Source of the DNA: an uncultured Candidatus Saccharibacteria bacterium
GTDB lineage: Bacteria; Patescibacteriota; Minisyncoccia; Phycocordibacterales; UBA12088
Direction: 5' to 3'
DNA length: 64,000 bases
Assembly: GCA_964567265.1 (NCBI GenBank)
Contig: CAZMLK010000001.1
Span: 395,723-459,722, forward strand
A program made the translations under genes and the position numbers. The notes under the pieces were generated by a model. The model did not search any database. It was not told where the DNA came from and was given only the letters and a program-made list of their open reading frames with translations. Numbering within the stretch: position 1 is the first letter of the stretch; each line of letters opens with the position of its first letter. Positions 1-64,000 of this stretch are shown in pieces.

Positions 1-1
1 C

Positions 2-538
2 ATCTTCAATATCGACCGCCTCAATTGGTACAATCGCGAATACTTGAAACGGCTTCCGGAAGATGAGCGGCGGCGGTCGGTACTTGAGACGCTCGCGGAC
101 ATGCCGGCACTCGCAGAAGTGTTCGGGCGGAGTCCCTCGCTGGTTTCAGACGCCCTCGGCCGGGTGAATACCATTCTTGAGATCCGGTCACTTGCCGAAA
201 GCGGTGAATTCTCTTACTGCACCGAAAAGCCAAGCATAGAGAAGGAGAAGCTGCCTTGGAAGGGAGCGGATGCAGGGGACACCCGCCTTCACCTCACGGA
301 GGTGTGCACACGCATTGAATCGATTCCCGAAGATTCATTCAGTGCGGAGGCGGTAAAGACCGCAGTCATGCCGTATGCTGAAATGCAATTAGAAGGGAAG
401 GGGAAGGGGCTTGTCCTCTGGCCCATGCGCTATGCCCTTTCCGGACGAGACCGCTCCCCTGATCCATTTACGTTGTCAGAGGCGCTTGGAAGAAATGAGA
501 CACTTGCACGTCTTCAATCAGCAGTGGAACAACTATAG
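2..538 (+). CDS. gltX: glutamyl-tRNA synthetase, C-terminal part (5' end outside window)
   Basis: Frame is open from the window edge. IFNIDRLNWYNREYLK ... GLVLWPMRYALSGRDRSPDPF ... LGRNETLARL resembles the GluRS anticodon-binding C-terminus. Same frame as track ORF 44..538. Confidence 0.8.
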   Translation: MFNIDRLNWYNREYLKRLPEDERRRSVLETLADMPALAEVFGRSPSLVSDALGRVNTILEIRSLAESGEFSYCTEKPSIEKEKLPWKGADAGDTRLHLTEVCTRIESIPEDSFSAEAVKTAVMPYAEMQLEGKGKGLVLWPMRYALSGRDRSPDPFTLSEALGRNETLARLQSAVEQL

Positions 539-544
539 GCATCC

Positions 545-1882
545 ATGGGTGATCTCCGAATATACATATCAATCTGGGTTCTTTCGATGGGCCTTTTCCT
601 GATTCCAGCCACAGGCAAAATCTTTGCAGAGACGGTCGACGAGCTCAAGACTCGCATTGACGACCGTGCGTCGAAGATTGCGGAGCTGGAGGCGGACATT
701 AAGAAATACCAGGAACAGCTGCAGGAAGTCGGCAAGCAGAAACAGACACTCCAACAGGCTGTACAGACCATCGACATTTCCAGGAAAAAAATCTCTACGG
801 ACATCAAGATCACCGAGAACCGCATCCAGACCACGGCGGATCAGATTGCCGAGCTTTCATACCAGATCGGAGACAAGGAGACCACCATCTCGAAAGATAT
901 TTCAGCAGTCAAGGAGGCGCTTCGGAGCGTCGAGCTCCAAGAATCGAACTCCAATCTCGAGACATTCCTCGCGCACGACTCACTTTCTGATTATTGGGAT
1001 TCGCTCGAATCTCTCGAAGCCTTCCAGGGCGCGCTCCGGAGCGATATCGTCAGGCTCGTGACCAAGAAAGAGGAACTCGAAGGCGCGAAGAAAAGCACGG
1101 AAGAAAAGAAGCAGACGCTGACGAGCCTCCAGAACCAGCTCGGCGGACAAAAGTCCCTGCTCGATAACAACCGCCGCGAGAAGGATGCGCTCCTGGCGCA
1201 GACAAAGAACCAGGAATCGAATTATCAAAAAACGCTTGCAGAAAAAAAGAAGGCCAAGGAGCAATTTGAAAAGGAGCTTGCAGACTACGAGTCCAAGCTG
1301 AAGTTTGCACTCGACCCCTCCTCCATTCCAAAGGTCGGAGCGGGCGTGCTGTCCTGGCCGTTTGAAACGACCTACATGCAAGGGTGTACTGCTTTCCAAG
1401 GCGCGCTCGGCAACGCAAATTGCGTCACGCAGATGTTCGGCAATACCGCATTTGCCAAGGCCGGTGCCTACAGCGGCAAGGGTCATAATGGCATCGACTT
1501 CCGCGCCCCGACCGGCACCAAGATCCTTGCCGTCCTCTCAGGAACGGTCATCGGGACAGGGAATACGGATGAGGTCCGCGGATGCTATTCCTACGGGAAA
1601 TGGGTCCTAGTCCGCCATGGGAACGGCTTGACCTCCCTGTATGCCCATTTGTCCTATATCGGCGTCTCAGAGGGCCAGGCGGTCTCTACAGGCGATTCCT
1701 TGGGCTTCAGTGGGGCTACCGGCTATGCCACGGGCCCGCACCTTCATTTCGGCCTCTATGCGAGCCCTGGGGTAAAAATCATCCGCCTCACGGAATTCAC
1801 CGGCAAATCGACCCCATGCGGCAACGTGAAGCTTCCGGTTGCAGGGCTTGAAGCGTACCTGAACCCGCTCCTGTATCTCTAA
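545..1882 (+). CDS. M23 family metallopeptidase with N-terminal signal/anchor and long coiled coil (EnvC-like murein endopeptidase)
   Basis: C-terminus GHNGIDFRAPTGTKILAV ... YAHLSYIGV ... GPHLHFGLY matches the M23 signature. The N-terminal ~250 aa are heptad-like and K/E/Q-rich. Confidence 0.85.
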   Translation: MGDLRIYISIWVLSMGLFLIPATGKIFAETVDELKTRIDDRASKIAELEADIKKYQEQLQEVGKQKQTLQQAVQTIDISRKKISTDIKITENRIQTTADQIAELSYQIGDKETTISKDISAVKEALRSVELQESNSNLETFLAHDSLSDYWDSLESLEAFQGALRSDIVRLVTKKEELEGAKKSTEEKKQTLTSLQNQLGGQKSLLDNNRREKDALLAQTKNQESNYQKTLAEKKKAKEQFEKELADYESKLKFALDPSSIPKVGAGVLSWPFETTYMQGCTAFQGALGNANCVTQMFGNTAFAKAGAYSGKGHNGIDFRAPTGTKILAVLSGTVIGTGNTDEVRGCYSYGKWVLVRHGNGLTSLYAHLSYIGVSEGQAVSTGDSLGFSGATGYATGPHLHFGLYASPGVKIIRLTEFTGKSTPCGNVKLPVAGLEAYLNPLLYL

Positions 1883-2076
1883 AAATTTATACTGTTCGTT
1901 AAGAAATTCCCGAGGAATATCCCCGGGATTTTTTATTTTGCAGCAGGGAACATGAGGCGGATTTTTACGCTGACTTATCCACATACTGATTGCCGCCCAC
2001 GTAACCGGCTGCCGCATCGTTCTATACTTAGCCTGAGCCTGTCGGGCTCGCTTATAAGAAATTTCATATCGGTAAC

Positions 2077-2316
2077 ATGCACTCGAAGCTTCACATGGTG
2101 ACTTTTATTCTTCTCATCATCGGCGGACTCAACTGGCTGTTGTACGCGCTCGGCTACAATCTCGTCGGCATGGTATTCGGAGGATTCCTGAGTGGGATGC
2201 TTGAGGACCTTATCTACATACTCGTCGGCCTCTCAGCGATCTATGAAGCGGCGACGCACAAGAAAAATTGTCGCATGTGCGACCCAGGCGGAGATAAGCA
2301 GGCACCGGCAGCGTAA
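2077..2316 (+). CDS. DUF378-like small membrane protein
   Basis: IIGGLNWLLYALGYNLVGMVFG ... LIYILVGLSAIYE, a two-TM pattern typical of DUF378. Followed by a terminator hairpin. Confidence 0.65.
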   Translation: MHSKLHMVTFILLIIGGLNWLLYALGYNLVGMVFGGFLSGMLEDLIYILVGLSAIYEAATHKKNCRMCDPGGDKQAPAA

Positions 2317-2340
2317 GATTCTCTAAGCTAAAATGAAGCA

Positions 2341-2371
2341 ATGACCGGCAACTTGCCGGTCATTGCTTTTT
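2341..2371 (+). terminator. rho-independent terminator
   Basis: ATGACCGGC-aactt-GCCGGTCAT followed by TGCTTTTT. Confidence 0.7.
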
Positions 2372-2758
2372 AGCTCAGAATACGTGTGGAAAATCATTCG
2401 AAGCGGCTTTCAACGAAATGGAACAGATGCTGTGTCGAAGAATCGCAAGAATAGCAAGCCTACACCCGCACAACCCGATCTCGTCAACGCCCTCTGCGAA
2501 GTCTTATCCAACCGACACGACAAGAAGCGCGGACGCACCGTGACACCTCTTCTGGTCTATCTCGATGCATATGGATGGTATCGCATCGAAGATGCTGAGA
2601 ATAGAAAAGACTTGCGTTGCCGGATCAAGCTCGAGGTCAAAGAATATTCACTGACGGGGAATATTCCAGAAATAGTTTCAGAATTCTGTGCGCGCCAACT
2701 CAGATATTATTCGGGGAAGGGCGCGATCTACACTTCGAATAACGGACGGAAGGCCTAG
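2363..2758 (+). CDS. hypothetical protein (start uncertain)
   Basis: 131-aa ORF ending inside a strong hairpin terminator. No recognised motif. The TTG start overlaps the upstream terminator, so the true start may be downstream (GTG near 2384). Confidence 0.4.
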   Translation: MLFSSEYVWKIIRSGFQRNGTDAVSKNRKNSKPTPAQPDLVNALCEVLSNRHDKKRGRTVTPLLVYLDAYGWYRIEDAENRKDLRCRIKLEVKEYSLTGNIPEIVSEFCARQLRYYSGKGAIYTSNNGRKA

Positions 2759-2788
2759 CTGCAGCGCATGCAGACTAGGCCTTTATTT
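2751..2788 (+). terminator. rho-independent terminator
   Basis: AGGCCTAG ... CTAGGCCT with an inner CTGCA/TGCAG stem, then TTATTTC. Confidence 0.65.
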
Positions 2789-3078
2789 CACGCCCAATGG
2801 GTCGCAAAAGATATATTGTGCGACGCTTATGATTCTTCTTCCCTCGGGAGAAATACAGCCAAGAATTTCGTATTTCGACTTTTTGCATGCCCTGCTCTAC
2901 TTGAATGATTTGTCTGATTTTTTTGCGCGCATTATCATTGCGAAGATTCTTTTGCAGTTTTTTATTTTTTTAGAAATAAAAACTTCCCCTTTTTTGGGAA
3001 GTCCTTTTGGAATTCAGCGGGGAATACCCCTGGCATATTTTCATCACTTCCCCTTCCCTGTTATTCAAAATCGGGAAG

Positions 3079-3534
3079 TTAGGACTCCATCGAGATTATT
3101 TTTTTGAAGTGCTTTTCTGATACGGGCTGTACCGACAGCCGTGATCCCTGCGCGGTAACCGGCATCGTATTGAAGAACGGATCTGCCTTCAGCCGTACGA
3201 GCGCGATCGGCTGCTTGAATTTCCGTACGAATGCGATATCGACATTTTCCCAGATTGGCTTTTGGACTGACGCCTTCGCGTCATAGTGGCTGTCACTCCG
3301 ATCAAACTGCGTTGCGTCTAAATATGCAGTCCGTGCGACCTTGGCAACACCGACGATCGAGGGCTCGCCAGTGCTGGAATGGTAGAACAATACGCCGTCG
3401 TCTTTCTGCATCGCACGCATGAAATTCCTGGCTTGATAATTTCGAACGCCGCTCCATGCGGTTTTTTTATCGCGCCTGAGATCATCGATCGAGTAGCTGC
3501 CGGGTTCAGTCTTTACGAGCCAGTAGGTTGCCAT
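3079..3534 (-). CDS. EVE domain protein
   Basis: MATYWLVKTEPGSYSIDDL ... WSGVRNYQARNFMRAM..GD.VLFYHS is the classic EVE/PUA-like N-terminus. Start moved to the internal ATG of track ORF 3079..3672. Confidence 0.8.
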   Translation of the reverse strand: MATYWLVKTEPGSYSIDDLRRDKKTAWSGVRNYQARNFMRAMQKDDGVLFYHSSTGEPSIVGVAKVARTAYLDATQFDRSDSHYDAKASVQKPIWENVDIAFVRKFKQPIALVRLKADPFFNTMPVTAQGSRLSVQPVSEKHFKKIISMES

Positions 3535-3572
3535 AGAGAGAGGTGTTTGGTCAGTATATCGAATCCGCAAAT

Positions 3573-3610
3573 AACAAACCACCCGCCGAATACTCGGCGG
3601 GTGGTTTGTT
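3573..3610 (-). terminator. hairpin terminator of the lysozyme-like gene
   Basis: Perfect 16-bp inverted repeat AACAAACCACCCGCCG-aatact-CGGCGGGTGGTTTGTT just downstream of the stop at 3618. Confidence 0.7.
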
Positions 3611-3617
3611 ATGCGTC

Positions 3618-4016
3618 TTATTTCAGCGAAATCTGTACGGACGCTTCTACGGGCTGGCTTTTCTTCCAGCACTTCGCGGATGCATTCCAGGGCTTGGTAC
3701 CCTCGCGCTCATAGAGATAGCGAGCGTAGACCATGTTCCCTTCGAGGGTGTGGAGGTCGAGACCAAGCTTCTTTGCGGTCTCCAGATGGTAGCGCTCATT
3801 GATCTGCATGACGCCGACATCGGCCGGCACCACTTCGCCCCGGAAGACCTGCCCATCGAGGGTGGTCTGGCGGAAATGCGATTCACAGCGCGCGATTTCT
3901 TTCATGACCGGAATGTCTGCAAAGTACAGGGAGACTTTCTCCTCGACCGTATACGAATCAGAATTGAGGGTCGAACTCATGCCTTCAGTTGCGGTGAGCG
4001 CAACCGGGCGGGCCAT
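3618..4016 (-). CDS. lysozyme-like / lytic transglycosylase (SLT-type) domain protein, N-terminus uncertain
   Basis: IARCESHFRQ ... VGVMQINERYH is an SLT-like catalytic Glu-Ser and MQIN motif. See the finding on the signal-peptide-like sequence upstream of the ATG. Confidence 0.65.
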   Translation of the reverse strand: MARPVALTATEGMSSTLNSDSYTVEEKVSLYFADIPVMKEIARCESHFRQTTLDGQVFRGEVVPADVGVMQINERYHLETAKKLGLDLHTLEGNMVYARYLYEREGTKPWNASAKCWKKSQPVEASVQISLK

Positions 4017-4331
4017 AGAGGACGCGAATGCGATTGCAATGAATGCAAGAATGATAAGCCTTTTCCTATGTTGGTAGCAATAAAAAATCCCGGGCCGACA
4101 CCCGAGATATCCATAAGGCTACGCGCGCTGCCAAGAGGGGTCAATACAAGGCTATTGACAGCATTCGATTTTGGGTGAATATGGCTTATATTAAGGATAT
4201 TCTGACTTTTTTCTGTGCAATGATTTTTGAGAAAGTCTGAAAAGATTATGAGCATTGCGTCAGAAAATACTATTCGCCTGCCCTTTTCCCGATTATGGCG
4301 CTATAAATCGAAAATATGCTTATAGAGAGCC

Positions 4332-4359
4332 AAAAAATACCCTAGTGAGGGTATTTTTT
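4332..4359. terminator. bidirectional terminator
   Basis: AAAAA-ATACCCT-agtg-AGGGTAT-TTTTT, just downstream of the LOG gene stop. Confidence 0.7.
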
Positions 4360-4392
4360 GGCTGGCACGGCCCGGCAAGCTTTTTATCGATT

Positions 4393-5130
4393 TCAGTTAC
4401 AGAGACGCTGTACTGCCAGCTCGTAAGCTTCTTCGACCGTATCAACGACAGTGAAGAGCTCGAGGTCGGCCGCGTCAATCGTATGACGCTTTTCGGCCAG
4501 CTCGATCCGCATCCAATCAACGAGCGGTGTCCAAAAGTCCTTGCCGATCAGATACATCGGGACAGACTTGGTCTTCTTGGTCTGGACCAGCGTCAGGAGC
4601 TCGAAAAATTCATCGAGGGTGCCGATACCCCCTGGCATGTAGAAATACGCCTCTGACGCGAACATGAGCATCAGCTTCCGAACAAAGAAGTAGTGGAAAT
4701 GGGATGAATCCGTGACATAGGGATTCAGGATCTGCTCATGCGGGAGCTCGATATTGAGCCCGACCGAATTGCCGCCGGCTTCCTTGGCACCGCGCGCGGC
4801 GCCCTCCATGATTCCTCTCCCGCCGCCAGAAATGACGGTGAAGCCTGCGCCGACCAAGAGCGCTGCCAGCTTCCGCGCCGCTGCATAGTCTGGATGATCC
4901 TCCGGGATCCGTGCTGAGCCGAATATCGTCGCCGCGAGGCTGTATTTCTTCAAGACCTCGAAACCTTCCACGAATTCTGACATCATCTTGAGGATGCGCC
5001 AGGAGTTGATATCAGCTTTCTCGCCGCGAAGAAGATCCGTGTCGACGCGACAGAGATGCGCATCATCGATGCTGGGCTTTGGTTCCGATGGAATGGTCGG
5101 TGTGGATTCTGTGTCGGATGCTGGGTTCAT
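4393..5130 (-). CDS. LOG family (TIGR00730-type) Rossmann-fold nucleotide-binding protein
   Basis: VISGGGRGIMEGAARGAKEAGG.SVGLNIELPHEQ ... PGGIGTLDEFFE are the LOG family hallmarks. Confidence 0.85.
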   Translation of the reverse strand: MNPASDTESTPTIPSEPKPSIDDAHLCRVDTDLLRGEKADINSWRILKMMSEFVEGFEVLKKYSLAATIFGSARIPEDHPDYAAARKLAALLVGAGFTVISGGGRGIMEGAARGAKEAGGNSVGLNIELPHEQILNPYVTDSSHFHYFFVRKLMLMFASEAYFYMPGGIGTLDEFFELLTLVQTKKTKSVPMYLIGKDFWTPLVDWMRIELAEKRHTIDAADLELFTVVDTVEEAYELAVQRLCN

Positions 5131-5163
5131 ATGAATTTCAGTTATGGAGACAGTATAACATTC

Positions 5164-6462
5164 CTACAGCGACTTCTCCGGCACCCGGCCGCGGTCCCGC
5201 AGAGCCTCGGCAAGCCGCTCGACTCCGCGGAGAAATGCAGCATCACGGAGCGGGATGTTCCGGTTGGTATGGAGCTGCCATACGCCTTCAAAGGCGTCTT
5301 TCATGATCGGTTCCAATTTCGCCGCGATGTCTGCGCGCGACCAATAAAAGTGGGATCTATTCTGCACCCATTCGAAGTAGGATACGGTCACGCCGCCCGC
5401 ATTCGCAAGGATATCCGGTATGACGATGCATCCATTCTTCTCGAGGATCGCATCAGCTTCCGGCGTGGTAGGCCCATTTGCAAGCTCGAGAATGATTCCC
5501 GCCCGGACCTTCCCCGCATTCCCCGCATGGATCTGACCATCCAGGGCCGCAGGGATGAGGACGTCGCACGCAGCCTCGAGAAGCTCATCATTTGAAATAA
5601 AACGGACGTCCGTTCCCTTCAGGTCGCCGAAGCCATTTTTTGAAAGCTTCTCGAATGAGCCTGCTTTCTCTTTTTCCCCCGCGATCGCGATGGGATCGAA
5701 GCCCTTCTCGCACCAGAGTGCTCCGCTGCTGTCCGAAAGCCCGACGATGCGCGCGCCCTTCTCGTGCAGCAAGCGTGCCGCGTGGAATCCTGCGTTTCCA
5801 AAACCTTGGACTGCGACACAGAGCCCTTCGAAGGAGCGCTCCACTGACTCCAGGAGCGCTTCAAGTACATAGACACCTCCCTGTGCCGTGGCAGTATCCC
5901 TGCCACGGCTTCCGCCCACAGAAAGCGGCTTGCCGGTAATCATTCCTGGCTCGCTTTTTCCGACTACTTTTTCATATTCATCGAGCATGACCGCCATGAT
6001 GTGCGCGTTTGTGTAGACATCGGGCGCGGGAATATCGGTATCGACTCCGATATAGGGCGCAAATGCCCGAGCAAATGCCCGAGCGACGTTATTGATCTCG
6101 TCCGGAGTTGCTGATTTGGGATCGAACGCCACACCCCCTTTCGCGCCGCCAAGTGGAATTCCTACGACTGCGCATTTCATCGCCATCGCGGCAGCAAGCG
6201 CGGACACCTCATCCAGATCCGCTGCGGGATGGAACCGGATGCCACCCTTATAGGGACCGCGCGCGTTATTGAATTGTACGCGATATGCCTGGAGCTCCCG
6301 CGGCTCGCCGCCAATGATCACTGAAAGCGTTGCCGTCCGAACTGCATCGGGCTTCGAAAGAATATCTGCATATGCATTTCCCAAGCCAAGCGCTGCAAGC
6401 GCTTGCTCGAGACGGGTCAGATATTGCTCGAAAGCATTCTTGGAAACGGGAATTTCATCCAT
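5164..6462 (-). CDS. gdh: Glu/Leu/Phe/Val dehydrogenase family, probable glutamate dehydrogenase
   Basis: GPYKGGIRFHP, GIPLGGAKGGV and AVQGFGNAG (the NAD(P) fold). Confidence 0.9.
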   Translation of the reverse strand: MDEIPVSKNAFEQYLTRLEQALAALGLGNAYADILSKPDAVRTATLSVIIGGEPRELQAYRVQFNNARGPYKGGIRFHPAADLDEVSALAAAMAMKCAVVGIPLGGAKGGVAFDPKSATPDEINNVARAFARAFAPYIGVDTDIPAPDVYTNAHIMAVMLDEYEKVVGKSEPGMITGKPLSVGGSRGRDTATAQGGVYVLEALLESVERSFEGLCVAVQGFGNAGFHAARLLHEKGARIVGLSDSSGALWCEKGFDPIAIAGEKEKAGSFEKLSKNGFGDLKGTDVRFISNDELLEAACDVLIPAALDGQIHAGNAGKVRAGIILELANGPTTPEADAILEKNGCIVIPDILANAGGVTVSYFEWVQNRSHFYWSRADIAAKLEPIMKDAFEGVWQLHTNRNIPLRDAAFLRGVERLAEALRDRGRVPEKSL

Positions 6463-6497
6463 GGGAATATATTGAAGAAAATGCGTATAAGCGAAGT

Positions 6498-8090
6498 TTA
6501 CGAAACGCGCGCCTCATCCTCCTTCTCTTTCAGGAAATTAAAAAATGCGTCGATGGTCCCGAGCACTTTCTTGAACGGCGTTTCCACCAGTGTATCAAGA
6601 ATCAGGACGAAAAGATTCAGGCGCGAGAACCTGAGAGAAAGCGCTCTGCCGATGCGGACCAGCGGAAGCACGAAAAGCGCCCGGAGCGCCCCTCCCCTCC
6701 CCTCTGTGCCGGAGAATACGTACCAGCGCGTGGCAATGACATTCAGTCGGAATCCGAAGTATGCGACCAGCGTGAGGAATGAGAGGAAGAGGAGGATGCC
6801 GACGATATCGAACTGAAGGAGCCTGAGCCCAGAGATAATGAGCCCGATACTGAAGAGGAAGAGCGCCAGGTACAACGCGCCGATGAAGAGAGGGGTGCTG
6901 CCTTCCGTCGATTTGAGTCGAAGCGGCACAGGCTCCTCATCAAAAAGCGCGGCCGCGACGCCGCGGACGATTTCCTTCGTATTCCGGGCGCCTGGCTGCT
7001 TGAACGTTTGCGTGATTCCAAGGAGCAGAAGGGGGTGGAAAAGCGCGTTCGTCGCGAGCGGCAGGTACTGCGGTTTCCCGTACACGAGCTGCTCGAACGG
7101 GAATTCGATGACGCCCGTCAGGATGATCTTCGTACAGAGGAGATAGACAACCGCGCGTGCGCCACCCTGTTTCGCGCGTGCGTATTCGAGGGCATAGTGC
7201 TGCTTCGCAAGCGTTTCGACCTCGGCCGCAAGCAGCGCCTGATCGCGGAACACGCGCTCGACATCGAGCCCATACCGCCTGAGGAGATCGATGATGATGG
7301 AATAAAAAATGCAGTCGTTGTGCAGCCGACCAGCGATACGCCCGTGGAGCGCGTCCGCAAGCATCGTATCAATGCTGTCGAGGAGGCGGATCAGCGCCTG
7401 CCCTTTCGGCACGTCGAGGTCTTCACTCCGTTCGAAGCCTGTCGCGAATTTCGTGAAGAGCGCATAGCGGAGCGCCATGGCGTCCTCACGCAGGAGCGAT
7501 TCCCGTACCCCGATATAGAGCTGGATATCGAATGGGATCTCCTTCCCGGCAGGCTCCTCGTCTATGAGCATGCTTCCCTGGCGTTCATGATAGAGCGATT
7601 CTGCGGCGGCCTCCCCTTCAGGAAACGGGGTGAAGAAGCGGTCGAGCTCGCAGGCTGCGAGATCAAGCATCGCGTCTTCTGCGCGTTTCCACACACGCGC
7701 GGCCTTTGGCGCGTAGAACAGGAGCGCGAGGTATTTCGAAAGGACGCTGGAGACGTAGCCTGCGGCGCTTTCGGGAACGGTGCGATTCGGGAGATAGCCG
7801 CCGCTGATGAGTTCGCGGACAAGATGCTTCCCCGCTTTTTGGAGATCCATATCCGCATCGAAATGGCGCTTGAGGATGCGGCGGAGCGCATGGCGGCGGA
7901 TCAGGTGATCATCCTTGTAATCGAGCGCGTAGCGCAGGCGCTCATACATGACGCCTGTGCGCTCCGTAACGGAATGGACCTCAATGGTCGCTTCCCTCCC
8001 CCATTCTTCGCTACCTCGAAGAGCCGCGACACTGGCAAGCTGTCGTTCGTATTCGAATAGGAGATAGGAAAAAGGTGCGGATCGCTCCAT
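6498..8090 (-). CDS. hypothetical membrane protein (large soluble N-domain, C-terminal TM bundle)
   Basis: 530-aa ORF. The C-terminal ~200 aa contain several hydrophobic helices (FIGALYLALFLFSIGLIISGL, VGILLFLSFLTLVAYFGF). No family assigned with confidence. Confidence 0.6.
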   Translation of the reverse strand: MERSAPFSYLLFEYERQLASVAALRGSEEWGREATIEVHSVTERTGVMYERLRYALDYKDDHLIRRHALRRILKRHFDADMDLQKAGKHLVRELISGGYLPNRTVPESAAGYVSSVLSKYLALLFYAPKAARVWKRAEDAMLDLAACELDRFFTPFPEGEAAAESLYHERQGSMLIDEEPAGKEIPFDIQLYIGVRESLLREDAMALRYALFTKFATGFERSEDLDVPKGQALIRLLDSIDTMLADALHGRIAGRLHNDCIFYSIIIDLLRRYGLDVERVFRDQALLAAEVETLAKQHYALEYARAKQGGARAVVYLLCTKIILTGVIEFPFEQLVYGKPQYLPLATNALFHPLLLLGITQTFKQPGARNTKEIVRGVAAALFDEEPVPLRLKSTEGSTPLFIGALYLALFLFSIGLIISGLRLLQFDIVGILLFLSFLTLVAYFGFRLNVIATRWYVFSGTEGRGGALRALFVLPLVRIGRALSLRFSRLNLFVLILDTLVETPFKKVLGTIDAFFNFLKEKEDEARVS

Positions 8091-8093
8091 AGA

Positions 8094-8681
8094 TTACAGC
8101 CAGGGAATGTCGAATTGATCGAATTCCGGCAGGAGCTTCCGGTCATAGAGGAGGCGAGAGATCACTTCTGCATGTGAGAGCGCGCCTGTGAGCGCATTGT
8201 GCGGTTCCGGCTCGCTGGGGACACCGACGTAATTGAGAATCGCATCGAGATCGAGCGCTGAACGATTGTGCGCAAGGGGTGGCGTCTGTCCGCGTTTCAC
8301 CATGTGCATGTAGGCGAGGGTGTGGGTGTCGAGCGTGCGGTACGCGAGCGTCCAGTTCTCATGGACGCGAAGCGCTGCTGCTTTTAGGAAATCGCGATCG
8401 AAGGAGACGTTCTGGCCCGCGAGCGTGTGATCCTCGATCGGCTCCTTCCACGCGAGGAATTCACGGATCAAATCCCCTTCCGTCTCCTTGGTCGGGTCGG
8501 TGATCTCATCTTCCGAGAAGCCGTTGACGCGCATCGCATCCTCCATGACATGGGCACCCTCCCAGATGCGGCATTCGCGGTAAAAGCGATTCTCGGGATG
8601 GTGAAAATCAAGCGCACCCACGGAGACGATGGAATGCTTGTCGTAATTGGTGCCTGAGGCTTCGACGTCGACGACTATCAT
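8094..8681 (-). CDS. DEDDh-type 3'-5' exonuclease (DnaQ/RNase T-like)
   Basis: VVDVEASG (ExoI), AGQNVSFDRDFL (ExoII), HNALTGALSHAEV (ExoIII, H-x4-D-like). Confidence 0.8.
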   Translation of the reverse strand: MIVVDVEASGTNYDKHSIVSVGALDFHHPENRFYRECRIWEGAHVMEDAMRVNGFSEDEITDPTKETEGDLIREFLAWKEPIEDHTLAGQNVSFDRDFLKAAALRVHENWTLAYRTLDTHTLAYMHMVKRGQTPPLAHNRSALDLDAILNYVGVPSEPEPHNALTGALSHAEVISRLLYDRKLLPEFDQFDIPWL

Positions 8682-8699
8682 TGCCCTAGTATACGTGGA

Positions 8700-8981
8700 T
8701 TATTTGGATTCGTCCTTCCCTTCTTTTTCATCCCCTGGAAAGAGGCCGTCGGCTCCGAGCCGTTCCTCGATCTTGTCGAGGAAGGTGTCCAGGTGGCGAT
8801 GCTTCCCGCGGTAGGTGCGCATCCAGGTACGGAACTTCGGTGAGAATTTGGCGAGAAGGTACACGCCGATGATGAGGAAGAAAATACCTTGGAGGAAGGG
8901 CAAGAACAGCCCCACGACCCCGAGCGCTACGAAGAACCAGCCTGCTGCGAGCGCCAAAAGTCGTATCAGAAGCGGTGCCAT
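8700..8981 (-). CDS. small membrane protein (YbaN/DUF454-like)
   Basis: Two TM helices, GWFFVALGVVGLFLPFLQGIFFLIIGVYLLAKFSPKF. The family call is tentative. Confidence 0.5.
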   Translation of the reverse strand: MAPLLIRLLALAAGWFFVALGVVGLFLPFLQGIFFLIIGVYLLAKFSPKFRTWMRTYRGKHRHLDTFLDKIEERLGADGLFPGDEKEGKDESK

Positions 8982-8989
8982 TGCCGCTA

Positions 8990-9448
8990 TTATAACCCGG
9001 GACAGTTTGCAGCCTTGTGATACCCTGCGCTTTCAGCGGCAGCACTTGAGCTGAACCAGATCTTATTCTCATCCTTGATTCGTTTCGCACCGCTGCAACT
9101 CTCAAGATAGTAGGCACTCCCGTTCTTAGAGGCGACGTACCTCCCTCCTCCGGTTCGGAGAGTAGTTGCGCCCTGCGGGAGGGAATCTTTCTTCTCAGCT
9201 ATTGCTGCTTCCGGAAGGCTCCGGACTACGGCCGCTTCCTGGCTTTTTTGGTAGATTTTGACTGGTTCTTTCGGAGGCTTCATGGAGAGTCGCCCGAGCC
9301 CAAAGGAGGCTAATCCCACCAATACGACTATCAGGGCTATGAAAAAATCCCCTGAGAGGGCCGATTTGGCCATATTCTTGCCTTTCTGGACCATTTCTTG
9401 TATAGTCATGGGACAAAAGTATTTGACCAATAGTATAGCTTTAAACAA
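8990..9448 (-). CDS. membrane-anchored protein with small C-terminal Cys-containing domain
   Basis: One TM helix ([17 protein letters not shown]). C-terminus [28 protein letters not shown]...AESAGY.KAANC is a recurrent small Y..C...F.S...A...GY...C domain. Start uncertain. Confidence 0.5.
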
Positions 9449-9453
9449 GACTT

Positions 9454-9726
9454 ATGGCACATCGTAAAGCAGGAGGCACCGCGAGAAACCTACGCGATTC
9501 AAACCCGAAATACCTCGGTGTGAAGCTGTATGCCGGCGAGACTGCCAAGGTCGGATCCGTCATCCTTCGTCAGCGAGGTACCCGCTATGAGCCGGGAGCA
9601 AACGTCGGTCTCGGCAAGGACCATACCCTGTTCGCCCTCAAGCCAGGCGTCGTCTCCTTCCGCACAAAGCGTAAGACACGCTTCAACGGCCAGGTGGTCC
9701 GAAAGCAGGTCGTGGACGTGAAATAA
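9454..9726 (+). CDS. rpmA: 50S ribosomal protein L27
   Basis: [24 protein letters not shown] ... ILRQRGT ... [14 protein letters not shown]. Confidence 0.95.
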
Positions 9727-9748
9727 TCCTCAAATTTGAACAAAAAAA

Positions 9749-9774
9749 CCGCAGGCTCTCGCCTGCGGTTTTTT
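9749..9774 (+). terminator. rho-independent terminator of rpmA
   Basis: CCGCAGGC-tctc-GCCTGCGG followed by TTTTTT. Confidence 0.85.
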
Positions 9775-9846
9775 GCATATGCTTATCAAAAGGAAACCCC
9801 GTCGCGGCATGGCCGCGATGGGGTCTTGAGACCTCCTAGGAGGTCT

Positions 9847-10179
9847 TTAATGGCTCACGGATCGATCAGGAGAACGTGGAGTGGTGTCGAGAAGGATGCT
9901 GCAGTATTCCTCCGAAGTGACATACCTCTCGAGCGTTGTTCCCGGTCGTAGTTTCTGGAGCACAGACAGATGAGCAACGACATCATTTGCCAGTGCGATA
10001 CGGGACTCGCTGTTGTCCGGACGAAGAAGCCTATAGGTCCTCCACTTCTGGATTACTGTCTTAAGCCCGCGTTCTGCTTTGATTGCAGGCATCTCGACGG
10101 GCGGTGAGGCTAGCCTCCGCTCGCAGATTCTACCGACGAGTGCAGGGATGACGAACAGCATGACCGAAATCCTTTTCAT
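9847..10179 (-). CDS. hypothetical protein with N-terminal signal-like segment
   Basis: MKRISVMLFVIPALVGRI hydrophobic N-terminus. Hairpins lie downstream of the stop. No recognised motif. Confidence 0.45.
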   Translation of the reverse strand: MKRISVMLFVIPALVGRICERRLASPPVEMPAIKAERGLKTVIQKWRTYRLLRPDNSESRIALANDVVAHLSVLQKLRPGTTLERYVTSEEYCSILLDTTPRSPDRSVSH

Positions 10180-10240
10180 AGGAACGATTCATTGAAATAT
10201 AAACACGTATATACAGCAGTGTCAATGTATCAATTTTTGA

Positions 10241-10273
10241 CGAAATAAGAAACCGTGGCTTTGTCTGCCACGG
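10241..10273 (-). terminator. rho-independent terminator
   Basis: On the minus strand, CCGTGGC-agacaaa-GCCACGG followed by TTTCTTATTT. Confidence 0.7.
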
Positions 10274-10282
10274 CGCTTCTCG

Positions 10283-10609
10283 TCAGCTCTTCGATTGTTC
10301 GTGTATCCGGTGCAGCTCATCGAACGAGTCGGCCCATGTTTGGAGCGCAGCTCGTTTTATGGGATCCGGAACGACCTCTTCGAGCTTTTGCTCCTTCTCG
10401 ATACAGAGCGCGACGACAAGTGCTGCGGCTCGTGCTATTTCAAGCGGGCTCGGCTCTTCTTCCCTTCCCCGATACTTGGCGAGGCTCGCAAGAATGAGAT
10501 TGTAGGCCTTCAATGCCTCACGCGGAGTGGTCGGCTGTTTCTTTGCCAAGAAGCGGTACTCCGATGTTCGTGGCAGATTTGCCACAGGTGCCTGCACAGA
10601 TACAAACAT
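10283..10609 (-). CDS. hypothetical protein
   Basis: 108-aa ORF followed by a good terminator. No recognised motif. Confidence 0.45.
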   Translation of the reverse strand: MFVSVQAPVANLPRTSEYRFLAKKQPTTPREALKAYNLILASLAKYRGREEEPSPLEIARAAALVVALCIEKEQKLEEVVPDPIKRAALQTWADSFDELHRIHEQSKS

Positions 10610-10658
10610 CTTGAAGCACGACCGTCAATCGAGCTGTTCGAGAACTGTAGATGCCTTG

Positions 10659-11102
10659 TTACGCCTTTTGAATAGAAATGGTGAAGACTGCCGAACGCTT
10701 CTCGTACCACGCTTCAAGAGTATGGTCGCCGGTCGTCTTGAGTGGCGCGGCCAACTTGAGCGCGTCGCTTGGAAGCTTGATCTTGTATTCTGACTCGATC
10801 GCTTTCAGGATCTGATCCTTCTTGATGCCCTCGAAGAGATGGCCTTTTTCATTCGCTTTCGCTGCAATGATGACCTTGGCGCCGCGGAGCGCATCGATGT
10901 TCTGCATGAAGTACGCGCGGGTCGCCGCCTCGGCCTGAAGCGCCTGGTCCTTCTCGGCTTTTGCCGCGGCAATCTTCCCCGGCGTGGCCACTTCCGCTAC
11001 GCGCTTGGGAAAAAGGAAGTTATGGGCGTAGCCCTCAGAGACTTCCTTCACCTCATGCTTCCTGCCGACACCGCGCACGTCCTGGAGCAGAATTACTTTC
11101 AT
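10659..11102 (-). CDS. rplI: 50S ribosomal protein L9
   Basis: MKVILLQDVRGVGRKHEVKEVSEGYAHNFLFPKRVA. Start moved to the internal ATG of track ORF 10659..11144. Confidence 0.85.
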   Translation of the reverse strand: MKVILLQDVRGVGRKHEVKEVSEGYAHNFLFPKRVAEVATPGKIAAAKAEKDQALQAEAATRAYFMQNIDALRGAKVIIAAKANEKGHLFEGIKKDQILKAIESEYKIKLPSDALKLAAPLKTTGDHTLEAWYEKRSAVFTISIQKA

Positions 11103-11167
11103 ATGTGGTGATTGTATAGAACAGAGCCCCCGGATGCAACGCATCCGGGGGCTCTGTGTGGATCTGC

Positions 11168-12439
11168 CTAATTTCCAGTCTTCAGGTAGACTGCAGCGCG
11201 TTCGAGCTGGGTGTCGCGACCGAGCTTGAGATCGTCCTCAGTGAATGTGACCGGGATATCAGGCGTGAGGCCTCCGGCTGAGATGGAACGGCCATTCGGA
11301 GTGAGCCACTGCGCGACGGTCACCTTGAGCGAGGTTTCCGGAGTCACGTTGATGAGCTCCTGTACCGATCCCTTTCCAAAGCTGCGCTCGCCGATCAGCT
11401 TCGCTACTCCCTGCTCCTGGAGCGCGCCTGCGAGGATTTCTGATGCCGATGCGGAACCCTGGTTGATGAGGACCGCGACCTTGAAGTTGTTATTCCCGTA
11501 GATGTTGTAGCCCTTGCTGCGGTATGTGCGGTTCTCCTGTCCGCCTCCGAAGTGCTCCTCAACGACCACCTTTCCGGTCGGGAGGAACCATCCGGCCATA
11601 TCGACAGCAGCCTCGAGGAATCCTCCCGGATTACCGCGGAGGTCTATGACGAGCTTGTCGGACTTACTCTCGAGGAACTTGCGGATCGCGTCGCGGAAAT
11701 CATTCGCTGACGTGGCACCGAAGCTATAGAGGTGGATCACGTAGACATTGTCAGGACGGAGTTCCTGCGCGATCGTCGGGACCTTGATGGTATCGCGGAC
11801 GATGGTGACTTCGATCGGCTTGTCGGAGCCCTTGCGGATGAGCGTGAGCGTGACCTTGGTCCCGATCTTGCCGCGGATCTTCTTGACTGCTTCTTCGACA
11901 GAAAGGCCTTCCGTCGTGACGCCGTCAACCTTCGCGACGAGGTCTCCTGCCTTCACGCCGACCTTCTCCGCCGGTGAATCCTTGAGCGGAGTCACGACCG
12001 TGACAATGTCATTGCGGAGGCCGATCTCCATACCTACGCCACCGAAGCTGCCATTAATGTCATCGTTGAACTGCTGGTTCTTGACCGGTGGGAAGAAGAC
12101 CGTATACGGATCGCCCAGCGATTTCGCGAGCCCTTCGATGGCGCCCCAGACTTTGTCCTGGTCGTCGATGCGCGCTTCGAGCGCGGAGCTCGTAGATGTC
12201 GTCGCGGATGTCGCAGGAACGTAGCGCTGGTTGATTATCGCCCACGCCTTGTAGAGCGGCGCGAAATCGACTCCTTCTGGCGGCGCAGTATAATCGCTAC
12301 CGACGATGGTCATGGTACTCGCACGCGTCTCTTGGTAGTCGCCGATTGCGAGGCCTGCGAAGAATGCGACGGATACTAACACGAGGATAAACGAGTAACC
12401 GACGCCGCTCTTTCGGATATGCGCGAGTATTGTATTCAT
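11168..12439 (-). CDS. ctpA: S41 family C-terminal processing peptidase with PDZ domain
   Basis: GGVGMEIG, PDZ segment (SPAEKVGVKAGD), LINQGSASASEILAGAL, FGKGSVQ. Start set at the second Met (MNTILAHIRK) because a TTGACG-N17-GATACT promoter lies 8 nt upstream. Confidence 0.9.
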   Translation of the reverse strand: MNTILAHIRKSGVGYSFILVLVSVAFFAGLAIGDYQETRASTMTIVGSDYTAPPEGVDFAPLYKAWAIINQRYVPATSATTSTSSALEARIDDQDKVWGAIEGLAKSLGDPYTVFFPPVKNQQFNDDINGSFGGVGMEIGLRNDIVTVVTPLKDSPAEKVGVKAGDLVAKVDGVTTEGLSVEEAVKKIRGKIGTKVTLTLIRKGSDKPIEVTIVRDTIKVPTIAQELRPDNVYVIHLYSFGATSANDFRDAIRKFLESKSDKLVIDLRGNPGGFLEAAVDMAGWFLPTGKVVVEEHFGGGQENRTYRSKGYNIYGNNNFKVAVLINQGSASASEILAGALQEQGVAKLIGERSFGKGSVQELINVTPETSLKVTVAQWLTPNGRSISAGGLTPDIPVTFTEDDLKLGRDTQLERAAVYLKTGN

Positions 12440-12447
12440 TACTAGAC

Positions 12448-12476
12448 AGTATCGCAAAGGCGAACACTCTCGTCAA
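12448..12476 (-). promoter_or_regulatory. sigma70-like promoter of ctpA (leaderless-type)
   Basis: Minus strand: TTGACG-17 nt-GATACT-8 nt-ATG. Confidence 0.5.
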
Positions 12477-12550
12477 TTTGCGTGGAGTCGGGAAAACGCG
12501 TTGTCCTTCGATTTTGAATCACGCTATACTGAAGTTCTAATGAATTCGAA

Positions 12551-13465
12551 ATGATCACGAGGAACACGTACAAGAAGCTGTTGTGGATCGATCTCGAATC
12601 GCCGACTGCGGAGGAAGTGAAGGAAGTGATGGGGGAATTCTCGCTCGATCCCATGATCGCGGACGAGCTTCTCTTCCCCAGCCTGAAACCGAAAGTCGAG
12701 ATCGGAGGTGACTACCTGTATCTCGTGCTCCATTTCCCTGCTCTCAAGCACAGCCATAAGAGCGGGACTGCGCAGGAGATCGATTTCATCGTCGGCGAAT
12801 CATTCGTGATCACGACCCATTACGACACCATCGACCCCCTCCACAAGTTCGCGAAGATCTTCGAGGTGAATTCGATACTCGACCGGAGCGACATCGGCAC
12901 GAATGCCGGATATCTCTTCTACTACATGCTCAAGAAGCTGTACCAGTCCTTGGACCACGAGCTTGAATACATTTATGATGCGCTTCTTACTGCCGAGGCA
13001 GGCATATTCGAAGGACAGGAGAAACAGATGGTCCGGAAGCTCTCGCTCGTGAGCCGTGACCTCCTCAATATGCGCCAGGCGCTCGTGGGACACGCAGACA
13101 TCCTCCGCTCGCTCGAGCAGAGCGCGCCCGAGATATTCGGGAAGTCCATCACGAAGCGTATCCGCGACATCTCGACCGAGTATTACCGGATCGAGAATAC
13201 GATGAAATCCCACTCCGCGCTCCTCCTCGAACTCAGGGAAACGAACAACTCGCTGGTCTCGACGAAGCAGAACGAAGTCATGAAGACCTTCACCATCATG
13301 GCGTTCACGACGCTGCCGCTTTCCCTGATTGCAGCGGTGTTCGGCATGAACACGCAGTATACGCCGGTCTCCGGGCATCCATTTGACTTTTGGATCATCG
13401 TCGCCATGATGGTGGTAACGGCGCTTGCCTTCTTCGGATACTTCCGGCACAAGGGCTGGCTCTAA
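12551..13465 (+). CDS. corA: CorA family magnesium/cobalt transporter
   Basis: C-terminal two TM helices with FGMNTQY (GMN motif). Length is typical. Confidence 0.9.
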   Translation: MITRNTYKKLLWIDLESPTAEEVKEVMGEFSLDPMIADELLFPSLKPKVEIGGDYLYLVLHFPALKHSHKSGTAQEIDFIVGESFVITTHYDTIDPLHKFAKIFEVNSILDRSDIGTNAGYLFYYMLKKLYQSLDHELEYIYDALLTAEAGIFEGQEKQMVRKLSLVSRDLLNMRQALVGHADILRSLEQSAPEIFGKSITKRIRDISTEYYRIENTMKSHSALLLELRETNNSLVSTKQNEVMKTFTIMAFTTLPLSLIAAVFGMNTQYTPVSGHPFDFWIIVAMMVVTALAFFGYFRHKGWL

Positions 13466-13497
13466 GCCGGACCTGTAGGCGCTGACCCACCCTCCCG

Positions 13498-14970
13498 ATG
13501 TTTTTCCTATCACTCGACAAGCAAACGCCCCCGCCACCCCCTCCGAAACCGCCCCTGCGGCTCTGGAACACCCTTTCGGCTGCCAAGGAGATCTTCGTCC
13601 CGATCCGCGGCCCCAAGGTCACGATGTACAACTGCGGCCCCACGGTGTACGACCATCAGCACATAGGCAACCTGAAACCGTATGTCTTCGCGGATGTGCT
13701 CCGGCGCACGCTCGAATACAACGACTTCGAGGTGAAGCAGGTCATCAACATCACGGATGTAGGGCATCTCGTTTCCGACGCTGACGACGGCGAGGACAAG
13801 CTCGAGAAAGGCGCGAAGAAATTCGGGCTCACCGCGCAGGCGCTCGCGAAGCAGATCACTGTTGAATATAAGGACGACCTCGAGAAGGTCGATATCAAGA
13901 CGAAAAAAATTCAATTCACGAAGGCCACCGATTATATCGGTGAGCAGATCGCGCTCGTGCAGACGCTTGAAGAAAAAGGCTACACGTACCGCACCGACGA
14001 CGGCATCTATTTCGACACCTCCCGCTTCCCTTCGTACGGCAAGCTTGGCAATATCCACATCGAGGGTTTGAAGCCGGGTGCGCGCGTCGCTGGAGGCGAG
14101 AAGCGGCATCCGACCGATTTCGCGCTCTGGAAATTCTCAGCGAAAGGCGAGAAGCGTCAACAGGAATGGAAATCGCCATGGGGCATCGGCTTCCCGGGTT
14201 GGCACCTCGAATGCACCGCGATGATCTTCGCCGAGCTCGGCCGCCAGATCGATATTCATACCGGCGGCATCGACCACATACCGGTCCACCACAACAACGA
14301 GATCGCGCAAGCGGAGGCGGCGACCGGCAAGCAGTACGTGAAGTACTGGCTCCACAACGCATTCATCACGATCGAGGGCAAGAAGATCTCGAAGTCTCTC
14401 GGGAACACCATCCTTCTCCGCAATATCACTGACCGCGGCCTGAATCCGCTCGCCTATCGCATGTGGCTCCTCGGCGGGCACTACCGTTCGCCGATGAATT
14501 TCACTTGGGAAGCCGTGGAGGGTGCGAATACCGCGCTGTTGAAGCTGCATCGGTATTTCGTTGACGAGCTTCCCTCCCGCGCTGGCGGCAGCGTTGACGC
14601 TTCATACCAACTGCGGTTTCAGGAGGCTGTCAATGACGATCTTGATACGCCGAAAGCGCTCGCACTCTTGTTTGAGCTCGTGAAGGACGATTCCGTCACG
14701 GAAGCCGACAAGCGGGCGACTATCCTCGACTTCGACCGCGTGCTCGGCATCGGATTCATCGAGGGAAGGAAGAAAATGAAGGATGCCCTTTCGATCAACG
14801 TCCTCAGAGAAGGCGACATCCCGAAAGATATTCAGGGACTCATCACTGAGCGTGAAGCGGCACGTGCCGCAAAGAACTGGATGGAAGCCGATCGCCTCCG
14901 CGACCAGCTCGAACGGAAAGGATACACCGTCACGGACACGCCGAAAGGTTCCATGGTCGAGAGGGCTTGA
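13498..14970 (+). CDS. cysS: cysteinyl-tRNA synthetase (start uncertain)
   Basis: MYNCGPTVYDHQHIGN (HIGH), KISKSLGN (KMSKS), and WHLECTAM for zinc/cysteine binding. A ~20-aa Pro-rich N-terminal extension is unusual. Confidence 0.9.
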   Translation: MFFLSLDKQTPPPPPPKPPLRLWNTLSAAKEIFVPIRGPKVTMYNCGPTVYDHQHIGNLKPYVFADVLRRTLEYNDFEVKQVINITDVGHLVSDADDGEDKLEKGAKKFGLTAQALAKQITVEYKDDLEKVDIKTKKIQFTKATDYIGEQIALVQTLEEKGYTYRTDDGIYFDTSRFPSYGKLGNIHIEGLKPGARVAGGEKRHPTDFALWKFSAKGEKRQQEWKSPWGIGFPGWHLECTAMIFAELGRQIDIHTGGIDHIPVHHNNEIAQAEAATGKQYVKYWLHNAFITIEGKKISKSLGNTILLRNITDRGLNPLAYRMWLLGGHYRSPMNFTWEAVEGANTALLKLHRYFVDELPSRAGGSVDASYQLRFQEAVNDDLDTPKALALLFELVKDDSVTEADKRATILDFDRVLGIGFIEGRKKMKDALSINVLREGDIPKDIQGLITEREAARAAKNWMEADRLRDQLERKGYTVTDTPKGSMVERA

Positions 14971-15180
14971 GCCGGCATCTTTCCTGCCGTATGGTGCGAG
15001 GGCAGGAATCCGAACGAACAAGCGTACTTTGTCGCTTGGACTTCCCAATGTTCTGCCGAGGTCGTTTCCTGCGCAACGGTCACGTACGCTTCAGAGGACT
15101 CCTGCACTCCTCCCGTCTGCATGCATGCAGCGAGTTTTTTGTTTGAAATTCTTGACAGGTTCCACGGATTCCGGCATGGT

Positions 15181-15305
15181 TGGTAGCGGAGGGTGCGGTT
15201 ACATTCTTGACGCAGGTTTTTGAATGTTGCACTACCGCACCTTCCATATCGATCTTGTTGGCGTTTCCTCCCGACTTCGCCCGGCGCTTCGCGCCGGGCT
15301 TTTAT
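15181..15305 (+). ncRNA. candidate small structured RNA (unassigned)
   Basis: No credible ORF. 12-bp helix GGAGGGTGCGGT / ACCGCACCTTCC encloses an ACATTC/GAATGT hairpin, and a strong terminator sits at the 3' end. The TTGACA-N17-CATGGT promoter match upstream is weak. Confidence 0.2.
15279..15305 (+). terminator. rho-independent terminator
   Basis: GCCCGGCGC-ttc-GCGCCGGGC followed by TTTTATATT. Confidence 0.75.
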
Positions 15306-15390
15306 ATTCCTCGGACCTCCATTTTCTATACACACCTTAGGAACACGAAATCCCTATTTGGGGACTTCCCTGCCCCCAAACCCGACGTGC

Positions 15391-15396
15391 TAGAAT
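15391..15396 (+). promoter_or_regulatory. -10 box of dnaB (leaderless-type)
   Basis: TAGAAT-9 nt-ATG, with no Shine-Dalgarno sequence. Confidence 0.45.
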
Positions 15397-15405
15397 TGCC
15401 CTACC

Positions 15406-16788
15406 ATGGCAACCGCACCCGTACGCTCCCTTCGTATTCCTCCCCACAATCTCGATTCCGAGAAGGCGCTTCTTGGGGCGCTTATGTTGAAGCCGGATTC
15501 GCTCCACGACATCAGCGATCTCGTATCGCCGGAATCGTTCTACGCAGAGAAGCATCGCATGATCATGGTCGCGATCATGGAACTGTTCTCGAAGAGCGAA
15601 GGCATTGACCTCCTGACCGTTTCCTCCAAGCTCCGTGACCAGAAGCGGCTCGAGCAGATCGGCGGCGGAAGCTACCTTTCCGAGCTCATGAATACGGTTC
15701 CTGCGGCAGCAAACGCGAAGTTCTATGCCGAGATGGTCCAGAAGACGGCACTGCTTCGCGGCGTCATCGCAGCCGCCGAAGATATCGGCGAGATGGGCTA
15801 TGACCAGAATACTGCCGTAGACGAGATCCTCGATCGCGCTGAGAAGCGCATGTACCAGGTCGCGCACGCGACGTCTACCCGCAAATTCATTGCGCTCCGC
15901 GACGGGCTTGATGATGCATGGAACCGTCTCGACGCGCTCCATAACGCTAATGGCGCGACCCGCGGCGTCCCGACCGGATACAAGGATCTCGACAACCTCC
16001 TTTCCGGATTCCAGCCATCCGACCTCATCATCCTCGCAGCCCGTCCCTCGATCGGTAAGACCTCATTTGCCCTTGATATCGCGCGTCAGGCCGCGACCAT
16101 GCACAACGTGCCGGTCGGCATCTTCTCGCTTGAAATGAGCTCGCAGCAGCTCGTAGACCGCCTGCTCTCGGCCGAAGCACGCGTCGACGCCTGGAAGCTT
16201 CGAACGGGGAAGCTCTCGACCGACCAGGAGTTCGAGCAGATTCGCGGCGCGCTCGACCGCCTCGCCTCGGCGCCGATCTACATCGATGACCAGCCGTCCG
16301 CGAGCATCCTCACCATGCGCTCGGTCGCGCGCCGCCTCATGCGCGAGCATGGGCTCGGGCTCATCATCATCGACTACCTCCAGCTCATGGTCCCGACCAA
16401 CTCGCGCGCGACGGACAACCTCGTGCAGCAGGTCACCGAGATCTCACGCTCGCTGAAAGGCATGGCGCGCGAGCTCAACGTGCCTGTGCTCGCGCTCTCG
16501 CAGCTCTCGCGCGCCGTCGAGGCGCGCGGCGGCAAGCCGCGCCTCTCCGACCTCCGCGACTCCGGCTCGATCGAGCAGGACGCCGATGTCGTTATGTTCA
16601 TTCACCGCGATGACAAGATCAATCCGAACTCCGATCAGCCGAATATCGCCGAGATCATGATCGAGAAGCACCGCAACGGCCCGACCGGCAGCGTCAAGCT
16701 GTTCTTCGACAGCGCGAAGACCTCGTTCCTCCCGATCGAGAAGAGCGATTTCGGATCCTTCGAGACCGCGGTTGCCGACGACTTCTAA
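15406..16788 (+). CDS. dnaB: replicative DNA helicase DnaB
   Basis: PPHNLDSEKALLGALM, ARPSIGKTSFALD (Walker A), IIIDYLQLM, SQLSR, RDSGSIEQDADVV. Confidence 0.95.
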   Translation: MATAPVRSLRIPPHNLDSEKALLGALMLKPDSLHDISDLVSPESFYAEKHRMIMVAIMELFSKSEGIDLLTVSSKLRDQKRLEQIGGGSYLSELMNTVPAAANAKFYAEMVQKTALLRGVIAAAEDIGEMGYDQNTAVDEILDRAEKRMYQVAHATSTRKFIALRDGLDDAWNRLDALHNANGATRGVPTGYKDLDNLLSGFQPSDLIILAARPSIGKTSFALDIARQAATMHNVPVGIFSLEMSSQQLVDRLLSAEARVDAWKLRTGKLSTDQEFEQIRGALDRLASAPIYIDDQPSASILTMRSVARRLMREHGLGLIIIDYLQLMVPTNSRATDNLVQQVTEISRSLKGMARELNVPVLALSQLSRAVEARGGKPRLSDLRDSGSIEQDADVVMFIHRDDKINPNSDQPNIAEIMIEKHRNGPTGSVKLFFDSAKTSFLPIEKSDFGSFETAVADDF

Positions 16789-16798
16789 CCTCTTTCCC

Positions 16799-17419
16799 AT
16801 GAATACCATCGCCAAGCTCGCGGAGCTTTTTAACGAATTCCCTGGAATAGGGCCGCGCCAAGCGAAGCGGTTCGTGTATTTCCTCTTGACCAAGCATCCC
16901 CGATTCCTCGAGGAGCTCGCAGAGGCGCTGAAGACGCTCCAGCGGAGCGTCGCGATCTGCCCGTCCTGCTATCGCTACTTCACCCGGAATGGATCGCCCG
17001 AACCGCGTTGCGGAACCTGCGCTGACTCCTCGCGCTCGGAAGCCACCCTCATGATCGTTGAGAAGGATGTTGATTTCGAGAATATCGAGAAAAGCCGCGT
17101 CTATGACGGCAAGTATTTCATCCTCGGCGGGACCATCTCCTTGCTTGATAAGGAGCCGGAGACGAAGGTCCATTCACGGGAGCTCGCGCGGATCGTAGAC
17201 GAGCGCGGCAAGTCTGGAATATTGAAAGAGATTATCCTCGCGCTCTCAGCGAACGCAGATGGCGAAGAAACTGGAGATTATGTACGCGAAATACTGACTC
17301 CTGCAATCGAAGGGTATGGAATCAAGGTCTCACTTTTTGGCCGCGGACTCTCGACCGGCAGCGAGCTTGAGTATGCAGATTCGGAGACCATCAAGAATGC
17401 GTTCGCAAACCGAAAGTGA
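16799..17419 (+). CDS. recR: recombination protein RecR
   Basis: LAELFNEFPGIGPRQAKRF (HhH), C-x2-C ... C-x2-C zinc finger, and a Toprim-like segment. Start at the internal ATG just after the dnaB stop. Confidence 0.9.
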   Translation: MNTIAKLAELFNEFPGIGPRQAKRFVYFLLTKHPRFLEELAEALKTLQRSVAICPSCYRYFTRNGSPEPRCGTCADSSRSEATLMIVEKDVDFENIEKSRVYDGKYFILGGTISLLDKEPETKVHSRELARIVDERGKSGILKEIILALSANADGEETGDYVREILTPAIEGYGIKVSLFGRGLSTGSELEYADSETIKNAFANRK

Positions 17420-17442
17420 TTTTGGCCCAACCATGCATATGA

Positions 17443-17478
17443 AATGGAGACAGTTGTGGACGCAACTGTCTCCATTTT
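17443..17478. terminator. bidirectional terminator (recR / 17487 gene)
   Basis: 14-bp stem AATGGAGACAGTTG-tggacg-CAACTGTCTCCATT followed by TT. Confidence 0.75.
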
Positions 17479-17486
17479 CAATCCGC

Positions 17487-17852
17487 TCATTGCTTATACA
17501 CGAGCGGGAGGTTATTAGAAAGAGCGTATAGACAGGTGATGAGGAGATCCTTTCGATTGCCAACGGCCTCATCCTCCGGAGTACCGGCGGCGATCCTGAT
17601 GTAGTGCTCCCCTTCGTACTCTATAATCTGTACCCCCCAAACTGGAAGACGGAGGTGCTTCCCGTCCTCGAGGGCCGCCAATAGCATTCTCTGATGCTTT
17701 TTGGGGAGCGGCGAAAGGATGCGCAGCAATTGGAGCGACGATATCGGAGAGTATAAATAACGCCGGCCATCATCGTCTGCGATTCCGACGACTTGCTGAA
17801 GCCTCTCGAGCTCGAGGTGATAGTCCACATTCCTATCCATCACGGGCATCAC
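17487..17852 (-). CDS. hypothetical protein
   Basis: 121-aa ORF between two terminators. No recognised motif. Confidence 0.45.
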   Translation of the reverse strand: MMPVMDRNVDYHLELERLQQVVGIADDDGRRYLYSPISSLQLLRILSPLPKKHQRMLLAALEDGKHLRLPVWGVQIIEYEGEHYIRIAAGTPEDEAVGNRKDLLITCLYALSNNLPLVYKQ

Positions 17853-17941
17853 TCACTCGTTGGGTTACCTACCGTAGTTATAACAAGCGAGGGGCGAAAT
17901 GCAATCCGGCCCCGCGAGAGCGGGGCCGGTTGTTTAGGGAC

Positions 17942-18250
17942 TTAGTCGATGGTGACCTTGAGGAAAGGCTGGCGATGGCCGCGGTTCTTGAAGTAGCGGG
18001 CCTTCGGCTTGTACTTGATGACCGCGATCTTCTTGTGGCGTCCGACTTCTTTGATCGTGCCGACGACCTTGCCGCCGGAGACTGATGGGAGGCCGAGCTT
18101 GGTAGCCTTGCCGTCGTCCGTGAGGAGGACCTCCTCGAAGGTGACCTTGTCGCCCACCTTCAAATCACCCTTCATCTGCTCGATAGAAATGGTATCGCCC
18201 GAGGCGACCACGTACTGCTTTCCGCCTGTTTTGATTACTGAAAAATCCAT
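17942..18250 (-). CDS. rplU: 50S ribosomal protein L21
   Basis: FSVIKTGGKQYVV..GD.I..E ... KIAVIKYKPKARYFKNRGHRQPF. Confidence 0.9.
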   Translation of the reverse strand: MDFSVIKTGGKQYVVASGDTISIEQMKGDLKVGDKVTFEEVLLTDDGKATKLGLPSVSGGKVVGTIKEVGRHKKIAVIKYKPKARYFKNRGHRQPFLKVTID

Positions 18251-18313
18251 ATGTCGTATATAAGTCCGATAAATATAGCCTATTTCCTAGAAAATACAAG
18301 GGGGTATGGAAAT

Positions 18314-18339
18314 GGCCGCCCGCGAAGGTGCGGGCGGCC
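18314..18339 (-). terminator. GC-rich hairpin downstream of the 18368 gene
   Basis: GGCCGCCCGC-gaaggt-GCGGGCGGCC. The T-tract is weak. Confidence 0.5.
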
Positions 18340-18367
18340 AAGATTCAGAAGGAGCACAGTCTCAGGT

Positions 18368-18556
18368 CTAGAAAAGCTGCAAATTCCTCCGGTCTTTCTC
18401 CGCCCAGTACAGGGAGCGTTGTTCAGGAGTCATTTCTTGAACGATACGCCGCTCTTGCTCCGCGGAGCGGTCGAGCGCATCACCCAGATCTGACCAGAAG
18501 GCGCGACAGGACTCCTGGAAGCTCCGGAGGAGCTGTCGAATCCATTTGAAAGGCAT
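18368..18556 (-). CDS. hypothetical small protein (62 aa)
   Basis: Preceded by a TTGACA-N17-TATTAC promoter and a GAGGAGG RBS, and followed by a hairpin. Confidence 0.5.
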   Translation of the reverse strand: MPFKWIRQLLRSFQESCRAFWSDLGDALDRSAEQERRIVQEMTPEQRSLYWAEKDRRNLQLF

Positions 18557-18591
18557 GGTACCCTACCTCCTCTACAGACTTACTTTTTACA

Positions 18592-18620
18592 GTAATACAT
18601 ATTTAATTGCCATTTGTCAA
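18592..18620 (-). promoter_or_regulatory. sigma70-like promoter
   Basis: Minus strand: TTGACA-17 nt-TATTAC, then GAGGAGG about 9 nt before the ATG at 18556. Confidence 0.55.
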
Positions 18621-18681
18621 GTATCGAATGTGGAAAAGAGAACCGCCCCGAGGGGCGGTAAATGCTTTGTTTTTTGGCGCT

Positions 18682-18942
18682 TCAGAGTGCCCGGCGATAC
18701 TTTCTCAGCTTCTTCTCTTCTGGACTCTCCTGTTGTGGTGGGGATGGAGGTGCGCTCCACTTGTGAGATGGAGGCAACGCTCTCGGTACGAGTTGCAGCA
18801 TGTAGCGCCAATACGCAACGACGGTTCTGTAGTTGGCGTGCCACTGCAAAAGACAACGGGGTTGAAATTGGCCGAATGTCATTTGAACCACCCTTCTACG
18901 TAAAGCTGACCTTGTTGTAGGCCGATTTTTGAATGGTGTCAA
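18682..18942 (-). CDS. hypothetical small protein
   Basis: 86-aa ORF followed by hairpin ACCGCCCC/GGGGCGGT plus TCTCTTTTCC. No recognised motif. Confidence 0.35.
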   Translation of the reverse strand: MTPFKNRPTTRSALRRRVVQMTFGQFQPRCLLQWHANYRTVVAYWRYMLQLVPRALPPSHKWSAPPSPPQQESPEEKKLRKYRRAL

Positions 18943-18948
18943 TGCCAG

Positions 18949-20013
18949 CTATTCGTCGAGGTCAGGCTTTTCGAGCACGAGCACGCTCGCGGCGAGTCCT
19001 GCCGACTCACCAGTGATCCGGAGCACATCTTTGTCTATCTTCTTGAATTCCTTGCCGCTCGCCATGTAGTGATTCACCACCGTCGAGAGCGACACGCCCA
19101 GTTTCGCATGATAGTCGCCATACGCGCCGAGATGCTTCGAGAGCTCGGCGACGCGCTTGATGATGTCCTTTGCCGTTTCCTCGATCTGCATGGCCTTGAG
19201 CCCTTGGAGCACCGTCTGGAGGTACGCCAAGAATGAGGTCGGCGAGACGATGATGACTTTGTACTTCCCTGCCGCGCGCTGGATCAGGTTCTCGGTGTCG
19301 TCGGTGACCGCGCCGATCTTGTTGATGAGGAGATCATAATAGATCGCCTCATGCGGGATGAACATGAATGCGAATTCCATCGTCCCTTCTTCGGGACGGA
19401 TGTATTTCGACGTCTCCTGGATGCGGAGCTTGAGGTCGTTCGTGAACAGCTTCTCGAGCCGGTCCTTCTCTGAAGGATCCTTCGCTTCGATGAGACGGTT
19501 GTAGTTCTCGAGCGAGAATTTCGAGTCGATCGGGATGATCTTGTCCTTCACGAAAACGGCAGCGTCCACGATCTCGCCACTCTTGAACATGTACTGCATC
19601 TGGAAATTGCCGGGCGGCAGGACGTTCTGGAGGAGCGTCTCCAGGTAATACTCGCCGAGGATGCCGCGCTGCTTCGGGTTCTTGAGAATATCTTGGAGGG
19701 ATTGGAGCTGCTCCGCGAACCCTTGCGTCTGCCGGCCGATTTCCTTCACCGACGTGATCTCCTCGGTGATCTCACGGATCAAGCGCGACGATTCGCCGAG
19801 TTGGACGCGCATAGTCTCGTGGATCTGCGTATTCGACTCCCCCATGCGGCGGTCGAGCGTGGTGGAGAGCGACTGGAGTTCCTTCTGGAGGAGCAGCAAG
19901 CCTTCCATCTTGTCATCCTTCCCGTCGTCTTTCCGACGGAGGAGAAACCACACCAACCCTCCATTGAAGGCCGCGAACACGACGAAAAATATGATGAGTA
20001 TCCAGATCTCCAT
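18949..20013 (-). CDS. rmuC: DNA recombination protein RmuC
   Basis: N-terminal TM helix, coiled coil, then KQRGILGEYYLETLL ... FMFIPHEAIYY ... VIIVSPTSFLAYL, typical of the RmuC family. Confidence 0.85.
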   Translation of the reverse strand: MEIWILIIFFVVFAAFNGGLVWFLLRRKDDGKDDKMEGLLLLQKELQSLSTTLDRRMGESNTQIHETMRVQLGESSRLIREITEEITSVKEIGRQTQGFAEQLQSLQDILKNPKQRGILGEYYLETLLQNVLPPGNFQMQYMFKSGEIVDAAVFVKDKIIPIDSKFSLENYNRLIEAKDPSEKDRLEKLFTNDLKLRIQETSKYIRPEEGTMEFAFMFIPHEAIYYDLLINKIGAVTDDTENLIQRAAGKYKVIIVSPTSFLAYLQTVLQGLKAMQIEETAKDIIKRVAELSKHLGAYGDYHAKLGVSLSTVVNHYMASGKEFKKIDKDVLRITGESAGLAASVLVLEKPDLDE

Positions 20014-20022
20014 AGGGCTATC

Positions 20023-22734
20023 TTACGCTTCCGTAGCCTTTCTGCCAAAAAAAAGCAATTTTGTCGTCTCGATCGTCGCAAGGTTGAAAAACCCGATGCC
20101 AGCAAGGATGAGCACATCCGAATGCGAGAGCGGCACGAGATGGAGGAGGTGCGAAAGCGCGGGGATATTGAGGGCGCCGAGGAGCGCAGCGAAGCTCGCG
20201 GCGAGCGCCAGGAGAAGGAATCTATTCGAGAATATATTGATACGCCAGAGTGGCTGGCTGAGGCTCTTCATCGAGAACGCGAAGAAGATGGAATCGAGCG
20301 AGAGCGATATGAACATGATGGTCCGGATCTCCTCCTCCGGCATGCCTGTGAGCACGAGATAGATGTAGAGCGCGACCAGGAAGCTGCCGGAAATGAGGCT
20401 CGCGAGGATGATGAGCTTTTTCAAAGCAGGCGTCACGAGCGCGTTCTTAGAACGGGATCGCGGCTTGCGGCGCATGATTCCCTTCTCAGCCGGCTCGAAT
20501 GCGAATGCGAAATTCATAAGCCCTCCTTCGATGATATTGGTCCAGAGGAGCTGGGTCGGCAGGATCGGCAGCGGCGCCGCGAGCACCAAGGATCCCGTAA
20601 TGAGGAAGATGCTGCTGAAATTCGTCGCCAGCATGTAGGCAAAGATCTTGCGGAGGTTGTCGACGATACGGCGCCCTTCTTCGATCGCCGCGACCATGAT
20701 CGAGAAGCTGTTATCGAGGAGGATGAGATCGGATGCCTCTTTCGCGACTTCCGTACCGCTCCCGACCGCGACGCCGATGTCGGCGCTCCGGAGCGCAGGC
20801 GCGTCGTTGATGCCGTCTCCCGTCATCGCGACCACCTCGCCGGCATTCTTGAGGATGCGCACGATGCGGAGTTTCTGTTCTGGCGTCACGCGCGCGAACA
20901 CCTGCGCTTCACGGAGCGCGCGGAGGAGCGCCTCATCATCCATCTCCTCGAGCTTGGTGCCGGTGTACGATGAGAATTCCCCCTCCGCGACGCCCGCGTC
21001 GCGCGCGATCGCGCGAGCGGTCTCCTCGTTGTCGCCCGTGAGCATGATCACCGTCGCCCCCGCGCCCTTCACGGTCTTGATCGCTTCCGGCACGTCCTTG
21101 CGGATCGGATCGTGGAACGCCAGGAGGCCGACGAACGTGCTCCCATTGGTCAGCTTGTGATGCTCCTCGTCATCCTTTTCCGGAATCTTGTGCCAGGACA
21201 CTTCCTTGTACGCGACCGCGATGAAGCGCATGCCTTCGCGGCTGAGCGAGAGCTGTACCTGCTCGAATTGCCCGCGATCGTCACCCGTCATCGGGACCGC
21301 CTTTCCCTCGCGGTACACGTATTCAGCCCGCTCGAGGAATGCCTCCGGCGCACCGGTCATGATGAGCCGGCGCTCCTTTCCTTTCTGCTCATTGAGCGAC
21401 GCGCCGAACCGCCTCGAAGATTCGAAATGGAGGAAGTCTACTCGCTTCTGCTCGGCATGGAGGCCAGGCTGGGTGATTCCCTCCTTGAGGCCCGCATGCA
21501 ATATCGCTTTCTCGATGGGCCGGCCGTGGATGATGAATTTCGCTTCCCCTTCCTTCGCCTCGATGCCTGGATTCTCGAACTCCTCGATGAACGCGTCAGA
21601 TCCGAGGACTGCCATTCGGAGAAGATCCTTTGCATCTTCTTCCCACGCTTCGCCCGGGGCATGCGCGCGTGATTCGAGCGTGTAGACGGATGCCAGATCC
21701 ATGCGGGCTTCAGTCAGCGTGCCGGTCTTGTCAGTAAGGATCACCGTCGTCGCGCCGAGCGTCTCTGCCGCGAGCATGTTCCTCACTAATCCGCCGCGGC
21801 GGAGGATCGCTTCCATGCCGATCGCGAGCACTGCCGTGACTGCAGCAGGAAGGCCCTCGGGCACGACGGCAACAGCAATCGCGATCGCGATGAAGAGCAT
21901 CTCGATGAGCGGCTCGCCGCGCAGCAGCCCGAGGATGAAGATGACGGCGATGAGCACGACGACCAGGGATACGAGCATCGAAGCGATATGGTGGAGATTT
22001 TCCTGGAGCGGCGTCCGGCGCGTATCCGCGGACCCGAGCTCGCGCGCAATCGCGCCGACTTCCGTCTGCATGCCGACCGCGACCGCGACACCGAGGCCGG
22101 AACCGCCGACCACGAGCGTATTCGCGTATGCCATGTTGAGGCGTTCGGCGAGCGGCAGAGTATTCTCAAGCACTGCCGGATCCTTGGAGACCGGCAGCCA
22201 TTCGCCCGAGAGCGAAGCTTCGTTGACGGAGAGCGTGTGCACTTCAATCAACCGTACATCAGCGGGCACCGTATATCCGGCTTCCAAAACAACGATATCC
22301 CCGACGACCACTTCTTCAGAAGGAATGGTGACCTTCTCGCCATCGCGAATGACGATGGCGCGTTTGATCTCGGATGAACTGAGGAGCTGGAAGGCGCGGC
22401 TCGCCCGTCCCTCCTGGAAGAGCCCGATGCCGACATTGAGGATGAGCGCCGCGAAGATGACCGCACTGTCGGAAGTCTCATGGAGAAGGAGCGTCGCGAA
22501 GCCGGCAACCAGGAGCACTGCCGCGAGCGGATTCTCGAGCTGGCGGAGCACGCGATGGCCAGCGGTATCGGTATTCGTCGAGGTAAGGACGTTCCTCCCG
22601 AACGCTTCACGGAGCGTGGCGACCTGTGCATCGCTCTGGCCGGTCTCCGGGCTCACCTTGAAACGCGACAGCAGCGCGTCAACCGGCTCCGCGTGAGCAG
22701 GCGCTCCTTCCAGTGCATCTGTGCCTTTCGACAT
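20023..22734 (-). CDS. cation-transporting P-type ATPase (P2/Ca2+-Mg2+ type)
   Basis: DKTGTLT, TGDN, MTGDGINDAPAL, and about 10 TM helices. 903 aa. Confidence 0.9.
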   Translation of the reverse strand: MSKGTDALEGAPAHAEPVDALLSRFKVSPETGQSDAQVATLREAFGRNVLTSTNTDTAGHRVLRQLENPLAAVLLVAGFATLLLHETSDSAVIFAALILNVGIGLFQEGRASRAFQLLSSSEIKRAIVIRDGEKVTIPSEEVVVGDIVVLEAGYTVPADVRLIEVHTLSVNEASLSGEWLPVSKDPAVLENTLPLAERLNMAYANTLVVGGSGLGVAVAVGMQTEVGAIARELGSADTRRTPLQENLHHIASMLVSLVVVLIAVIFILGLLRGEPLIEMLFIAIAIAVAVVPEGLPAAVTAVLAIGMEAILRRGGLVRNMLAAETLGATTVILTDKTGTLTEARMDLASVYTLESRAHAPGEAWEEDAKDLLRMAVLGSDAFIEEFENPGIEAKEGEAKFIIHGRPIEKAILHAGLKEGITQPGLHAEQKRVDFLHFESSRRFGASLNEQKGKERRLIMTGAPEAFLERAEYVYREGKAVPMTGDDRGQFEQVQLSLSREGMRFIAVAYKEVSWHKIPEKDDEEHHKLTNGSTFVGLLAFHDPIRKDVPEAIKTVKGAGATVIMLTGDNEETARAIARDAGVAEGEFSSYTGTKLEEMDDEALLRALREAQVFARVTPEQKLRIVRILKNAGEVVAMTGDGINDAPALRSADIGVAVGSGTEVAKEASDLILLDNSFSIMVAAIEEGRRIVDNLRKIFAYMLATNFSSIFLITGSLVLAAPLPILPTQLLWTNIIEGGLMNFAFAFEPAEKGIMRRKPRSRSKNALVTPALKKLIILASLISGSFLVALYIYLVLTGMPEEEIRTIMFISLSLDSIFFAFSMKSLSQPLWRINIFSNRFLLLALAASFAALLGALNIPALSHLLHLVPLSHSDVLILAGIGFFNLATIETTKLLFFGRKATEA

Positions 22735-22743
22735 ATAGCTCTG

Positions 22744-22749
22744 AGTATA
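22744..22749 (-). promoter_or_regulatory. -10 box of the P-type ATPase gene (leaderless-type)
   Basis: Minus strand: TATACT-9 nt-ATG. Confidence 0.45.
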
Positions 22750-22788
22750 GCAAAGGGTCCCGTACTTTCAGAGGCATTTTTCATTTGG

Positions 22789-22794
22789 TATACT
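22789..22794 (+). promoter_or_regulatory. extended -10 box of the yqeY-like gene (leaderless-type)
   Basis: TGgTATACT-6 nt-ATG at 22801. Confidence 0.5.
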
Positions 22795-22800
22795 GCTCCC

Positions 22801-23250
22801 ATGATACAAACCCACATCCGCGAAGAGCTCTTGAAAGCCATGAAATCCAAGGAGGAACCGAAGCGGACGGTGCTTCGCGGCATCATCAGCGCCTTCACGA
22901 ACGAGCTCATCACCCTGAAGCGCTCTCCACAAGGAGAACTTACCGACCAGGAGGCCCTCGCCGTCATCCGCCGCGCCGTGAAGCAGCGCCGCGATTCGAT
23001 CGATCAGTTCCGGAAGGGTCATCGCGACGACCTCGCGCTTGCTGAGTCTGAGGAGCTCATGGTGCTCGAAGCATACGTGCCGCAGATGATGTCGAAAGAG
23101 GAGATCGTGCAGCATGCGCTCGCGAAGAAGGCGGAGCTCGGACTGACGGAGAAAGCGCAGGTCGGCCTCCTCATGGCGTCCTTGATGAAGGAACTCCACG
23201 GCAAGGCGGACGGCGCGGATGTAAAGGAAGTGGTTACTTCCCTATTCTAA
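22801..23250 (+). CDS. yqeY: GatB/YqeY domain protein
   Basis: IREELLKAMKSKE..R..LRGIISA ... AVIRRAVKQRRDSI..F ... E.E..VLEAYVP. Start at the internal ATG of track ORF 22480..23250. Confidence 0.8.
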   Translation: MIQTHIREELLKAMKSKEEPKRTVLRGIISAFTNELITLKRSPQGELTDQEALAVIRRAVKQRRDSIDQFRKGHRDDLALAESEELMVLEAYVPQMMSKEEIVQHALAKKAELGLTEKAQVGLLMASLMKELHGKADGADVKEVVTSLF

Positions 23251-23276
23251 GGAAGCGGGAGGTTCTAAAAGAAAAA

Positions 23277-23306
23277 GCCCCCGCGCCTTCGGCGCGGGGG
23301 CTTTTT
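23277..23306. terminator. bidirectional terminator
   Basis: AAAAA-GCCCCCGCGCC-ttc-GGCGCGGGGGC-TTTTT. Confidence 0.85.
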
Positions 23307-23324
23307 CTAATTCTCTTTCAAACG

Positions 23325-25730
23325 CTATGGAGTCGAAACTGCCCTGAGCATCGGCTCGATGCGGTCAGCAACCCGTGCATACCCGCTGGCATTCGGATGC
23401 ACCAAGTCGCTGCTCGTGAGGAACGGATTTCCCAGGACTCCTTTCAGGATATTCTCGACATACGCCGACTGCGTATCTCGTGCCACGTCCTTATACCGAT
23501 CATTGAGCGACGGGTTGAGGATGCCTCCGCCGAGACCGACCACGAGTACAACTGCTCCCTTCGCCTGGATGCGCTCCACAATGGTCTGCAGGTTCGAGAA
23601 TGTCTCAGCCCGTGAGACCGCGGGCACGCTGAGATTCGCGCCGATGCGGACAAGGATCAAGCGTATGCGTTCAGCAAAAGCCTTGTCGCCAATCGCGAGC
23701 GCTTCCTCATACATCCGGTGAAGCTCATCGTTCGCTCCGAGGAAGACAATGACGACTTTCGGATTCTTGGAAAGGACATCAGCGTCGAGGCGCGCGAGCG
23801 CCATCGAGGTATCGTTGCCGGACACGCCTGCATTCTGGATCGGCTTGCCGAGACGCTGCGAGAGCACGCTTACGTAGTCCTTTCCGGCAGGAGCACCGAC
23901 ACCGGAGGTCAGGCTGTCTCCGAGCGCGATAATATTCTGACCTTTTGATGGGTAGTTCTTGACCGGCCAGGGATTGCCTCCCGGATTCCCGCCGGTACCA
24001 CCCGTGGTTCCCCCGGTAGTACCGGTCGTTCCAGTAGTCCCTGTGGTGCCGGTCGTGCCTGTAGTTCCTGTAGTGCCCGTTGTCCCCGTGCTTCCGCCGC
24101 CGCCAACACGAATGCTGCCAGGACTCGCTCCAACTCGAGTGAACCCATCGTTGATGAATACGCGTGCCTCATAGATGCCATCAGCAAGTGAAGGAAAGGT
24201 CATCGATCCGGATGTTCCACCAGCTGGGATGTACTGCCATGCCGTGTACGAACGATCACCCTGCCCTGCTGCATAGATTCCCACCCAGTCTTTCGCATTG
24301 CGGCTCTGAGGTGCCTGCCAGTTCACGGTCACCGCGCCTCCAGACGGAACGGTTGCTGCTGCAAAGGCGACGGCATATCCGCCGGTACCGCCCGTCGTTC
24401 CTCCTGTGGTCCCTCCGGTCGTACCTGTGGTTCCCGTAGTACCGGTAGTTCCTGTCGTGCCTGTGGTTCCGGTAGTGCCCGTCGTTCCTGTGGTGCCAGT
24501 TGTCCCGCCCGTGGTGCCTCCCGTTCCTCCCATCGTAAATGCATTCGAGACCGCGACATGCGCACCCCCGCTGGTCACAAAATATCGTGCCTCATACACG
24601 CCCGGCTGGAAGCTTGTGAAATCAACGGCACCATCAGCAGATCCGATCGGAACATACTGCCACTTCCAATAGCCGCCATCGCTTCCAGAATTCGGCGTAT
24701 AGATGCCGATCCAGTCATGCGCTCCGACTGCAGGCGTGTGATAGGTCACATGCGCAACGCTGCCATTCACAGTAACTGAGAGCGAATATGAACCTCCGCC
24801 GCCGGTCGTTCCTCCTGTAGAGCCGCCCGTCGTACCTGTGGTTCCCGTAGTGCCCGTTGTCCCTGTCGTGCCAGTGGTCCCCGTCGTTCCAGTAGTACCA
24901 GTTGTGCCGGTTGTGCCCGTTCCGCCACCACCGCCAACACTGACAGAGCCAGGACTGGTCGCTGCACGCGTATATCCATTATTCAAATACAACCGCGCTT
25001 CATACTGGCCGTTCGCAAGTCCCGGAAAGCTGAGCGTTCCAGATGTCGCACCGCCGATGTACTGCCATGCCGTATACGAGCGATCTCCCTGGCCAGTCGC
25101 GTAAATGCCGACCCAATCTTGCGTACCGCGACTTGCGGGCGCCTGCCAGTTGACCACGACAGCACCTCCAGTCGGGACCGAAGCAGATGCGAACGAGACC
25201 GCATATCCTCCGGTACCGCCGGTGGTCCCGCCGGTAGTACCTCCCGTGGTCCCAGTTGTGCCGGTCGTTCCAGTCGTCCCCGTGGTACCGGTCGTGCCTG
25301 TTGTCCCAGATGTACCCGTCGTCCCAGTGGTTCCCGTAGTGCCTCCGGTTGTTCCCGTCCCTCCTCCGCCACCGTACGTGACCGAATTCGAGACTGCGAC
25401 ATGGCTATAGCCATTGGCGACAAGATACCGTGCTTCGTATGTGCCCGGATTGACGTTTAAGAAATCAATCGCTCCGTCTACCGCACCAGCCGGAACGTAC
25501 TGGTACAGGATGAATCCATGGTTGTCTGCTCCCACCGGAAAGAGTCCAATCCAATCCTGGTTGCCGGCCGTCGGCGCATGGTAGGTAACATGAATAATCC
25601 CGCCGGTGACAGTTGCATTCAACGTATAGCTTCCAACCTGCGCGTCAGCCCTTTCCACGGCTCCAAACCCAATGAGGGCGATCGCGGCTGAAAGAAGGAT
25701 TGTTGCCCTGATGGTGGTATGCATGGTCAT
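23325..25730 (-). CDS. secreted multidomain protein: 4 copies of a ~90-aa repeat (A-B-A-B) separated by Thr/Gly linkers, plus a C-terminal SGNH/GDSL hydrolase
   Basis: N-terminal signal-like ILLSAAIALIGFGAVERADA. The repeats carry DW[IV]G[IL][YF] and YEAR motifs. The C-terminal IIALGDSLTSG, SGND, FLGANDE and DLVHPN correspond to SGNH blocks I, II, III and V. Confidence 0.8.
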   Translation of the reverse strand: MTMHTTIRATILLSAAIALIGFGAVERADAQVGSYTLNATVTGGIIHVTYHAPTAGNQDWIGLFPVGADNHGFILYQYVPAGAVDGAIDFLNVNPGTYEARYLVANGYSHVAVSNSVTYGGGGGTGTTGGTTGTTGTTGTSGTTGTTGTTGTTGTTGTTGTTGGTTGGTTGGTGGYAVSFASASVPTGGAVVVNWQAPASRGTQDWVGIYATGQGDRSYTAWQYIGGATSGTLSFPGLANGQYEARLYLNNGYTRAATSPGSVSVGGGGGTGTTGTTGTTGTTGTTGTTGTTGTTGTTGTTGGSTGGTTGGGGSYSLSVTVNGSVAHVTYHTPAVGAHDWIGIYTPNSGSDGGYWKWQYVPIGSADGAVDFTSFQPGVYEARYFVTSGGAHVAVSNAFTMGGTGGTTGGTTGTTGTTGTTGTTGTTGTTGTTGTTGTTGGTTGGTTGGTGGYAVAFAAATVPSGGAVTVNWQAPQSRNAKDWVGIYAAGQGDRSYTAWQYIPAGGTSGSMTFPSLADGIYEARVFINDGFTRVGASPGSIRVGGGGSTGTTGTTGTTGTTGTTGTTGTTGTTGGTTGGTGGNPGGNPWPVKNYPSKGQNIIALGDSLTSGVGAPAGKDYVSVLSQRLGKPIQNAGVSGNDTSMALARLDADVLSKNPKVVIVFLGANDELHRMYEEALAIGDKAFAERIRLILVRIGANLSVPAVSRAETFSNLQTIVERIQAKGAVVLVVGLGGGILNPSLNDRYKDVARDTQSAYVENILKGVLGNPFLTSSDLVHPNASGYARVADRIEPMLRAVSTP
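23976..24104 (-). repeat. coding Thr/Gly (TTG)n linker 4, imperfect 9-bp periodic repeat
   Basis: Encodes GGGGSTGTTGTTGTTG... The antisense frame reads (VVP)n. Confidence 0.85.
24378..24530 (-). repeat. coding Thr/Gly (TTG)n linker 3
   Basis: Encodes GGTGGTTGGTTGTTGTTG...GGTTGGTGG. Confidence 0.85.
24792..24935 (-). repeat. coding Thr/Gly (TTG)n linker 2
   Basis: Encodes GGGGGTGTTGTTGTTG...GGSTGGTTGGGG. Confidence 0.85.
25206..25373 (-). repeat. coding Thr/Gly (TTG)n linker 1
   Basis: Encodes GGGGGTGTTGGTTGTTGTTGTSGTTG...GGTTGGTGG. Confidence 0.85.
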
Positions 25731-25862
25731 GATAGTGATGACTCGTATGATAACGGATTCTTTCTAAAGGGATTATGAAGACAGAAGTGGGTTACCCCGG
25801 CCGAGCTGCCTGATTTTTGCTCGGGCACACAATACAACGTTTTTGAGGGATTGCATAGGAAA

Positions 25863-25891
25863 AGAGGCCGCGCGAAGCGCGGCCTCTTTTT
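25863..25891. terminator. bidirectional terminator downstream of the beta-helix gene
   Basis: AGAGGCCGCGC-gaa-GCGCGGCCTCT flanked by A and T runs. Confidence 0.8.
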
Positions 25892-25911
25892 GCTACATCG
25901 CACCAATCCAA

Positions 25912-28848
25912 TTATCGCATCACTCCCCGCGTCAGCGTCCCAAAATAGCCAGTACCCGCAGAGAGTCCTGCTGGTTCGAGGATATCTGCGACATGCGCGT
26001 TCTGAAAGAGGATGAGGGCTGCCTTAGTAGCAGGTCCGAAGAAATCAGTCTCGAATCCTGGCGACCCTGCTCCTACAGCGGACACTGTAAATCCATGTAC
26101 ATTCAAGTACATCTGAAGCTGACGGACATCTTCCCCGCGAGATCTGACTCTGAGATTGCGCGGGAAAGTCACTGACGTCATGGCAGGCGTCGTTGTTGAT
26201 ACCGAAAGATTTCCAAACACTTCATTGAGTTTCGCCAGCGTCAGCGGGCCGACGACACCATAGCCGGTCGTGCTCGGTGTGCCCGTGGTGACGATACCGT
26301 ACTTCGCTTGGAATCGTCGTACTGCGGCTTCCGTCAGCGCACCATAGAATCCGTTGACAATGGCTTCCGGGTACAGGGCAGCGTCTGAGGCAAAGAGTTG
26401 TTGCAAGGTGCGGACGTCTGGGCCCTGCATGCCGGGGAAGAGCGCGTTCGTGAAGATTGGACTCCTGCCTGTCGACGGCATCAACGGGGCAGGTTGTTGA
26501 TTGGAAGTACCAGGAATGGTCACCGCAGCTGAACAGACTGAGAAGGCGTTGCAGTATTTCACATAGAGCGTGCTTGTAGTATCAGGCCATGGGAGCGAAC
26601 TGGTTGCATTCACGTAGGTTGCAGTAGCGAACGAAGGGTCCGTGGAAATGGCAATCTTCGTGATATCCGTTCCGAATGAGAATGTGAGGATCCGTCCTGA
26701 CGGGATTGGCGTCGTTGACGTGGCAGCAAATCCTCCAGATGGACCCGTAGGGACTGGTGCACTTCCACCTCCTCCGCCCGAGGGTGGCAGGACGATATTC
26801 ACCGTTCGCGTTGACACCGCACTGTTCCCTGCCGTATCGGTTGCCGTGTAGGTAATGCGGTATGTTCCGACCGTGCCCACCGTCACTGTGTCCCCACCTG
26901 TGGTGACCGACACTGTTCCATCGACATCATCGGTCGCCGATGCGCCCGGGTCCGCAAAGCCCTGGCCGATGGTTTGAGTGATGGAGGCAGCTCCCGAAAG
27001 CGTAATGGTCGGCGCGACCGAGTCGGTATATTCGTACGCACCGATATCGCAGACACCCTGACGACTGACACCATTTTTGTCTGTCGTTGGGCACAGAGAA
27101 TCCGTGCCCGCATTGATGGCTGGGGAAGATGCGAGGAGGCGGTAATCACCCCCTGACACATCAGCCAATACGGGATCACTAGTCAAAGAATGCGACCCTA
27201 GAGAAAATCCCGACCCAGAGACTGACGCCGTTGCCGTATGTGCAATGAGGCTATAGTCTTCACTCACACTCGTCGCACCGGTTGTTTTCGAGATACCCGT
27301 CGCAAATCCATATATCAAATTGTTACGCAACGTAACGTTCCCTGTTGATTGGAGCGACATCGCTACGCCTGACTGCGACGGATTGATGAGGGTGTTGTTA
27401 TAGAACGAGAGCGCGGCCGCATCAAGCAACGTTACCAGTGCATTTGTTCCTGCGACTGTGGTGTATCCGAATACGTTTCCATACGCGATAATTGACGAGT
27501 TTTCAATATTTGTGACTGCACTTTTTTTATTGCCCCAAGCATACGAATTGGTAAGCCTGCCCCCTGACGTCTCGTGCCATGAGAATCCGTCACCATCGGA
27601 ACCAGATCCATCGACTCCATTGTTTGTAGATGTAGCATGATCGATGTTGATTGTGGGTCCATTATGAAATCCAAATCCATCATTCGTGTTGCTATCTGCG
27701 GTTGAATTTAAAATCGTTACGGTACCGCCAGTACCCGCGACAGCAACCCCGTTGGAACCAGTGACCGTGCCATTACTGTTGAATGTCGAACCGGACAATG
27801 TAAGGGTGTCACTTGATCCTCCCATGGTGACATTGATGCCAGCAAGACCGTTTGAACCCACGGTGAGATTTGAAAATCTTGACCCAGTTGACCCTGCCAG
27901 CATCAATATGCCGTCAGACGTATTGTTGGAGACCGTCGTCGTAGCAATGATTGCATTTGTTGGCTTCGAATCGAATCGGATTCCACGAGCAGTATTCCCA
28001 GTAACGGTCGAGTTTTTAATCGAAATTCCACTTGCGGTATTCAATATATATATTCCGTTCGAGCCGCAGCCCTGAATGGTAACTCCATCAATGACTGCTG
28101 TGGTGACATTATTCAAGATGAGGCAATCTCCTGAACCGCCTGTGATCGTAGAGGAGGTAATGGTGATATTTGAGCCAGCAGCCACAGAACTTCCAAACTT
28201 CATGCCGCTTGTTGAGGCGGTGATCGTGAGGTTTGAAAAAGTATCTCCTTGCGACTTGGTACCATTCAAGTTTATGCCGGTTGTAAAACCACTGACCGTA
28301 ATGTTGTCATATGTGCTCGCGGTACTGGTAGCATTGGTACTGATGACGATGGCCTGCGTTGTTGTGCCGCTAATTGAGAGATGGTTGAAATTAAGTCCGG
28401 TAAACGTACCTGAAAATACAAAGATGCCTGATTCGGACGGACTTCGTAAGACAAGATTTTGAATCGTCAGATACGATGCGCTGTTGCGAATATCGAATAT
28501 CCTATTCTGGCTTCCGGCATTCAGAATGGGATTGGCACCAGTGCCGTATGCATCAAAAACAATTGGATTTCCAGATGTACCCGAATCGTCAAACAGCGTT
28601 ATCTTTATATTTGAGAACGTTTCACCTTTCTTGAATAAAATCTGGTCTCCTGCCACGAAAGTGCGCGCGTTGATTGGTGTAGCCGACTGCCACGGCGTTC
28701 CACTGCTCGTACCATTATTCGAATCGCTGCCAAGAGTGGCGTCCACATAGTATGTCGCCGCGCTTGCCAGCGACGGCACTGCAGTCACAGCAAACAACGC
28801 TATTGCTGCAAATACAAACGCGATGTTTTTTGGGTAATTTTGAGGCAT
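25912..28848 (-). CDS. secreted right-handed parallel beta-helix protein with Ig-like (DUF5011-type) domain and two C-terminal peptidoglycan-binding (PG_binding_1-like) repeats
   Basis: Signal-like N-terminus, then TYYVDATLGSDSNNGTS..PW. Many N.(T/S)I..(N/S) beta-helix rungs. GVCDIGAYEY (choice-of-anchor-Q-like). DVDGTVSVT...GTYRITYTATDTAGN (Ig-like). GPDVRTLQQLF...FYGALTEAAVRRFQ and GEDVRQLQMYL...FGPATKAALILFQ (PG-binding). Confidence 0.85.
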   Translation of the reverse strand: MPQNYPKNIAFVFAAIALFAVTAVPSLASAATYYVDATLGSDSNNGTSSGTPWQSATPINARTFVAGDQILFKKGETFSNIKITLFDDSGTSGNPIVFDAYGTGANPILNAGSQNRIFDIRNSASYLTIQNLVLRSPSESGIFVFSGTFTGLNFNHLSISGTTTQAIVISTNATSTASTYDNITVSGFTTGINLNGTKSQGDTFSNLTITASTSGMKFGSSVAAGSNITITSSTITGGSGDCLILNNVTTAVIDGVTIQGCGSNGIYILNTASGISIKNSTVTGNTARGIRFDSKPTNAIIATTTVSNNTSDGILMLAGSTGSRFSNLTVGSNGLAGINVTMGGSSDTLTLSGSTFNSNGTVTGSNGVAVAGTGGTVTILNSTADSNTNDGFGFHNGPTINIDHATSTNNGVDGSGSDGDGFSWHETSGGRLTNSYAWGNKKSAVTNIENSSIIAYGNVFGYTTVAGTNALVTLLDAAALSFYNNTLINPSQSGVAMSLQSTGNVTLRNNLIYGFATGISKTTGATSVSEDYSLIAHTATASVSGSGFSLGSHSLTSDPVLADVSGGDYRLLASSPAINAGTDSLCPTTDKNGVSRQGVCDIGAYEYTDSVAPTITLSGAASITQTIGQGFADPGASATDDVDGTVSVTTGGDTVTVGTVGTYRITYTATDTAGNSAVSTRTVNIVLPPSGGGGGSAPVPTGPSGGFAATSTTPIPSGRILTFSFGTDITKIAISTDPSFATATYVNATSSLPWPDTTSTLYVKYCNAFSVCSAAVTIPGTSNQQPAPLMPSTGRSPIFTNALFPGMQGPDVRTLQQLFASDAALYPEAIVNGFYGALTEAAVRRFQAKYGIVTTGTPSTTGYGVVGPLTLAKLNEVFGNLSVSTTTPAMTSVTFPRNLRVRSRGEDVRQLQMYLNVHGFTVSAVGAGSPGFETDFFGPATKAALILFQNAHVADILEPAGLSAGTGYFGTLTRGVMR

Positions 28849-28982
28849 GTAACAAATTCAATGAGTAAGCGTTTTGTATTCTCGAAGACGGATTTGAAAC
28901 GTAGTCATTGCCACTGATTCACTATACCAGCTGCATTACGACAGAGGTATTCCGAATGGGGATTACGGCGGAAAAAACGGAA

Positions 28983-29013
28983 AAAGGCGGCCGCGCTTCG
29001 CGCGGCCGCCTTT
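28983..29013 (-). terminator. rho-independent terminator of the 29023 gene
   Basis: Minus strand: AAAGGCGGCCGCG-cgaa-GCGCGGCCGCCTTT followed by TTCCGTTTTTT. Confidence 0.8.
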
Positions 29014-29022
29014 CGCCTCCAC

Positions 29023-30603
29023 CTACATCGTTATCTGCACCGCATTCCCCGCCTGATCGTATCCATTCGCCTTGAAGTAACGGATCTCGTAGCTGCCGGG
29101 AGTGACATTCTGGAATGTGTAGGTGCCCGATGGGCCGGTCGCATACGACCATGCAAGATACGAGCGGTTGCCTGCCCCGGTCGCATAGAGCCCGATCCAG
29201 TCGGTCGTCGTGAACGCAGTACTTGGGCCCACCCAGCTCGCGATGATTGTATTTCCAGATCTCGATGCGGAGAGTGAATATCCGGCTGCGGCAGAAAGAT
29301 CAGCTCGTGCGACTGCCGCCTTCGCCTGTACGGTGATTTCCGGAGTAACTGCAACTGATGTGTATTTATTATTCTTCAGATACCGGATCTCGAAGGTGCC
29401 GGTGCGGTCGAGCGTGAATGTCATGTCGCCGCTCGCAGCATCCCCGGTGTATTTCCAGGTCCCGTAGCTCCGGTTCGACGCGCCCTTCTCATAGATCGCG
29501 ATCCAGTCCTGCGTATTCGACGAGCCTCCTGGCGTCTGCCAGTGCACGGTCACGGTATCACTAACTCGCGGGGTCTGAGAGGAAATCGTGAGCGAGTATC
29601 CGGCTGCCGCTGCAGCGGAGCCCAGTGTATAGGTCGCTGAGGTCGCACGCCGGGTGTAGCCGTTGTTCTCGAAGGTACGCGCCTCATATGCGCCGGGCTC
29701 GAGCGAGTCTGTATTGAAACTGAGCGTTCCCGAATTGCCGGATGGAAGATACTGCCACAGAAGATAGGAGGAATCAGCAGCGCCGACCGGATAGAGCCCG
29801 ACCCAATCCCGCGAACTGCGGCCGGTCGGCGCCTCGAACCGCACCGAGAGCGTATTCCCGGAAATGCCATTGATGGCGAGTGCGTAGTTCCCTACGGGTG
29901 CAGCCGCAGCGCTTCCGGTCGTACCGGTGGTTCCGTCTTCTGTTCCCGTCCCGCCACCACCAGTCACGATCTCGCGCCACGGACCGCTGGGCACATTGCC
30001 CGCGTCCACGAACCGCCAAGACACCAGCATCTGGTCGCCGCCGTTCAAGCAGTCGCGCATGGCGGGAGAGAGATCGATGCCGATTGATTGGCGCGGTCCC
30101 GCGCTTCCGAATACGTACGCAATATCATCCTCACCGTATGGTCCGACATCTTCCCACTGGCCGTAGCAGGTCGCACCGTTCGAGGTGACCGCCACCCAAT
30201 GATTCTTGAGCTGCGAAACGCTCTTGCTCGCGCCGGATTGATACCACGGGATCTGGCTCGCGTTCGATTTCTGGGATCCGTTATTGCCGATGTCGTTATA
30301 CGGAAGCGCGATATAGAACGGATTCTCCTTCGGAGTGAACGCGCACGGGCGGTAGCCGCATCGATTGTCGGGATCGTCTTCCCCGCCGTAATGAGTTGCC
30401 CAGAGCTCGTCCCATGCGCTCGGGACGTTCGAGATGAAGCCGTTGTCTGAGGTCGCGCCTTCGCCTACCCAGAAGACAGTCGCGTTGACCGTTTTCGGGT
30501 TCGTTTCGGTCGCGGTGATGGCTGCTGCCGGGTATGGATAGGCTGCTCCGAGTAGAAGGAGGAATACGGCTAGCGATGCGGCTCTAATGCCCTTCCGATT
30601 CAT
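29023..30603 (-). CDS. secreted protein: N-terminal conserved module (possibly DPBB/barwin-like) plus 3 copies of the same ~90-aa repeat found in 23325..25730
   Basis: Signal-like LAVFLLLLGAAYPYPAAA. N-terminal module has VFWVGEGATSDN, ENPFYIALPYND and GIDLSPAMRD. The repeats carry DWVGLY...YEARTF, DWIAIY...FEIRYL and DWIGLY...YEIRYF. Confidence 0.75.
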   Translation of the reverse strand: MNRKGIRAASLAVFLLLLGAAYPYPAAAITATETNPKTVNATVFWVGEGATSDNGFISNVPSAWDELWATHYGGEDDPDNRCGYRPCAFTPKENPFYIALPYNDIGNNGSQKSNASQIPWYQSGASKSVSQLKNHWVAVTSNGATCYGQWEDVGPYGEDDIAYVFGSAGPRQSIGIDLSPAMRDCLNGGDQMLVSWRFVDAGNVPSGPWREIVTGGGGTGTEDGTTGTTGSAAAAPVGNYALAINGISGNTLSVRFEAPTGRSSRDWVGLYPVGAADSSYLLWQYLPSGNSGTLSFNTDSLEPGAYEARTFENNGYTRRATSATYTLGSAAAAAGYSLTISSQTPRVSDTVTVHWQTPGGSSNTQDWIAIYEKGASNRSYGTWKYTGDAASGDMTFTLDRTGTFEIRYLKNNKYTSVAVTPEITVQAKAAVARADLSAAAGYSLSASRSGNTIIASWVGPSTAFTTTDWIGLYATGAGNRSYLAWSYATGPSGTYTFQNVTPGSYEIRYFKANGYDQAGNAVQITM

Positions 30604-30612
30604 GAAGGGGTT

Positions 30613-30618
30613 ACTTTA
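30613..30618 (-). promoter_or_regulatory. extended -10 box of the 29023..30603 gene (leaderless-type)
   Basis: Minus strand: TGTAAAGT-9 nt-ATG. Confidence 0.4.
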
Positions 30619-30674
30619 CAATTTTTCGGGGGTGGGGGCAAGGGAGAAATACAAAATCACAGTACCTTGAAGCA

Positions 30675-31538
30675 TCACTGATTTCCAGCTTCAAGCTGTG
30701 GATCGAGATCGTCCATGATGTACCGCATGAATTGTTTTCCCAGTTCAGTGAGAACCTGTTGATCATCGTTGAATGGAGACTTGAGCGTCTTAGCTTGGGG
30801 ACCGGCTTTCTTTTTTGCGACTCTTCGTCGCCACTGCCCATCCGCATCCGATTCTCGAGGTTGGCGCATAACGTCAGCCATTTGGAGTTCGTGGAAAAGG
30901 AACTTGAACAAATCGGCCTTCGCCGAGTCATCCCTTGGTATCTCACCGAATATCTCCGTTGCGATATCGTAAGAAGATATACCCGGATTCTGGTACACCA
31001 GCCTGAGTATCTGGAAATGAAGCTCGTGGAATCGCTCCATAAATTCCACAAAGAGGCGGACCACATCGTCATCCACAACGCGCATGCCAGCGGCGTTAGT
31101 GATGAGTTTTCGCAAACTCTCCCTTTTCTCGGTGGTATCGGCGCCGTCCCAGACGCGGAAAGTCTTACGCACAAGATTCAGATATTCTGTCGACTCTATT
31201 CGCTCTTCCGTCTGAATTCCAAATATCTCCAAACGCTCAAAGACACGACGCATATCCGCTAGTAACTCGCGAAGCTTCAACTCGTGCTCTTGTACCCACA
31301 AGAAAAGGAGCTTGTTCGTTATGCCTTGCTCCTTCTCGGCTGATAGAGTGGCAGCAGCACTTAAGACGCTTCCAACCCACGGAATACCACTCAACGCCGC
31401 CATTGCAACGCGTCCGTATTTCTTCCAATTTCCACCCGTTAGTTGCTCAAGAATAGCCCGCTCTTTTTCATTCAATACAACTGCTTCGATGCGTTCCGGG
31501 AGTTTGTGGTCTGCCATGGGAATCAGTCTACTCCTCAT
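30675..31538 (-). CDS. hypothetical protein (orphan, AT-richer than its neighbours)
   Basis: 287-aa ORF, alternative start at 31517 (MADHKLPERI). No recognised motif. Visibly lower GC than the flanking genes. Confidence 0.55.
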   Translation of the reverse strand: MRSRLIPMADHKLPERIEAVVLNEKERAILEQLTGGNWKKYGRVAMAALSGIPWVGSVLSAAATLSAEKEQGITNKLLFLWVQEHELKLRELLADMRRVFERLEIFGIQTEERIESTEYLNLVRKTFRVWDGADTTEKRESLRKLITNAAGMRVVDDDVVRLFVEFMERFHELHFQILRLVYQNPGISSYDIATEIFGEIPRDDSAKADLFKFLFHELQMADVMRQPRESDADGQWRRRVAKKKAGPQAKTLKSPFNDDQQVLTELGKQFMRYIMDDLDPQLEAGNQ

Positions 31539-31634
31539 ATATTTATCAGCAAATTTCTCGTAACATGTAACGAAATATGATTTTGTGCCCCCGTCTAGCT
31601 TCAGTGTGGTCGTCGGTCCTTACAGGACCAGTAT

Positions 31635-31726
31635 CCCGATTGGATTTTTTAGTGCGGCCATAAATGGCCGACAAAAAATGCTCAATCGGGCTTCGACTCC
31701 CGGACGAAGTCTCCCCCGGAGACTTC
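31635..31726. other. structured intergenic element: long imperfect hairpin, inverted tRNA T-arm fragment and 9-bp hairpin
   Basis: CCCGATTG (31635) pairs with CAATCGGG (31683), enclosing T6/A6 and CGGCCA/TGGCCG stems. CGGGCTTCGACTCCCGG (31687-31703) is the reverse complement of the tRNA-Glu T-arm with 1 insertion. GAAGTCTCC-ccc-GGAGACTTC at 31706-31726. Confidence 0.5.
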
Positions 31727-31758
31727 TTAGGGTCCCAACTTTCGCTACGCTCAATTTG

Positions 31759-31830
31759 TGACCCTACCGGGAGTCGAACCCGGCTTTAGAGCTTGAGAAG
31801 CTCTCGTCCTAACCGATAGACGATAGGGCC
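31759..31830 (-). tRNA. tRNA-Glu (anticodon CUC)
   Basis: Hand-folded 72-nt cloverleaf: acceptor GGCCCTA/TAGGGTC, D-arm GTCT-ATCGGTTA-GGAC, anticodon arm AGAGC-TTCTCAA-GCTCT, 4-nt variable loop, T-arm CCGGG-TTCGACT-CCCGG. CCA is not encoded. Confidence 0.9.
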
Positions 31831-31861
31831 AATGTACACCGAAAGTACCACAGTTTCCCGA

Positions 31862-31898
31862 TTTTAAAAAGGTGAGGCCGCCCAAGACATGGGCGGCC
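31862..31898 (-). terminator. rho-independent terminator of the 31903 gene
   Basis: Minus strand: GGCCGCCCA-tgtct-TGGGCGGCC followed by TCACCTTTTTAAAAT. Confidence 0.75.
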
Positions 31899-31902
31899 CA
31901 CT

Positions 31903-32205
31903 TCATTGCTTTGCTGGTTCGACAAGCTCAAGCGCGTCTGGGTGATACGTCTTATCTCGGCCTGACAAATGTACCTGTCCGCGCGCGTCTACCGACTTTA
32001 CCTGGTACTCCTCCCATCCGCGCGCATCTACCAGGCGGACGATATCTCCCTTCTTGAACGTAACCACGACCTTGTTGGCTTTTTGGCCGTCAGCACGCGT
32101 CCGCTGGCGTTTTCTTGTGTCGCGCAAAATGTCAGAGATCGTCTCATTAATGATTCTCTGATGTACCGCTCCTGGCCGCCGCCTGTCTCCGCTGGCGATG
32201 TCCAT
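31903..32205 (-). CDS. hypothetical small protein (100 aa; basic N-terminus, beta-rich C-terminus)
   Basis: Own promoter, GGAGG RBS and terminator. Start moved to MDIASGD within track ORF 31903..32283. No recognised motif. Confidence 0.5.
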   Translation of the reverse strand: MDIASGDRRRPGAVHQRIINETISDILRDTRKRQRTRADGQKANKVVVTFKKGDIVRLVDARGWEEYQVKSVDARGQVHLSGRDKTYHPDALELVEPAKQ

Positions 32206-32231
32206 CGAACCTCCATTCGTTGATGCTTTCG

Positions 32232-32262
32232 ATATTAAGATGCATATATTGAGATGTGTCAA
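32232..32262 (-). promoter_or_regulatory. sigma70-like promoter of the 31903 gene
   Basis: Minus strand: TTGACA followed 17-19 nt later by CTTAAT/TAATAT. Confidence 0.45.
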
Positions 32263-32301
32263 ATATAAGACCCCCGCGCGCACCTCGGTGCGGCGGGGGT
32301 C
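32263..32301 (-). terminator. rho-independent terminator of the 32309 gene
   Basis: Minus strand: GACCCCCGC..GCAC-cgag-GTGC..GCGGGGGTC followed by TTATATTTG. Confidence 0.7.
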
Positions 32302-32308
32302 GGACGGC

Positions 32309-32635
32309 CTAGGCCATCTGCGGCCAGACGAGACCTCTCATGAGCGAGCTGAGATCAGGCGTCGGGACTAGTTGGGAGATGCTGTGGAGCAGGCGGCGTA
32401 CTTTCCGCCCGCCCCGGACAGCGTCAGTCTGGATCGGCGTGACGTGGGCCATTAGGAGGCCAGTCCCCGTAAGAAACACTCGGCAAATGCGCACTATGAT
32501 GCGTCGTTTGCCGTCGATCAGATATGCCGTAAGCGCGGCGCCGCTTTTCAGTTGCTCCTTGAAAAATCGAAGGAGCGGATTTGTTGCCCGAGCCCGGGTA
32601 CGGCGGCCGCTATTCGTGCAAATCTTCAACGTCAT
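32309..32635 (-). CDS. hypothetical small protein (108 aa)
   Basis: GGAGG RBS 7 nt before the ATG, with its own terminator. No recognised motif. Confidence 0.5.
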   Translation of the reverse strand: MTLKICTNSGRRTRARATNPLLRFFKEQLKSGAALTAYLIDGKRRIIVRICRVFLTGTGLLMAHVTPIQTDAVRGGRKVRRLLHSISQLVPTPDLSSLMRGLVWPQMA

Positions 32636-32721
32636 CTACAAACCTCCGCTGGTTTCAGAGAACAAATGCCCTCCCTGGGCACCTGAAGATAGTACCGAAA
32701 AATTGACTTTTTGAAAAGGTG

Positions 32722-32751
32722 GGTTGAAAAATACCCGGGCGTGAGCCCGGG
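32722..32751 (-). terminator. rho-independent terminator of the 32775 gene
   Basis: Minus strand: CCCGGGC-tcac-GCCCGGG followed by TATTTTTC. Confidence 0.75.
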
Positions 32752-32774
32752 CATTGGTCGGATGAAAATTCTCT

Positions 32775-33185
32775 TCAGGCAGGCACGACGCCCGCGATTT
32801 CGAGGAAGCGCTCACGAAGCCACGCAGGCGGTCGTGGTGTTTCCTCGCTTCCATCTGCTGCAATGATCACGTGCTGGCAGTTTGTGTCCGACATACCGAG
32901 CACATGTTCCCCAAGCGAACGCGCATACGCATCCATATATTGTCTCACGTGTCTTGCAGCGTCGCGTCGCCTCCGCGTACTGAGCGAGAGCGCCTTCCGC
33001 CAGAGATGCGAGGGCTTGAACCAGTCGCGTGTTTCAACATACAGGCAGACAACCGAGATCGGGCAAATGCCGTCTCGGTAAGACGGAGGCACGAATCGTA
33101 GGTGCGTACCATGTATGAGAACGGGGGTATAGCTTCCGTTGCAGATTGCTGTTTTAAGCGTTGAAAGGAATGTTTCGATATCCAC
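32775..33185 (-). CDS. hypothetical protein (136 aa, GTG start)
   Basis: Own TTGACT-N17-TATAAA promoter, GGGGAG RBS and terminator. No recognised motif. Confidence 0.5.
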   Translation of the reverse strand: MDIETFLSTLKTAICNGSYTPVLIHGTHLRFVPPSYRDGICPISVVCLYVETRDWFKPSHLWRKALSLSTRRRRDAARHVRQYMDAYARSLGEHVLGMSDTNCQHVIIAADGSEETPRPPAWLRERFLEIAGVVPA

Positions 33186-33220
33186 GAGTCTTCACTCCCC
33201 TAGTACTATTGACTGGAAAT

Positions 33221-33249
33221 TTTATACATTACGGAAACATTAAAGTCAA
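33221..33249 (-). promoter_or_regulatory. sigma70-like promoter of the 32775 gene
   Basis: Minus strand: TTGACT-17 nt-TATAAA, immediately after the murF stop. Confidence 0.55.
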
Positions 33250-33253
33250 GTTC

Positions 33254-34546
33254 CTACCTCCGGAGCCACTCTGCGTCCTGGCGGGCGAGAAGCTCTTCCT
33301 TGATCTGCGGATTCGCCATGAACTGCTCGATACAGCGCTCCATGCGGATGGACTGCGAGCCTTTGACGAAAATGACATCCCCTTCCTCCATCATGGACTC
33401 GATCATCTGTCCTGCCTCTTCCGCATCCCTGCATTCGAAAATAGTCTTCTTCTTCATGCCGGCTGCGTGCGCGCTCTTGGCTGAGAAATGCGCCCGCACA
33501 CCGACGGTGAGGAGTATATCCGCGACTTCCGCGAGCTGCTTCCCCGCGATCTTATGCGCTTCGATCGAGTACGAGCCGAGCTCGAGCATGTCGCCGAAGG
33601 CGACGATAGTGCGCCGGTGCGTGGTGAGGCTCTTCAGCGTGGCGACCGCTTCTTCGACCGCAACCGGTGAGGCATTGTAGGAATCATCAACGATCATCGT
33701 CCCCTTCTCTCCCTTCAAAATGCGCATACGGCCCGGCGACGGGATATGGTTCTGGAACGCGTCGCGGAGTTCAGAAAGCGTGACGCCTTCGAGCGTTCCC
33801 ATCGCGGTCGCGGCAAGAAGCGGGTATGCATGCTGGGCGCCAAGAACGCCCGGCAGCGTGAAGTTCGCCGTTTCTCCCCCCGCGTTCACGATGAGCGTGA
33901 TGCCGGAGGTGAGGACATCATTGGTGAGCACGTTCTGGAGCCCGCGACCTTGTATTTCGGAGCCTTCGTGGAATCCATAGGTCACCATCCTTCCTTTCCA
34001 TCCTGCTGCACGCTTCAGGATGTTGTGATCGTCCTTGTTGATGATGAGCGTGCCGTTCTCGGTGAGCGCATGCACGATCTTGAAATCCTCGTCGTTGACG
34101 GCGTCTGGCGAATCGAAATATTCCACATGAACCGGCAGGTCAGGAAAGCGCGTGAGGATGACGGCATCCACAGAGAGCCACTTTGCGAGTGCTTCGATAT
34201 CGCCCGGATGATCCGAACCGACTTCGAGCACCAGCCATTCCGGATACTGCTCCTTCACGAAAATAAGCACGAGCCCCGCGACAATGTTCTTCGTCCACAG
34301 GAACGGATTGTTCCATGCATTCGGCCGCCCGAGGATGGTGAGCGGCACGCCGATCTCGCTGTTGAAGCTCTTCTGGCTTTTCCGCACGAAGTATTTCTCG
34401 GAAAGCGCGACATACACGGCGTCCTTGGTGGACGTCTTTCCGACACTGCCAGAAACCGCGACGATGCGCGGTTTGTATTTCTTAAGGATCAGCCTGGCTT
34501 CGAAGGTCAGTATTGCAACCAGGATGCTGCGAAGAATGTGTTTCAT
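33254..34546 (-). CDS. murF: UDP-N-acetylmuramoyl-tripeptide--D-alanyl-D-alanine ligase
   Basis: Mur ligase P-loop VAVSGSVGKTSTKD and central/C-terminal Mur ligase domains (DDSYNASP). Sits in the division/cell-wall cluster. Confidence 0.9.
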   Translation of the reverse strand: MKHILRSILVAILTFEARLILKKYKPRIVAVSGSVGKTSTKDAVYVALSEKYFVRKSQKSFNSEIGVPLTILGRPNAWNNPFLWTKNIVAGLVLIFVKEQYPEWLVLEVGSDHPGDIEALAKWLSVDAVILTRFPDLPVHVEYFDSPDAVNDEDFKIVHALTENGTLIINKDDHNILKRAAGWKGRMVTYGFHEGSEIQGRGLQNVLTNDVLTSGITLIVNAGGETANFTLPGVLGAQHAYPLLAATAMGTLEGVTLSELRDAFQNHIPSPGRMRILKGEKGTMIVDDSYNASPVAVEEAVATLKSLTTHRRTIVAFGDMLELGSYSIEAHKIAGKQLAEVADILLTVGVRAHFSAKSAHAAGMKKKTIFECRDAEEAGQMIESMMEEGDVIFVKGSQSIRMERCIEQFMANPQIKEELLARQDAEWLRR

Positions 34547-34620
34547 TGTCGAGGAAGCTTAGCATCGGCCGGCAGATCGAAAGCCAGGGCGACGAAGCTT
34601 GGATGGAAGAGTTCAGCTGC

Positions 34621-36333
34621 TTAGCGGTCCGGCGGGAGGTCGTAGTAGTTGATGAGGAAGTCGGTCAGCTCCATGAACGGCTCGGTGAGCGTATGGGATG
34701 CGTATTCCACGCCCTTTGGTTCGACAGTGTAGAGGAAGATGATGAACTTGGGATCGTAGGCCGGAAAGTACCCGAAGAATGAGTGGAGGTACCTGTCATC
34801 ATAATAGCCTCGCGCGCCCTCCTTCGCAATCTGCGCGGTACCGGTTTTCGCGGCGATCGTGTAATGCTCATGCTTGTATTGGCCTCCGAGCAATGACTTA
34901 TCCACAACCTCGACGAGCATGCGCGTGATTTCCTCGGAGGTCTCCTTCTTGAGGACCGGTCCCTCCGGCGGATACACCAGCGCCTTCGAGACGCCTGACG
35001 AGAGCTCGATCTCTTTCCCAAGATGCGGGGTCGGGAGCATGCCGCCGTTCCCGAGGGACGCGAGCGCGCGGATGGTCTCGACCGGCGAGAGCGCGATTCC
35101 CTGTCCGAACGATGCAGTCGCGTATTCGACAGCACGCGGGCTTTCGAGGTTCGTTATGAGGCCTGCGGCTTCGTTCGGAAGGTCGATGCCGGTTTCCTTG
35201 CCGAGATCATAGGCACGCATGTATTTTGCAAAATCATTCCGGCCCATCTTGTCGACGACGAACGCAACGCCGGTATTCAGCGACTGGTTGAGGACTTCCT
35301 GCATCGAGACGACGCCGCGCGCCTTGTGGTCGTAATTCGAGATGGTGTATCCGTCGAGCGTGATATGCCCCATGTCGTTGTATGTCGTCGTTCGCTTCAC
35401 GGCGCCGGAATCGAGGCCAGCCGCCATGGTAAGCGGCTTGATGATCGAGCCCATTTCATACACGTGCTCGACGAGCGGCTGCGCGAAGACCGTGGCATCT
35501 TCTACCTGCTTGAAATTATTGAGATCGAAGGTCGGATTGACCGCGAGCGCGTAAATCGACCCGTCCTTCGGATTCATGATGATGCCACCCGTAAGACGCG
35601 AAGAGTATTTCTGCTCAACACCCTTCAGGATTCCTTCGAGATATTGCTGGACCGACGGCTCGAGCGTGGTTACCACGTCACCAGCCTGACGCTTGCCCGT
35701 CTCGAAGACCGCGCTCCCGATCGTCGAGAACACTTCCGCGAAGAAGTTCACGTCGACGTTCTCAGTGTCGCGCGCAAGAACATCGTTGTAGTACCGCTCG
35801 AGGCCGACGATACCGGTCTCCGTGTCGCCCTGGAATCCGACGAAGCCGAGCGTCTGCGCCCCCAGCATTCCTCCCGGATAGAACCGCCAGCGCTCGCGAT
35901 AGGCGTGCACGCCCGGGAGGTCGAGCCCGTCGATCTTGATTGCCGCATCTTCAGGGACATGATCGGCAATCTCCTCATAGGGATCCTCCTTCTTCGCGGC
36001 GTGCGCCATGAATTCAGCTCGATCGAGCGGCGTGAGCGCATTCAAGGCGGCGTACACCTTTTCAGGGTCGCTGATAAGCCGCGGGTCGATCGCGATTGTG
36101 AAGCCAGAGGCGAGCGTCGCGCCCGAGACCTTCTTCCCATCCTTCGTCTCGAAGAAGATGGTGCCGCGATCGTAAAGATCCTGGTTCGGCCGGACATATT
36201 GCCGGTTGCCCCGCTCCGAATAGACATCGCCATGGACGATTTGTATGAAATACAGCCGGCCGATGAGGACCAGGCCGAACAGCAGTATGAATCCGGCGAT
36301 GAGGCGGATCCGGAGTGTGAAGGCGTGTCGCAT
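34621..36333 (-). CDS. ftsI: penicillin-binding protein (FtsI/PBP3-type transpeptidase)
   Basis: N-terminal TM helix, then GSIIKP (SxxK) and KTGTAQ (KTG). Located between the ftsL-like gene and murF. Confidence 0.9.
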   Translation of the reverse strand: MRHAFTLRIRLIAGFILLFGLVLIGRLYFIQIVHGDVYSERGNRQYVRPNQDLYDRGTIFFETKDGKKVSGATLASGFTIAIDPRLISDPEKVYAALNALTPLDRAEFMAHAAKKEDPYEEIADHVPEDAAIKIDGLDLPGVHAYRERWRFYPGGMLGAQTLGFVGFQGDTETGIVGLERYYNDVLARDTENVDVNFFAEVFSTIGSAVFETGKRQAGDVVTTLEPSVQQYLEGILKGVEQKYSSRLTGGIIMNPKDGSIYALAVNPTFDLNNFKQVEDATVFAQPLVEHVYEMGSIIKPLTMAAGLDSGAVKRTTTYNDMGHITLDGYTISNYDHKARGVVSMQEVLNQSLNTGVAFVVDKMGRNDFAKYMRAYDLGKETGIDLPNEAAGLITNLESPRAVEYATASFGQGIALSPVETIRALASLGNGGMLPTPHLGKEIELSSGVSKALVYPPEGPVLKKETSEEITRMLVEVVDKSLLGGQYKHEHYTIAAKTGTAQIAKEGARGYYDDRYLHSFFGYFPAYDPKFIIFLYTVEPKGVEYASHTLTEPFMELTDFLINYYDLPPDR

Positions 36334-36352
36334 GCGTCGGTTGGCCTTATGC

Positions 36353-36667
36353 CTAGCGGCTCACTGACAACGAGAGTCCCTGACGGGTCACGAATTCCTT
36401 ATCCTTTACCGGCGCGAATCCCGACGCTTCCGCGCGTGCGAAATCGATCGCATCTTTTTTCTGCAAATATATGGCTTCGAGCGTCGCCACCTGGCTGTGC
36501 GTCTGTGCAACCTTTCGGTCCAACTCCTCGCGGAGGACGACGTTCACGATCGACATGCTGATGCCGTACATGTAGACGGCAATCGAAAATCCCCCAACGG
36601 CTATCAAAAGCCAGAAGAGGCGGTAGGGCGCGTTATGAAGGACTAGGGCTCGGACGTGCGATTTCAT
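36353..36667 (-). CDS. ftsL: FtsL-like small bitopic division protein
   Basis: 104 aa with a single TM helix (LFWLLIAVGGFSIAVYMYGI) followed by a helical segment. Positioned between rsmH and ftsI. Confidence 0.55.
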   Translation of the reverse strand: MKSHVRALVLHNAPYRLFWLLIAVGGFSIAVYMYGISMSIVNVVLREELDRKVAQTHSQVATLEAIYLQKKDAIDFARAEASGFAPVKDKEFVTRQGLSLSVSR

Positions 36668-36678
36668 AAGATGTGGAG

Positions 36679-37584
36679 CTAGTGTTTTTGGAAAATGCGG
36701 AGCTTCGCGCTGCGGGATGGCGGATTCGCCTTGAGCTCCTCGGGCGATGCGGTTATCGGCCGCTTCGGTATCAAGGAACCTACTCCCTCGCGTTCTGCAT
36801 CCTTGAACATCGTCTTCACGATACGGTCTTCGATGCTATGGAAGCTGATGATTGCGATGCGACCGTTTGGCGGAAGGATCTTGACCGCTTTCTCGATCGT
36901 CTCGCGCAGGGCTCCCAACTCATCGTTGGTGGCGATACGAAGCGCCTGGAAGGTCTTTGTGGCTGGATGGATGCGTCGTCTGCGGTACCATGCCGGCACG
37001 GCAGCTTCGATGATGGCGACGAGCTTTCCGGTCGTGTCGATCGGTGATTCCTCGCGCGCTTCGACGATGGCCTTCGCGATGCGCCTGGCGAACTGCTCCT
37101 CTCCGTAGCCGAAGATGATGTCCGCGATCGTCGCCTCGCTCCACTCGTTCACGATCATCGCTGCGGTGAAATCGGAATCGCCTGGTGTCTCTTGGTAGGT
37201 CATCAGGAGTGGCTCATCCTTTTGGAACGAGAACCCCCTTCCGACCTCTCCTTCGACTCCATCTATCTGATTCCGGCTCCACCCGAGGTCGAGGAGGAGC
37301 TTGTTCGGAGCACTGATGCCAAATCTCTGGGCTATCGCATCAAAGTTCCGAAAGTTGTCCTCAACCAGGTGTATGGCGGGCTTCGCGCCCTCCAGCCGCT
37401 TCTTGGTCTTCTCAAGCGCGCTTCTATCGAGATCGATCCCGATCAAGACGCCGCCGGTGCCAAGCTTCGAGGCGATCAGCTCGCTGTGCCCCCCTCCGTT
37501 CGCGGTGCCGTCGATGACGACGTCGTTCTCAGTGAGGGCCAGTCCGTCGATCGATTCGTTCAGAAGTACGGTGTAGTGGGACAT
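36679..37584 (-). CDS. rsmH: 16S rRNA (cytosine1402-N4)-methyltransferase RsmH/MraW
   Basis: HYTVLLNESIDGL ... DGTANGGGHS ... DLGWS..Q ... SFHSIEDRIVK. Start at the internal ATG abutting the mraZ stop. Confidence 0.9.
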   Translation of the reverse strand: MSHYTVLLNESIDGLALTENDVVIDGTANGGGHSELIASKLGTGGVLIGIDLDRSALEKTKKRLEGAKPAIHLVEDNFRNFDAIAQRFGISAPNKLLLDLGWSRNQIDGVEGEVGRGFSFQKDEPLLMTYQETPGDSDFTAAMIVNEWSEATIADIIFGYGEEQFARRIAKAIVEAREESPIDTTGKLVAIIEAAVPAWYRRRRIHPATKTFQALRIATNDELGALRETIEKAVKILPPNGRIAIISFHSIEDRIVKTMFKDAEREGVGSLIPKRPITASPEELKANPPSRSAKLRIFQKH

Positions 37585-37585
37585 G

Positions 37586-38020
37586 TTAGATGATTCCCAC
37601 TTCCCCGAGCTTCTCTGCCATCGAATCTGCCTGCTTCTCGATCCGCTTCTTGTAGTCCTGCCAGGTATCCACGTCCCAGACTTCGACTCGGGTCTCCACT
37701 CCAGCGAGTACGACTTTGTCTTTGAGCGCAGCAAACTCCTTGAGGAAGTCCGGGACGAGCATCCTGCCCACCTGGTCTACCTCGACCTCGACTGCTCCCG
37801 AAAAGAGGAAGCGGCTGAAGCCTCGAGTGTCGGCCTGACCCATGGGAAGGTTGCGGACCTTCTCGGTAATCGTCTTCCATTCCTTCAGCGAGTACACGAA
37901 GAGGCAGGCATCGAGGCCTTTGGTCATGATGACCGTCCGGCCCAGTTCTTTGCGGAATTTCGCCGGCAAAGACAAGCGCTTCTTCGGGTCCAATGTGTGG
38001 GTGTACTCGCCTATCAGCAT
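37586..38020 (-). CDS. mraZ: transcriptional regulator MraZ
   Basis: MLIGEYTHTLDPKKRLSLPAKFR and a second DxxxR-type repeat (VEVDQVGRMLVP). Confidence 0.9.
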   Translation of the reverse strand: MLIGEYTHTLDPKKRLSLPAKFRKELGRTVIMTKGLDACLFVYSLKEWKTITEKVRNLPMGQADTRGFSRFLFSGAVEVEVDQVGRMLVPDFLKEFAALKDKVVLAGVETRVEVWDVDTWQDYKKRIEKQADSMAEKLGEVGII

Positions 38021-38031
38021 GTAGCCAATTT

Positions 38032-38100
38032 ACCACTTCTTCCCACTTAGTCACAAGTGTATAACACTTCATCCCACCCGCCTACACCTGGGTTATCCAC
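38032..38100 (-). promoter_or_regulatory. putative MraZ operator boxes / mraZ promoter region
   Basis: Minus strand GTGG(G/T/A) boxes at 38032, 38042 (10-bp spacing), 38073 and 38096. AAGTGT-ata-ACACTT inverted repeat lies between them. Confidence 0.3.
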
Positions 38101-38115
38101 AGAAATGCGAAAAAC

Positions 38116-38144
38116 TTGACAGATTAATACCAATGATTTATGGT
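38116..38144 (+). promoter_or_regulatory. sigma70-like promoter, divergent from mraZ
   Basis: TTGACA-17 nt-TATGGT. Confidence 0.45.
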
Positions 38145-38150
38145 TTCGAA

Positions 38151-38340
38151 GTTGTGTTTTACAATACTGTTCCTTCGTCGAGGATGTACCTCACCCAGAA
38201 TTCCGAATGACGTGCTCACGACCGCAGTGCGTAGACTTCTTTTCGGGAAACTAGACTTCTACCGCTGTAGCATTCGTCAAACAAATCCGCGCAAGCGGTA
38301 GCCTGCCAAACGCGATAGCGTACGGCAGGCTTCTTTTTTA
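38151..38340 (+). ncRNA. candidate ~190-nt non-coding RNA (unassigned)
   Basis: Bounded by the promoter above and the terminator GCCTGCC...GGCAGGC-TTCTTTTTT. Only 8- and 15-codon ORFs lacking an RBS. Contains the GNRA hairpin CCGC-GCAA-GCGG and a TAGACTTCT direct repeat. Confidence 0.3.
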
Positions 38341-38361
38341 TTCGAGTATGAAAAATGGAAA

Positions 38362-38393
38362 GGCCCGGAATTTCCTGTCGGAAATTCCGGGCC
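38362..38393 (-). terminator. rho-independent terminator of the 38401 gene
   Basis: 14-bp stem GGCCCGGAATTTCC-tgtc-GGAAATTCCGGGCC, followed on the minus strand by TTTCCATTTTTC. Confidence 0.8.
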
Positions 38394-38400
38394 GTGTGCG

Positions 38401-38805
38401 CTACGAGGACCTTCGCGGCCCCGTGGATCGAAAATCAACTGCCATAGTGCCTGCGACTTTTCGTGATGCATGTACCCCGGCCACGCGTGCCGCCTTGCCC
38501 GATCGTGCAATGATTTCAATCGGACGCGTAAGCCGAGTCGGCTTCCCGTCCAAACCATCGAGCTTCACTGTCAGTCGAATACGGGGATTCGGAGAATCCG
38601 AGCCGCCTCCAGTTTGATATTCGACGTCCCCGACCGTGATCCCCGCAAGAAGGACTGCCTCTGATTCTGATCGGCAGAGATCAACAAGCGCCTGGCGCGT
38701 TGCCCGTTTCTTTTCTTCAAGGCTTCCGCGCGTTGTGCGAAAAATCGTAATCGCAACACCATCGATGCGGGCCAGTTGCGCCTTACGCTTCGGCACTTCG
38801 ACCAT
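38401..38805 (-). CDS. hypothetical protein (134 aa)
   Basis: GGAGG RBS 6 nt before the ATG and a strong terminator. No recognised motif. Confidence 0.5.
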   Translation of the reverse strand: MVEVPKRKAQLARIDGVAITIFRTTRGSLEEKKRATRQALVDLCRSESEAVLLAGITVGDVEYQTGGGSDSPNPRIRLTVKLDGLDGKPTRLTRPIEIIARSGKAARVAGVHASRKVAGTMAVDFRSTGPRRSS

Positions 38806-38865
38806 CGATCACCTCCATCTGTGATTTGGAATTCTCAGTGGAGAATACAACAACAAGATCATTCG

Positions 38866-40455
38866 TCAAGCAGAGACTTCACGGAGACGCGCCACAAGGA
38901 AGTCTCGGTCCAGGACAGAGAGGAACCAGCCTGCCTTCGGACCGGAATCCTTGCCGAGGAATGACTGATAGAGCGCGCCGAAGAATGCCTTTGCATCAAG
39001 TCCGCTTTCCTTCCGAATCTCGTGGAGCGCGGTGTGAAGTCCTTCCCCAGTGAGAACTTCATTTGATTCGACATATGCAAGCACCTTCCCGAGCGCCGCC
39101 TTCTGCTCGCCTGAAATATTCTTCGCGTCCTCAGGAACGTCGCCTGTCTGGAGCTCGAACTTGAAGTCATCGTCTGCGTACTTGTCGAGCCAGAAGCGCG
39201 CATATTTTGCACGGAGGGCGGCTTCTGCGCGATCGTCTTCGGTGAGCGGACTTCCTTTCATGCGTTCGACTTCCTGGTACAGATCCATGTGCGGCATCTG
39301 CACGATGAACGCGACCTGCGAGAATCGCGGCAAGAAATGCTCGGGGATCATTTCACGCTCCTCAGGGAAATGGATGAAGCGGAAGAGACGCGTATCATCG
39401 TCTTCAACGCCGCTCCACGCCTTCTCCGCGAGCTTGTCGAATTGGTCGAAGAGTATCGGGATCGTATCACCTGCTGGATCGACATTCACTTGCTGGTTGA
39501 TGTCCTTGCCGAGAAGCGCGAGGCGGAAGATATGGGGCGGCAGAAGATCAGCGACATCGCGTGCAGCAGACGCATTCCCTTTCGAAGAAGACATCTTCTT
39601 GCCGCCGATCAGGAAGAACTCGTACGGCACGTTGAATGGCGGCTCGTGGCCAAAGACTTGCTTCGAGATAGCGTTCGCGACCTCGCGTGAGCCACCTTTC
39701 GTGGAGTGGTCCTTCCCCGCACCTTCGATCGCGACATTCATGACTTTGAATTTCGCCGCCCACTCTACTTTCCACGGAAGCTTCGCGCGGCCGTCGAACG
39801 GCGAGACGCTTCCTTCATGCGCGCACCCTTCCGCCCACTTCACCATGTTCGGCATGCAGACATACGAAACCCTTTCACCATCAAATCCGGTGACCTTGGT
39901 GGTGCCGATCTTGCCGCAGTTCTCGCAGATGACCTGGAGCGGATACCAGTCGTCAGGCTTCACTGAGTTTGAAATTTCCTTGTAGAGACGGCGAATGACG
40001 TCTGCGTGTTCAAGCGCGAGGCGGATGACGTCGTTGAATTCGCCCGCGCGATACTTGTCGCTGAGGCGATAGTAGCTTGGGTGGAACCCGGCTTCCTCGA
40101 TGACACCGGTGAACTCGAGTCCGTAGTACTCGGCGAAATTCTTCGCGTTGCCGACGGGAGATGGGATCGTAAAGAGCGGCTGGCCCATGTACTTGCGATA
40201 GACGGCCTCATCGAGGTACGCCGGCATGCCGTCCATCGGGTCCATGTCGTTGATCTCATAGAAAAACTCGTTGTCGACGCCCGCTTCCGTAAGCGCCTCA
40301 GAAATGACTCCGTGGATGGCTGCGCCGCGCATCGAGCCCACGTGTACCCGACCAGAGGCAGTCTTCTCATCGCGTATGACGAGTTTCTCTCCCGCTTTGA
40401 TGCGGGTTGCCAGCTTTTCTTGTATGTCGCCCGTAAGGCGGTCTAGCCAGAACAT
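38866..40455 (-). CDS. lysK: lysyl-tRNA synthetase, class I
   Basis: ASGRVHVGSMRGAAIHG (HIGH-like) and GGKKMSSSKGN (KMSKS). The 529-aa architecture fits class I LysRS. Confidence 0.9.
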   Translation of the reverse strand: MFWLDRLTGDIQEKLATRIKAGEKLVIRDEKTASGRVHVGSMRGAAIHGVISEALTEAGVDNEFFYEINDMDPMDGMPAYLDEAVYRKYMGQPLFTIPSPVGNAKNFAEYYGLEFTGVIEEAGFHPSYYRLSDKYRAGEFNDVIRLALEHADVIRRLYKEISNSVKPDDWYPLQVICENCGKIGTTKVTGFDGERVSYVCMPNMVKWAEGCAHEGSVSPFDGRAKLPWKVEWAAKFKVMNVAIEGAGKDHSTKGGSREVANAISKQVFGHEPPFNVPYEFFLIGGKKMSSSKGNASAARDVADLLPPHIFRLALLGKDINQQVNVDPAGDTIPILFDQFDKLAEKAWSGVEDDDTRLFRFIHFPEEREMIPEHFLPRFSQVAFIVQMPHMDLYQEVERMKGSPLTEDDRAEAALRAKYARFWLDKYADDDFKFELQTGDVPEDAKNISGEQKAALGKVLAYVESNEVLTGEGLHTALHEIRKESGLDAKAFFGALYQSFLGKDSGPKAGWFLSVLDRDFLVARLREVSA

Positions 40456-40531
40456 TTCCCTATCCTAGCGATAATTGACTGAATAGTAAAATGATGGTTT
40501 TCTGTGTCGGGCAATCATACGGAGGTTCAGA

Positions 40532-40879
40532 ATGGCGACCAAGATGACGGTAAGCGCAGTCCTCGCTGAGGCGGCGGATGAACTCCAAGCTGAATTTTCC
40601 ACTGGGAATGCGATTCTGATCCGAATGCTTTGCACGGATCTGAGAGACATCCCAATAGAGCGAGGGCAAGATACACTCCTTAAGAAGATGGCGAAGGGCA
40701 TGCCCCGGTCGAGTTCGGATTCGGAAGTCAACTTGTATATGTATCTGATGATCCTGCGCCTATTCGCACAGTCCTTCAGGGTAGCAGCAGCGAGCCAGAG
40801 AATGGCAGAGCTCGAACAACGTGTCGGCGAGCTCGACAATCGGACTATGGGTGATTTTCGCGTCGGCAATGTCGGCTAG
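40532..40879 (+). CDS. hypothetical protein (115 aa)
   Basis: ACGGAGG RBS and a strong terminator downstream. No recognised motif. Confidence 0.5.
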   Translation: MATKMTVSAVLAEAADELQAEFSTGNAILIRMLCTDLRDIPIERGQDTLLKKMAKGMPRSSSDSEVNLYMYLMILRLFAQSFRVAAASQRMAELEQRVGELDNRTMGDFRVGNVG

Positions 40880-40888
40880 TGGCGTGTG

Positions 40889-40925
40889 GCGGAGTCCTTT
40901 CGGGACTCCGCTGCTTTCTTTTTTA
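40889..40925 (+). terminator. rho-independent terminator
   Basis: GCGGAGTCC-tttcg-GGACTCCGC followed by TGCTTTCTTTTTT. Confidence 0.8.
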
Positions 40926-40988
40926 CTTTGACAGTTTTTTCTGGAAGTGGTTTAAGAAAGCAAGACCCCGAGAAAGGAGTACGAGTGG

Positions 40989-41372
40989 ATGCATGGAGGA
41001 ACTATTTCTGTCAGGGACCTGCTTCGAGATATTGGAGACCCGGAGAAGCATTGGCATCGGGACGACAAGACGCGTGCTGAGCGTTTAGCACGGCTCGGCG
41101 AGGCACTCGACGAATCGGGCAGTCGTATGCTCTCCCCATACCAAGAAGGCGTCATCCGCGAGCAGTGTCGCTCGCTTTGGTTCGGCCCATCTCCTCGGGA
41201 AGCCGAAATTATCTTTCCAGCGATCGCAAGCATGATTGCCGCGTTCATATCGATGAACGGACACAGAATCCCCACGCGCATGTTGCGCGCCGCCAAAGGA
41301 CCGTCAGCCAATGGCTCGACACCCCATGTGAACCAGGACACTCGAGACGCTGCACGTCCTCCATTTATCTGA
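40989..41372 (+). CDS. hypothetical protein (127 aa)
   Basis: TTGACA-N17-TTTAAG promoter and AAAGGAG RBS upstream, hairpin downstream. No recognised motif. Confidence 0.5.
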   Translation: MHGGTISVRDLLRDIGDPEKHWHRDDKTRAERLARLGEALDESGSRMLSPYQEGVIREQCRSLWFGPSPREAEIIFPAIASMIAAFISMNGHRIPTRMLRAAKGPSANGSTPHVNQDTRDAARPPFI

Positions 41373-41393
41373 CGAGTTGCTGCGTTTGTCGCG

Positions 41394-41428
41394 TCGCCGC
41401 GAAGCCCCCGAGGGCTTCGCGGCGATTT
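41394..41428 (+). terminator. hairpin terminator
   Basis: 14-bp stem TCGCCGCGAAGCCC-ccga-GGGCTTCGCGGCGA followed by TTTGC. Confidence 0.65.
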
Positions 41429-41488
41429 GCATAAAAAAGCCCGCGCATCTCACGAGGAGAATGGCGGGCTAGGTCGAGCGAACTCTGG

Positions 41489-41611
41489 CTACTGGATTAG
41501 GTGCGCGAACACGGGTGCTCCGGCAAGGAGGAGAAGAATGATCAATCCGAGAAACTTATAGGATCTCGGCTTCCGGCACGGCAGGCCGATGACTTCATCC
41601 ATGATGGCCAT
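41489..41611 (-). CDS. possible 40-aa membrane micro-protein
   Basis: Translated by hand: MAIMDEVIGLPCRKPRSYKFLGLIILLLLAGAPVFAHLIQ. GAAGG lies adjacent to the ATG. Hairpin AGCCCGC...GCGGGCT plus TTTTTT lies downstream. Confidence 0.35.
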   Translation of the reverse strand: MAIMDEVIGLPCRKPRSYKFLGLIILLLLAGAPVFAHLIQ

Positions 41612-41675
41612 CCTTCACGAAAAGAACATGATACTACTGAACATGCTCTTTTGGAGAGGATATGTCAATTGTGGA

Positions 41676-41716
41676 AAACGAAACCGCGCGGTCAAAGCCC
41701 GCGCGGTTTCGTTTTA
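41676..41716. terminator. bidirectional terminator downstream of greA
   Basis: AAAAC-GAAACCGCGCGG-tcaaagc-CCGCGCGGTTTC-GTTTT. Confidence 0.8.
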
Positions 41717-41731
41717 GTACATTCAGTGAAC

Positions 41732-42202
41732 CTACTCGACCTCCGAGATCTTGTAGTACTGCTTGCCGTTCGGAGTCTCGAATGAAAACTTCTCCCCCTT
41801 CTTCTTCCCCATCATCGCCTCGCCAAGCGGTGAGAGATGCGAGATTTTCCGTTCAATCATGTTGGCCTCCTCGCTGCCCACGATCTCGTACTTGTGGAGA
41901 TCCTTGTCGCCTTCTTTTTGGATAGAGACGTGCGAGCCGATGGTCACCGCATCACCCTTCTTCGGAGAGACGATCTTCGCGGTCTGGAGGATGGTCTCGA
42001 GCTTCTTGATGCGCTCTTCAGTCGCGGCCTGGAGATCACGCGCTTCTTGATATTCCGCGTTCTCAGAGAGGTCGCCGAGCGAACGGGCATACTCAAGGCT
42101 CTCCGCGATCTCCTTGCGGCGCGTGGTTTTTAAATAATCGAGCTCTTTCTTGAGCTCTTCAAACTTCTCCTGCGATAGGTACTCGGTGTTGTTCTCAGTC
42201 AT
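41732..42202 (-). CDS. greA: transcription elongation factor GreA
   Basis: LKKELDYLKTTRRKEIAESLEYARSLGDLSENAEYQEARD and the C-terminal FKBP-like domain. Confidence 0.9.
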   Translation of the reverse strand: MTENNTEYLSQEKFEELKKELDYLKTTRRKEIAESLEYARSLGDLSENAEYQEARDLQAATEERIKKLETILQTAKIVSPKKGDAVTIGSHVSIQKEGDKDLHKYEIVGSEEANMIERKISHLSPLGEAMMGKKKGEKFSFETPNGKQYYKISEVE

Positions 42203-42258
42203 GAATATTTGTTGTTTTGAATGGGCATATTCTACACGAAATCGCCCGATTGTCGAGG

Positions 42259-43944
42259 CTAGCCTTCAAGGTATTCGGGGGTGTGGACAGCCATCCAATC
42301 GAGCAGTTGGCGCATCACGTAGACGCCGCCGAGCGTGTTCGTGACTGGCCCTCGCTCCATGAGGACGATGAAGGCGTAGCGTGGATGCTCATATGGGAAA
42401 AAACCGGTTGCCCATGAGTTCACGTGCTGCTTGTCGCGTCCGAGCTGCGCGGTTCCGGTCTTCGAGGCGACATGGATGCTGTCCTTGTTGAGCCCGACGC
42501 CGGTGCCCATGAGCACTCCTTGCCGCATACCCTCCTGCACCACCTTGAAATCCTCTGCCGGTATGTCCACCTTCGTGCCGGTTTGCGTGGTCGAGGCGAT
42601 CAACGAGGGCGTGAGGAGCGTGCCTCCGTTCGCGATCGATGCGATTGCGCGGAGCATCTGGATCGGTGTCACCTGGAACCCATACTGCCCGATGACCGTG
42701 TTGTACGTGTCACCGACGCGCCAGTCTTCCCCGTCGAACATCTTCTTCTTCCATTCCGGATTCGGGATCGTTCCCGATTCCTCGCCCGGAAGCTGGATGC
42801 CGGTCGGCGACGCGATACCGAAGAGACGCGCGTACTTCTCAACGTTCGCGATGCCCATGCCCTGCTGGCCCGGGAAGCCGCCGCCGATCTCATAGAAATA
42901 CACATCCGAGGAGACGGCGATCGCATCTCGCATATCCACCCAGCCATGCGCCTTCCAGTCATTGAACCGGGAGGGCCTCGAAGGATCGTATGGATTCGGG
43001 ACCGTGATGTAGCCCGCCGAGTAGATCTGCTTCTCAGGCGAGATGACGCCCTCCTGGAGCGCCCCGAGCGCCATGAAGGGCTTCACGATAGATCCCGGCG
43101 TGTAGAGGCCGGAGACCATCCGGTCGAGGAAGGGCTTCCGGGTATCGCTCATGTATTCCTGGACCGCAGCACGGTCGTCAGCGCTCGACATGACGCTCGG
43201 CCGGTACTCAGGATAGCTCGTGAGCGCGATCAGCTCGCCTGTGCGGACATCCATGATGGCACCTGCGCCTCCTGTGAATGGCACCTGGTCGGCAAGCCCC
43301 TTGATGAATCCATAGAAGGCTTCTTCCACGCGCGCATCGATCGAGAGCGTTACATTGCCGCCGTCCCTGGGCGGCGTCAGCACGCTCTCGGAGTGGACCG
43401 CACCATGCGCGTCCACCTCGATCATGCGCTTGCCATTCTCTCCGGAAAGCTGGTCATTGAAGGAGCGTTCAGTGCCGGCTACACCCTTGTACTCGACTTC
43501 ATAGAATTTGCCGGATGAATCCTTCTTAGGAAGCGTGATGTATCCGAGGATATGGCCGAATCCGGCTGCATCGATATATGAGCGGCTCGCGAACGGCTCC
43601 GGCGTATCGCGCGTATTCCATGCGAGCTCCGTCCCACGCCGATCGTAGAGGACGCCACGGCGCGCGAACACTGTCGATTCCTCGAGCCGGTTCTGCTCGC
43701 TCCGTTCCTTGTACGTGCTTCCCTCGGCTATCTGGAGGATAGAGAGCCGGCCCACGAGCGCGAGGAGGATGAGGACGGCGCCGCTTCCGACGATGAGGAA
43801 CGCCTGCTTGCGGATCGGCGTCTCGAGCCGTCCTTCCATCTGGGCAGTATTGAATTCGGGAAGATTGCGGGAATCAAGAAAAATCTCGTCGGGATCGATC
43901 TCGACGACGCGCGTTCGTTTCTTGCTGAAGAATGGGATGCGCAT
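42259..43944 (-). CDS. mrdA: penicillin-binding protein 2 (elongation transpeptidase)
   Basis: N-terminal TM helix, then GSIVKP (SxxK), SSD (SxN-like) and KTGTAQ. Directly downstream of mreBCD. Confidence 0.9.
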   Translation of the reverse strand: MRIPFFSKKRTRVVEIDPDEIFLDSRNLPEFNTAQMEGRLETPIRKQAFLIVGSGAVLILLALVGRLSILQIAEGSTYKERSEQNRLEESTVFARRGVLYDRRGTELAWNTRDTPEPFASRSYIDAAGFGHILGYITLPKKDSSGKFYEVEYKGVAGTERSFNDQLSGENGKRMIEVDAHGAVHSESVLTPPRDGGNVTLSIDARVEEAFYGFIKGLADQVPFTGGAGAIMDVRTGELIALTSYPEYRPSVMSSADDRAAVQEYMSDTRKPFLDRMVSGLYTPGSIVKPFMALGALQEGVISPEKQIYSAGYITVPNPYDPSRPSRFNDWKAHGWVDMRDAIAVSSDVYFYEIGGGFPGQQGMGIANVEKYARLFGIASPTGIQLPGEESGTIPNPEWKKKMFDGEDWRVGDTYNTVIGQYGFQVTPIQMLRAIASIANGGTLLTPSLIASTTQTGTKVDIPAEDFKVVQEGMRQGVLMGTGVGLNKDSIHVASKTGTAQLGRDKQHVNSWATGFFPYEHPRYAFIVLMERGPVTNTLGGVYVMRQLLDWMAVHTPEYLEG

Positions 43945-43950
43945 ATGGAT

Positions 43951-44253
43951 TTAGTTCCTGCCGATCTGGAGATACCGTCTCGAAAGCGGCACGAGGGAAG
44001 CGGCGAGGAGCGCGAGCGTCGTCATCAAAAAATGCGTCTCGATGCCCACGACCATGGTCCCGCCGTAGAGCACGTCCGCAACGACGGCAACGGCGATGAG
44101 CTCGTACCAGCCGAAGTATACCAGCGTTCCCAACGTCGCGGGGATCGCGAGCCACCACGGCGCCAGGAACGCGGCAGCGAAGAGCAGCGCATCAATGCCG
44201 ACTCTTCTTGGCAAACCGGAATCCTTTTTTTGCGGACGACGTCGTTCAAGCAT
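43951..44253 (-). CDS. mreD: MreD-like membrane protein
   Basis: 100-aa polytopic membrane ORF between mreC and mrdA. The call is positional. Confidence 0.55.
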   Translation of the reverse strand: MLERRRPQKKDSGLPRRVGIDALLFAAAFLAPWWLAIPATLGTLVYFGWYELIAVAVVADVLYGGTMVVGIETHFLMTTLALLAASLVPLSRRYLQIGRN

Positions 44254-44271
44254 GAGAAAACGGATGCTGCA

Positions 44272-45090
44272 TTACTGCGCGCTTGTCGAGGTCGCACCCG
44301 CGGGCGCGATTTCGACCGTACGGAGCTCGCGGATGTTGACGGGACTTTTCGCGAGCGCGGTCTCGAACGAATCAGCAGCCTTCGAGCGCAGCGCGCCGAC
44401 GAGCGCGACCAAGGAGCTCGTGATTCCAGGAAGCGCGATCGGAGAATTGGTAGCAGCGATCGTACCCCGCGGAAGCTGCACGATGAAATTCCCGCCGCCC
44501 TGCCCGATCAAGGAGACGGACACCGAGGTCGTCGCCTGGAGGATATCCGCGCTGGTGCTGACTCCGGGAGACGAATACAGCGTGACCCGCGCACGGCTCG
44601 GCCCCACCTCTTCGACCGTGCCGAGCGCGAGCGCGCCGTAGGCGTACACCTTGTCCCCTTTCCGGATGCCACTCTCCTGCCCCGCGTCGATGACGAGCGA
44701 ATCATACGGAATCTCGGGCGGCCGGAGCAGGATGCCCGCGCGGATGCGCGCCCTCTCGGGATTGCGTCCCGCGAATGCGCGCAGGGACTCGTTTTCAGCC
44801 TCAAGAAGTGTCATCGCGACGCTTTTCGCGTTTGCATCGCGGAGTTCCTGCTTCAGCGCGGCATTCTCGTCAACGAGCGCGCGCTTGGAGCGGAGGAGCT
44901 CGATGACGGTACCCGATGACGCGACCGTGCCCGATTCTATCGATGCGACCGGGCGGAGCACGCCGAACACGAGGTTCTCGAGGAACGCCGGCGGCTTCGC
45001 GAAGAAGAAAAGCGCAACGACCAAAAGCGCTCCCATCACTGCGAGCTTGTAGCGGCTGAATGCTGTTTTACGTTCCTGGAGAGAGCGCAT
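44272..45090 (-). CDS. mreC: rod shape-determining protein MreC
   Basis: N-terminal TM helix, coiled coil (LKQELRDANAK), and beta-barrel repeats (GIRKGD.V, GLIGQ-like). Position after mreB. Confidence 0.85.
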   Translation of the reverse strand: MRSLQERKTAFSRYKLAVMGALLVVALFFFAKPPAFLENLVFGVLRPVASIESGTVASSGTVIELLRSKRALVDENAALKQELRDANAKSVAMTLLEAENESLRAFAGRNPERARIRAGILLRPPEIPYDSLVIDAGQESGIRKGDKVYAYGALALGTVEEVGPSRARVTLYSSPGVSTSADILQATTSVSVSLIGQGGGNFIVQLPRGTIAATNSPIALPGITSSLVALVGALRSKAADSFETALAKSPVNIRELRTVEIAPAGATSTSAQ

Positions 45091-46141
45091 CTTCGCTTTC
45101 TATGAGCACGTCCGTATGCTGGTCGAGGGTTTCAATGATAACACCGGTTCCGCGCACGACGGAGGTCAACGGATCGTTCGAGCGGTACACCGGGATCTTG
45201 AGGATCGCCGTCAAAAATTCGGGCATGCCGCGGATGAGCGCGCCGCCGCCGACCAAGTGGATGCCGCGCTGCATCACGTCCGCCAGGACTTCAGGCGGCG
45301 TGGTCTCGAGGACCTCGCGGACGGATTCGACCAAGGTATCGATGGAATGGGAAATCGCTTCGCGGATATCGGCGTCTGTAATGACGACCTCACGCGGGAG
45401 GCCGGTCACGAGATCGCGGCCGCGTACGGTCGCTTCGATCGGCGCATCGCCCGGAGATACGGAACAAGCAGCAATCTTGAGCTCCTCCGAGGTCTTCTCG
45501 CCGATCAATATCTTGAATTCGCTCCGGATGTAGGAGGCGATGTCGGCATTCAGCTTGTCGCCCGCGACGCGGAGATTCTTCGCGCGCACGATGCCGGAAA
45601 GCGAGATGACGGCGATATCGGTCGTGCCGCCGCCGATGTCTATGATCATGCTGCCGATCGGCGCATGGATCGGCAGCTTGATGCCGATCGCGGCAGCCAT
45701 CGGCTCCTCGACGATGTAGACCTCGCGGGCGCCGGCATTCTTCGCTGCATCGCGGACCGCCCGCGTCTCGACGTTCGTGATGCCAGACGGCACGCCGATG
45801 ACGACGCGCGGGCCGAAGATCGTGCGGCGTCCTTCCTGCGCTTTGTTGAGGAGGTATGAAAGCATCTCTTCGGTGACCTCGAAGTCCGAGATCACGCCAT
45901 CAACGAGAGGGCGGACGGCCGTGATGTGGGTCGGCGTGCGGCCGAGCATGTCCTTCGCCTGCGCTCCGACGGCGACCACCTGGCCCGTCTTCTGGTTGAT
46001 GGCGACGACGGAGGGCTCATTGAGGACGATGCCCTTGCCGCGAACATACACGAGCGTGTTCGCCGTGCCGAGATCGATGCCGATGTCATTCGAGAAGAGG
46101 TGCGAGAACCTCCCGAACATTTTTTTGAGTCTTTCTACCAT
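45068..46141 (-). CDS. mreB: rod shape-determining protein MreB
   Basis: IGIDLGTANTLVYVRGKGIVLNEPSVVA, DIGGGTTD and GGGALIRG, the actin/MreB fold motifs. Confidence 0.95.
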   Translation of the reverse strand: MVERLKKMFGRFSHLFSNDIGIDLGTANTLVYVRGKGIVLNEPSVVAINQKTGQVVAVGAQAKDMLGRTPTHITAVRPLVDGVISDFEVTEEMLSYLLNKAQEGRRTIFGPRVVIGVPSGITNVETRAVRDAAKNAGAREVYIVEEPMAAAIGIKLPIHAPIGSMIIDIGGGTTDIAVISLSGIVRAKNLRVAGDKLNADIASYIRSEFKILIGEKTSEELKIAACSVSPGDAPIEATVRGRDLVTGLPREVVITDADIREAISHSIDTLVESVREVLETTPPEVLADVMQRGIHLVGGGALIRGMPEFLTAILKIPVYRSNDPLTSVVRGTGVIIETLDQHTDVLIESEDALSPGT

Positions 46142-46231
46142 GGTGGTGTGTATGGGGGGATCGGTGAGGTGATGGGCGCAAAGGGTCGATCCGTCGTTCC
46201 GAGGATAGGAAAAGGCGGCAGCGGTACGAAT

Positions 46232-47482
46232 TTATCTCTGAACGAACGACGCGAGCTCCTCGAGGGTCACTTTTGAGATTTCTCCTGTCGCGCGCTCGAC
46301 GACTTCGATCTTCCCGTCGGCGATGGTCTTCGCGGATACGACGGCACGGAACGGCATGCCGAGGAGATCGCTGTCGGCGAACTTCTCGCCTGCACGGAGA
46401 TCGCGATCGTCGTAGAGCACCTCGATGCCGCTCGCGGAAAGCGCTGCGTACAACTCCTCAGCCGCCTTCACCACCGCCTCGTCATTGCCGAGCTGCACCA
46501 CATGGATCTTGAACGGCGCGACTTCGAGGGGCCAGACGATGCCGTTCTCATCTGAAAGCGTTTCAACAATCGTACCCATGACGCGGGAGGGCCCGAGGCC
46601 ATAGCATCCCATCACGACCGGCACGTCCTCCCCTTCCTCATTCTTGTAGAGGAGGCCGAGTGCCTCCGAGAAACGAGTTCCGAGCGTGAAAATATTTCCC
46701 GTTTCAATCGCCTTCCGCTCGACCAGCTTCGCTTTGTCGAGCCCGAGATCTGCGATGACTTCGTCCGTATAGACTTCCTTGTTGAGCGCGATTCCGCGCT
46801 CCTCGTCGACATAAATCAAATCTTCGCCTGCATCAGACACCGTCTGGAATTCCTCGCTGTATTTCGAGAAGATGCCGCCCGCCGCGAACGTGACGAAGGT
46901 CCGATCGCCGAGACCTATGCGCTCAAAGATTTTCTTGTATGCGCGCTTAATCTTTTCGTAGAGTTCTTTGTGTTCCTCATCAGAGCGCGCGAACGAATAC
47001 ATATCCTTCATAAAAAATTCGCGTCCGCGCATGATGCCCGATTTCGCACGCGTTTCATTGCGGAACTTCTCCTGGACCTGGTAGGCCATGACTGGAAGAT
47101 CGCGATAGGAATGGATGAAGTCGGTCATGATGCGCGTCACCGGCTCCTCGTGCGTGATGCCGAGCCCGACGGTCCCGCCCACCTTGAGTTCAGTCTTGAA
47201 CCAATTGTCGACTTTTGCATCGTCCCACCGATCCGTCTTCTCCCAGAGCGTCTTATCCTGGAACACGGTCATGAGCAACTCCTGGCCGCCGATAGCGTCC
47301 ATTTCTTCTCGCACGATGCGGCAGATATTATTGAAAGTGCGGAGGCCGAGCGGCAGAAGCGTGTAGACGCCGGCCATCTCCTTATGGATGTAACCGCCGC
47401 GGATCAGGAGTTCTGCATTCTTGGCGACCTCGTCTTTCGGCGCTTCCTTGCGGGTTTTGGTGAAAAGTGCGGATTGGCGCAT
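46232..47482 (-). CDS. proS: prolyl-tRNA synthetase (short form without insertion/editing domain)
   Basis: MRQSALFTKTRKEAPKDEVAKNAELLIRGGYI ... FRNE.R...G..R.REF.MKD (class II motifs). Start set at the Met preceded by the TTGACC-N16-TACAAT promoter. Track ORF extends to 47833. Confidence 0.9.
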   Translation of the reverse strand: MRQSALFTKTRKEAPKDEVAKNAELLIRGGYIHKEMAGVYTLLPLGLRTFNNICRIVREEMDAIGGQELLMTVFQDKTLWEKTDRWDDAKVDNWFKTELKVGGTVGLGITHEEPVTRIMTDFIHSYRDLPVMAYQVQEKFRNETRAKSGIMRGREFFMKDMYSFARSDEEHKELYEKIKRAYKKIFERIGLGDRTFVTFAAGGIFSKYSEEFQTVSDAGEDLIYVDEERGIALNKEVYTDEVIADLGLDKAKLVERKAIETGNIFTLGTRFSEALGLLYKNEEGEDVPVVMGCYGLGPSRVMGTIVETLSDENGIVWPLEVAPFKIHVVQLGNDEAVVKAAEELYAALSASGIEVLYDDRDLRAGEKFADSDLLGMPFRAVVSAKTIADGKIEVVERATGEISKVTLEELASFVQR

Positions 47483-47833
47483 ATGTAGAGGCAATTGTAC
47501 AGGAAAAGGGTGCCTGGTCAAAAAGGAAAATGGCCGCTCTCCTTCGGGGAGCGGCCAGCTTGAAACGGGTGTCGGCAGGGTATGCCCGCCATCAGGAGGC
47601 ATCGGGGCGAGGTCGATGGTCGCCTCAAGAAGTATTTCTGCGATCGTGAAGAGTACGACAAGCGACCAGAGAAGCATGAACAGCGTCGCGAAGACGATGA
47701 GACGGAATTGAGTATCAACCGCGATGATGTAAATCGTTGGCGCGCAGAGAATAGTTGCGGCAACGAAACAGACACAGACGATGAGCTGGGTGTCACGCGA
47801 AAGCCCGGACATGGCTAATCTCCATGAAATCAC
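47483..47833 (-). CDS. possible small 2-TM membrane protein ORF with no stop codon of its own (in frame with proS)
   Basis: LIVCVCFVAATILCAPTIYIIAV and LIVFATLFMLLWSLVVLFTIAEILL. The frame runs through a terminator and a promoter into the proS ATG. Confidence 0.3.
47494..47521 (-). promoter_or_regulatory. sigma70-like promoter of proS
   Basis: Minus strand: TTGACC-16 nt-TACAAT-11 nt-ATG (47482). Confidence 0.6.
47522..47556 (-). terminator. rho-independent terminator inside the extended proS ORF
   Basis: Minus strand: GGCCGCTCCC-cgaa-GGAGAGCGGCC followed by ATTTTCCTTTTT. Confidence 0.7.
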
Positions 47834-47893
47834 TCTGTTCTTGTCTCAAAATAGGCGCTCCCTGGATGCGTGTCAAACGGACGCACCGAATGT

Positions 47894-48196
47894 CTAGTGG
47901 AGCGACCGGTCACGAATCACCTCGAGGTCTTCCATGATCTCGGCGAGATCTTCTGGGGTATAGACTTGCTTCTCTGAATGATCCTCTGTCCACAACCTGA
48001 ACGCTTCCGCCATGCCGCTTTCAATCCACTCCGCCATCGCGTCACGAGCGGTTGCGGTGCCATCCTTTGAGAGCTCAGGATGCTCTTCGGCAAAATACAT
48101 GATGAGCTGCTTCTGAAGACCCATCTGCTCGCGAAAATTCTCAGGATGGAATTCCTGCCCGCCGTCGCTCTCTTTCGGCCATTCACTTGGACTCAT
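47894..48196 (-). CDS. hypothetical acidic protein (100 aa)
   Basis: Start set at MSPSEWPK to avoid overlap with rseP. No recognised motif. Confidence 0.45.
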   Translation of the reverse strand: MSPSEWPKESDGGQEFHPENFREQMGLQKQLIMYFAEEHPELSKDGTATARDAMAEWIESGMAEAFRLWTEDHSEKQVYTPEDLAEIMEDLEVIRDRSLH

Positions 48197-48206
48197 GCCG
48201 TGATTC

Positions 48207-49316
48207 TTAGAATAACCGGACGATATCCTGGTACGTAATAGCGGCCATGAGGACAAGAAGAAGGATAAGGCCGCCTGCATTGAGAAAGTTCGCAATCTTA
48301 GGGGAAATCGGAGTTCCTTTCACCGCCTCGATGAGGACGAAGAGGAGCCGGCCGCCGTCCAAAGCCGGGAATGGGAGCACGTTGATCACGGCCAGGTTCA
48401 GCGAGATGAATGCGGTGAAAGTGATCAGATAGACGAGGCCGAGGCGGGACGCATCGCCGACGAGCCCGACGATGCCGACGGGGCCGGTCACCTGCGAGAG
48501 ATCGGCCTTGAGGACGAATGCACTCTTGAAGAAGGTCACGAGGCCTGCCGCGACTTCATACGTCTTCTGTCCCGTCATGATCGCGCCTTCATAGAGCGCG
48601 CGCACCGGATTGTATTTCAAGGTTGCCGTGAGCGCCATCACGATACCGGCAGCGGCACGATCAGGCTCATCCTTGATGATGCCTTTTACCGGAGTCACGG
48701 TCAGGATTCCCGATTCATTGGCGCGTTCGTACGAAACGACCAACGGCAGGTTACCGTGGCTCGCGATGAAACGGAGGACGGAATCGGGACTAAGCGCGTT
48801 CCCTTCAAGCGACTCGGCGGAACCTGCCTCTATTTTTGAAATCACGTCACCCGGCTTGAGGCCTGCCTCGGATCCCGGCGCATCCGGAACGACTGCGACG
48901 ATCTCTACCTTCGCATCCGGAACGGTGTCACGGTCTTCAGGTGCGAGCGAGGTCGGCATGCCGATCATGAACCCGAGCGAAAATAGGAGCCACGCGAAGA
49001 GGATGTTGCCGATGATGCCTGCGAGGAGGATCAGCGCCTGGACCCATTTCGGCTTGTTCGGAAAACTCCGCGCGCTGTCGGGCCCGGCAAGTGACGCATC
49101 GTCAGGATCCTCGCCGAAGATCTTCACGTAGCCGCCGATCGGGAGGAGGTTGAGGACGTAGCGCGTCTCGCCCCGCTTGATACTCGCGACCTTCGGCGGG
49201 AAACCGAGCGCGAATTCATCGACGCGGACGCCGAGCTTCTTGGCGGTGATGAAATGCCCGAACTCGTGGACAAAGACCAGGGTGCCGAGCACGAGGAGGA
49301 AGAGGACTATGGACAT
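48207..49316 (-). CDS. rseP: RIP metalloprotease RseP (M50 site-2 protease) with PDZ domain
   Basis: VHEFGHFITAKK (HExxH), PDZ segment (GLKPGDVI), and NVLPFPALDGG. Confidence 0.9.
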   Translation of the reverse strand: MSIVLFLLVLGTLVFVHEFGHFITAKKLGVRVDEFALGFPPKVASIKRGETRYVLNLLPIGGYVKIFGEDPDDASLAGPDSARSFPNKPKWVQALILLAGIIGNILFAWLLFSLGFMIGMPTSLAPEDRDTVPDAKVEIVAVVPDAPGSEAGLKPGDVISKIEAGSAESLEGNALSPDSVLRFIASHGNLPLVVSYERANESGILTVTPVKGIIKDEPDRAAAGIVMALTATLKYNPVRALYEGAIMTGQKTYEVAAGLVTFFKSAFVLKADLSQVTGPVGIVGLVGDASRLGLVYLITFTAFISLNLAVINVLPFPALDGGRLLFVLIEAVKGTPISPKIANFLNAGGLILLLVLMAAITYQDIVRLF

Positions 49317-49319
49317 GTG

Positions 49320-49871
49320 TTATTCGCTTATTTCTGCGTCCTTCTTTTCGGCCAGGAGTTCGAGCGCCTGATTGCCCTTATCGATGAGTTTTTGCATATC
49401 TTCTTTCGCGCGGAACTTCTCGTCCTCGCTCATCTCGCCCGCCTTCTCTTTTTTCTGGATGTCGTTCCATGCCTCGTCACGGCCCGAGCGGAGCGCGATC
49501 CGCGCTTCCTCAAGCTTCCCTTTCGAGAGCTTCACGAGCATGCCGCGGCGCTCTGAGGTCAGCTCTGGGAATGAGACGCGGACACCGCGATCGTCGGCGC
49601 CGACGGAGACGCCCATGTCTGCGGCAGTAATCGCCTTCTCGATCTCCTTCGCTTGCGACATATCCCACGGAGAGATGCGGATGGTGCGCGCATCCTCGAC
49701 GGAAATATTCCCGACCTGATTCAGCGGGACCTTCGAGCCGTACGAATCGACGCGGATATTGTCGAGCAGCTGCGGGGTCGCGCGGCCAGTCCTGATGCCC
49801 GAATATTCCCGCTTCAGCCAGTCTTCTGTTTCTGCGATTTTCTTCTTGAGTGGTGTGAAATCGTATGCCAT
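49320..49871 (-). CDS. frr: ribosome recycling factor
   Basis: LKREYSGIRTGRATPQLLD.I.VD.YG...PL.Q ... SE..R.....IQK. Start at the internal ATG of track ORF 49320..50069, with TAGAAT 8 nt upstream. Confidence 0.9.
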   Translation of the reverse strand: MAYDFTPLKKKIAETEDWLKREYSGIRTGRATPQLLDNIRVDSYGSKVPLNQVGNISVEDARTIRISPWDMSQAKEIEKAITAADMGVSVGADDRGVRVSFPELTSERRGMLVKLSKGKLEEARIALRSGRDEAWNDIQKKEKAGEMSEDEKFRAKEDMQKLIDKGNQALELLAEKKDAEISE

Positions 49872-49914
49872 ATGGGGCCATTCTAACGTAGATTCCGCTT
49901 CCTGTGTATGGAAA

Positions 49915-50227
49915 ACAAAAACGCTCCGACATGGGAGTCGAAGACGTTGGTTGGGATGGAGGGGTTGCGCATGGGCAACCGCCTCCTCCCTGATCTGTAT
50001 GGATATGCTCGGGCCTGAACACGGTATGAGCGTCTCAGGAAGTCCGATGATTCCAAGGGTGACACACACCCTTTCATAAGGCCTGACCGGATGTATAACC
50101 CGGCAACGGGGTCCAGAGATTCTACTTCATGGCACATCTCCTCGGCTGCGTCCGGCCTGAGACCGGTTGTAGCGCTTGGTGTTGCAGTCGTGGCTGGTTT
50201 GGCCTTCCTCCTATATTTGCTGGAAAA
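49915..50227 (-). ncRNA. candidate ~300-nt structured RNA (unassigned)
   Basis: Part of a 440-nt interval with no credible ORF. Minus-strand TTGACA-N17-TATCTT promoter at 50228-50256 and a T-run (GAGCGTTTTTGTTTTCC) near 49915. Contains a 15-bp hairpin at about 49953-49990 and several shorter hairpins. Confidence 0.3.
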
Positions 50228-50256
50228 AAGATATCACGTGATTGACTTATTGTCAA
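50228..50256 (-). promoter_or_regulatory. sigma70-like promoter of the candidate RNA
   Basis: Minus strand: TTGACA-17 nt-TATCTT. It overlaps a plus-strand TTGACT as a face-to-face -35 palindrome, TTGACTTATTGTCAA. Confidence 0.45.
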
Positions 50257-50312
50257 GCTCATTTTCTATTGTGGGATTTGGGGCAGATGAGTCATACATA
50301 GAGCCGTTTTTT

Positions 50313-51023
50313 CTACTGTTCAAAAAACGGACAGATGAGCGCGACATATTCGAGGAGGATCTTCGGCGAGGCGCCCGGGTCGGAGATGTGGCGCTTCGCG
50401 AGCATGACGGCTTCCAGCGTTTCCTGGAGCGCTTGGCTCGGGACCCCCCCGCTCGCCGCGAGGCGGATCCTCGCGGCGAGCGCCTGCTCAAGTCCGCCGA
50501 GGAAATCGACTGCGTGCGATCGGTCCTTCGTATCCGAAATCGTACCGAGGAGCTTCTTCAACTTGTCGAGGCGATTTGCAGGAGTGAGTGCAAGAAATTG
50601 CATTGCCGCTTCCGTGTCGCTGACATGCGGCATCGAAATGATCTGCATGCGCGAGCGGATGGTCGGGAGGACAAGGTCGGCGTTCGGGACGAGGAGAAAA
50701 AAATGAAGGCCCTGTGGCGGCTCTTCGAGGATCTTGAGGAGCGCGTTCTGCGCCTGCGCCGTCAGGATCTTCGCGCCGATCACGAACACGCGCCGCGCTC
50801 CGAGGGGGCGAATATATGCATCTTCCTTGAGTTCCCTGCTTTCTTCAACGCTCAGGGTCTCGAACATGCGGCCATAGTAATCGGGATTTCCAATGACAGA
50901 GCCCTTCAGGACCTCCTCGACGAAGGAAATGACGAGGGGCTCGTTGACCATAAGATCGCCCGGCACCAAGTACGCATGATGCAAGCTGCCTGTTTCCCGA
51001 TACTGCTTTCGAAGCTGCTCCAT
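50313..51023 (-). CDS. holB: DNA polymerase III delta-prime subunit-like (clamp loader AAA+ without intact P-loop)
   Basis: GSLHHAYLV.G ... NALLKILEEPP.G..FFLL ... LPTIRSR. Start at MEQLRKQ, with TATGCT 9 nt upstream. Confidence 0.7.
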   Translation of the reverse strand: MEQLRKQYRETGSLHHAYLVPGDLMVNEPLVISFVEEVLKGSVIGNPDYYGRMFETLSVEESRELKEDAYIRPLGARRVFVIGAKILTAQAQNALLKILEEPPQGLHFFLLVPNADLVLPTIRSRMQIISMPHVSDTEAAMQFLALTPANRLDKLKKLLGTISDTKDRSHAVDFLGGLEQALAARIRLAASGGVPSQALQETLEAVMLAKRHISDPGASPKILLEYVALICPFFEQ

Positions 51024-51118
51024 TACCGCTCCAGCATACTGGAGATATGCACTTTGCTGAAATTGACACACTTCATGAAAGTTGTATGTTGAAGAGAGCA
51101 CATGAAAGGAGTTGCGAC

Positions 51119-51256
51119 ATGTCCGCAGCTACGAGTCATCAGATCGGGGTCCCCGTTGGACAGCCGATCGCGAGTTCCGTGAACGACCTGGCAGTATTTC
51201 TCGTCGTCGCGGGTATAGTCGGCAGCATTGCACTCCTGTTCTTCGGCGTCAAATAA
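51119..51256 (+). CDS. 45-aa tail-anchored membrane micro-protein
   Basis: AAAGGAG RBS 7 nt before the ATG. MSAATSHQIGVPVGQPIASSVNDLAVFLVVAGIVGSIALLFFGVK. A 15-bp hairpin follows. Confidence 0.5.
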   Translation: MSAATSHQIGVPVGQPIASSVNDLAVFLVVAGIVGSIALLFFGVK

Positions 51257-51267
51257 CGACGCAGTAT

Positions 51268-51300
51268 TCGGCACGGATTCCCTTCGGGAATCCGTGCCGA
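51268..51300 (+). terminator. hairpin terminator
   Basis: 15-bp stem TCGGCACGGATTCCC-ttc-GGGAATCCGTGCCGA. The T-tract is weak. Confidence 0.6.
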
Positions 51301-51398
51301 AATTATTATCGCGGAACTCTCGCCATGCGCGCGCATTTACAAAAATGAATTTTAAGCATCTAATGTCAGCAGAACATCGCTCTTGAGAGGGGCCGTTG

Positions 51399-51938
51399 AT
51401 GCCGCATACCCCGGTGAATGCAAGCGTTCCTGCAATCTATTACGGCGAGCAGTATGCAATTGAAAGGATCGTGGATGCACGCAAAGTCGAGCGTGACATT
51501 TTCAGGAGGCGTGTGGGCGGGATGATCGTCGAACCTACGGACGGGACCCTGTTCCAGTTGCTCACTCCGAATGCCGCATGGCAACATCCGGAGCGTCCTT
51601 TTTCGCTTCGGGAGTGCCTGACATTCCGGAGCGTGCCCGCATGGGACCCCTCTGATCCAGGGGGCAACCCGATCCGAGGCTTCGTTCGAGCCAATAGAAC
51701 GGAGTGGGAAGATCATATCTCTTCAGGGGCCATCCCGCTCGGGCATTTCTTGGGCGCGATCGTAGTGCCGATCCTCCCCGCCAAAGCTGGCGGAACGCCT
51801 GACCTGCTCACGACGCCTTCGATTCCCCAAAAAACAAGGAATGCCGGCGTCGACCCGGCATGGAGGGCTAGAGTCGGGTGCGCGATCATCGTCGCACTCC
51901 TTCTCTTTTACCTACTGAACCTCTTGCCCAAAAGTTAA
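51399..51938 (+). CDS. hypothetical protein with C-terminal TM anchor (179 aa)
   Basis: GAGAGGGG RBS 6 nt before the ATG. C-terminal VGCAIIVALLLFYLLNLL. Terminator downstream. No recognised motif. Confidence 0.5.
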   Translation: MPHTPVNASVPAIYYGEQYAIERIVDARKVERDIFRRRVGGMIVEPTDGTLFQLLTPNAAWQHPERPFSLRECLTFRSVPAWDPSDPGGNPIRGFVRANRTEWEDHISSGAIPLGHFLGAIVVPILPAKAGGTPDLLTTPSIPQKTRNAGVDPAWRARVGCAIIVALLLFYLLNLLPKS

Positions 51939-51968
51939 ACCCCGCACATCCATGCGGGGTTCTTTCTT
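51939..51968 (+). terminator. rho-independent terminator
   Basis: ACCCCGCA-catcca-TGCGGGGT followed by TCTTTCTTAT. Confidence 0.75.
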
Positions 51969-54777
51969 ATATGATTTTCGGAGGCGATACTGGAAGCGTC
52001 GACTCCTTGCGGTAGCGCGCGAGGATATCTTCCTCCACGAGCGAGCGCGCCTTTCCATATTTGAGATATGAGAGCTGCTTCAGCGCTTCCGCATTCTCAG
52101 GATTCCCCGCCTTCGGTGCCATTGTCCTGATATTGAACGGCTTTGCCGGCCTCCCTTCAGCGAGAATCTTGAGGTACGCGTTCCGGTTGTCGATATTCAT
52201 GATGTCGCTCGCAGCGAAGGTCGGCGCGAACTGCGGCTCGAAGAATTTCGCATCCTCGGCGCCGACGCGGAACACCGCCATCGATCCGACGTTGCCGAAG
52301 ATCGAATCCCGGATGCCCTCCTGGAGCTGCGCGATGAACTGGTGCGCCACCGTGAGCCCGAGCTTGTACTTGCGCGCTTCGGAAAGGATGGTCGAGATGG
52401 AATCGGTGGTGACATTCTGGAATTCGTCGATATAGAGATAGAACGGCGGCATCTCCTTCCCACTGCCGAACGCGTCCACGCGCGAGAGCGCTGCCATGAG
52501 GATCTTGCCGACCAGGATGAGGCCGAGGAGATTCGCGTTGATGTCGCCGAGCCGGCCCTTCGAGAGGTTCACGAGGAGGATCTTCTTCGAATCCATCACC
52601 TCGCGGAAATTGAACGCGGATTTTTCCTGCGCGATGATCGGGCGCATGTACTCGTTCGCGGTGAAGACATCGAACTTGTTCGTGATATACGGCACGATGT
52701 TCGCGAGCGATGCTTCCCCCTGTGCCTTCGTGGCGATCTCCTGCCAGAACTGGAGGACGACCGGGTTCTTGCAGTGTGAGAGCTTGAGCGCGCGATACTT
52801 CGCGTCCGCGAGGACGCGGGACACATCGAGCAAGGTCATGCCGCTCTCGGGGTGCTCGAGGACGAGCAGCGTCGCGTTGCGGAAATACTGCTCGAATGCA
52901 GGGCCCATCGACTCGGGAGAGCCGGCGTACAACTTCTTGAAGATGCTGAAAAGCTCATTGACCACGAAGGTCTTCTGTTCCGGGAACCGGGGATCGTATT
53001 CGAGCATGTTGAGGCCCATCACGCGCTCCATGTATGCGGGATCGAAGTAGATGACGTCTTCCGCGCGCTCGGGCGGGATCGCGGCGAGGATATCCTGCAC
53101 ATCGCTACCATGCGGATCGATGAAACAGACGCCTGCGCCCTCCTCTATGTCCTGGATGATCATGTTCTTGAGGAGCGTCGTCTTACCGGTACCCGTCTGC
53201 CCGATCACGTAGAAATGTCGGAGGCGATCCTCTGGCGCGAGATACGCTTTCGTTTCCGCATTACGGAATGAATTGATGCCGAGAAGCGTCCCCGTTGCTG
53301 AGAGCCCGAGCGGCGGCGGCGCGTCAGCGGATTTCGACTGCCGGAATTCGGGCGAGGATTTCACGACGCCTGTCGGGAAGTGGAGCACAGTCGCAAGCTC
53401 GCGGAGCGAAAACGGGAACGATTCGGCGGCGCCGAAATCACGGAAGGTGAAGCGTGTCAGGAGCGCACGAAGCGCGCCGCCCGTCGCCCGTACGAATTCG
53501 AAGCGATTGCCATCCGCATGATGGAATTGATGGAAGCTCGATTCGATGTCGCGAAGGATGCCTTCAGCGCGCGCCTGGTCAGTCGCGGATACCACGATGC
53601 GGACATTGACCGGCACAATGAAGGATTCCCTCTTTTTCCTGATCGCTTCAAGGGCGACCTTGTCGACAATCTTTTCCTCAGGCGCCTCTTTTGCTTCAGC
53701 CGGCTTCGAGGAGAGGAGTGCGCCTTTGAGCGCGCCGCCGATCGCGAATGCGGCACTTCCGAGAAGGCTCGATTCGACTTCGCGATACACGATCTTTGGC
53801 TTCTCACCCTTCTCGATACGCTTCTCGATGCGGAGGTAGCGCCCGAGATAATCGTCACGGCCAGGTCGGATCACGAACTGGATCGACGCACCTGCTCCCT
53901 CCTTCTCGATTTTCGAGAACGCATTCAAAAGCACTGAGAGCGGATCGACATCAAATGCATCGTAGGTTTTTATCGGATAGATCGGGAGTTCTGCAAGGCG
54001 CGCGGTCGAAGCCAGTGTCACGCCGTTCTCTACGAAGATGTTGTAGTCGCCTTTTTCCTCGCGGAGATGCGCATGCGGGAAGAGCGACAAGAGCTGCTTC
54101 TCGAACAGCTCTGCCTTGGTGGTCGGCACCGATACATAGAAGACGATTTCCTGGCTTGCTGATGAAACGGCGACTTCGAAGACGAAGACCTCGCCGGTGT
54201 CATTCTCGCGAGATCCCGTGCCGAAGAGTCCCGAATAGAATTGTTCCATCACAGAGACCAGCTCCTTGATGGTCTTCCGCTTCGCGCTTCCGGCATCCTC
54301 ATCCTGATTGATGGAAGGCAGTGTCACTTCGTACAAGGTCATGTTGAGCTCGCGCCAGACCGGCTCATTTTCCTTCACCCCCGGCACTGGATATCCGGCA
54401 TGGATGTATTGCACGAGGACGCGGTGGAAATCGTCGGCGATATGCGGGCTATCCATGCGGTCAGCGACCGTGAGCGCATTCTTGAGTCCCTTGTCGCGCA
54501 TGACGCCAAGAAGCTCGCCCATGATGGCGTCGTCCTTCTCAGGCGGCAGGTCGAGGATGATGTCATCCACTTGCTCGGCAGTGAGGATGCGTTCCTGTGG
54601 GAGCACTGATTCCGAAAGCGCGCGTCGGTATTCCTCGATATGCGCGCTTGTTGCCGCTTCCTTGGAGACCGGATAGCCGATTTCTGCCATGGCACGCTCC
54701 TTCTCCGCGATCTGGCCGCGCAGATACTGAATCTCCTCCTCAGGAGAGGAGAATTTCTCGTTCACTGGGAATTCCAT
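51967..54777 (-). CDS. VirD4/TraD-like (type IV coupling protein family) P-loop NTPase with a ~480-aa soluble N-terminal domain and no TM segments
   Basis: HFYVIGQTGTGKTTLL (Walker A), CFIDPHGSD, FYLYIDEFQNV (Walker B), RKYKLGLTVAHQFIAQL. These resemble the TrwB/TraD/VirD4 ATPase core. The N-terminal half has no motif I recognise. Confidence 0.75.
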   Translation of the reverse strand: MEFPVNEKFSSPEEEIQYLRGQIAEKERAMAEIGYPVSKEAATSAHIEEYRRALSESVLPQERILTAEQVDDIILDLPPEKDDAIMGELLGVMRDKGLKNALTVADRMDSPHIADDFHRVLVQYIHAGYPVPGVKENEPVWRELNMTLYEVTLPSINQDEDAGSAKRKTIKELVSVMEQFYSGLFGTGSRENDTGEVFVFEVAVSSASQEIVFYVSVPTTKAELFEKQLLSLFPHAHLREEKGDYNIFVENGVTLASTARLAELPIYPIKTYDAFDVDPLSVLLNAFSKIEKEGAGASIQFVIRPGRDDYLGRYLRIEKRIEKGEKPKIVYREVESSLLGSAAFAIGGALKGALLSSKPAEAKEAPEEKIVDKVALEAIRKKRESFIVPVNVRIVVSATDQARAEGILRDIESSFHQFHHADGNRFEFVRATGGALRALLTRFTFRDFGAAESFPFSLRELATVLHFPTGVVKSSPEFRQSKSADAPPPLGLSATGTLLGINSFRNAETKAYLAPEDRLRHFYVIGQTGTGKTTLLKNMIIQDIEEGAGVCFIDPHGSDVQDILAAIPPERAEDVIYFDPAYMERVMGLNMLEYDPRFPEQKTFVVNELFSIFKKLYAGSPESMGPAFEQYFRNATLLVLEHPESGMTLLDVSRVLADAKYRALKLSHCKNPVVLQFWQEIATKAQGEASLANIVPYITNKFDVFTANEYMRPIIAQEKSAFNFREVMDSKKILLVNLSKGRLGDINANLLGLILVGKILMAALSRVDAFGSGKEMPPFYLYIDEFQNVTTDSISTILSEARKYKLGLTVAHQFIAQLQEGIRDSIFGNVGSMAVFRVGAEDAKFFEPQFAPTFAASDIMNIDNRNAYLKILAEGRPAKPFNIRTMAPKAGNPENAEALKQLSYLKYGKARSLVEEDILARYRKESTLPVSPPKII

Positions 54778-54785
54778 GTGCGTCT

Positions 54786-54791
54786 ATTATA
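54786..54791 (-). promoter_or_regulatory. -10 box of the VirD4-like ATPase gene (leaderless-type)
   Basis: Minus strand: TATAAT-8 nt-ATG. Confidence 0.5.
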
Positions 54792-54825
54792 GTACGCCGC
54801 GCGCCGTCGGCGCGCGGCGGTTTGT

Positions 54826-54876
54826 GAATAGCAAGAAAGAAGCGGCCGGCATTCGCCAAAAAGGCGAATGCCGGCC
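54826..54876 (-). terminator. rho-independent terminator of the 54884 gene
   Basis: Minus strand: 14-bp stem GGCCGGCATTCGCC-ttttt-GGCGAATGCCGGCC followed by GCTTCTTTCTT. Confidence 0.75.
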
Positions 54877-54883
54877 AGAGCTG

Positions 54884-55519
54884 CTAGCGATGTCTGTCGA
54901 AGCGCGCGTCGCCAGTATCATGCGCGATAAAGAATGCGGTGTGGTTGCCGAAGAGGCATTCGCCCAACTCTCCCAGCTCCGGAATGCGCGGACGCTGGAT
55001 TGTGTAGAAGGGATCGATACCATACCGATGACGAGTCACCTTCCCTCCCGTTACCTCAAGCGCTCGCGCTACCGCATCCCATACGTGCTGCGGCACGCCC
55101 GGGTCAAGATAGTTGAGTGCCGGTACCGCTTCAGCTCTCCACCAATCGGGCCCATGTTTCGTATCGGGATGGAAAATCATCAGCTGTCGGTTGTAGATCT
55201 GGAACCCGACGAAACTGACGCACACAACCCCCACCCATCCTACGGCCGTCATGGCCGGACCCCAGGATGCGAAGATAAGGAACAGCGATGCAAGCATCAG
55301 CCACGCGAGTACTGGCCGATTGAGGTGCGCGCGGAGCAGAAATGCACCATATCGACTTTGCATCTTCGAGTACATGAAGCCCCGGCAGCAGTCACCGCGC
55401 ATGACATTGAGGCCCTGTGCCGATATGCAGGCATCGAATGCACTTCGCGTAAATAGCGAAAAGGATGGAAACCGAGGAATTGAGTCTCCGAGCAGTCTAG
55501 TGGCGATGGCGGCGGTCAT
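54884..55519 (-). CDS. hypothetical membrane protein (2 TM helices plus a ~110-aa C-terminal domain)
   Basis: GGGAGGG RBS 7 nt before MTAAIATRLL. TM helices VLAWLMLASLFLIFASW and AVGWVGVVCVSFVGFQIY. No recognised motif. Confidence 0.5.
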   Translation of the reverse strand: MTAAIATRLLGDSIPRFPSFSLFTRSAFDACISAQGLNVMRGDCCRGFMYSKMQSRYGAFLLRAHLNRPVLAWLMLASLFLIFASWGPAMTAVGWVGVVCVSFVGFQIYNRQLMIFHPDTKHGPDWWRAEAVPALNYLDPGVPQHVWDAVARALEVTGGKVTRHRYGIDPFYTIQRPRIPELGELGECLFGNHTAFFIAHDTGDARFDRHR

Positions 55520-55618
55520 GAATAGACCCTCCCAACGTGTCGAAGGCGTCTGCCTTCGATTCCATATATAAAAATGAGGCACGAGGTGCCCTGAGTCAAG
55601 CAACGCGCAGCCTATGAG

Positions 55619-56632
55619 CTACCGCTTCGCGATGATGCTCTTCTTGTAGACGTCGAGATGGTTGAGCGCGATGCCGGTCCCCTTCACCACGCAATACGGG
55701 GCCTCTTTCGCAAGAACCGCCTTCACGCCCGTGCGACGGAGCACGAGTTCCGGGAAATTGCGAAGCTGCGAGGTGCCGCCGGTCATGATGATGCCCTTGT
55801 CGATGATGTCGGAGGCAAGCTCGGGCGGCGTCTCCTGGAGCACATCCTTGATCGCCTTGATCATTTCCCGCAAGTCGCGCGCGGTCGCTTTCACGATCTC
55901 ATTCGTCTTCACTTCTGCAGTGCGCGGAAGGCCGGTCAAGAGATCCCGGCCGCGGATCGACATGATGAGTTCCTCTTCAAGAGGGACGGCCGAGCCGACC
56001 TCGATCTTTATGCGCTCAGCGGTCTTGTCGCCGATCGCGAGATTGAAGGTCTTCTTCACATAATCGGTGATCGCATGATCGAGGCGGTTCCCGGCGCATT
56101 TCACGGACGTCGAGGCGACGATGCCGCCGAGCGAGATCACGGCGACGTCGATCGTGCCGCCGCCGATGTCGACGATCATATGCCCACGCGGCTCATGGAT
56201 CGGAATGCCGGCGCCGATTGCCGCAAGAATCGGTTCCTTGACCACGTACGCATTCTTCGCACCCGCGTTCACTGCGGCTTCGACGACGGCGCGGCGCTCG
56301 GTCGAAGTGACGCCCGCTGGAACCGAGATCATCACGTCCGGGCGGAACAGCGTCCACTTCCCCATCGATTTGCGGATATAGTAGCGGAGCATCGCTTCGG
56401 TGACGCGATAATCGGCGATGACGCCATCTTTCATCGGGCGGTACGCGATGATCGATTCCGGAGTGCGTCCGATCATCTCCTTCGCGTCGTTGCCGACCGC
56501 GAGGATCTTGTTGTCGCTGACGGAGACGGCGACCACCGACGGCTCATTGAGCACGATGCCCGCGCCCGGCACGAAGACGAGTGTCGTCGTGGTCCCGAGG
56601 TCGATCCCGATTTTCTTGGTGAAAAATGACAT
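55619..56632 (-). CDS. second MreB-like actin-family protein (paralog)
   Basis: KIGIDLGTTTTLVFVPGAGIVLNEPSVVAV, DIGGGTID and MTGGTSQLRN. Start at the internal ATG of track ORF 55619..56719. Confidence 0.85.
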   Translation of the reverse strand: MSFFTKKIGIDLGTTTTLVFVPGAGIVLNEPSVVAVSVSDNKILAVGNDAKEMIGRTPESIIAYRPMKDGVIADYRVTEAMLRYYIRKSMGKWTLFRPDVMISVPAGVTSTERRAVVEAAVNAGAKNAYVVKEPILAAIGAGIPIHEPRGHMIVDIGGGTIDVAVISLGGIVASTSVKCAGNRLDHAITDYVKKTFNLAIGDKTAERIKIEVGSAVPLEEELIMSIRGRDLLTGLPRTAEVKTNEIVKATARDLREMIKAIKDVLQETPPELASDIIDKGIIMTGGTSQLRNFPELVLRRTGVKAVLAKEAPYCVVKGTGIALNHLDVYKKSIIAKR

Positions 56633-56677
56633 GGTGTCGCCTAGGCAGTATACCTGCTTGCGCTTTGCTGGTCGTTG

Positions 56678-56706
56678 TTGACATATTGGACTTAATATGT
56701 TTTTAT
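56678..56706 (+). promoter_or_regulatory. sigma70-like promoter of the 56737 gene
   Basis: TTGACA-17 nt-TTTTAT, then AGGAGG 7 nt before the TTG start. Confidence 0.4.
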
Positions 56707-56736
56707 ATCTCTCAGACAAACACAGGAGGACCTCCC

Positions 56737-57033
56737 TTGCCTAGAAATCTTGTTGCGTACATAGCAATAATCGGGGATCCGGCTCGCAAAACCGTTCGGA
56801 AGCATCAATTACCAGATACAGATACCTACTATGCTGAGGATCTCGTCGGAGAGATATTCCGTATCCCTCTTACGACCGCTGAATATGTAGTCAGTGTTGG
56901 TAATGCGCAGATGAACTATTGGCAATCCAGTCTTCACAAGACTGGAGAATTATGTTCAGGCATCCCGTGGGATATTATTGCGAGGGAAATTCTTTTGTTT
57001 CGCGACCCGAAAAATAGACCCGAGCGCCTATAA
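56737..57033 (+). CDS. hypothetical small protein (98 aa, TTG start)
   Basis: AGGAGG RBS and a terminator homologous to that of the next gene. AT-richer. No recognised motif. Confidence 0.45.
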   Translation: MPRNLVAYIAIIGDPARKTVRKHQLPDTDTYYAEDLVGEIFRIPLTTAEYVVSVGNAQMNYWQSSLHKTGELCSGIPWDIIAREILLFRDPKNRPERL

Positions 57034-57076
57034 CTCCGACGGAAGCTCCGGCTTTCGGTCGGGGTTTCTGTTTTTG
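57034..57076 (+). terminator. rho-independent terminator (repeat family copy 1)
   Basis: TAACTCCGACGGAAGCTCCGGCTTTCGGTCGGGGTTTCTGTTTTT. Confidence 0.7.
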
Positions 57077-57146
57077 GCGGCACATCCTTGACTTTATATT
57101 TGCGGATTGTACTGTTCTTTTAGAAATCCTTGGAGAGGAGAATGTC

Positions 57147-57680
57147 TTGAGACCACGTCTGCAAATAGTAGATATAGGGAATCGGACGCACGCGACGATC
57201 ATAGCGGAAGCACGACGATTGTCGGTAGGCGTGGAGATGCGCGGCAAGGAGCGGACAGCATTTGTTGGCATCGAATTCGATCTCGGAACGCTTACGATGC
57301 TTTCTCCCTTGTTCCGGCACATGGACACTCTCGGGGACGAGCCGAGAGTTTATGTCTTCAATGAGCACCTTGAAGCACCAGATCTCTGCGTCATTTTTTT
57401 GACGCACACGACTGGCACCAAACTCTTAGAGGAGATCATGGGTCGAAACGACCTTGCAGGGTTTCAATCACCCCCAGATACGACAATCTTTGCGACCGCG
57501 GAGGCAAACATCCCGATGGCGGGGTCACTTGATGACTTCCTCGCAATCTATGCTGGCAGAGGATTTGCGAAAGTACTGATCCTCGAATCACTTGATCGGG
57601 TGTCCGAGCGCGTACCCTTCTACACGTTCCCTACAGCGCCCGTATCCAGACGCAACCCCCTGGATGAAATGAAAACCTAA
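57147..57680 (+). CDS. hypothetical protein (177 aa, TTG start)
   Basis: GGAGAGGAG RBS and a terminator. No recognised motif. Confidence 0.5.
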   Translation: MRPRLQIVDIGNRTHATIIAEARRLSVGVEMRGKERTAFVGIEFDLGTLTMLSPLFRHMDTLGDEPRVYVFNEHLEAPDLCVIFLTHTTGTKLLEEIMGRNDLAGFQSPPDTTIFATAEANIPMAGSLDDFLAIYAGRGFAKVLILESLDRVSERVPFYTFPTAPVSRRNPLDEMKT

Positions 57681-57719
57681 CCCCGACGAAGCCCCGGCTT
57701 CGTCGGGGTTTCTCTTTTC
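57681..57719. terminator. bidirectional terminator (repeat family copy 2)
   Basis: CCCCGACGAAGC-cccg-GCTTCGTCGGGG followed by TTTCTCTTTT. Confidence 0.8.
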
Positions 57720-57724
57720 AAGAG

Positions 57725-58000
57725 CTATTCAATCGGGTCGACCGTGTCCACAAGCGCGGCTTCAAGGCTTACGATGCGCTCCCACGCATCCTTGTTACTC
57801 GCGGAGAGCGCGAGCATCTTCGCGGCGAAGGTCGCCTGGATGAACGGGATCACCCATGGATCCTTCTCGAACAGGTCCTTGAGGTGATCGAGCGTCTCGG
57901 CATCCTGTCCTGATTTGATCAACTCGAAGAGCATCTCCTTCTCATCCTCAAGGAGCGGGGATGTATCAATTGATTTCTTGATAGAGTCCAGCGTTTTCAT
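57725..58000 (-). CDS. hypothetical helical protein, module gene B copy 1 (91 aa)
   Basis: Paralog of 58746..59015. Shared motifs are IKKSID.S.LL..EKE, a central PW, and AAK.LA. Confidence 0.5.
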   Translation of the reverse strand: MKTLDSIKKSIDTSPLLEDEKEMLFELIKSGQDAETLDHLKDLFEKDPWVIPFIQATFAAKMLALSASNKDAWERIVSLEAALVDTVDPIE

Positions 58001-58006
58001 ACAGTG

Positions 58007-58336
58007 CTATTGGAAATCAGCCGCGTTGATTTCGAGAGATTGCTCGCCTCCGAGCTTGGCAGCGACGAGCGATACCGGGTTCCCGTCCGCGTCGACGACG
58101 TAAGTAATCGTGACTTCGCGCCCCCCGTACGTGACGACACGCTCCGCGGTCTCTCTGCCGAACTCGAATCCACTGCTCCGCTCTGCTGCAGGAGCCGTGA
58201 GCGCCCGAAGGAGCGAGGTGAGTGCTGCGCGTTCAGGCTCGCCTTCATGCAACCCGAGCACTTCTGCTTCCGCGACCTCAAGCATGGCGGGGTCGAATTC
58301 GTTTGAATATGGGATTCCCTCTTTCATAGCGGACAT
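58007..58336 (-). CDS. hypothetical protein, module gene A copy 1 (109 aa)
   Basis: Paralog of 59029..59508. Shares the N-terminal M.EGIP and a C-terminal V..T......D..G...V......L....AA.F pattern. Preceded by a TTGCAG-N17-TAGTAT promoter. Confidence 0.5.
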   Translation of the reverse strand: MSAMKEGIPYSNEFDPAMLEVAEAEVLGLHEGEPERAALTSLLRALTAPAAERSSGFEFGRETAERVVTYGGREVTITYVVDADGNPVSLVAAKLGGEQSLEINAADFQ

Positions 58337-58353
58337 AGTACCAGTATCTCGGA

Positions 58354-58382
58354 ATACTAGCGAACCGGATTTTCACCTGCAA
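58354..58382 (-). promoter_or_regulatory. sigma70-like promoter of the A1-B1 module
   Basis: Minus strand: TTGCAG-17 nt-TAGTAT. Confidence 0.5.
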
Positions 58383-58407
58383 GGTTCATGAAAAAAGCGC
58401 GGCCGGA

Positions 58408-58436
58408 TTGACAGCACTCTTGAAAAACGTTTTTAT
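58408..58436 (+). promoter_or_regulatory. sigma70-like promoter of the 58469 gene
   Basis: TTGACA-17 nt-TTTTAT, then GGAGGAGG before the ATG. Confidence 0.45.
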
Positions 58437-58468
58437 CGCATATGGAACTTGTACGGAGGAGGTGTGTA

Positions 58469-58687
58469 ATGCGAATCCACGAACTGCCGGTGCCGACAAC
58501 TCCACATGTAGACACTATTCCCTCATCGGATTGTGGTCCTGGCGACGACGAAGGCTTGCTACGCCGGGATCCGAGCCAGTGCGATCATCTCTGGATACCA
58601 ACCACCGACGACGGCACGGAAGGCTGCCCGTTCTGCAGTTCTCAGAGGCGTGGAGAGCCGGTGATGGAAGTGCCCGACGAGAGATAG
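58469..58687 (+). CDS. hypothetical small Cys-rich (zinc-ribbon-like) protein (72 aa)
   Basis: GGAGGAGG RBS. Cysteines at SDCGPG, SQCDH and GCPFC. Terminator downstream. Confidence 0.45.
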   Translation: MRIHELPVPTTPHVDTIPSSDCGPGDDEGLLRRDPSQCDHLWIPTTDDGTEGCPFCSSQRRGEPVMEVPDER

Positions 58688-58706
58688 AGAGTATTCGAGG
58701 ACCATT

Positions 58707-58737
58707 CACCGCTCCCAGGGGGCGGTGTTTTCTTTTT
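58707..58737 (+). terminator. rho-independent terminator
   Basis: CACCGC-tcccagggg-GCGGTG followed by TTTTCTTTTT. Confidence 0.7.
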
Positions 58738-58745
58738 GGAAAATG

Positions 58746-59015
58746 TTATTCGATGCTCGCGACCAGGTTCCGCTCGAATTCGAGGATGCGCATGAGCGCG
58801 TCGGAGTTCTCGTTCTCGATCGCAAGCGACTTCGCGGCGAGCGTCATGAACAGGGTCGAGACCATCCACGGATGCGCTTCGAGAAGTGCGGCGAGATCGG
58901 CGAGATACGTCTCTTCCAAATCGCCTTCAGTGAGCGCGACCAGCAAGGCCTCCTTCTCGTGCGGCAGGAGCTGCGACTCGTCTATGCTTTTCTTGATGCG
59001 TGCCTTTGGTTCCAT
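58746..59015 (-). CDS. hypothetical helical protein, module gene B copy 2 (89 aa)
   Basis: MEPKARIKKSIDESQLLPHEKEALL ... HPWMV ... LAAKSLA. Start could instead be 59045. Confidence 0.5.
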   Translation of the reverse strand: MEPKARIKKSIDESQLLPHEKEALLVALTEGDLEETYLADLAALLEAHPWMVSTLFMTLAAKSLAIENENSDALMRILEFERNLVASIE

Positions 59016-59028
59016 GCAAATGTTGCCC

Positions 59029-59508
59029 TTAGACGAATGCAGCAAGATCGAGGACCATGTCCGGCATACCCACGCGCTTCACGACAATCTTCTCCGTCGC
59101 TTCGCCGCCGTCATCGGAAGCGAGCACGGTATGCTCGACCTGCGTTCCATCTTGATATTCCTGCTCGAGCGCGCTGTGGCGCTGATTGCCACCACCAAAC
59201 GCTTTCCTCAGTACGGGCGCGAGATTGATGCGGGTTGTCCTTCCGGGAATGTAATTCGGATTCTCCTTGTAATGCGTCACTGCTGGGCGGGATTCGAACG
59301 AGGATTTATATTCCACATGCATGCCGGTGCAGGCGCTGGTCATGAGCGCGAGCGCGCCAGCTGCCGCCAGCTTCAGCTTTGAATTGCCATGTTCCGCGAG
59401 ATTGGCCTCGCCTTCTGAAAAGTGCGCGAACGATTCCGTGAACGGACCTCTCTCGACATCAGACACTTCCGCTTCAATCGGTATTTCGTTTGGGATCCCT
59501 TCGTGCAT
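59029..59508 (-). CDS. hypothetical protein, module gene A copy 2 (159 aa) with an internal lipobox-like segment
   Basis: MHEGIPNEIP ... KLKLAAAGALALMTSAC ... VLDLAAFV. Starts 13 nt after the murA stop, with CATAAT overlapping that stop. Confidence 0.5.
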   Translation of the reverse strand: MHEGIPNEIPIEAEVSDVERGPFTESFAHFSEGEANLAEHGNSKLKLAAAGALALMTSACTGMHVEYKSSFESRPAVTHYKENPNYIPGRTTRINLAPVLRKAFGGGNQRHSALEQEYQDGTQVEHTVLASDDGGEATEKIVVKRVGMPDMVLDLAAFV

Positions 59509-59521
59509 GATGTGTTCTCAA

Positions 59522-60826
59522 TTATGCGCACATCCTCGTGCGTTCTATATGAACGCCGATCGATCGGAGGCGTGCCTCGATGTTCGCGTATCCTCGGTCG
59601 ATGAAGTACGCGTTATTAATAGTCGAATTCCCTTTCGCTATGATACCGGCGATCAGGAACGCGAGTCCAGCGCGGATGTCCGGGCCGTCGACTTCCCTTC
59701 CCTTAAGGAGCGTTGGGCCCTTCACGGTCGCGCGGTGCGCATCCCATACCTTTATGTCGGCGCCCATGTGGACCAGATCCTGCGCGTAGTTGAGGCGATT
59801 CTCGTAGATCGTCTCGAACACCAGCCCCTCGCCGCTCGACTGCGTGAGGAACACCGTCATCGGCGCCTGGAGGTCGGTCGGGAATCCCGGATACTCATGC
59901 GTTTTCAAATCGAAGGAAGTAAAGTCCGAATTCGCAATCTTCCCGTTCCCGCTAATCTGAATGAAGTCGGCACCAATCTCCATCGGGACGCTGGCACTCT
60001 GGAGTGTCCGAATCACGCTCCACGCGTGATTCGGATTGCAGTTCGAAATCCGAAGATTGTCGGCCGCAAGCGCACCGAGGACGAGGAAGCTCCCCAGCTC
60101 AATGCGATCAGGAATAATGCGGTACTGCTTTCCCTCCGATTTCAGAAGCGCGCCGCCTTCGATCTCGATGGTCGGCGAACCAGCGCCGGTGATCTTGGCG
60201 CCACAGGAGTTCAGAAATTCAGCGAGGTCGGCAATCTCCGGCTCCATCGCCGCATTCCGAAGCGTGGTCTTCCCTTCTGCGAGCACTGCGGCAAGCATGA
60301 GCGCTTCGGTTGCGGTTACGCTCATTACCGTAAAAAATATATCAGCTCCGCGGAGCTTGCCGTCTTTCGCGGCAATCTCGTAGTGAGAATCATGTGTGGT
60401 AATCGTCGCACCCATCGCTTTGTACGCGGACAGGAAGAGATCGATCGGCCGCGGACCGATGACACACCCGCCTGGATGTGGAAAAGAGACTTTGCCGAAG
60501 CGGCCAAGAAGGGGTCCGGTCAAGATCACAGAAGCGCGCATGCGCTTGGCGGCGTCCGCATCGATGACGGTCTCGAACAAATCCTCCGTTGCAACCTCGA
60601 TGGTATCTCCCGATTGCGTGGTTCCTGCGCCGAGCTTTTCAAGAATCTCTCCCATCCGCTTCACATCCTCGATTACGGGAACATTCGTGAGTGTGAGCGT
60701 GTCCGAAAAAACGATTGCTGAAGCGAGCGCCGGAAGTACCGAATTCTTTGCGCCGCCGATCACCACTTCACCGGATAGGGTCTTCTCACCACCGAGGCCA
60801 GTGATATGGAATGATTCTTTGTTCAT
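59522..60826 (-). CDS. murA: UDP-N-acetylglucosamine 1-carboxyvinyltransferase
   Basis: GGAKNSVLP, the catalytic-loop region (PGGCVIGPRPIDL), and DIRAGLAFLIAG. Start at the internal ATG (MNKESFHITG) of track ORF 59522..60922. Confidence 0.9.
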   Translation of the reverse strand: MNKESFHITGLGGEKTLSGEVVIGGAKNSVLPALASAIVFSDTLTLTNVPVIEDVKRMGEILEKLGAGTTQSGDTIEVATEDLFETVIDADAAKRMRASVILTGPLLGRFGKVSFPHPGGCVIGPRPIDLFLSAYKAMGATITTHDSHYEIAAKDGKLRGADIFFTVMSVTATEALMLAAVLAEGKTTLRNAAMEPEIADLAEFLNSCGAKITGAGSPTIEIEGGALLKSEGKQYRIIPDRIELGSFLVLGALAADNLRISNCNPNHAWSVIRTLQSASVPMEIGADFIQISGNGKIANSDFTSFDLKTHEYPGFPTDLQAPMTVFLTQSSGEGLVFETIYENRLNYAQDLVHMGADIKVWDAHRATVKGPTLLKGREVDGPDIRAGLAFLIAGIIAKGNSTINNAYFIDRGYANIEARLRSIGVHIERTRMCA

Positions 60827-61198
60827 GTCGGAACAATTGTACGGGCAGGCGAGACTTGGCACAAATCGCCCGCCGGTTGGGCCCTTGGCCCAACCGGCGG
60901 GCGTCCCTTGCACTATCCCCACACTTGTTGCCTAAACCGCTCTATGCTACATTGACGACGTAGCAGACAACGGAGGTATGCTCATTATGTTGAGCTTGCG
61001 GTCGACTTATCGTGCCGATACCCACCTCCCCTCGAAGGAGACCGATTTCGTCCAGGAAGCCCTGGATATTCCACCGAGAGACCCGCTCTTCGATCATCCA
61101 ATCGGCGATTAACGCTAATCGCCCCACGCCGACCCGCACTCGTGCGGGTCTCACCTAGAGGGTGAACGGGCTCTGTTTCTCCCCGTTCAAAGCCTTCG

Positions 61199-61239
61199 GC
61201 CCTGCTGACCCATTTTTGGTCAGCAGGGCTTTCTACTTT
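61199..61239 (+). terminator. rho-independent terminator upstream of priA
   Basis: 12-bp stem GCCCTGCTGACC-cattttt-GGTCAGCAGGGC followed by TTTCTACTTT. Confidence 0.75.
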
Positions 61240-61243
61240 CAGG

Positions 61244-61249
61244 TATGCT
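61244..61249 (+). promoter_or_regulatory. -10 box of the priA-like gene (leaderless-type)
   Basis: TATGCT-6 nt-ATG. The same GTATGCT motif precedes holB. Confidence 0.4.
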
Positions 61250-61255
61250 AGGAAG

Positions 61256-63154
61256 ATGCGCCTTTTGCACGTCTATCCCATCTCAAGGGGTATCGCCAAG
61301 GATGAACTGACCTATTTCACGTCAATCGAGGCGGCGCCCGGTTCGATTGTCTCTGTCCCGCTCCGCTCGAAGACCATCCCCGCGCTCATCATCTCCTCCG
61401 AGGACGTGAGCGACGCGCGCGCCGAGCTCCGGCAATCCGATTTCGCGCTCCGGAAGATCGCGGCCCGTTCAGCGCGCGCGCTCTTCTTCCCCGCCTACGT
61501 CGATGCGATCCTGAGGTCGGCTGAATACTATGCGGCCGCGCCCGGCGCGCTCTTCGCTGCGACCATCCCCTCGACCCTTTTCAAGGAACCCTTGAAGCTC
61601 TCGCTTCCCGAAAAAATCCTTGAGAGCAGGACGGGCGGCGTCATCGGCGAGAAGCTGATCTTCCAGGGCGGCCCGACCGAGCGCCTCGAGCATCATAAGA
61701 ATCTCGTACGGGAAGAATTCGCGCGGAACCGCTCCGTATTCATCCTCGTGCCGACCGTGCGCGACCTCGAGCGGCTGGATGTATTCCTTTCCCGCGGCAT
61801 TCCTGACTTCGTCTTCGCACTCCATGGCTCGCTTCCGGAAAAGGAAATGCGCGCGCGCTGGAACAAGGCGGTGACCCTCGACCATCCCGTCGTCATCATC
61901 GGGACGGGATCATTCCTCTCGATTCCCCGCTCTGACATCGGCACCATCATCGTCGAGCGCGAGAGCGCAGGCTCGTACAAAGCGATGTCGCGCCCGTTCA
62001 CCGACATGCGCGTCGTCGCTGAGCGTCTGGCAGAAGCCCTCCACGCACGGTTCATCCTTGCGGATCTGCCGCTCCGGGTCGAGAGCGTCCACCGCTTCCG
62101 CGTCGGCGATTTCGACGAGCGCACGCCGATCCGCACGCGCGCCGTGGCCACCGCCGAGGCGACGCTCGTCGACATGCGGGAGGAGAAATCACCAGACAAG
62201 AAGGAGAAGTTCGTCGTGCTCAGCCAGACACTGATCAATGGAATCAAGGAGACCCTCGCGGCAAAAGAGAATGTCTTCCTCTTCACGGTGCGCCGCGGCA
62301 TGTCCCCCCTCACCGTCTGCGAGGACTGCGGGAACACGGTGCTCTGCGACGTCACGAAGACGCCGGTCACGCTCCACAAGGGGCCGAAAGGAAATGTCTT
62401 CGTCTGCCATTCCTGCGGCGCGATCCGTCCGGGCGACGAGCGCTGCCGGTTCTGCAATTCGTGGCGCCTGCAGTCGCTGGGCATCGGGAGCCAATTCGTT
62501 GAAGAGTTGGTGCGGAAGACCTTTCCAGAAGCAGAACTTTTTGCAATCGACCGCGATCGCACGAAAACCCATCGCGAAGCGACGAAGGTGGGCGAGAAAT
62601 TTGCCGCCGCGGAAGGAGCGATTCTCCTTGGTACAGAGATGGCGCTTCCGTATCTCCCTGACACCGTGGCACTCGCCGGCGTCGTCTCCATCGATTCCCT
62701 GCTCTCGCTTCCCGAATGGAACGCGTTCGAGCGCGTGTTTGGCATCATCACGCGCCTCCGGAGCGCAGCATCGAAGAAGCTGATCCTCCAGAGCCGGAAG
62801 ACCGAAGCCGATGTGCTCGAGTTCGCGCTTCGCGGCAATACCAGCGATTTTTATAAGGGCGAGCTCGATGCGCGGAAACAGTTCGGCTATCCGCCGTTCA
62901 CGATGTTCATAAAGATCACTTGCGAGGGAACTGCGGCCAAGGCATCATCCGACATGAAAGACGTCGAGAACGCATTCGAGCCCTATGGTTTCAGCGGCCG
63001 TTCGCACCTCATGCATACCGGCAAAGGCCGCTACGTGGTCCACGGATTCCTCCGCATCCCCAAGAAGGACTGGCCGAATCCAGAAATTGTTTCACTGCTC
63101 CGCTCCCTTCCCCCGCATATCACGGTCACTGTTGACCCTGACAGTATTTTGTAG
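61256..63154 (+). CDS. priA: primosomal protein N' (PriA)-like with degenerate helicase motifs
   Basis: Cys-rich zinc region CEDCGN...C...CHSCG...CRFCNS, C-terminal GYPPF, and overall PriA colinearity. Walker A is replaced by QGGPTERLE and DExH by VERES. Confidence 0.8.
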   Translation: MRLLHVYPISRGIAKDELTYFTSIEAAPGSIVSVPLRSKTIPALIISSEDVSDARAELRQSDFALRKIAARSARALFFPAYVDAILRSAEYYAAAPGALFAATIPSTLFKEPLKLSLPEKILESRTGGVIGEKLIFQGGPTERLEHHKNLVREEFARNRSVFILVPTVRDLERLDVFLSRGIPDFVFALHGSLPEKEMRARWNKAVTLDHPVVIIGTGSFLSIPRSDIGTIIVERESAGSYKAMSRPFTDMRVVAERLAEALHARFILADLPLRVESVHRFRVGDFDERTPIRTRAVATAEATLVDMREEKSPDKKEKFVVLSQTLINGIKETLAAKENVFLFTVRRGMSPLTVCEDCGNTVLCDVTKTPVTLHKGPKGNVFVCHSCGAIRPGDERCRFCNSWRLQSLGIGSQFVEELVRKTFPEAELFAIDRDRTKTHREATKVGEKFAAAEGAILLGTEMALPYLPDTVALAGVVSIDSLLSLPEWNAFERVFGIITRLRSAASKKLILQSRKTEADVLEFALRGNTSDFYKGELDARKQFGYPPFTMFIKITCEGTAAKASSDMKDVENAFEPYGFSGRSHLMHTGKGRYVVHGFLRIPKKDWPNPEIVSLLRSLPPHITVTVDPDSIL

Positions 63155-63182
63155 GGCCATTCCCCGAATACGAAAAATTGGC

Positions 63183-63188
63183 TAGAAT
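63183..63188 (+). promoter_or_regulatory. -10 box of def (leaderless-type)
   Basis: TAGAAT-7 nt-ATG at 63196. Confidence 0.45.
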
Positions 63189-63195
63189 CCTCCAT

Positions 63196-63744
63196 ATGAC
63201 CCCAAAGATAGTCCAGAAGGGCGACCCCGTGCTCGGAAAGAAAGCAGCCGAGGTCCCCATTTCCGAGATCACCTCGAAAAAGATCAAGAAGATCGTCGCC
63301 GACATGAAGGCGGCGCTTTCGAAGGAAGCGGATGGCGCGGCGATCGCCGCGCCGCAGATCGGGCACTCGCTCCGCATTTTCGTTGTGTCCGGCCGCATCC
63401 TCGCGAAGGACGATGGCAGCGAGGGCGTCGCTCCCGACATCACCTTCATCAACCCCGTCATTACCAAGCTCTCGAAGACCAAGAAGCCGCTCGACGAGGG
63501 CTGCCTCTCGGTCCGCGGCTACTATGGCATCATCGAGCGCTCGACCAAGGCGACCGTGAAAGCCTATGACGAGTGGGGCAAATCGTTCATGCGCGGCGGC
63601 AGCGGCCTCTTGGCGCAGGTGTTCCAGCACGAATGCGACCACCTCGATGGAATCCTTTTTGTCGAGAAGGCGAAGGATTTCTGGCTCGTTCCTGCCGAAA
63701 CCAAGGGCGGTAAGACGAAGAAATCCGCCGAAAAAAAGAAATGA
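63196..63744 (+). CDS. def: peptide deformylase
   Basis: GAAIAAPQIG (motif 1), EGCLSVRG (motif 2), HECDHLDG (motif 3). Track ORF starts at TTG 63178. Confidence 0.9.
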   Translation: MTPKIVQKGDPVLGKKAAEVPISEITSKKIKKIVADMKAALSKEADGAAIAAPQIGHSLRIFVVSGRILAKDDGSEGVAPDITFINPVITKLSKTKKPLDEGCLSVRGYYGIIERSTKATVKAYDEWGKSFMRGGSGLLAQVFQHECDHLDGILFVEKAKDFWLVPAETKGGKTKKSAEKKK

Positions 63745-64000
63745 TGAAGAATCTCAAAATCGTCTTCTTCGGATCGCCGCCCCTTGCGCAGATTACGCTT
63801 AAAGAATTGAAAGAAGCCGGGATCCTTCCGGTACTCATCGTCACGATGCCGGACGCGAGCGAGGGGCGGCGCGGCGAAGCGCTTCCCGCTCCGATCCGCC
63901 TCTGGGCGGAAGCGGAAGGTATCGACCTCCTCCAGCCCACTGATATCAATGACGAAGCGCTCCAGGACGCGCTCCGGAATACAGAATGGGACCTCTTCGT
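63741..64000 (+). CDS. fmt: methionyl-tRNA formyltransferase, N-terminal part (3' end outside window)
   Basis: ATGA overlap with the def stop. KIVFFGSPPLAQITLKEL..AG..PVLIVT.PD is typical of the Fmt N-terminus. Confidence 0.85.
   Translation, partial: MMKNLKIVFFGSPPLAQITLKELKEAGILPVLIVTMPDASEGRRGEALPAPIRLWAEAEGIDLLQPTDINDEALQDALRNTEWDLF

Follow-up and report, generated by a model that had tools for sequence, protein, structure and literature searches.

How would a VirD4/TraD-like ATPase work when it has neither N-terminal transmembrane (TM) helices nor T4SS genes beside it? The question is raised by a gene on the minus strand of the 64-kb stretch of DNA analysed here (the window), which a first-pass annotation had described as an orphan, soluble coupling-protein-like ATPase with a large unknown N-terminal domain, perhaps anchored by an adjacent protein with two TM segments (2-TM). 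Our analysis places the protein in the uncharacterised DUF8128 family, one ortholog of which has been tabulated before, and assigns to it a VirB4-like N-terminal-domain (NTD) fold, predicted from a structural model, on a coupling-type motor.

A coupling-type motor behind a soluble N-terminal region

The open reading frame picked out by the first-pass annotation is real and carries the ATPase motifs quoted for it. The gene and its flanking signals are as follows.

51967-54777, minus strand: complete CDS (ORF list), 936 aa plus stop, ATG start; Patescibacteria DUF8128/T4CP-like ATPase family
54786-54791, minus strand: TATAAT, a -10-like hexamer read off the sequence, 8 nt before the ATG
54843-54877, minus strand: terminator-like hairpin (15 bp, 11 GC pairs) with a T-rich tail, immediately past the stop codon that ends the upstream 2-TM ORF
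51938-51961, reported on the plus strand: GC-rich hairpin between the convergent stops of the ATPase gene and of the ORF 51396-51938 (+)

The start codon at M1 is supported by conservation of the N-terminus from this residue in 85 aligned homologues. Both the TATAAT and the terminator of the upstream gene had been proposed earlier, and both are found in the sequence; the promoter function of the hexamer is nevertheless unproven, since no complete -35/-10 pair came out of a consensus scan of the minus strand. With no obvious Shine-Dalgarno sequence before the ATG, the transcript would have little or no leader. The hairpin beyond the stop codon could be a bidirectional terminator, which the minus-strand transcript may also use.

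The protein divides into the following parts.

54373-54777, minus strand: N-terminal helical extension, aa 1 to ~135 (helices 12-126 in AF2 secondary structure)
53353-54360, minus strand: core N-terminal domain, aa ~140-475, the DUF8128 core; predicted alpha/beta, VirB4/TrwK NTD fold
52108-53289, minus strand: T4CP-type motor, aa ~497-890, a RecA-like nucleotide-binding domain (NBD) with an inserted all-alpha domain
53176-53202, minus strand: Walker A / P-loop GQTGTGKTT, aa 526-534
52618-52989, minus strand: all-alpha domain in the NBD, aa ~597-720, with the family-specific motifs GPxFEQYFRNA and VPYITxKFD
52420-52437, minus strand: Walker B LYIDEF, aa 781-786
52324-52380, minus strand: EARKYK (putative arginine finger, aa 800-805) and VAHQFIAQL (putative sensor Gln, aa 810-818)
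51970-52107, minus strand: C-terminal helical tail, aa 891-936, moderately conserved (helices 893-907 and 911-922 in the predicted model)

In the C-terminal half, the key residues of the motifs are invariant among the 85 aligned homologues, namely G526, Q527, T528, G529, G531 and K532 in Walker A, D784, E785 and F786 in Walker B, and E800, A801, R802, K803, Y804, A811, H812 and Q813 in the two motifs that follow, whose roles as arginine finger and sensor Gln are putative and taken from the FtsK/HerA/T4CP superfamily; a DPHG motif at aa 554 likewise has invariant key residues, and the all-alpha domain also contains invariant positions. The VirD4/TraD-like assignment is supported by Pfam matches marginally above their cut-offs (PF02534, 24.8 bits against 20.1; PF12696, 23.4 against 22; PF10412, 20.7 against 20.5) and by an NF045973 alignment spanning aa 516-842, the T4CP models covering ~300 residues; the NCBIfam TraD/VirD4 models score far below cut-off (e.g. 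45 against 366 and 38 against 250 bits). In the predicted model, helices 600-715 lie between strands 575-578 and 733-737 as an all-alpha insert, which is the layout of TrwB-type coupling proteins, and a match to PF10412 (TrwB_AAD_bind) is precomputed for many homologues. PDB sequence searches with the whole protein and with the family profile returned only P-loop-level matches (TrwB and DotL) and nothing on the NTD, and we found neither the HerA HAS-barrel nor the FtsK alpha/beta/gamma organisation with a family-level HMM match. The C-terminal tail, in which S903 and Y922 are at least 90% conserved, might speculatively bind a partner, as the TraD tail does.

The motor resembles VirD4, TrwB, TraD, DotL and Cagβ (PF02534, PF10412, PF12696) in its RecA-like NBD with the inserted all-alpha domain and in its Walker A, Walker B, E-x-RK-Y and (A)HQ motifs. 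Unlike these coupling proteins, which have an N-terminal TM anchor and are linked to a relaxase and/or a T4SS, the protein begins with a ~475-aa soluble region and is encoded by a core chromosomal gene in housekeeping operons. The absence of N-terminal TM helices was rightly noted before: nothing in aa 1-500 qualifies by Kyte-Doolittle hydropathy, the top 19-residue window in the first 480 aa reaching 1.48 in a Gly/Ala-rich, low-pLDDT stretch, and the protein-wide maximum of 1.9 (aa 746) is a buried ATPase-fold helix just before Walker B.

The ~480 aa called unrecognised are so for older Pfam and NCBIfam, but newer Pfam has the family PF26449 (DUF8128), a match precomputed in all 120 homologues listed of more than 960 in total; membership of the window protein is by proxy, from these homologues, including one (P0001) at 97% identity. 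Nor is the fold a blank, as a Foldseek search with the NTD model returned only TrwK/VirB4 chains at E<=1e-3, and we conclude that the core, as modelled, has the fold of the VirB4 N-terminal domain. This relation is purely structural, for hhalign gave a probability of 11% between the family and an alignment of TcpF-type VirB4, and we accordingly claim no homology to VirB4 from sequence. The core holds a variable, low-confidence Lys/Glu-rich insert (aa ~340-372). The helical extension before it, for which no fold match was found, carries the motif NPHxxDDFHR (aa ~110-119), with D115 invariant and H112, D116, F117, H118 and R119 at least 90% conserved, and is missing from some relatives (~815-823 aa) whose alignment begins at query aa ~95-142. 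Judged from its sequence, the protein is a soluble two-domain NTPase of the FtsK/HerA-VirB4-VirD4 superfamily, in which, according to the model, a ~340-aa domain of VirB4-NTD fold replaces the TM anchor, preceded in Paceibacteria by the ~135-aa helical extension.

A core chromosomal family with plasmid relatives

Far from being an orphan or a one-off, the full-length architecture recurs in more than 960 homologues that are 53-62% identical over 96-100% of the length, with one further at 97%, and their source names, where given, are all Parcubacteria or Patescibacteria. Relatives of the NTD number 957 among 1.84 billion cluster representatives, and GTDB species genomes hold 557 confirmed stretches, the informative titles among the 80 loci kept being all Patescibacteria; the IMG/VR viral contigs scanned hold no relatives. 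No public assembly contained an exact match to the window protein. One ortholog, KKS37798.1, had already been tabulated with the CONJScan t4cp1 profile as a VirD4-type T4CP ('t4cp1', 86% coverage, 'VirB4 proximity: No'), and its genome (GCA_000998045.1) also encodes a separate VirB4, KKS39299.1 (Quiñonero-Coronel et al., 2025; PMC12102498).

The gene is core and chromosomal, in a non-mobile context, in Patescibacteria. In many Paceibacteria it ends the ribosomal spc operon, in the order secY-adk-map-X-ndk; among 78 loci, Map is present in 43 and lies directly upstream on the same strand in 24, and in 26 the gene is directly followed by Ndk. A Gracilibacteria-type context reads L9-RuvX-X-PGK with SSB nearby, and in the window the gene sits with mreB, holB and frr. 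The sizeable window ORFs scanned encode housekeeping and cell-envelope proteins (MreB twice, MurA, RseP, Frr, HolB, PBPs, aaRSs, DnaB, RecR, RmuC and others), with no VirB4, VirB6, relaxase or pilin gene among those scanned across the 64 kb, in agreement with the first-pass annotation; the related loci extend this, as none of 80 has T4SS genes within 10 kb on either side. The absence cannot be carried over to whole genomes, however, since in 2,417 of 3,035 Patescibacteria genomes a virB4 cluster lies elsewhere on the chromosome (PMC12102498). Among related loci we found no gene conserved as a partner: four downstream candidates (a CYTH protein, the only one with a Pfam match, a 290-aa protein, a 424-aa helical protein and a Na+/H+ antiporter-like protein) were each seen in only 3-4 loci and were rejected.

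Outside Patescibacteria, the family has relatives on plasmids. Bacillales proteins of 883-913 aa, such as WP_248290882.1 (Shouchella clausii NZ_CP012476.1) and WEZ26732.1 (B. subtilis CP120602.1), with BLASTP E-values of 5e-27 and 1e-32, align from query aa 213-268 to the C-terminus, that is, collinearly over the latter half of the NTD and all of the motor, and match Pfam DUF8128; the two proteins checked have no TM helix. They adjoin Replic_Relax relaxases, Tcp-type genes and a separate TcpF/VirB4. A Streptomyces relative of 929 aa (WP_266501393.1, NZ_CP108493.1) overlaps the start of a Replic_Relax relaxase gene. BLASTP with the NTD alone reached E 2e-7 against the B. subtilis protein and gave nothing significant against the Streptomyces plasmid homologue, for which the Pfam search had no match either, and we thus claim NTD homology for the Bacillales proteins only. 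These plasmid ATPases share the length class (883-929 aa) with the family, but are only 21-24% identical to it, lack the N-terminal helical extension bearing the DDFHR motif, and reside on plasmids together with a relaxase gene and Tcp-type T4SS genes, so that they presumably act as coupling proteins. To our knowledge they are experimentally uncharacterised.

Outside CPR, the motor domain comes closest (32-35% identity, hhalign E 4e-56) to orphan ATPases of Proteobacteria whose surroundings are not conjugative. These T4CP-like ATPases (e.g. WP_247904195.1, Bradyrhizobium p131_1), together with MADS mad8 and the DndH C-domain, share the all-alpha-domain motifs and the lack of T4SS linkage, but have different, unmatched N-terminal regions and lie in conflict-island or mobile contexts rather than in ribosomal operons.

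What the motor could serve

The explanation that we prefer, with about even confidence, is that the protein is a domesticated, soluble coupling-type motor which docks via its VirB4-like domain and feeds a chromosomal T4SS. It would assemble into an ATP-driven ring, as its relatives do, and would reach the membrane peripherally, the NTD probably providing oligomerisation or docking contacts, as does the NTD of VirB4, through which the dimer forms and VirB3 and VirB8 are contacted (PMC12857230). The T4SS of Patescibacteria derives from monoderm MPF-FATA systems, with virB4 in 80% of genomes, and its clusters lack relaxases (PMC12102498); the protein would be the coupling or substrate-feeding ATPase of this chromosomal machine, encoded elsewhere in most Patescibacteria. 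Given its place in housekeeping operons, the gene would be constitutively expressed.

It is also possible, though we hold it doubtful, that a conjugative coupling protein has been exapted to drive, as a ring motor in the cytoplasm, a different core process independent of any T4SS, such as DNA uptake or processing for natural transformation or nucleotide scavenging, or else chromosome- or replication-associated DNA handling. The core operonic contexts (spc with adk and ndk, L9-RuvX-X-PGK with SSB, mreB/holB/frr) fit such a role, as do the consistent distance from T4SS genes in 80 loci and the non-conjugative settings of the closest non-CPR motor relatives. T4CP homologues occur in 2,918 of 3,035 genomes (96%) against 2,417 (80%) for VirB4, and the authors of that survey themselves propose possible T4CP exaptation (PMC12102498). 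In S. epibionticum, moreover, the T4SS genes are essential and SEML1_0293 (921 aa, a T4CP by annotation and possibly an ortholog of the window gene) is dispensable. Apart from the operonic contexts, these observations, together with the relaxase-less clusters, the want of a conserved partner gene, and an NTD-VirB4 relation that is structural only and comes from a predicted model, count against the feeding of a T4SS. On the other hand, the neighbours vary between classes and point to no specific partner or pathway; docking to a T4SS-like platform would be the simplest reason for a docking domain of VirB4 type to have been retained; the relatives in Bacillales and Streptomyces are linked to relaxases; TM7x at least has FtsK, so that replacement of FtsK is not required; and the excess of genomes with a T4CP only may reflect MAG incompleteness.

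The two-domain architecture is that of VirB4, which raises a third reading, that of a highly divergent VirB4 proper, not a coupling protein but the ATPase that assembles or energises a T4SS-like machine. The NTD fold matches VirB4 only, and VirB4, TrwK and TcpF are likewise TM-less two-domain proteins (~800-940 aa; 936 aa here). We nevertheless consider this improbable: AAA_10 (PF12846) and CagE_TrbE_VirB (PF03135) are absent, TIGR00929 (E>=0.01) and NF045975 match the P-loop only, and the T4CP models span ~300 residues, with t4cp1 reaching 86% coverage in the ortholog KKS37798.1. The low hhalign probability against TcpF and the absence of an adjacent VirB3 argue in the same direction, as does the separate canonical VirB4 encoded both in the ortholog's genome and, as TcpF, on the Bacillales plasmid.

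An anti-phage or conflict ATPase, comparable to MADS mad8, DndH/DptH or other HerA-like defence motors, was suggested by the mad8 (PADLOC, E 9.6e-14, aa 520-846) and DndH matches and by a proteobacterial motor-domain relative lying among CHAT and TPR genes, but is very improbable and was rejected on genomic context: the family occupies ribosomal and housekeeping operons with stable synteny rather than defence islands, has no companion defence genes nearby, is absent from IMG/VR, and shows a near-universal vertical conservation at ~55% identity that is atypical of defence genes.

Equally hard to credit is a truly orphan, lineage-novel ATPase tethered by the adjacent 2-TM protein, as the first-pass annotation had offered. 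The ORF itself (54884-55603) is plausible, with two hydrophobic segments (KD ~1.8) and its own terminator, and pIP501 TraI/TraJ provides a precedent for anchoring in trans, TraJ being a coupling-type ATPase without a membrane anchor of its own that is thought to be recruited by the 2-TM TraI (PMC12857230). The DUF8128 family differs from TraJ, compared here by description, in that no conserved small membrane partner was found for it. We know of no long VirB4-like NTD in TraJ. The tether is largely refuted by non-conservation, as no homologue of the 2-TM ORF lies beside the gene in 85 related loci (tblastn, E<=0.01) and in the most closely related syntenic locus (L001) the corresponding gap is taken up by unrelated sequence; besides, a terminator and a separate -10 element part the two genes, and the ATPase is no orphan. 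We therefore reject the ORF as a conserved anchor.

Implications for Patescibacteria and for T4SS ATPases

A large part of bacterial diversity belongs to the host-dependent Patescibacteria. In the one species that is genetically tractable the T4SS is essential, yet it comes without a recognised coupling protein or relaxase. A near-universal soluble motor is an obvious candidate for the missing substrate-feeding ATPase, in keeping with our preferred explanation, or else for a translocase of DNA or protein that has been exapted and is central to epibiotic life. A bolder proposal, which we think unlikely, is that DUF8128 forms a third, unrecognised branch of the VirB4/VirD4 ATPases, a 'missing link' with an ancestral VirB4-type NTD and a coupling-type motor, fixed in Patescibacteria as a near-universal, T4SS-independent housekeeping translocase; if this were true, a candidate role would be that of a cytoplasmic motor driving the import of DNA or the scavenging of nucleotides, in organisms unable to make nucleotides. 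The combination of a VirB4-type NTD with a T4CP-type motor is common to the relaxase-linked, TM-less plasmid ATPases of Bacillales, and possibly to the Streptomyces one. This architecture bears on two questions: how the T4SS ATPases came to diverge into two families, and in what way a coupling protein can engage the secretion channel without a membrane anchor of its own.

The ATPase gene and its surroundings in the window

The gene under study and its small neighbour are the following:

51967-54777, minus strand: ATPase ORF, 936 aa, ATG start
54884-55603, minus strand: two-helix (2-TM) ORF, probably about 163 aa from an internal Met, lineage-specific

The four coupling-protein motifs named in the first-pass annotation are present (GQTGTGKTT at aa 526, DPHG at aa 554, LYIDEF at aa 781 and VAHQFIAQL at aa 810), and an alignment with 84 homologues shows the catalytic residues G526-K532, D554-G557, D784-F786, E800-Y804 and A811-Q813 to be invariant. 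As had been stated, the protein has no transmembrane helix; its sole strongly hydrophobic window, aa 746-764, is the buried helix preceding Walker B in the ATPase core. A -10-like TATAAT (54786-54791) stands 8 nt upstream of the ATG, and the preceding ORF is succeeded by a terminator-like, GC-rich hairpin of 15 bp and its T-rich tail (54877-54843). Because the TATAAT is so close to the ATG and the start region (54775-54791, minus strand) has no Shine-Dalgarno sequence, the sequence implies that the mRNA would be leaderless or near-leaderless.

In Pfam scans of the 64 kb, the sizeable ORFs have housekeeping and envelope functions only, including two MreB, MurA, RseP, Frr, HolB, PBP2s, MraW, several aminoacyl-tRNA synthetases, DnaB, RecR, RmuC, a P-type ATPase and a PriA-like protein. 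VirB4, VirB6, relaxase and pilin are all missing among them. Composition is even (50-63% GC), with no island signature. Since the ORF, its motifs and signals and the T4SS-free window all hold up, the original observation is confirmed.

Several other features of the window deserve mention. The two MreB paralogues (45068-46141 and 55619-56719, both minus strand) are 44% identical over 339 aa and lie 9.5 kb apart; the first is in an apparent mreB-mreC-PBP2 arrangement, judged by synteny with the closest syntenic relative (locus L001), the second is just upstream of the ATPase gene, and the pair is kept in L001. Between murA and mreB, a two-gene cassette of small proteins is tandemly duplicated (57725-58336 and 58746-59508, both minus strand); its members of about 91 and 99 aa share 39% identity (E 3e-13) and have no Pfam match, and L001 carries a similar pair (178 and 89 aa) at this position. 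Three large proteins, apparently located at the cell surface and perhaps envelope or host-interaction factors, are clustered at 23325-25730, 25912-28848 and 29023-30603 (all minus strand): a GDSL lipase with SKICH-like matches, a 978-aa protein with beta-helix, Ig-like and PG_binding_1 matches, and a 526-aa SKICH-match protein. The lysyl-tRNA synthetase (38866-40455, minus strand) is of class I (PF01921), the less common form in bacteria, and tRNA-Glu(CTC) (31758-31830, minus strand) is the single RNA gene found in the window by Rfam and ARAGORN.

Architecture of the two halves

T4CP models span the whole motor (aa ~497-890), with PF02534 at aa 519-821, PF12696 at aa 778-839 and the VirD4-like NF045973 at aa 516-842, and SXT_TraD matches it too; Pfam scores are marginally over cut-offs and NCBIfam scores far under equivalog thresholds. 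Like TrwB-type proteins, the model has an all-alpha insertion (helices 600-715) within the NBD.

The N-terminal half, described at first as unknown, is covered by DUF8128 (PF26449); it had seemed empty because the older Pfam release has no such model. Modelled separately, aa 1-500 reached a pLDDT of 83.7 and a pTM of 0.77 with a VirB4-NTD-like fold, and an independent Foldseek search returned 13 matches at E<=1e-3, all of them TrwK/VirB4 chains. As neither the CTD-only VirB4 structure nor any RecA-like protein appears among the matches, what is being matched is the N-terminal domain of VirB4, the part reported to form the dimer and to touch VirB3, VirB8 and the membrane (PMC12857230). At the sequence level this relation is not demonstrable (11% probability in hhalign against a TcpF-type VirB4 alignment). 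The fold matches and the T4CP alignments thus predict a TM-less protein in which a VirB4-type N-terminal domain is joined to a T4CP-type motor. We regard it as a T4CP variant.

A Patescibacteria-wide family with plasmid relatives

The label "orphan" does not survive a search of 5.8 billion proteins, which gave more than 960 significant matches. Among the best 120 of these, one is 97% identical and the others are full-length (898-991 aa, 53-62% identity); named sources are Parcubacteria, Paceibacteria and Patescibacteria MAGs, and all 120 have PF26449 precomputed. Used alone as the query, the N-terminal 480 aa matched 957 of 1.84 billion cluster representatives (135 of them at E<=1e-30), with full-length relatives of 800-1120 aa. 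Since some of these align only from query aa ~140 onward, residues 1 to ~135 form a lineage-specific extension. In GTDB species genomes, at least 557 pattern-matched stretches were confirmed, which at up to two patterns per gene amounts to at least about 280 genes. All informative titles among the 80 loci kept are Patescibacteria (Nomurabacteria, Taylorbacteria, Kaiserbacteria, Paceibacterota, Minisyncoccia and others), and no family member was found on viral contigs of IMG/VR.

Clustering of ORFs from 85 loci showed that the gene, in many Paceibacteria, sits in the terminal part of the spc ribosomal-protein operon (...S5-L15-SecY-Adk-Map-[gene]-Ndk). Map occurs in 43 of 78 loci (immediate same-strand upstream neighbour in 24) and Ndk in 40, in 26 of which it comes directly after the gene. 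The lineage to which the window belongs (L001, L039, L051, L073) differs: there the gene comes after mreB and before holB, frr and rseP. Gracilibacteria-type genomes show yet another order, IleRS-SecG-L9-RuvX-[gene]-PGK. None of the neighbourhoods gave a match to a TcpF/VirB4 HMM or contained a second family copy. The gene is a vertically inherited core gene without a conserved partner nearby. Some lineages carry a lineage-restricted gene 3' of it, 0-24 nt away or with a 4-nt overlap, which may be a local operon partner: a 290-aa unknown protein (L004 12748-13620, L078), a helical unknown protein of about 424 aa, or a CYTH-domain protein. Such genes form cluster c39 in L012, L019 and L066, and c31 in L013, L015 and L017.

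The 2-TM ORF encodes two adjacent hydrophobic helices and a soluble tail of about 100 aa, ahead of a strong terminator hairpin. It has no Pfam match and no homologue in any of the 85 loci, and the equivalent gap in L001 encodes unrelated sequence, which counts against the proposal that it anchors the ATPase in the membrane; we give that model little credence.

A tblastn search of 72,556 plasmids for relatives beyond Patescibacteria gave 504 records, mostly from Bacillus, Streptomyces, haloarchaea and Sulfolobus. The longest alignments were to 883-913-aa "DUF87" proteins of Bacillales plasmids (query aa 213-931, E 5e-27; aa 268-888, E 1e-32), which also have no TM helix and whose homologues carry DUF8128 matches; the N-terminal portion alone matches at E 2e-7. 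The gene for the Shouchella clausii protein directly precedes that of a replication-relaxation (Replic_Relax) relaxase, on a plasmid that also has genes for conjugal transfer and, as a distinct protein, a TcpF-type VirB4 of 837 aa; the B. subtilis plasmid relative has TcpD/TcpE-family genes downstream. On a Streptomyces plasmid, the stop codon of a 929-aa homologue overlaps the Replic_Relax gene start; BLASTP with the N-terminal domain alone gave no significant match to this homologue. Pairing with a relaxase is a classical coupling-protein signature. The T4CP of pLS20 itself is a different protein (786 aa, 2 TM helices; PMC8557374).

The closest non-CPR motor sequences are proteobacterial orphans (32-35% identity, hhalign E 4e-56) with unrelated N-termini and non-conjugative contexts. 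An example is an orphan T4CP-like ATPase of 708 aa from Bradyrhizobium p131_1 (L088, 7074-9200): it shares 32% identity with the motor, its N-terminal 293 aa have no match, and genes for CHAT-domain and TPR proteins lie on either side; this locus looks like an uncharacterised conflict system.

Readings of function

The family thus combines a strongly conserved, intact T4CP-type NTPase and a VirB4-NTD-like fold with no membrane anchor, and a core-genome placement with kinship to relaxase-linked plasmid proteins. We give about an even chance to a domesticated T4SS-coupled motor: the protein would assemble as a ring and handle substrate at the expense of ATP, its N-terminal domain might serve peripheral docking or oligomerisation, and it may serve a chromosomal MPF-FATA-like T4SS. 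In Patescibacteria, virB4 was found in 2,417 of 3,035 genomes, in a Patescibacteria-specific clade nested within the monoderm MPF-FATA class (PMC12102498).

A T4SS-independent, exapted translocase is possible, if on the unlikely side. In its favour, none of the loci places the gene near T4SS genes, relaxases are absent, and T4CP homologues are commoner than VirB4 (96% vs 80% of genomes). Furthermore, SEML1_0293 of S. epibionticum (921 aa), comparable to our protein by its T4CP annotation only, is non-essential in Tn-seq (PMC10633639 supplement). The same screen found the T4SS essential, as well as SEML1_0142 (1019 aa), a second long ATPase with a TraM-recognition domain (PMC10633639), so that strain ML1 has two long T4CP-like ATPases with opposite calls; the main text describes its T4SS as lacking a recognisable coupling protein. 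A divergent VirB4 proper, suggested by the N-terminal fold and set against a T4CP-type motor, and a defence ATPase, suggested by a PADLOC mad8 match to the motor of this housekeeping-embedded gene, are both improbable.

The window gene adds a member to a known but uncharacterised family, one already counted among the Patescibacteria "T4CP homologues far from virB4". Its L039 ortholog, KKS37798.1, is catalogued as a T4CP (profile t4cp1, 86% coverage, "VirB4 proximity: No") in a genome that also encodes the VirB4 KKS39299.1 (Quiñonero-Coronel et al. 2025, Table S3, PMC12102498). That survey found 5,713 VirD4-type homologues over 2,918 genomes, 148 of them near virB4, and its authors wrote that exaptation "cannot be ruled out"; its text, searched for mention of TM helices, N-termini or ribosomal operons, yielded nothing on the architecture of these homologues, and a full-text literature search for DUF8128 found no paper. 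To our knowledge, three points have apparently not been described: that DUF8128 folds like the VirB4 NTD, that relaxase-linked plasmid proteins of Bacillales (and possibly Streptomyces) have the same TM-less architecture, and the spc-operon synteny. The broad phenomenon is already in print; the family itself comes as a surprise for T4SS and CPR specialists, and offers them testable hypotheses.

Follow-up and report, generated by a model that had tools for sequence, protein, structure and literature searches.

In the window (the whole 64,000-nt stretch of DNA analysed here), two copies of a tightly coupled two-gene module lie beside murA, each with a gene A followed by a gene B, and a Cys-rich gene on the opposite strand separates them. 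The features, in the order in which the minus strand is read, are:

59029..59508, minus strand: A2, a 159-aa putative pre-(lipo)protein (ORF call)
58746..59015, minus strand: B2, an 89-aa acidic helical protein, pI 4.6
58707..58727, plus strand only: terminator-like hairpin with a T-run
58469..58687, plus strand: Cys-rich gene, a 72-aa acidic protein (DCG...C.HLW...CPFC)
58335..58343, minus strand: candidate extended -10 promoter element TGgTACTAT (sequence inspection)
58007..58327, minus strand: A1, 106 aa from the second ATG (a longer ORF reaches 58336)
57725..58000, minus strand: B1, a 91-aa acidic five-helix protein, pI 4.4
57679..57710, both strands: bidirectional terminator-like hairpin with a 14-bp stem and T-runs on either side

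The coordinates and ORFs of an initial annotation of this DNA were reproduced as given. Conservation of coding had been set beforehand as a test: A1, A2, B1, B2 and the opposite-strand Cys-rich ORF are all genuine coding genes, since each is under purifying selection in comparison with relatives (dN/dS 0.01–0.26). Values for A1 were 0.05 against L003 and 0.095 against L005, those for B1 were 0.013 and 0.073 in two comparisons, and that for B2 was 0.07. A2 begins 13 nt past the murA stop codon, and each B start lies close to the stop of its A gene, with 6 nt between A1 and B1 and 13 nt between A2 and B2; the overlap that had also been suggested disappears with the ATG start of B2, which is preferred because it aligns with homologs. 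The hairpin at 57679–57710, kept in L002–L004, closes both A1–B1 and a convergent 177-aa ORF for which nothing above threshold was found in Pfam, NCBIfam, PADLOC or PHROGs. Cell-wall genes (murA, mreB and PBP2) are neighbours of the cassette both in the window and in a distant relative (L014). The window also holds an M50 site-2 protease gene (48207–49316), ~9 kb from the pair, and, nearby, a VirD4-like gene that in most contexts shows no linkage to the pair.

The second ATG (58327) is the most likely start of A1 and is also the one used in the NCBI annotation. The element TGgTACTAT lies 8 nt upstream of this codon, and a 26-nt block, GAGATACTGGTACTATGTCCGCTATG, is identical in L002–L004 and in the 70%-identical L005. 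A1–B1 probably has its own promoter, and the position of the candidate -10 element relative to the second ATG implies that the transcript is probably leaderless. The start of A1 is one correction to the local annotation made here; the other concerns a spurious 159-aa antisense ORF called in relatives.

The Cys-rich gene is transcribed divergently from A1–B1 and is also called in the NCBI annotation. It has a Shine-Dalgarno sequence (GGAGGAGG) and a conserved promoter-like site (TTGACA-17-TTTTAT), and it is ended by the plus-strand hairpin at 58707–58727, which is not an obvious terminator for B2. Orthologs occur in L003 and L005 (dN/dS 0.26), and the gene is absent from L014. Its product had no match in Pfam, NCBIfam or PDB, and nothing above threshold in PADLOC or PHROGs. 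Although the opposite-strand gene first described as a zinc ribbon is real, the zinc ribbon itself is not borne out: in place of two CxxC knuckles ~10–30 residues apart, the protein has one CxxC (CPFC) and two lone conserved Cys (DCG and C.HLW). Metal binding by these four Cys is possible.

Paralogy and age of the two copies

B1 and B2 are clear paralogs over their full length, as had been proposed by eye, with 39% identity over 83 aa (BLASTP, E = 3e-13) and a Smith-Waterman score of 139 against 28 ± 5 in 2000 shuffles, none of which scored as high (z = 21). The motifs listed for them at first (IKKSID.S.LL..EKE, PW, AAK.LA and E..LV) were all found. With true paralogy of the B genes and purifying selection on both pairs, the proposed duplication of a tightly coupled two-gene module is upheld.

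The paralogy claimed for A1 and A2 did not survive at the pairwise level, where BLASTP gave E = 1.6 and 395 of 2000 shuffles were as good (z = 0.8); when profiles of their respective orthologs were compared (hhalign), the first 8 residues only (M.EGIP) aligned. Moderate support for the claim comes only from position and from family profiles. After five more family members had been added, the A1 profile matched a profile of seven other A proteins with E = 1.6e-5 (hhalign, probability 79%, 97 columns). In a separate decoy test, 1–3 of 1000 shuffled sequences scored as high as A1 (p ~0.001–0.003). A leave-lineage-out HMM of the N-terminal presequence described below, run over 2471 ORFs, gave A1 and A2 only E = 0.4–6, and acidic B proteins score like A1 and A2 against the distant-presequence profile, which indicates composition effects. 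We hold the homology of A1 and A2 with moderate confidence, as one apparent only from profiles and position.

L014 carries a single-copy module in the order murA-A-B...mreB, which identifies A2–B2, in the murA operon, as the ancestral copy and A1–B1 as an old duplicate. The duplication is old and asymmetric and not a recent tandem copy, because B2 is closer to the syntenic B protein of L014 (48% identity) than to B1 (39%). In a DNA repeat search, the two copies showed no more than a faint trace of similarity, so there has been neither recent duplication nor gene conversion between them. A1 retains M.EGIP, EFDP, LG.HEG, a degenerate Ala/Leu segment (...LRALTAPAA) and the beta hairpin domain at the C-terminus. 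Its n-region is acidic, an Arg interrupts the hydrophobic stretch and Cys is absent; with the Cys, the basic n-region and ~35 residues (part of the mature domain) lost, A1 probably stays in the cytoplasm and is not exported.

A recurrent pairing of B with acidic presequence proteins

A2 opens with an acidic presequence of 43 aa (MHEGIP...), continues with a signal-peptide-like segment (KLKLAAAGALALMTSAC) that includes Cys60 and ends in a mature part of ~100 aa that is beta-rich. Compared with L003, its dN/dS is 0.14 overall, 0.24 in the presequence and 0.09 in the mature part, and the 17 codons of the signal segment show no nonsynonymous changes. When ATG, GTG and TTG were checked, a GTG at codon 15 was the one other in-frame start found ahead of the hydrophobic segment. 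The initial annotation had pointed to an internal lipobox-like segment in A2, which proved to be real and to be the key feature of the family. Lipoproteins typically combine a basic n-region and a 7–22 residue h-region, as found in A2 (SKLKLAAAGALALMTSA), with a lipobox, [LVI][ASTVI][GAS]C, for which A2 has T-S-A-C with an atypical Thr at -3; the Cys is expected at about position 15–35, and in A2 it is Cys60, behind the presequence. The A protein at the syntenic position in L014 is built in the same way. An AF2 model of A2 (6-sequence alignment) predicted a helix at 43–61 and C-terminal strands with a low pLDDT of 44, and was left out of the fold search.

For the B family, an exhaustive HMM search of 1.84 billion representatives yielded 28 at a cut-off of E ≤ 1e-3, of which 27 are full-length proteins of 68–103 aa. 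These 27 real clusters are typically ~88 aa, acidic (pI 4.1–5.5 family-wide) and without annotation; B proteins carry no signal peptide and share a central motif, P-W-[VMLI]-[IV]-[PS]. A 2164-aa match proved to be a eukaryotic BRCA2 with BRC repeats that resemble the profile weakly, and was discarded as a false hit. Scans of metagenome and viral sequences found no further loci; the sole return of the contig scan with the B profile was a false positive, a Bacteroidetes membrane protein sharing IKKSID. The AF2 model of B1 (pLDDT 92, pTM 0.79) predicts helices at residues 2–12, 18–29, 34–46, 50–66 and 70–87, and had no specific PDB match. No Pfam match was found for the B family (29 members) or for eight distant A proteins, and A1, A2, B1 and B2 gave nothing above threshold in Pfam, NCBIfam, PADLOC or PHROGs. 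PDB sequence-profile searches returned weak helical or compositional matches only, for A, B and the Cys-rich protein alike. A WXG100/ESAT-6-like identity for B was rejected, as the central motif is not W-x-G, the five helices do not form a hairpin and Pfam has no match.

A–B pairs occur again in about ten distant bacteria, all of them uncultivated. Eleven contexts were compared (the two in the window, L014, L007, L012, L015, L016, L021, L020, L018 and L009), with A–B gaps of 1–25 nt and B proteins only 20–48% identical. In all 11, the gene touching B encodes an acidic N-terminal extension of 24–105 aa, and in 9 a short hydrophobic segment resembling a signal peptide comes next. Five contexts have a putative lipobox Cys (A2, L014, L016, L007 and L012), the sequences being TSAC in A2 and LSAC, LSGC, ASGC and TGAC in its relatives, and two have an AQA site (L015 and L009). 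The A-like protein of L018 has no functional signal peptide and is still accompanied by a B partner. The consensus A protein is small, predicted to be exported and often a putative lipoprotein. It begins with a cytoplasmic, acidic presequence of ~25–45 aa containing M-E-G-x-P, F-x-P and E-x-x-x-L; the Sec-type signal peptide behind it has a basic n-region (KLKL, RSRFENTAR, KRPKSAR or RFRGK, with ARRM in L016 only) and an h-region of 12–17 residues that closes with L-[LM]-T-[AS], after which comes a Cys or A-x-A. The presequence is conserved as protein, because the A proteins of L014 and L015 share 43% identity over residues 6–77 (E = 2e-7) and the presequence of A2 has a dN/dS of 0.24.

Behind the signal segment, the mature domains vary between a small beta domain (in which two Cys may be present or absent), an EF-hand-containing domain of 300 aa, a 400-aa domain and one of >200 aa that looks helical by eye from its sequence. 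Since these differ between contexts, the shared element is the N-terminal region. B subfamilies correlate with the type of mature domain when B sequences are grouped by hand against their partner genes, and the argument that B tracks the presequence is weaker for it. The neighbourhoods of other family members are unrelated. No description of the A–B pair was found in the literature; the two-gene cassette is previously undescribed, and with it two protein families that lack annotation can be recognised by a simple diagnostic architecture.

Possible roles of the pair

Among the functions first suggested for the pair, a secreted substrate with its chaperone or adaptor fits best, given the signal features in A and the small, acidic, helical B. 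We favour it because the presequence and signal region are the only feature common to all B partners. Tentatively, then, B may be a dedicated cytoplasmic chaperone or targeting factor for its partner's presequence or signal region. Translational coupling would provide B in roughly equal amounts with A, and cytoplasmic B would bind the presequence and signal region of nascent A. Until A is exported by Sec and cleaved by signal peptidase, B would serve it as a dedicated holdase or as a factor for targeting or quality control. A1–B1 could be a subfunctionalised cytoplasmic version of such an A2–B2-type complex. Small, acidic, helical proteins encoded beside their clients fit the classic profile of dedicated export chaperones (FliS, FlgN, FliT, VirE1, NapD and TorD). 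Against the chaperone reading, B and the presequence are both acidic, so that any contact would need to be made through the basic n-region and h-region or through hydrophobic faces, and the sequence links between the A proteins of the window and distant ones are weak (E = 0.4–6, leave-lineage-out). Nor can the role of the pair lie in export alone, because A1 and the A-like protein of L018, both without a functional signal peptide, keep their B.

A broader version, which we regard as doubtful, is that the presequence and B constitute an unrecognised, dedicated pathway by which uncultivated bacteria with small genomes handle some of their Sec-exported (lipo)proteins, with B recognising the signal or the presequence. 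Within this broader version, the cleaved presequence peptide of ~60 aa might itself be active in the cytoplasm, for example in export-coupled signalling through B, and the signal-less A1–B1 would be a domesticated intracellular derivative. If B does recognise the presequence, this would be a new example of signal peptides being handled client by client, apart from the Tat and accessory-Sec paradigms, in bacteria whose envelope biogenesis is almost unstudied. It would also explain why some small lipoproteins have signal peptides that would escape standard predictors, the lipobox Cys being at 47–60. For the present, the pair has the status of two conserved hypothetical proteins whose mechanism we infer.

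Alternatively, the two proteins could form a membrane-tethered signalling pair, in which A remains N-in through an uncleaved anchor or remnant, its acidic tail sequesters B, and cleavage by signal peptidase or a site-2 protease (RseP) frees the tail or B. An envelope event would so be coupled to a cytoplasmic response, comparable to regulated proteolysis of anti-sigma factors or to pheromones derived from lipoprotein signal peptides. The topology is that of single-pass anti-sigma factors (cytoplasmic N-tail, one hydrophobic segment, variable outside domain), and the cell-wall genes around the cassette in the window and L014 are in keeping with it, but the neighbourhoods elsewhere are unrelated. 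The M50 gene of the window has a counterpart ~2.8 kb from the pair in L021, although M50 genes are housekeeping genes and this proximity may be chance. The h-regions of 12–17 residues ending in a lipobox or AXA are typical of cleaved signal peptides and not of anchors, and B is strongly acidic, with no HTH and no similarity to sigma or regulator families. We consider signalling of this kind unlikely.

Even less probable is that A and B are unrelated small genes that happen to be co-transcribed, with the A family an architectural coincidence and A1 and A2 not homologous. The pairwise A1/A2 result is what this would predict, as are the presequence scores of the window A proteins, which acidic B proteins equal. 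Coincidence sits poorly, however, with adjacency in 11 of 11 contexts despite B identities as low as 20%, always with a long acidic N-extension, with the 97-column family match of A1, with significant pairwise links among distant A proteins that include the presequence, and with common short motifs (M.EG.P, FxP, E...L and L[LM]T[AS]). A toxin/immunity pair, which had also been suggested, or a toxin-antitoxin system, with A as a secreted or lipid-anchored toxin and B as cytoplasmic immunity protein or antitoxin, is disfavoured, to the point that we think it very improbable. The tightly coupled unit with its small, acidic, helical second gene and its local duplication would suit such a system, a RelB/ParE-type pair adjoins A–B in L021, and in size and charge B is reminiscent of colicin-type immunity proteins. 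Yet Pfam, NCBIfam, PADLOC and PHROGs gave no toxin, antitoxin, immunity or defence match, no relatives were found on viral contigs, and two lineages carry the cassette within the murA operon, in a syntenic position on the chromosome. B is kept while the exported domain of its partner varies, the reverse of polymorphic toxins, and both genes are under strong purifying selection instead of showing an arms-race pattern.

Under the chaperone reading, B would resemble the Tat REMPs (NapD, TorD and DmsD) in being a small cytoplasmic protein encoded beside an exported client, with the signal region as its proposed target. NapD, at ~90 aa, is similar in size to B but has a ferredoxin-type fold, whereas B is all-helical, and neither in sequence nor in fold does B match the TorD or NapD families. 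Unlike Tat substrates, the A proteins are small (lipo)proteins and not cofactor enzymes, and their n-regions lack the twin-arginine motif (S/T-R-R-x-F-L-K), an RR occurring in L016 only. The Tat-REMP analogy, like those to spanins and T4SS propilins, was dropped on motif or architecture grounds. GspB-type substrates of accessory Sec systems have a signal peptide of ~90 aa and rely on cytosolic Asp1–3 as dedicated preprotein partners. As in these substrates and in the ESPR of autotransporters, a conserved N-terminal extension precedes a Sec-type signal peptide in A; that of A is, in contrast, acidic, 24–105 aa long and built of other motifs, with neither KxYKxGKxW nor an ESPR motif. No SecA2/SecY2 or Asp genes were seen nearby, and the A cargo is tiny.

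FliS, FlgN, FliT and VirE1 bind C-terminal or internal regions of substrates without Sec signals. The matches of B to these proteins are below threshold and generic for helical bundles, with no family-level sequence or fold match to the flagellar/T3SS export chaperones (FlgN, FliS and FliT), and no flagellar or T3SS genes are present. A2 and its Cys-bearing relatives (L014, L016, L007 and L012) resemble canonical Lgt/LspA lipoproteins in that the n-region is basic, the h-region is short and small residues precede the Cys. They differ in the internal position of the signal peptide, which places the Cys at 47–60 instead of 15–35; several other A members have AXA or no Cys, and in A1 the Cys is lost. 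The best recurrent structural and sequence match of B, over residues ~4–48, was the X domain of the paramyxovirus phosphoprotein (Foldseek E > 1). This match covers half of B and has no plausible evolutionary link behind it, so that we take it as an analogy only: the X domain is a three-helix bundle that binds a disordered N-tail helix, which would suggest that B binds a helix induced in a disordered acidic partner.

Organization and conservation of the A-B locus

The A-B module is a real, conserved and tightly coupled gene pair, so far undescribed, of which the window carries two old copies. Each copy consists of a first gene (A1 or A2) followed by a small acidic second gene (B1 or B2), arranged as follows.

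59522-60922, - strand: murA
59029-59508, - strand: A2, starting 13 nt past murA
58746-59015, - strand: B2, starting 13 nt past A2
58707-58727, + strand: terminator-like site of the 72-aa gene
58469-58687, + strand: 72-aa Cys-rich gene with its own Shine-Dalgarno sequence
58391-58445, + strand: conserved promoter-like site upstream of the Cys-rich gene, TTGACA-17 nt-TTTTAT (TTGTAT in relative L005)
58007-58336, or to 58327 counting from the second ATG, - strand: A1
57725-58000, - strand: B1, starting 6 nt past A1
57679-57710: bidirectional terminator-like site 3' of B1
57147-57680, + strand: 177-aa ORF, convergent with B1
55619-56719, - strand: mreB

The NCBI record holding these exact proteins, a contig of 621,860 bp, gives A1 as 106 aa from its second ATG, and also calls the 72-aa gene. 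Because an extended -10 element (TGgTACTAT) ends 8 nt upstream of that ATG, in a 26-nt block that is unchanged even in a relative of only 70% overall identity, A1-B1 is probably a separate, leaderless transcript. The promoter-like site of the Cys-rich gene diverges from the A1 promoter within the same intergenic region of ~130 bp. A partial second copy of the terminator hairpin (GTCGGGGTTTCT.TTTT; 57031-57074 vs 57678-57718, 84-94% identical) lies 644 nt off, between the 177-aa ORF and mreB, and may be a repeated terminator or REP-like element.

Close relatives were obtained by exact-protein look-up: L001 (99.6% identical), L002-L004 (about 85%, with murA-to-mreB gene order unchanged) and L005 (about 70%, a 1.1-kb contig limited to the Cys-rich gene, A1 and B1). 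Given Nei-Gojobori dN/dS values of 0.14 for A2, 0.07 for B2, 0.05 and 0.095 for A1 and 0.013 and 0.073 for B1 (two comparisons each), 0.11 for the 177-aa ORF and 0.26 for the Cys-rich gene, all six are protein-coding and constrained, and the ORFs of the initial annotation are thus conserved as coding in relatives. In L002-L004, the 5' two-thirds of A1 (58111-58336) and the 3' end of murA (59540-59700) match the window at ~99% identity, against ~85% for the rest of the 3-kb region, and dS is 0.155 for A1 vs 0.75-0.78 for B1 and B2; these near-identical stretches suggest mosaic recombination between lineages or an extra constraint on DNA or RNA. The 177-aa ORF is kept in L002-L004 (81% amino acid identity) and had no match in scans of Pfam, NCBIfam, PADLOC and PHROGs; by eye, the similarly placed 177-aa ORF of locus L014 looks unrelated to it.

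The Cys-rich gene is present in L005 and absent from L014. Its earlier description as a zinc ribbon is unproven, since the protein has four conserved Cys but a single CxxC. Automatic calls antisense to it, of 159 aa in L002 (1914-2393), L003 (2311-2790) and L004 (645-1124) and of 48 aa in L001 (2170-2316), are likely spurious because conservation, Shine-Dalgarno sequence, terminator and NCBI call all favor the 72-aa + strand gene.

Duplication history and the B family

Sequence comparison identifies B1 and B2 as unambiguous paralogs (39% identity, E=3e-13, z=21 against shuffles), as had been proposed. The same claim for A1 and A2 fails at the pairwise level (BLASTP E=1.6, shuffle z=0.8), and hhalign of their ortholog profiles aligned M.EGIP alone. 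Against a profile built from seven other A sequences, the A1 profile aligned over 97 columns (E=1.6e-5, probability 79%), and of 1000 shuffles of A1, 997-999 scored below it; a leave-lineage-out presequence HMM run on 2471 ORFs recovered A1 and A2 at E=0.4-6 only. Position, architecture, shared short motifs and the moderate profile score make it probable that A1 is an A paralog that has diverged. The initial annotation was mostly right, in the coupled pair and B paralogy, if not in pairwise A1/A2 similarity or the zinc-ribbon label.

L014 has the same neighborhood (priA, murA, A, B, an unrelated small gene, mreB) with one A-B pair, and its B is closer to B2 (48% identity) than B1 is (39%), so A2-B2 is the ancestral copy. 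A1-B1, with the Cys-rich gene, is an old, asymmetrically diverged duplicate: A1 has lost the Cys and ~35 residues of the mature part, its n-region (the basic part before the hydrophobic h-region) has turned acidic, and an Arg lies within the h-region. DNA-level likeness between the copies is residual, and no further A or B copies were found in the 64-kb window or the fetched loci.

A word-indexed search with B returned orthologs only, while an HMM run exhaustively against 1.84 billion representatives gave 28 proteins at E<=1e-3, of which 27 are full-length (68-103 aa) and align end to end; the other, BRCA2, is a false positive. All members are acidic (pI 4.1-5.5), and nothing in Pfam, NCBIfam, PHROG, PADLOC or PDB sequences matches the family. 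The sole genome-contig match of a pattern scan (L006, 3273-3836) is a Bacteroidetes membrane protein sharing IKKSID by chance.

Partners of B share an acidic presequence

The gene abutting B was read for every B with a readable contig, giving 11 contexts including the two in the window.

Partners of B at the other loci
L014: 163 aa; MNMEGPQIE..., 39 acidic aa, then ...AALVAALGGLSAC
L007: 142 aa; signal region ...KRPKSARGIAFAAALSALTASGC
L012: at least 267 aa; signal region ...ERFRGKAGRVAQCLVLGTQLAIGLSGC
L016: 127 aa per ENA call; signal region ...ERAGARRMALAAALVGSTGAC
L015: 142 aa; signal region ...RGPKIVAMVTALGLLTAQA/E
L021: 139 aa; MEGLP... ...LFRATAAGLALLTASG
L020: 375 aa with an EF-hand domain; extension of 55 aa, ...RFGRKTKFAVGGLLLMTSLAMGY
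L009: 525 aa, encoded downstream of B at this locus; acidic extension of 105 aa, ...KIRFRKSVQALLLIATATVALGKAAQA/N
L018: 103 aa; acidic N-terminus, EFNP...ILGEH as in A1, without hydrophobic segment

A2 follows the same scheme, with 43 acidic residues leading to KLKLAAAGALALMTSAC. A long acidic N-terminal extension (presequence) occurs in 11/11 contexts, an h-region of 12-17 residues, of signal-peptide rather than transmembrane length, in nine, a lipobox Cys in five and AQA in two. A carries a predicted internal signal peptide or lipobox behind the conserved presequence. The presequence is conserved as protein: L014_A and L015_A share 43% identity over residues 6-77 (E=2e-7), and dN/dS is 0.24 for the A2 presequence. 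In A2 the only in-frame alternative start ahead of the hydrophobic segment, a GTG at codon 15, would still leave an extension of 29 aa. Recurrent motifs are N-terminal M-E-G-x-P, F-x-P, E-x-x-x-L and an L-[LM]-T-[AS] closing the h-region, the last found in A1 too (as LRALTAPAA). Mature domains are heterogeneous.

A possible export partner

Stop-to-start gaps between partner and B are 1-25 nt, and by eye B1 has no recognizable Shine-Dalgarno sequence and B2 only a weak AAGGG, suggesting that A and B are made coupled and in equimolar amounts. Adjacency in 11/11 contexts argues against coincidence. B is modeled as an acidic five-helix protein without a signal peptide, and since the N-terminal region is the sole element common to all partners, B may bind this part of pre-A in the cytoplasm. 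Small, acidic, helical proteins encoded next to their client are typical of dedicated export chaperones, and on this likeness B would serve pre-A as its dedicated holdase or targeting factor. Among the functions initially suggested, a secreted substrate with its chaperone is best supported and a toxin/immunity pair is disfavored. Nonetheless, B and the presequence are both acidic, so that binding would have to use the basic n-region and h-region or hydrophobic faces; the signal-less A1 and L018 partner are still paired with B, which counts against a role in export alone; and B subfamilies also correlate with cargo type. A signaling pair of the regulated-proteolysis type is one rival to an export role. 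The architecture is unusual and testable, with an inferred function and a small family.

The nearest functional analogues of the export reading are the Tat signal-peptide chaperones NapD and TorD, the accessory-Sec substrates with extended signal peptides and cytosolic Asp partners, and flagellar, T3SS and T4SS chaperones. No testable hallmark of these families was found: unlike Tat chaperone clients, A has no twin-arginine motif, and there was no family or fold match to the analogue chaperones. Compared with lipoproteins, A2 has a conforming n-region and h-region but differs in position and has an atypical -3 residue.

An M50 (RseP-type) site-2 protease lies near an A-B pair in two unrelated contexts (window 48207-49316, - strand; L021 4901-5761), probably by chance, yet it bears on what becomes of a 60-aa signal peptide once cleaved. 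A 936-aa protein 3 kb from the module (51967-54777, - strand) weakly matches VirD4/TraG/TrwB coupling proteins and HerA-type ATPases, a 920-aa DUF87/DUF8128 gene lies downstream of mreB in L014, beyond a 177-aa ORF, and in L018 four T4SS_pilin genes lie 2.5 kb away from the A-B pair; these genes possibly form a recurrent neighborhood. The window also encodes two full-length MreB paralogs <11 kb apart (45068-46141 and 55619-56719, both - strand), alongside a PBP2-type transpeptidase (42259-43944, - strand).
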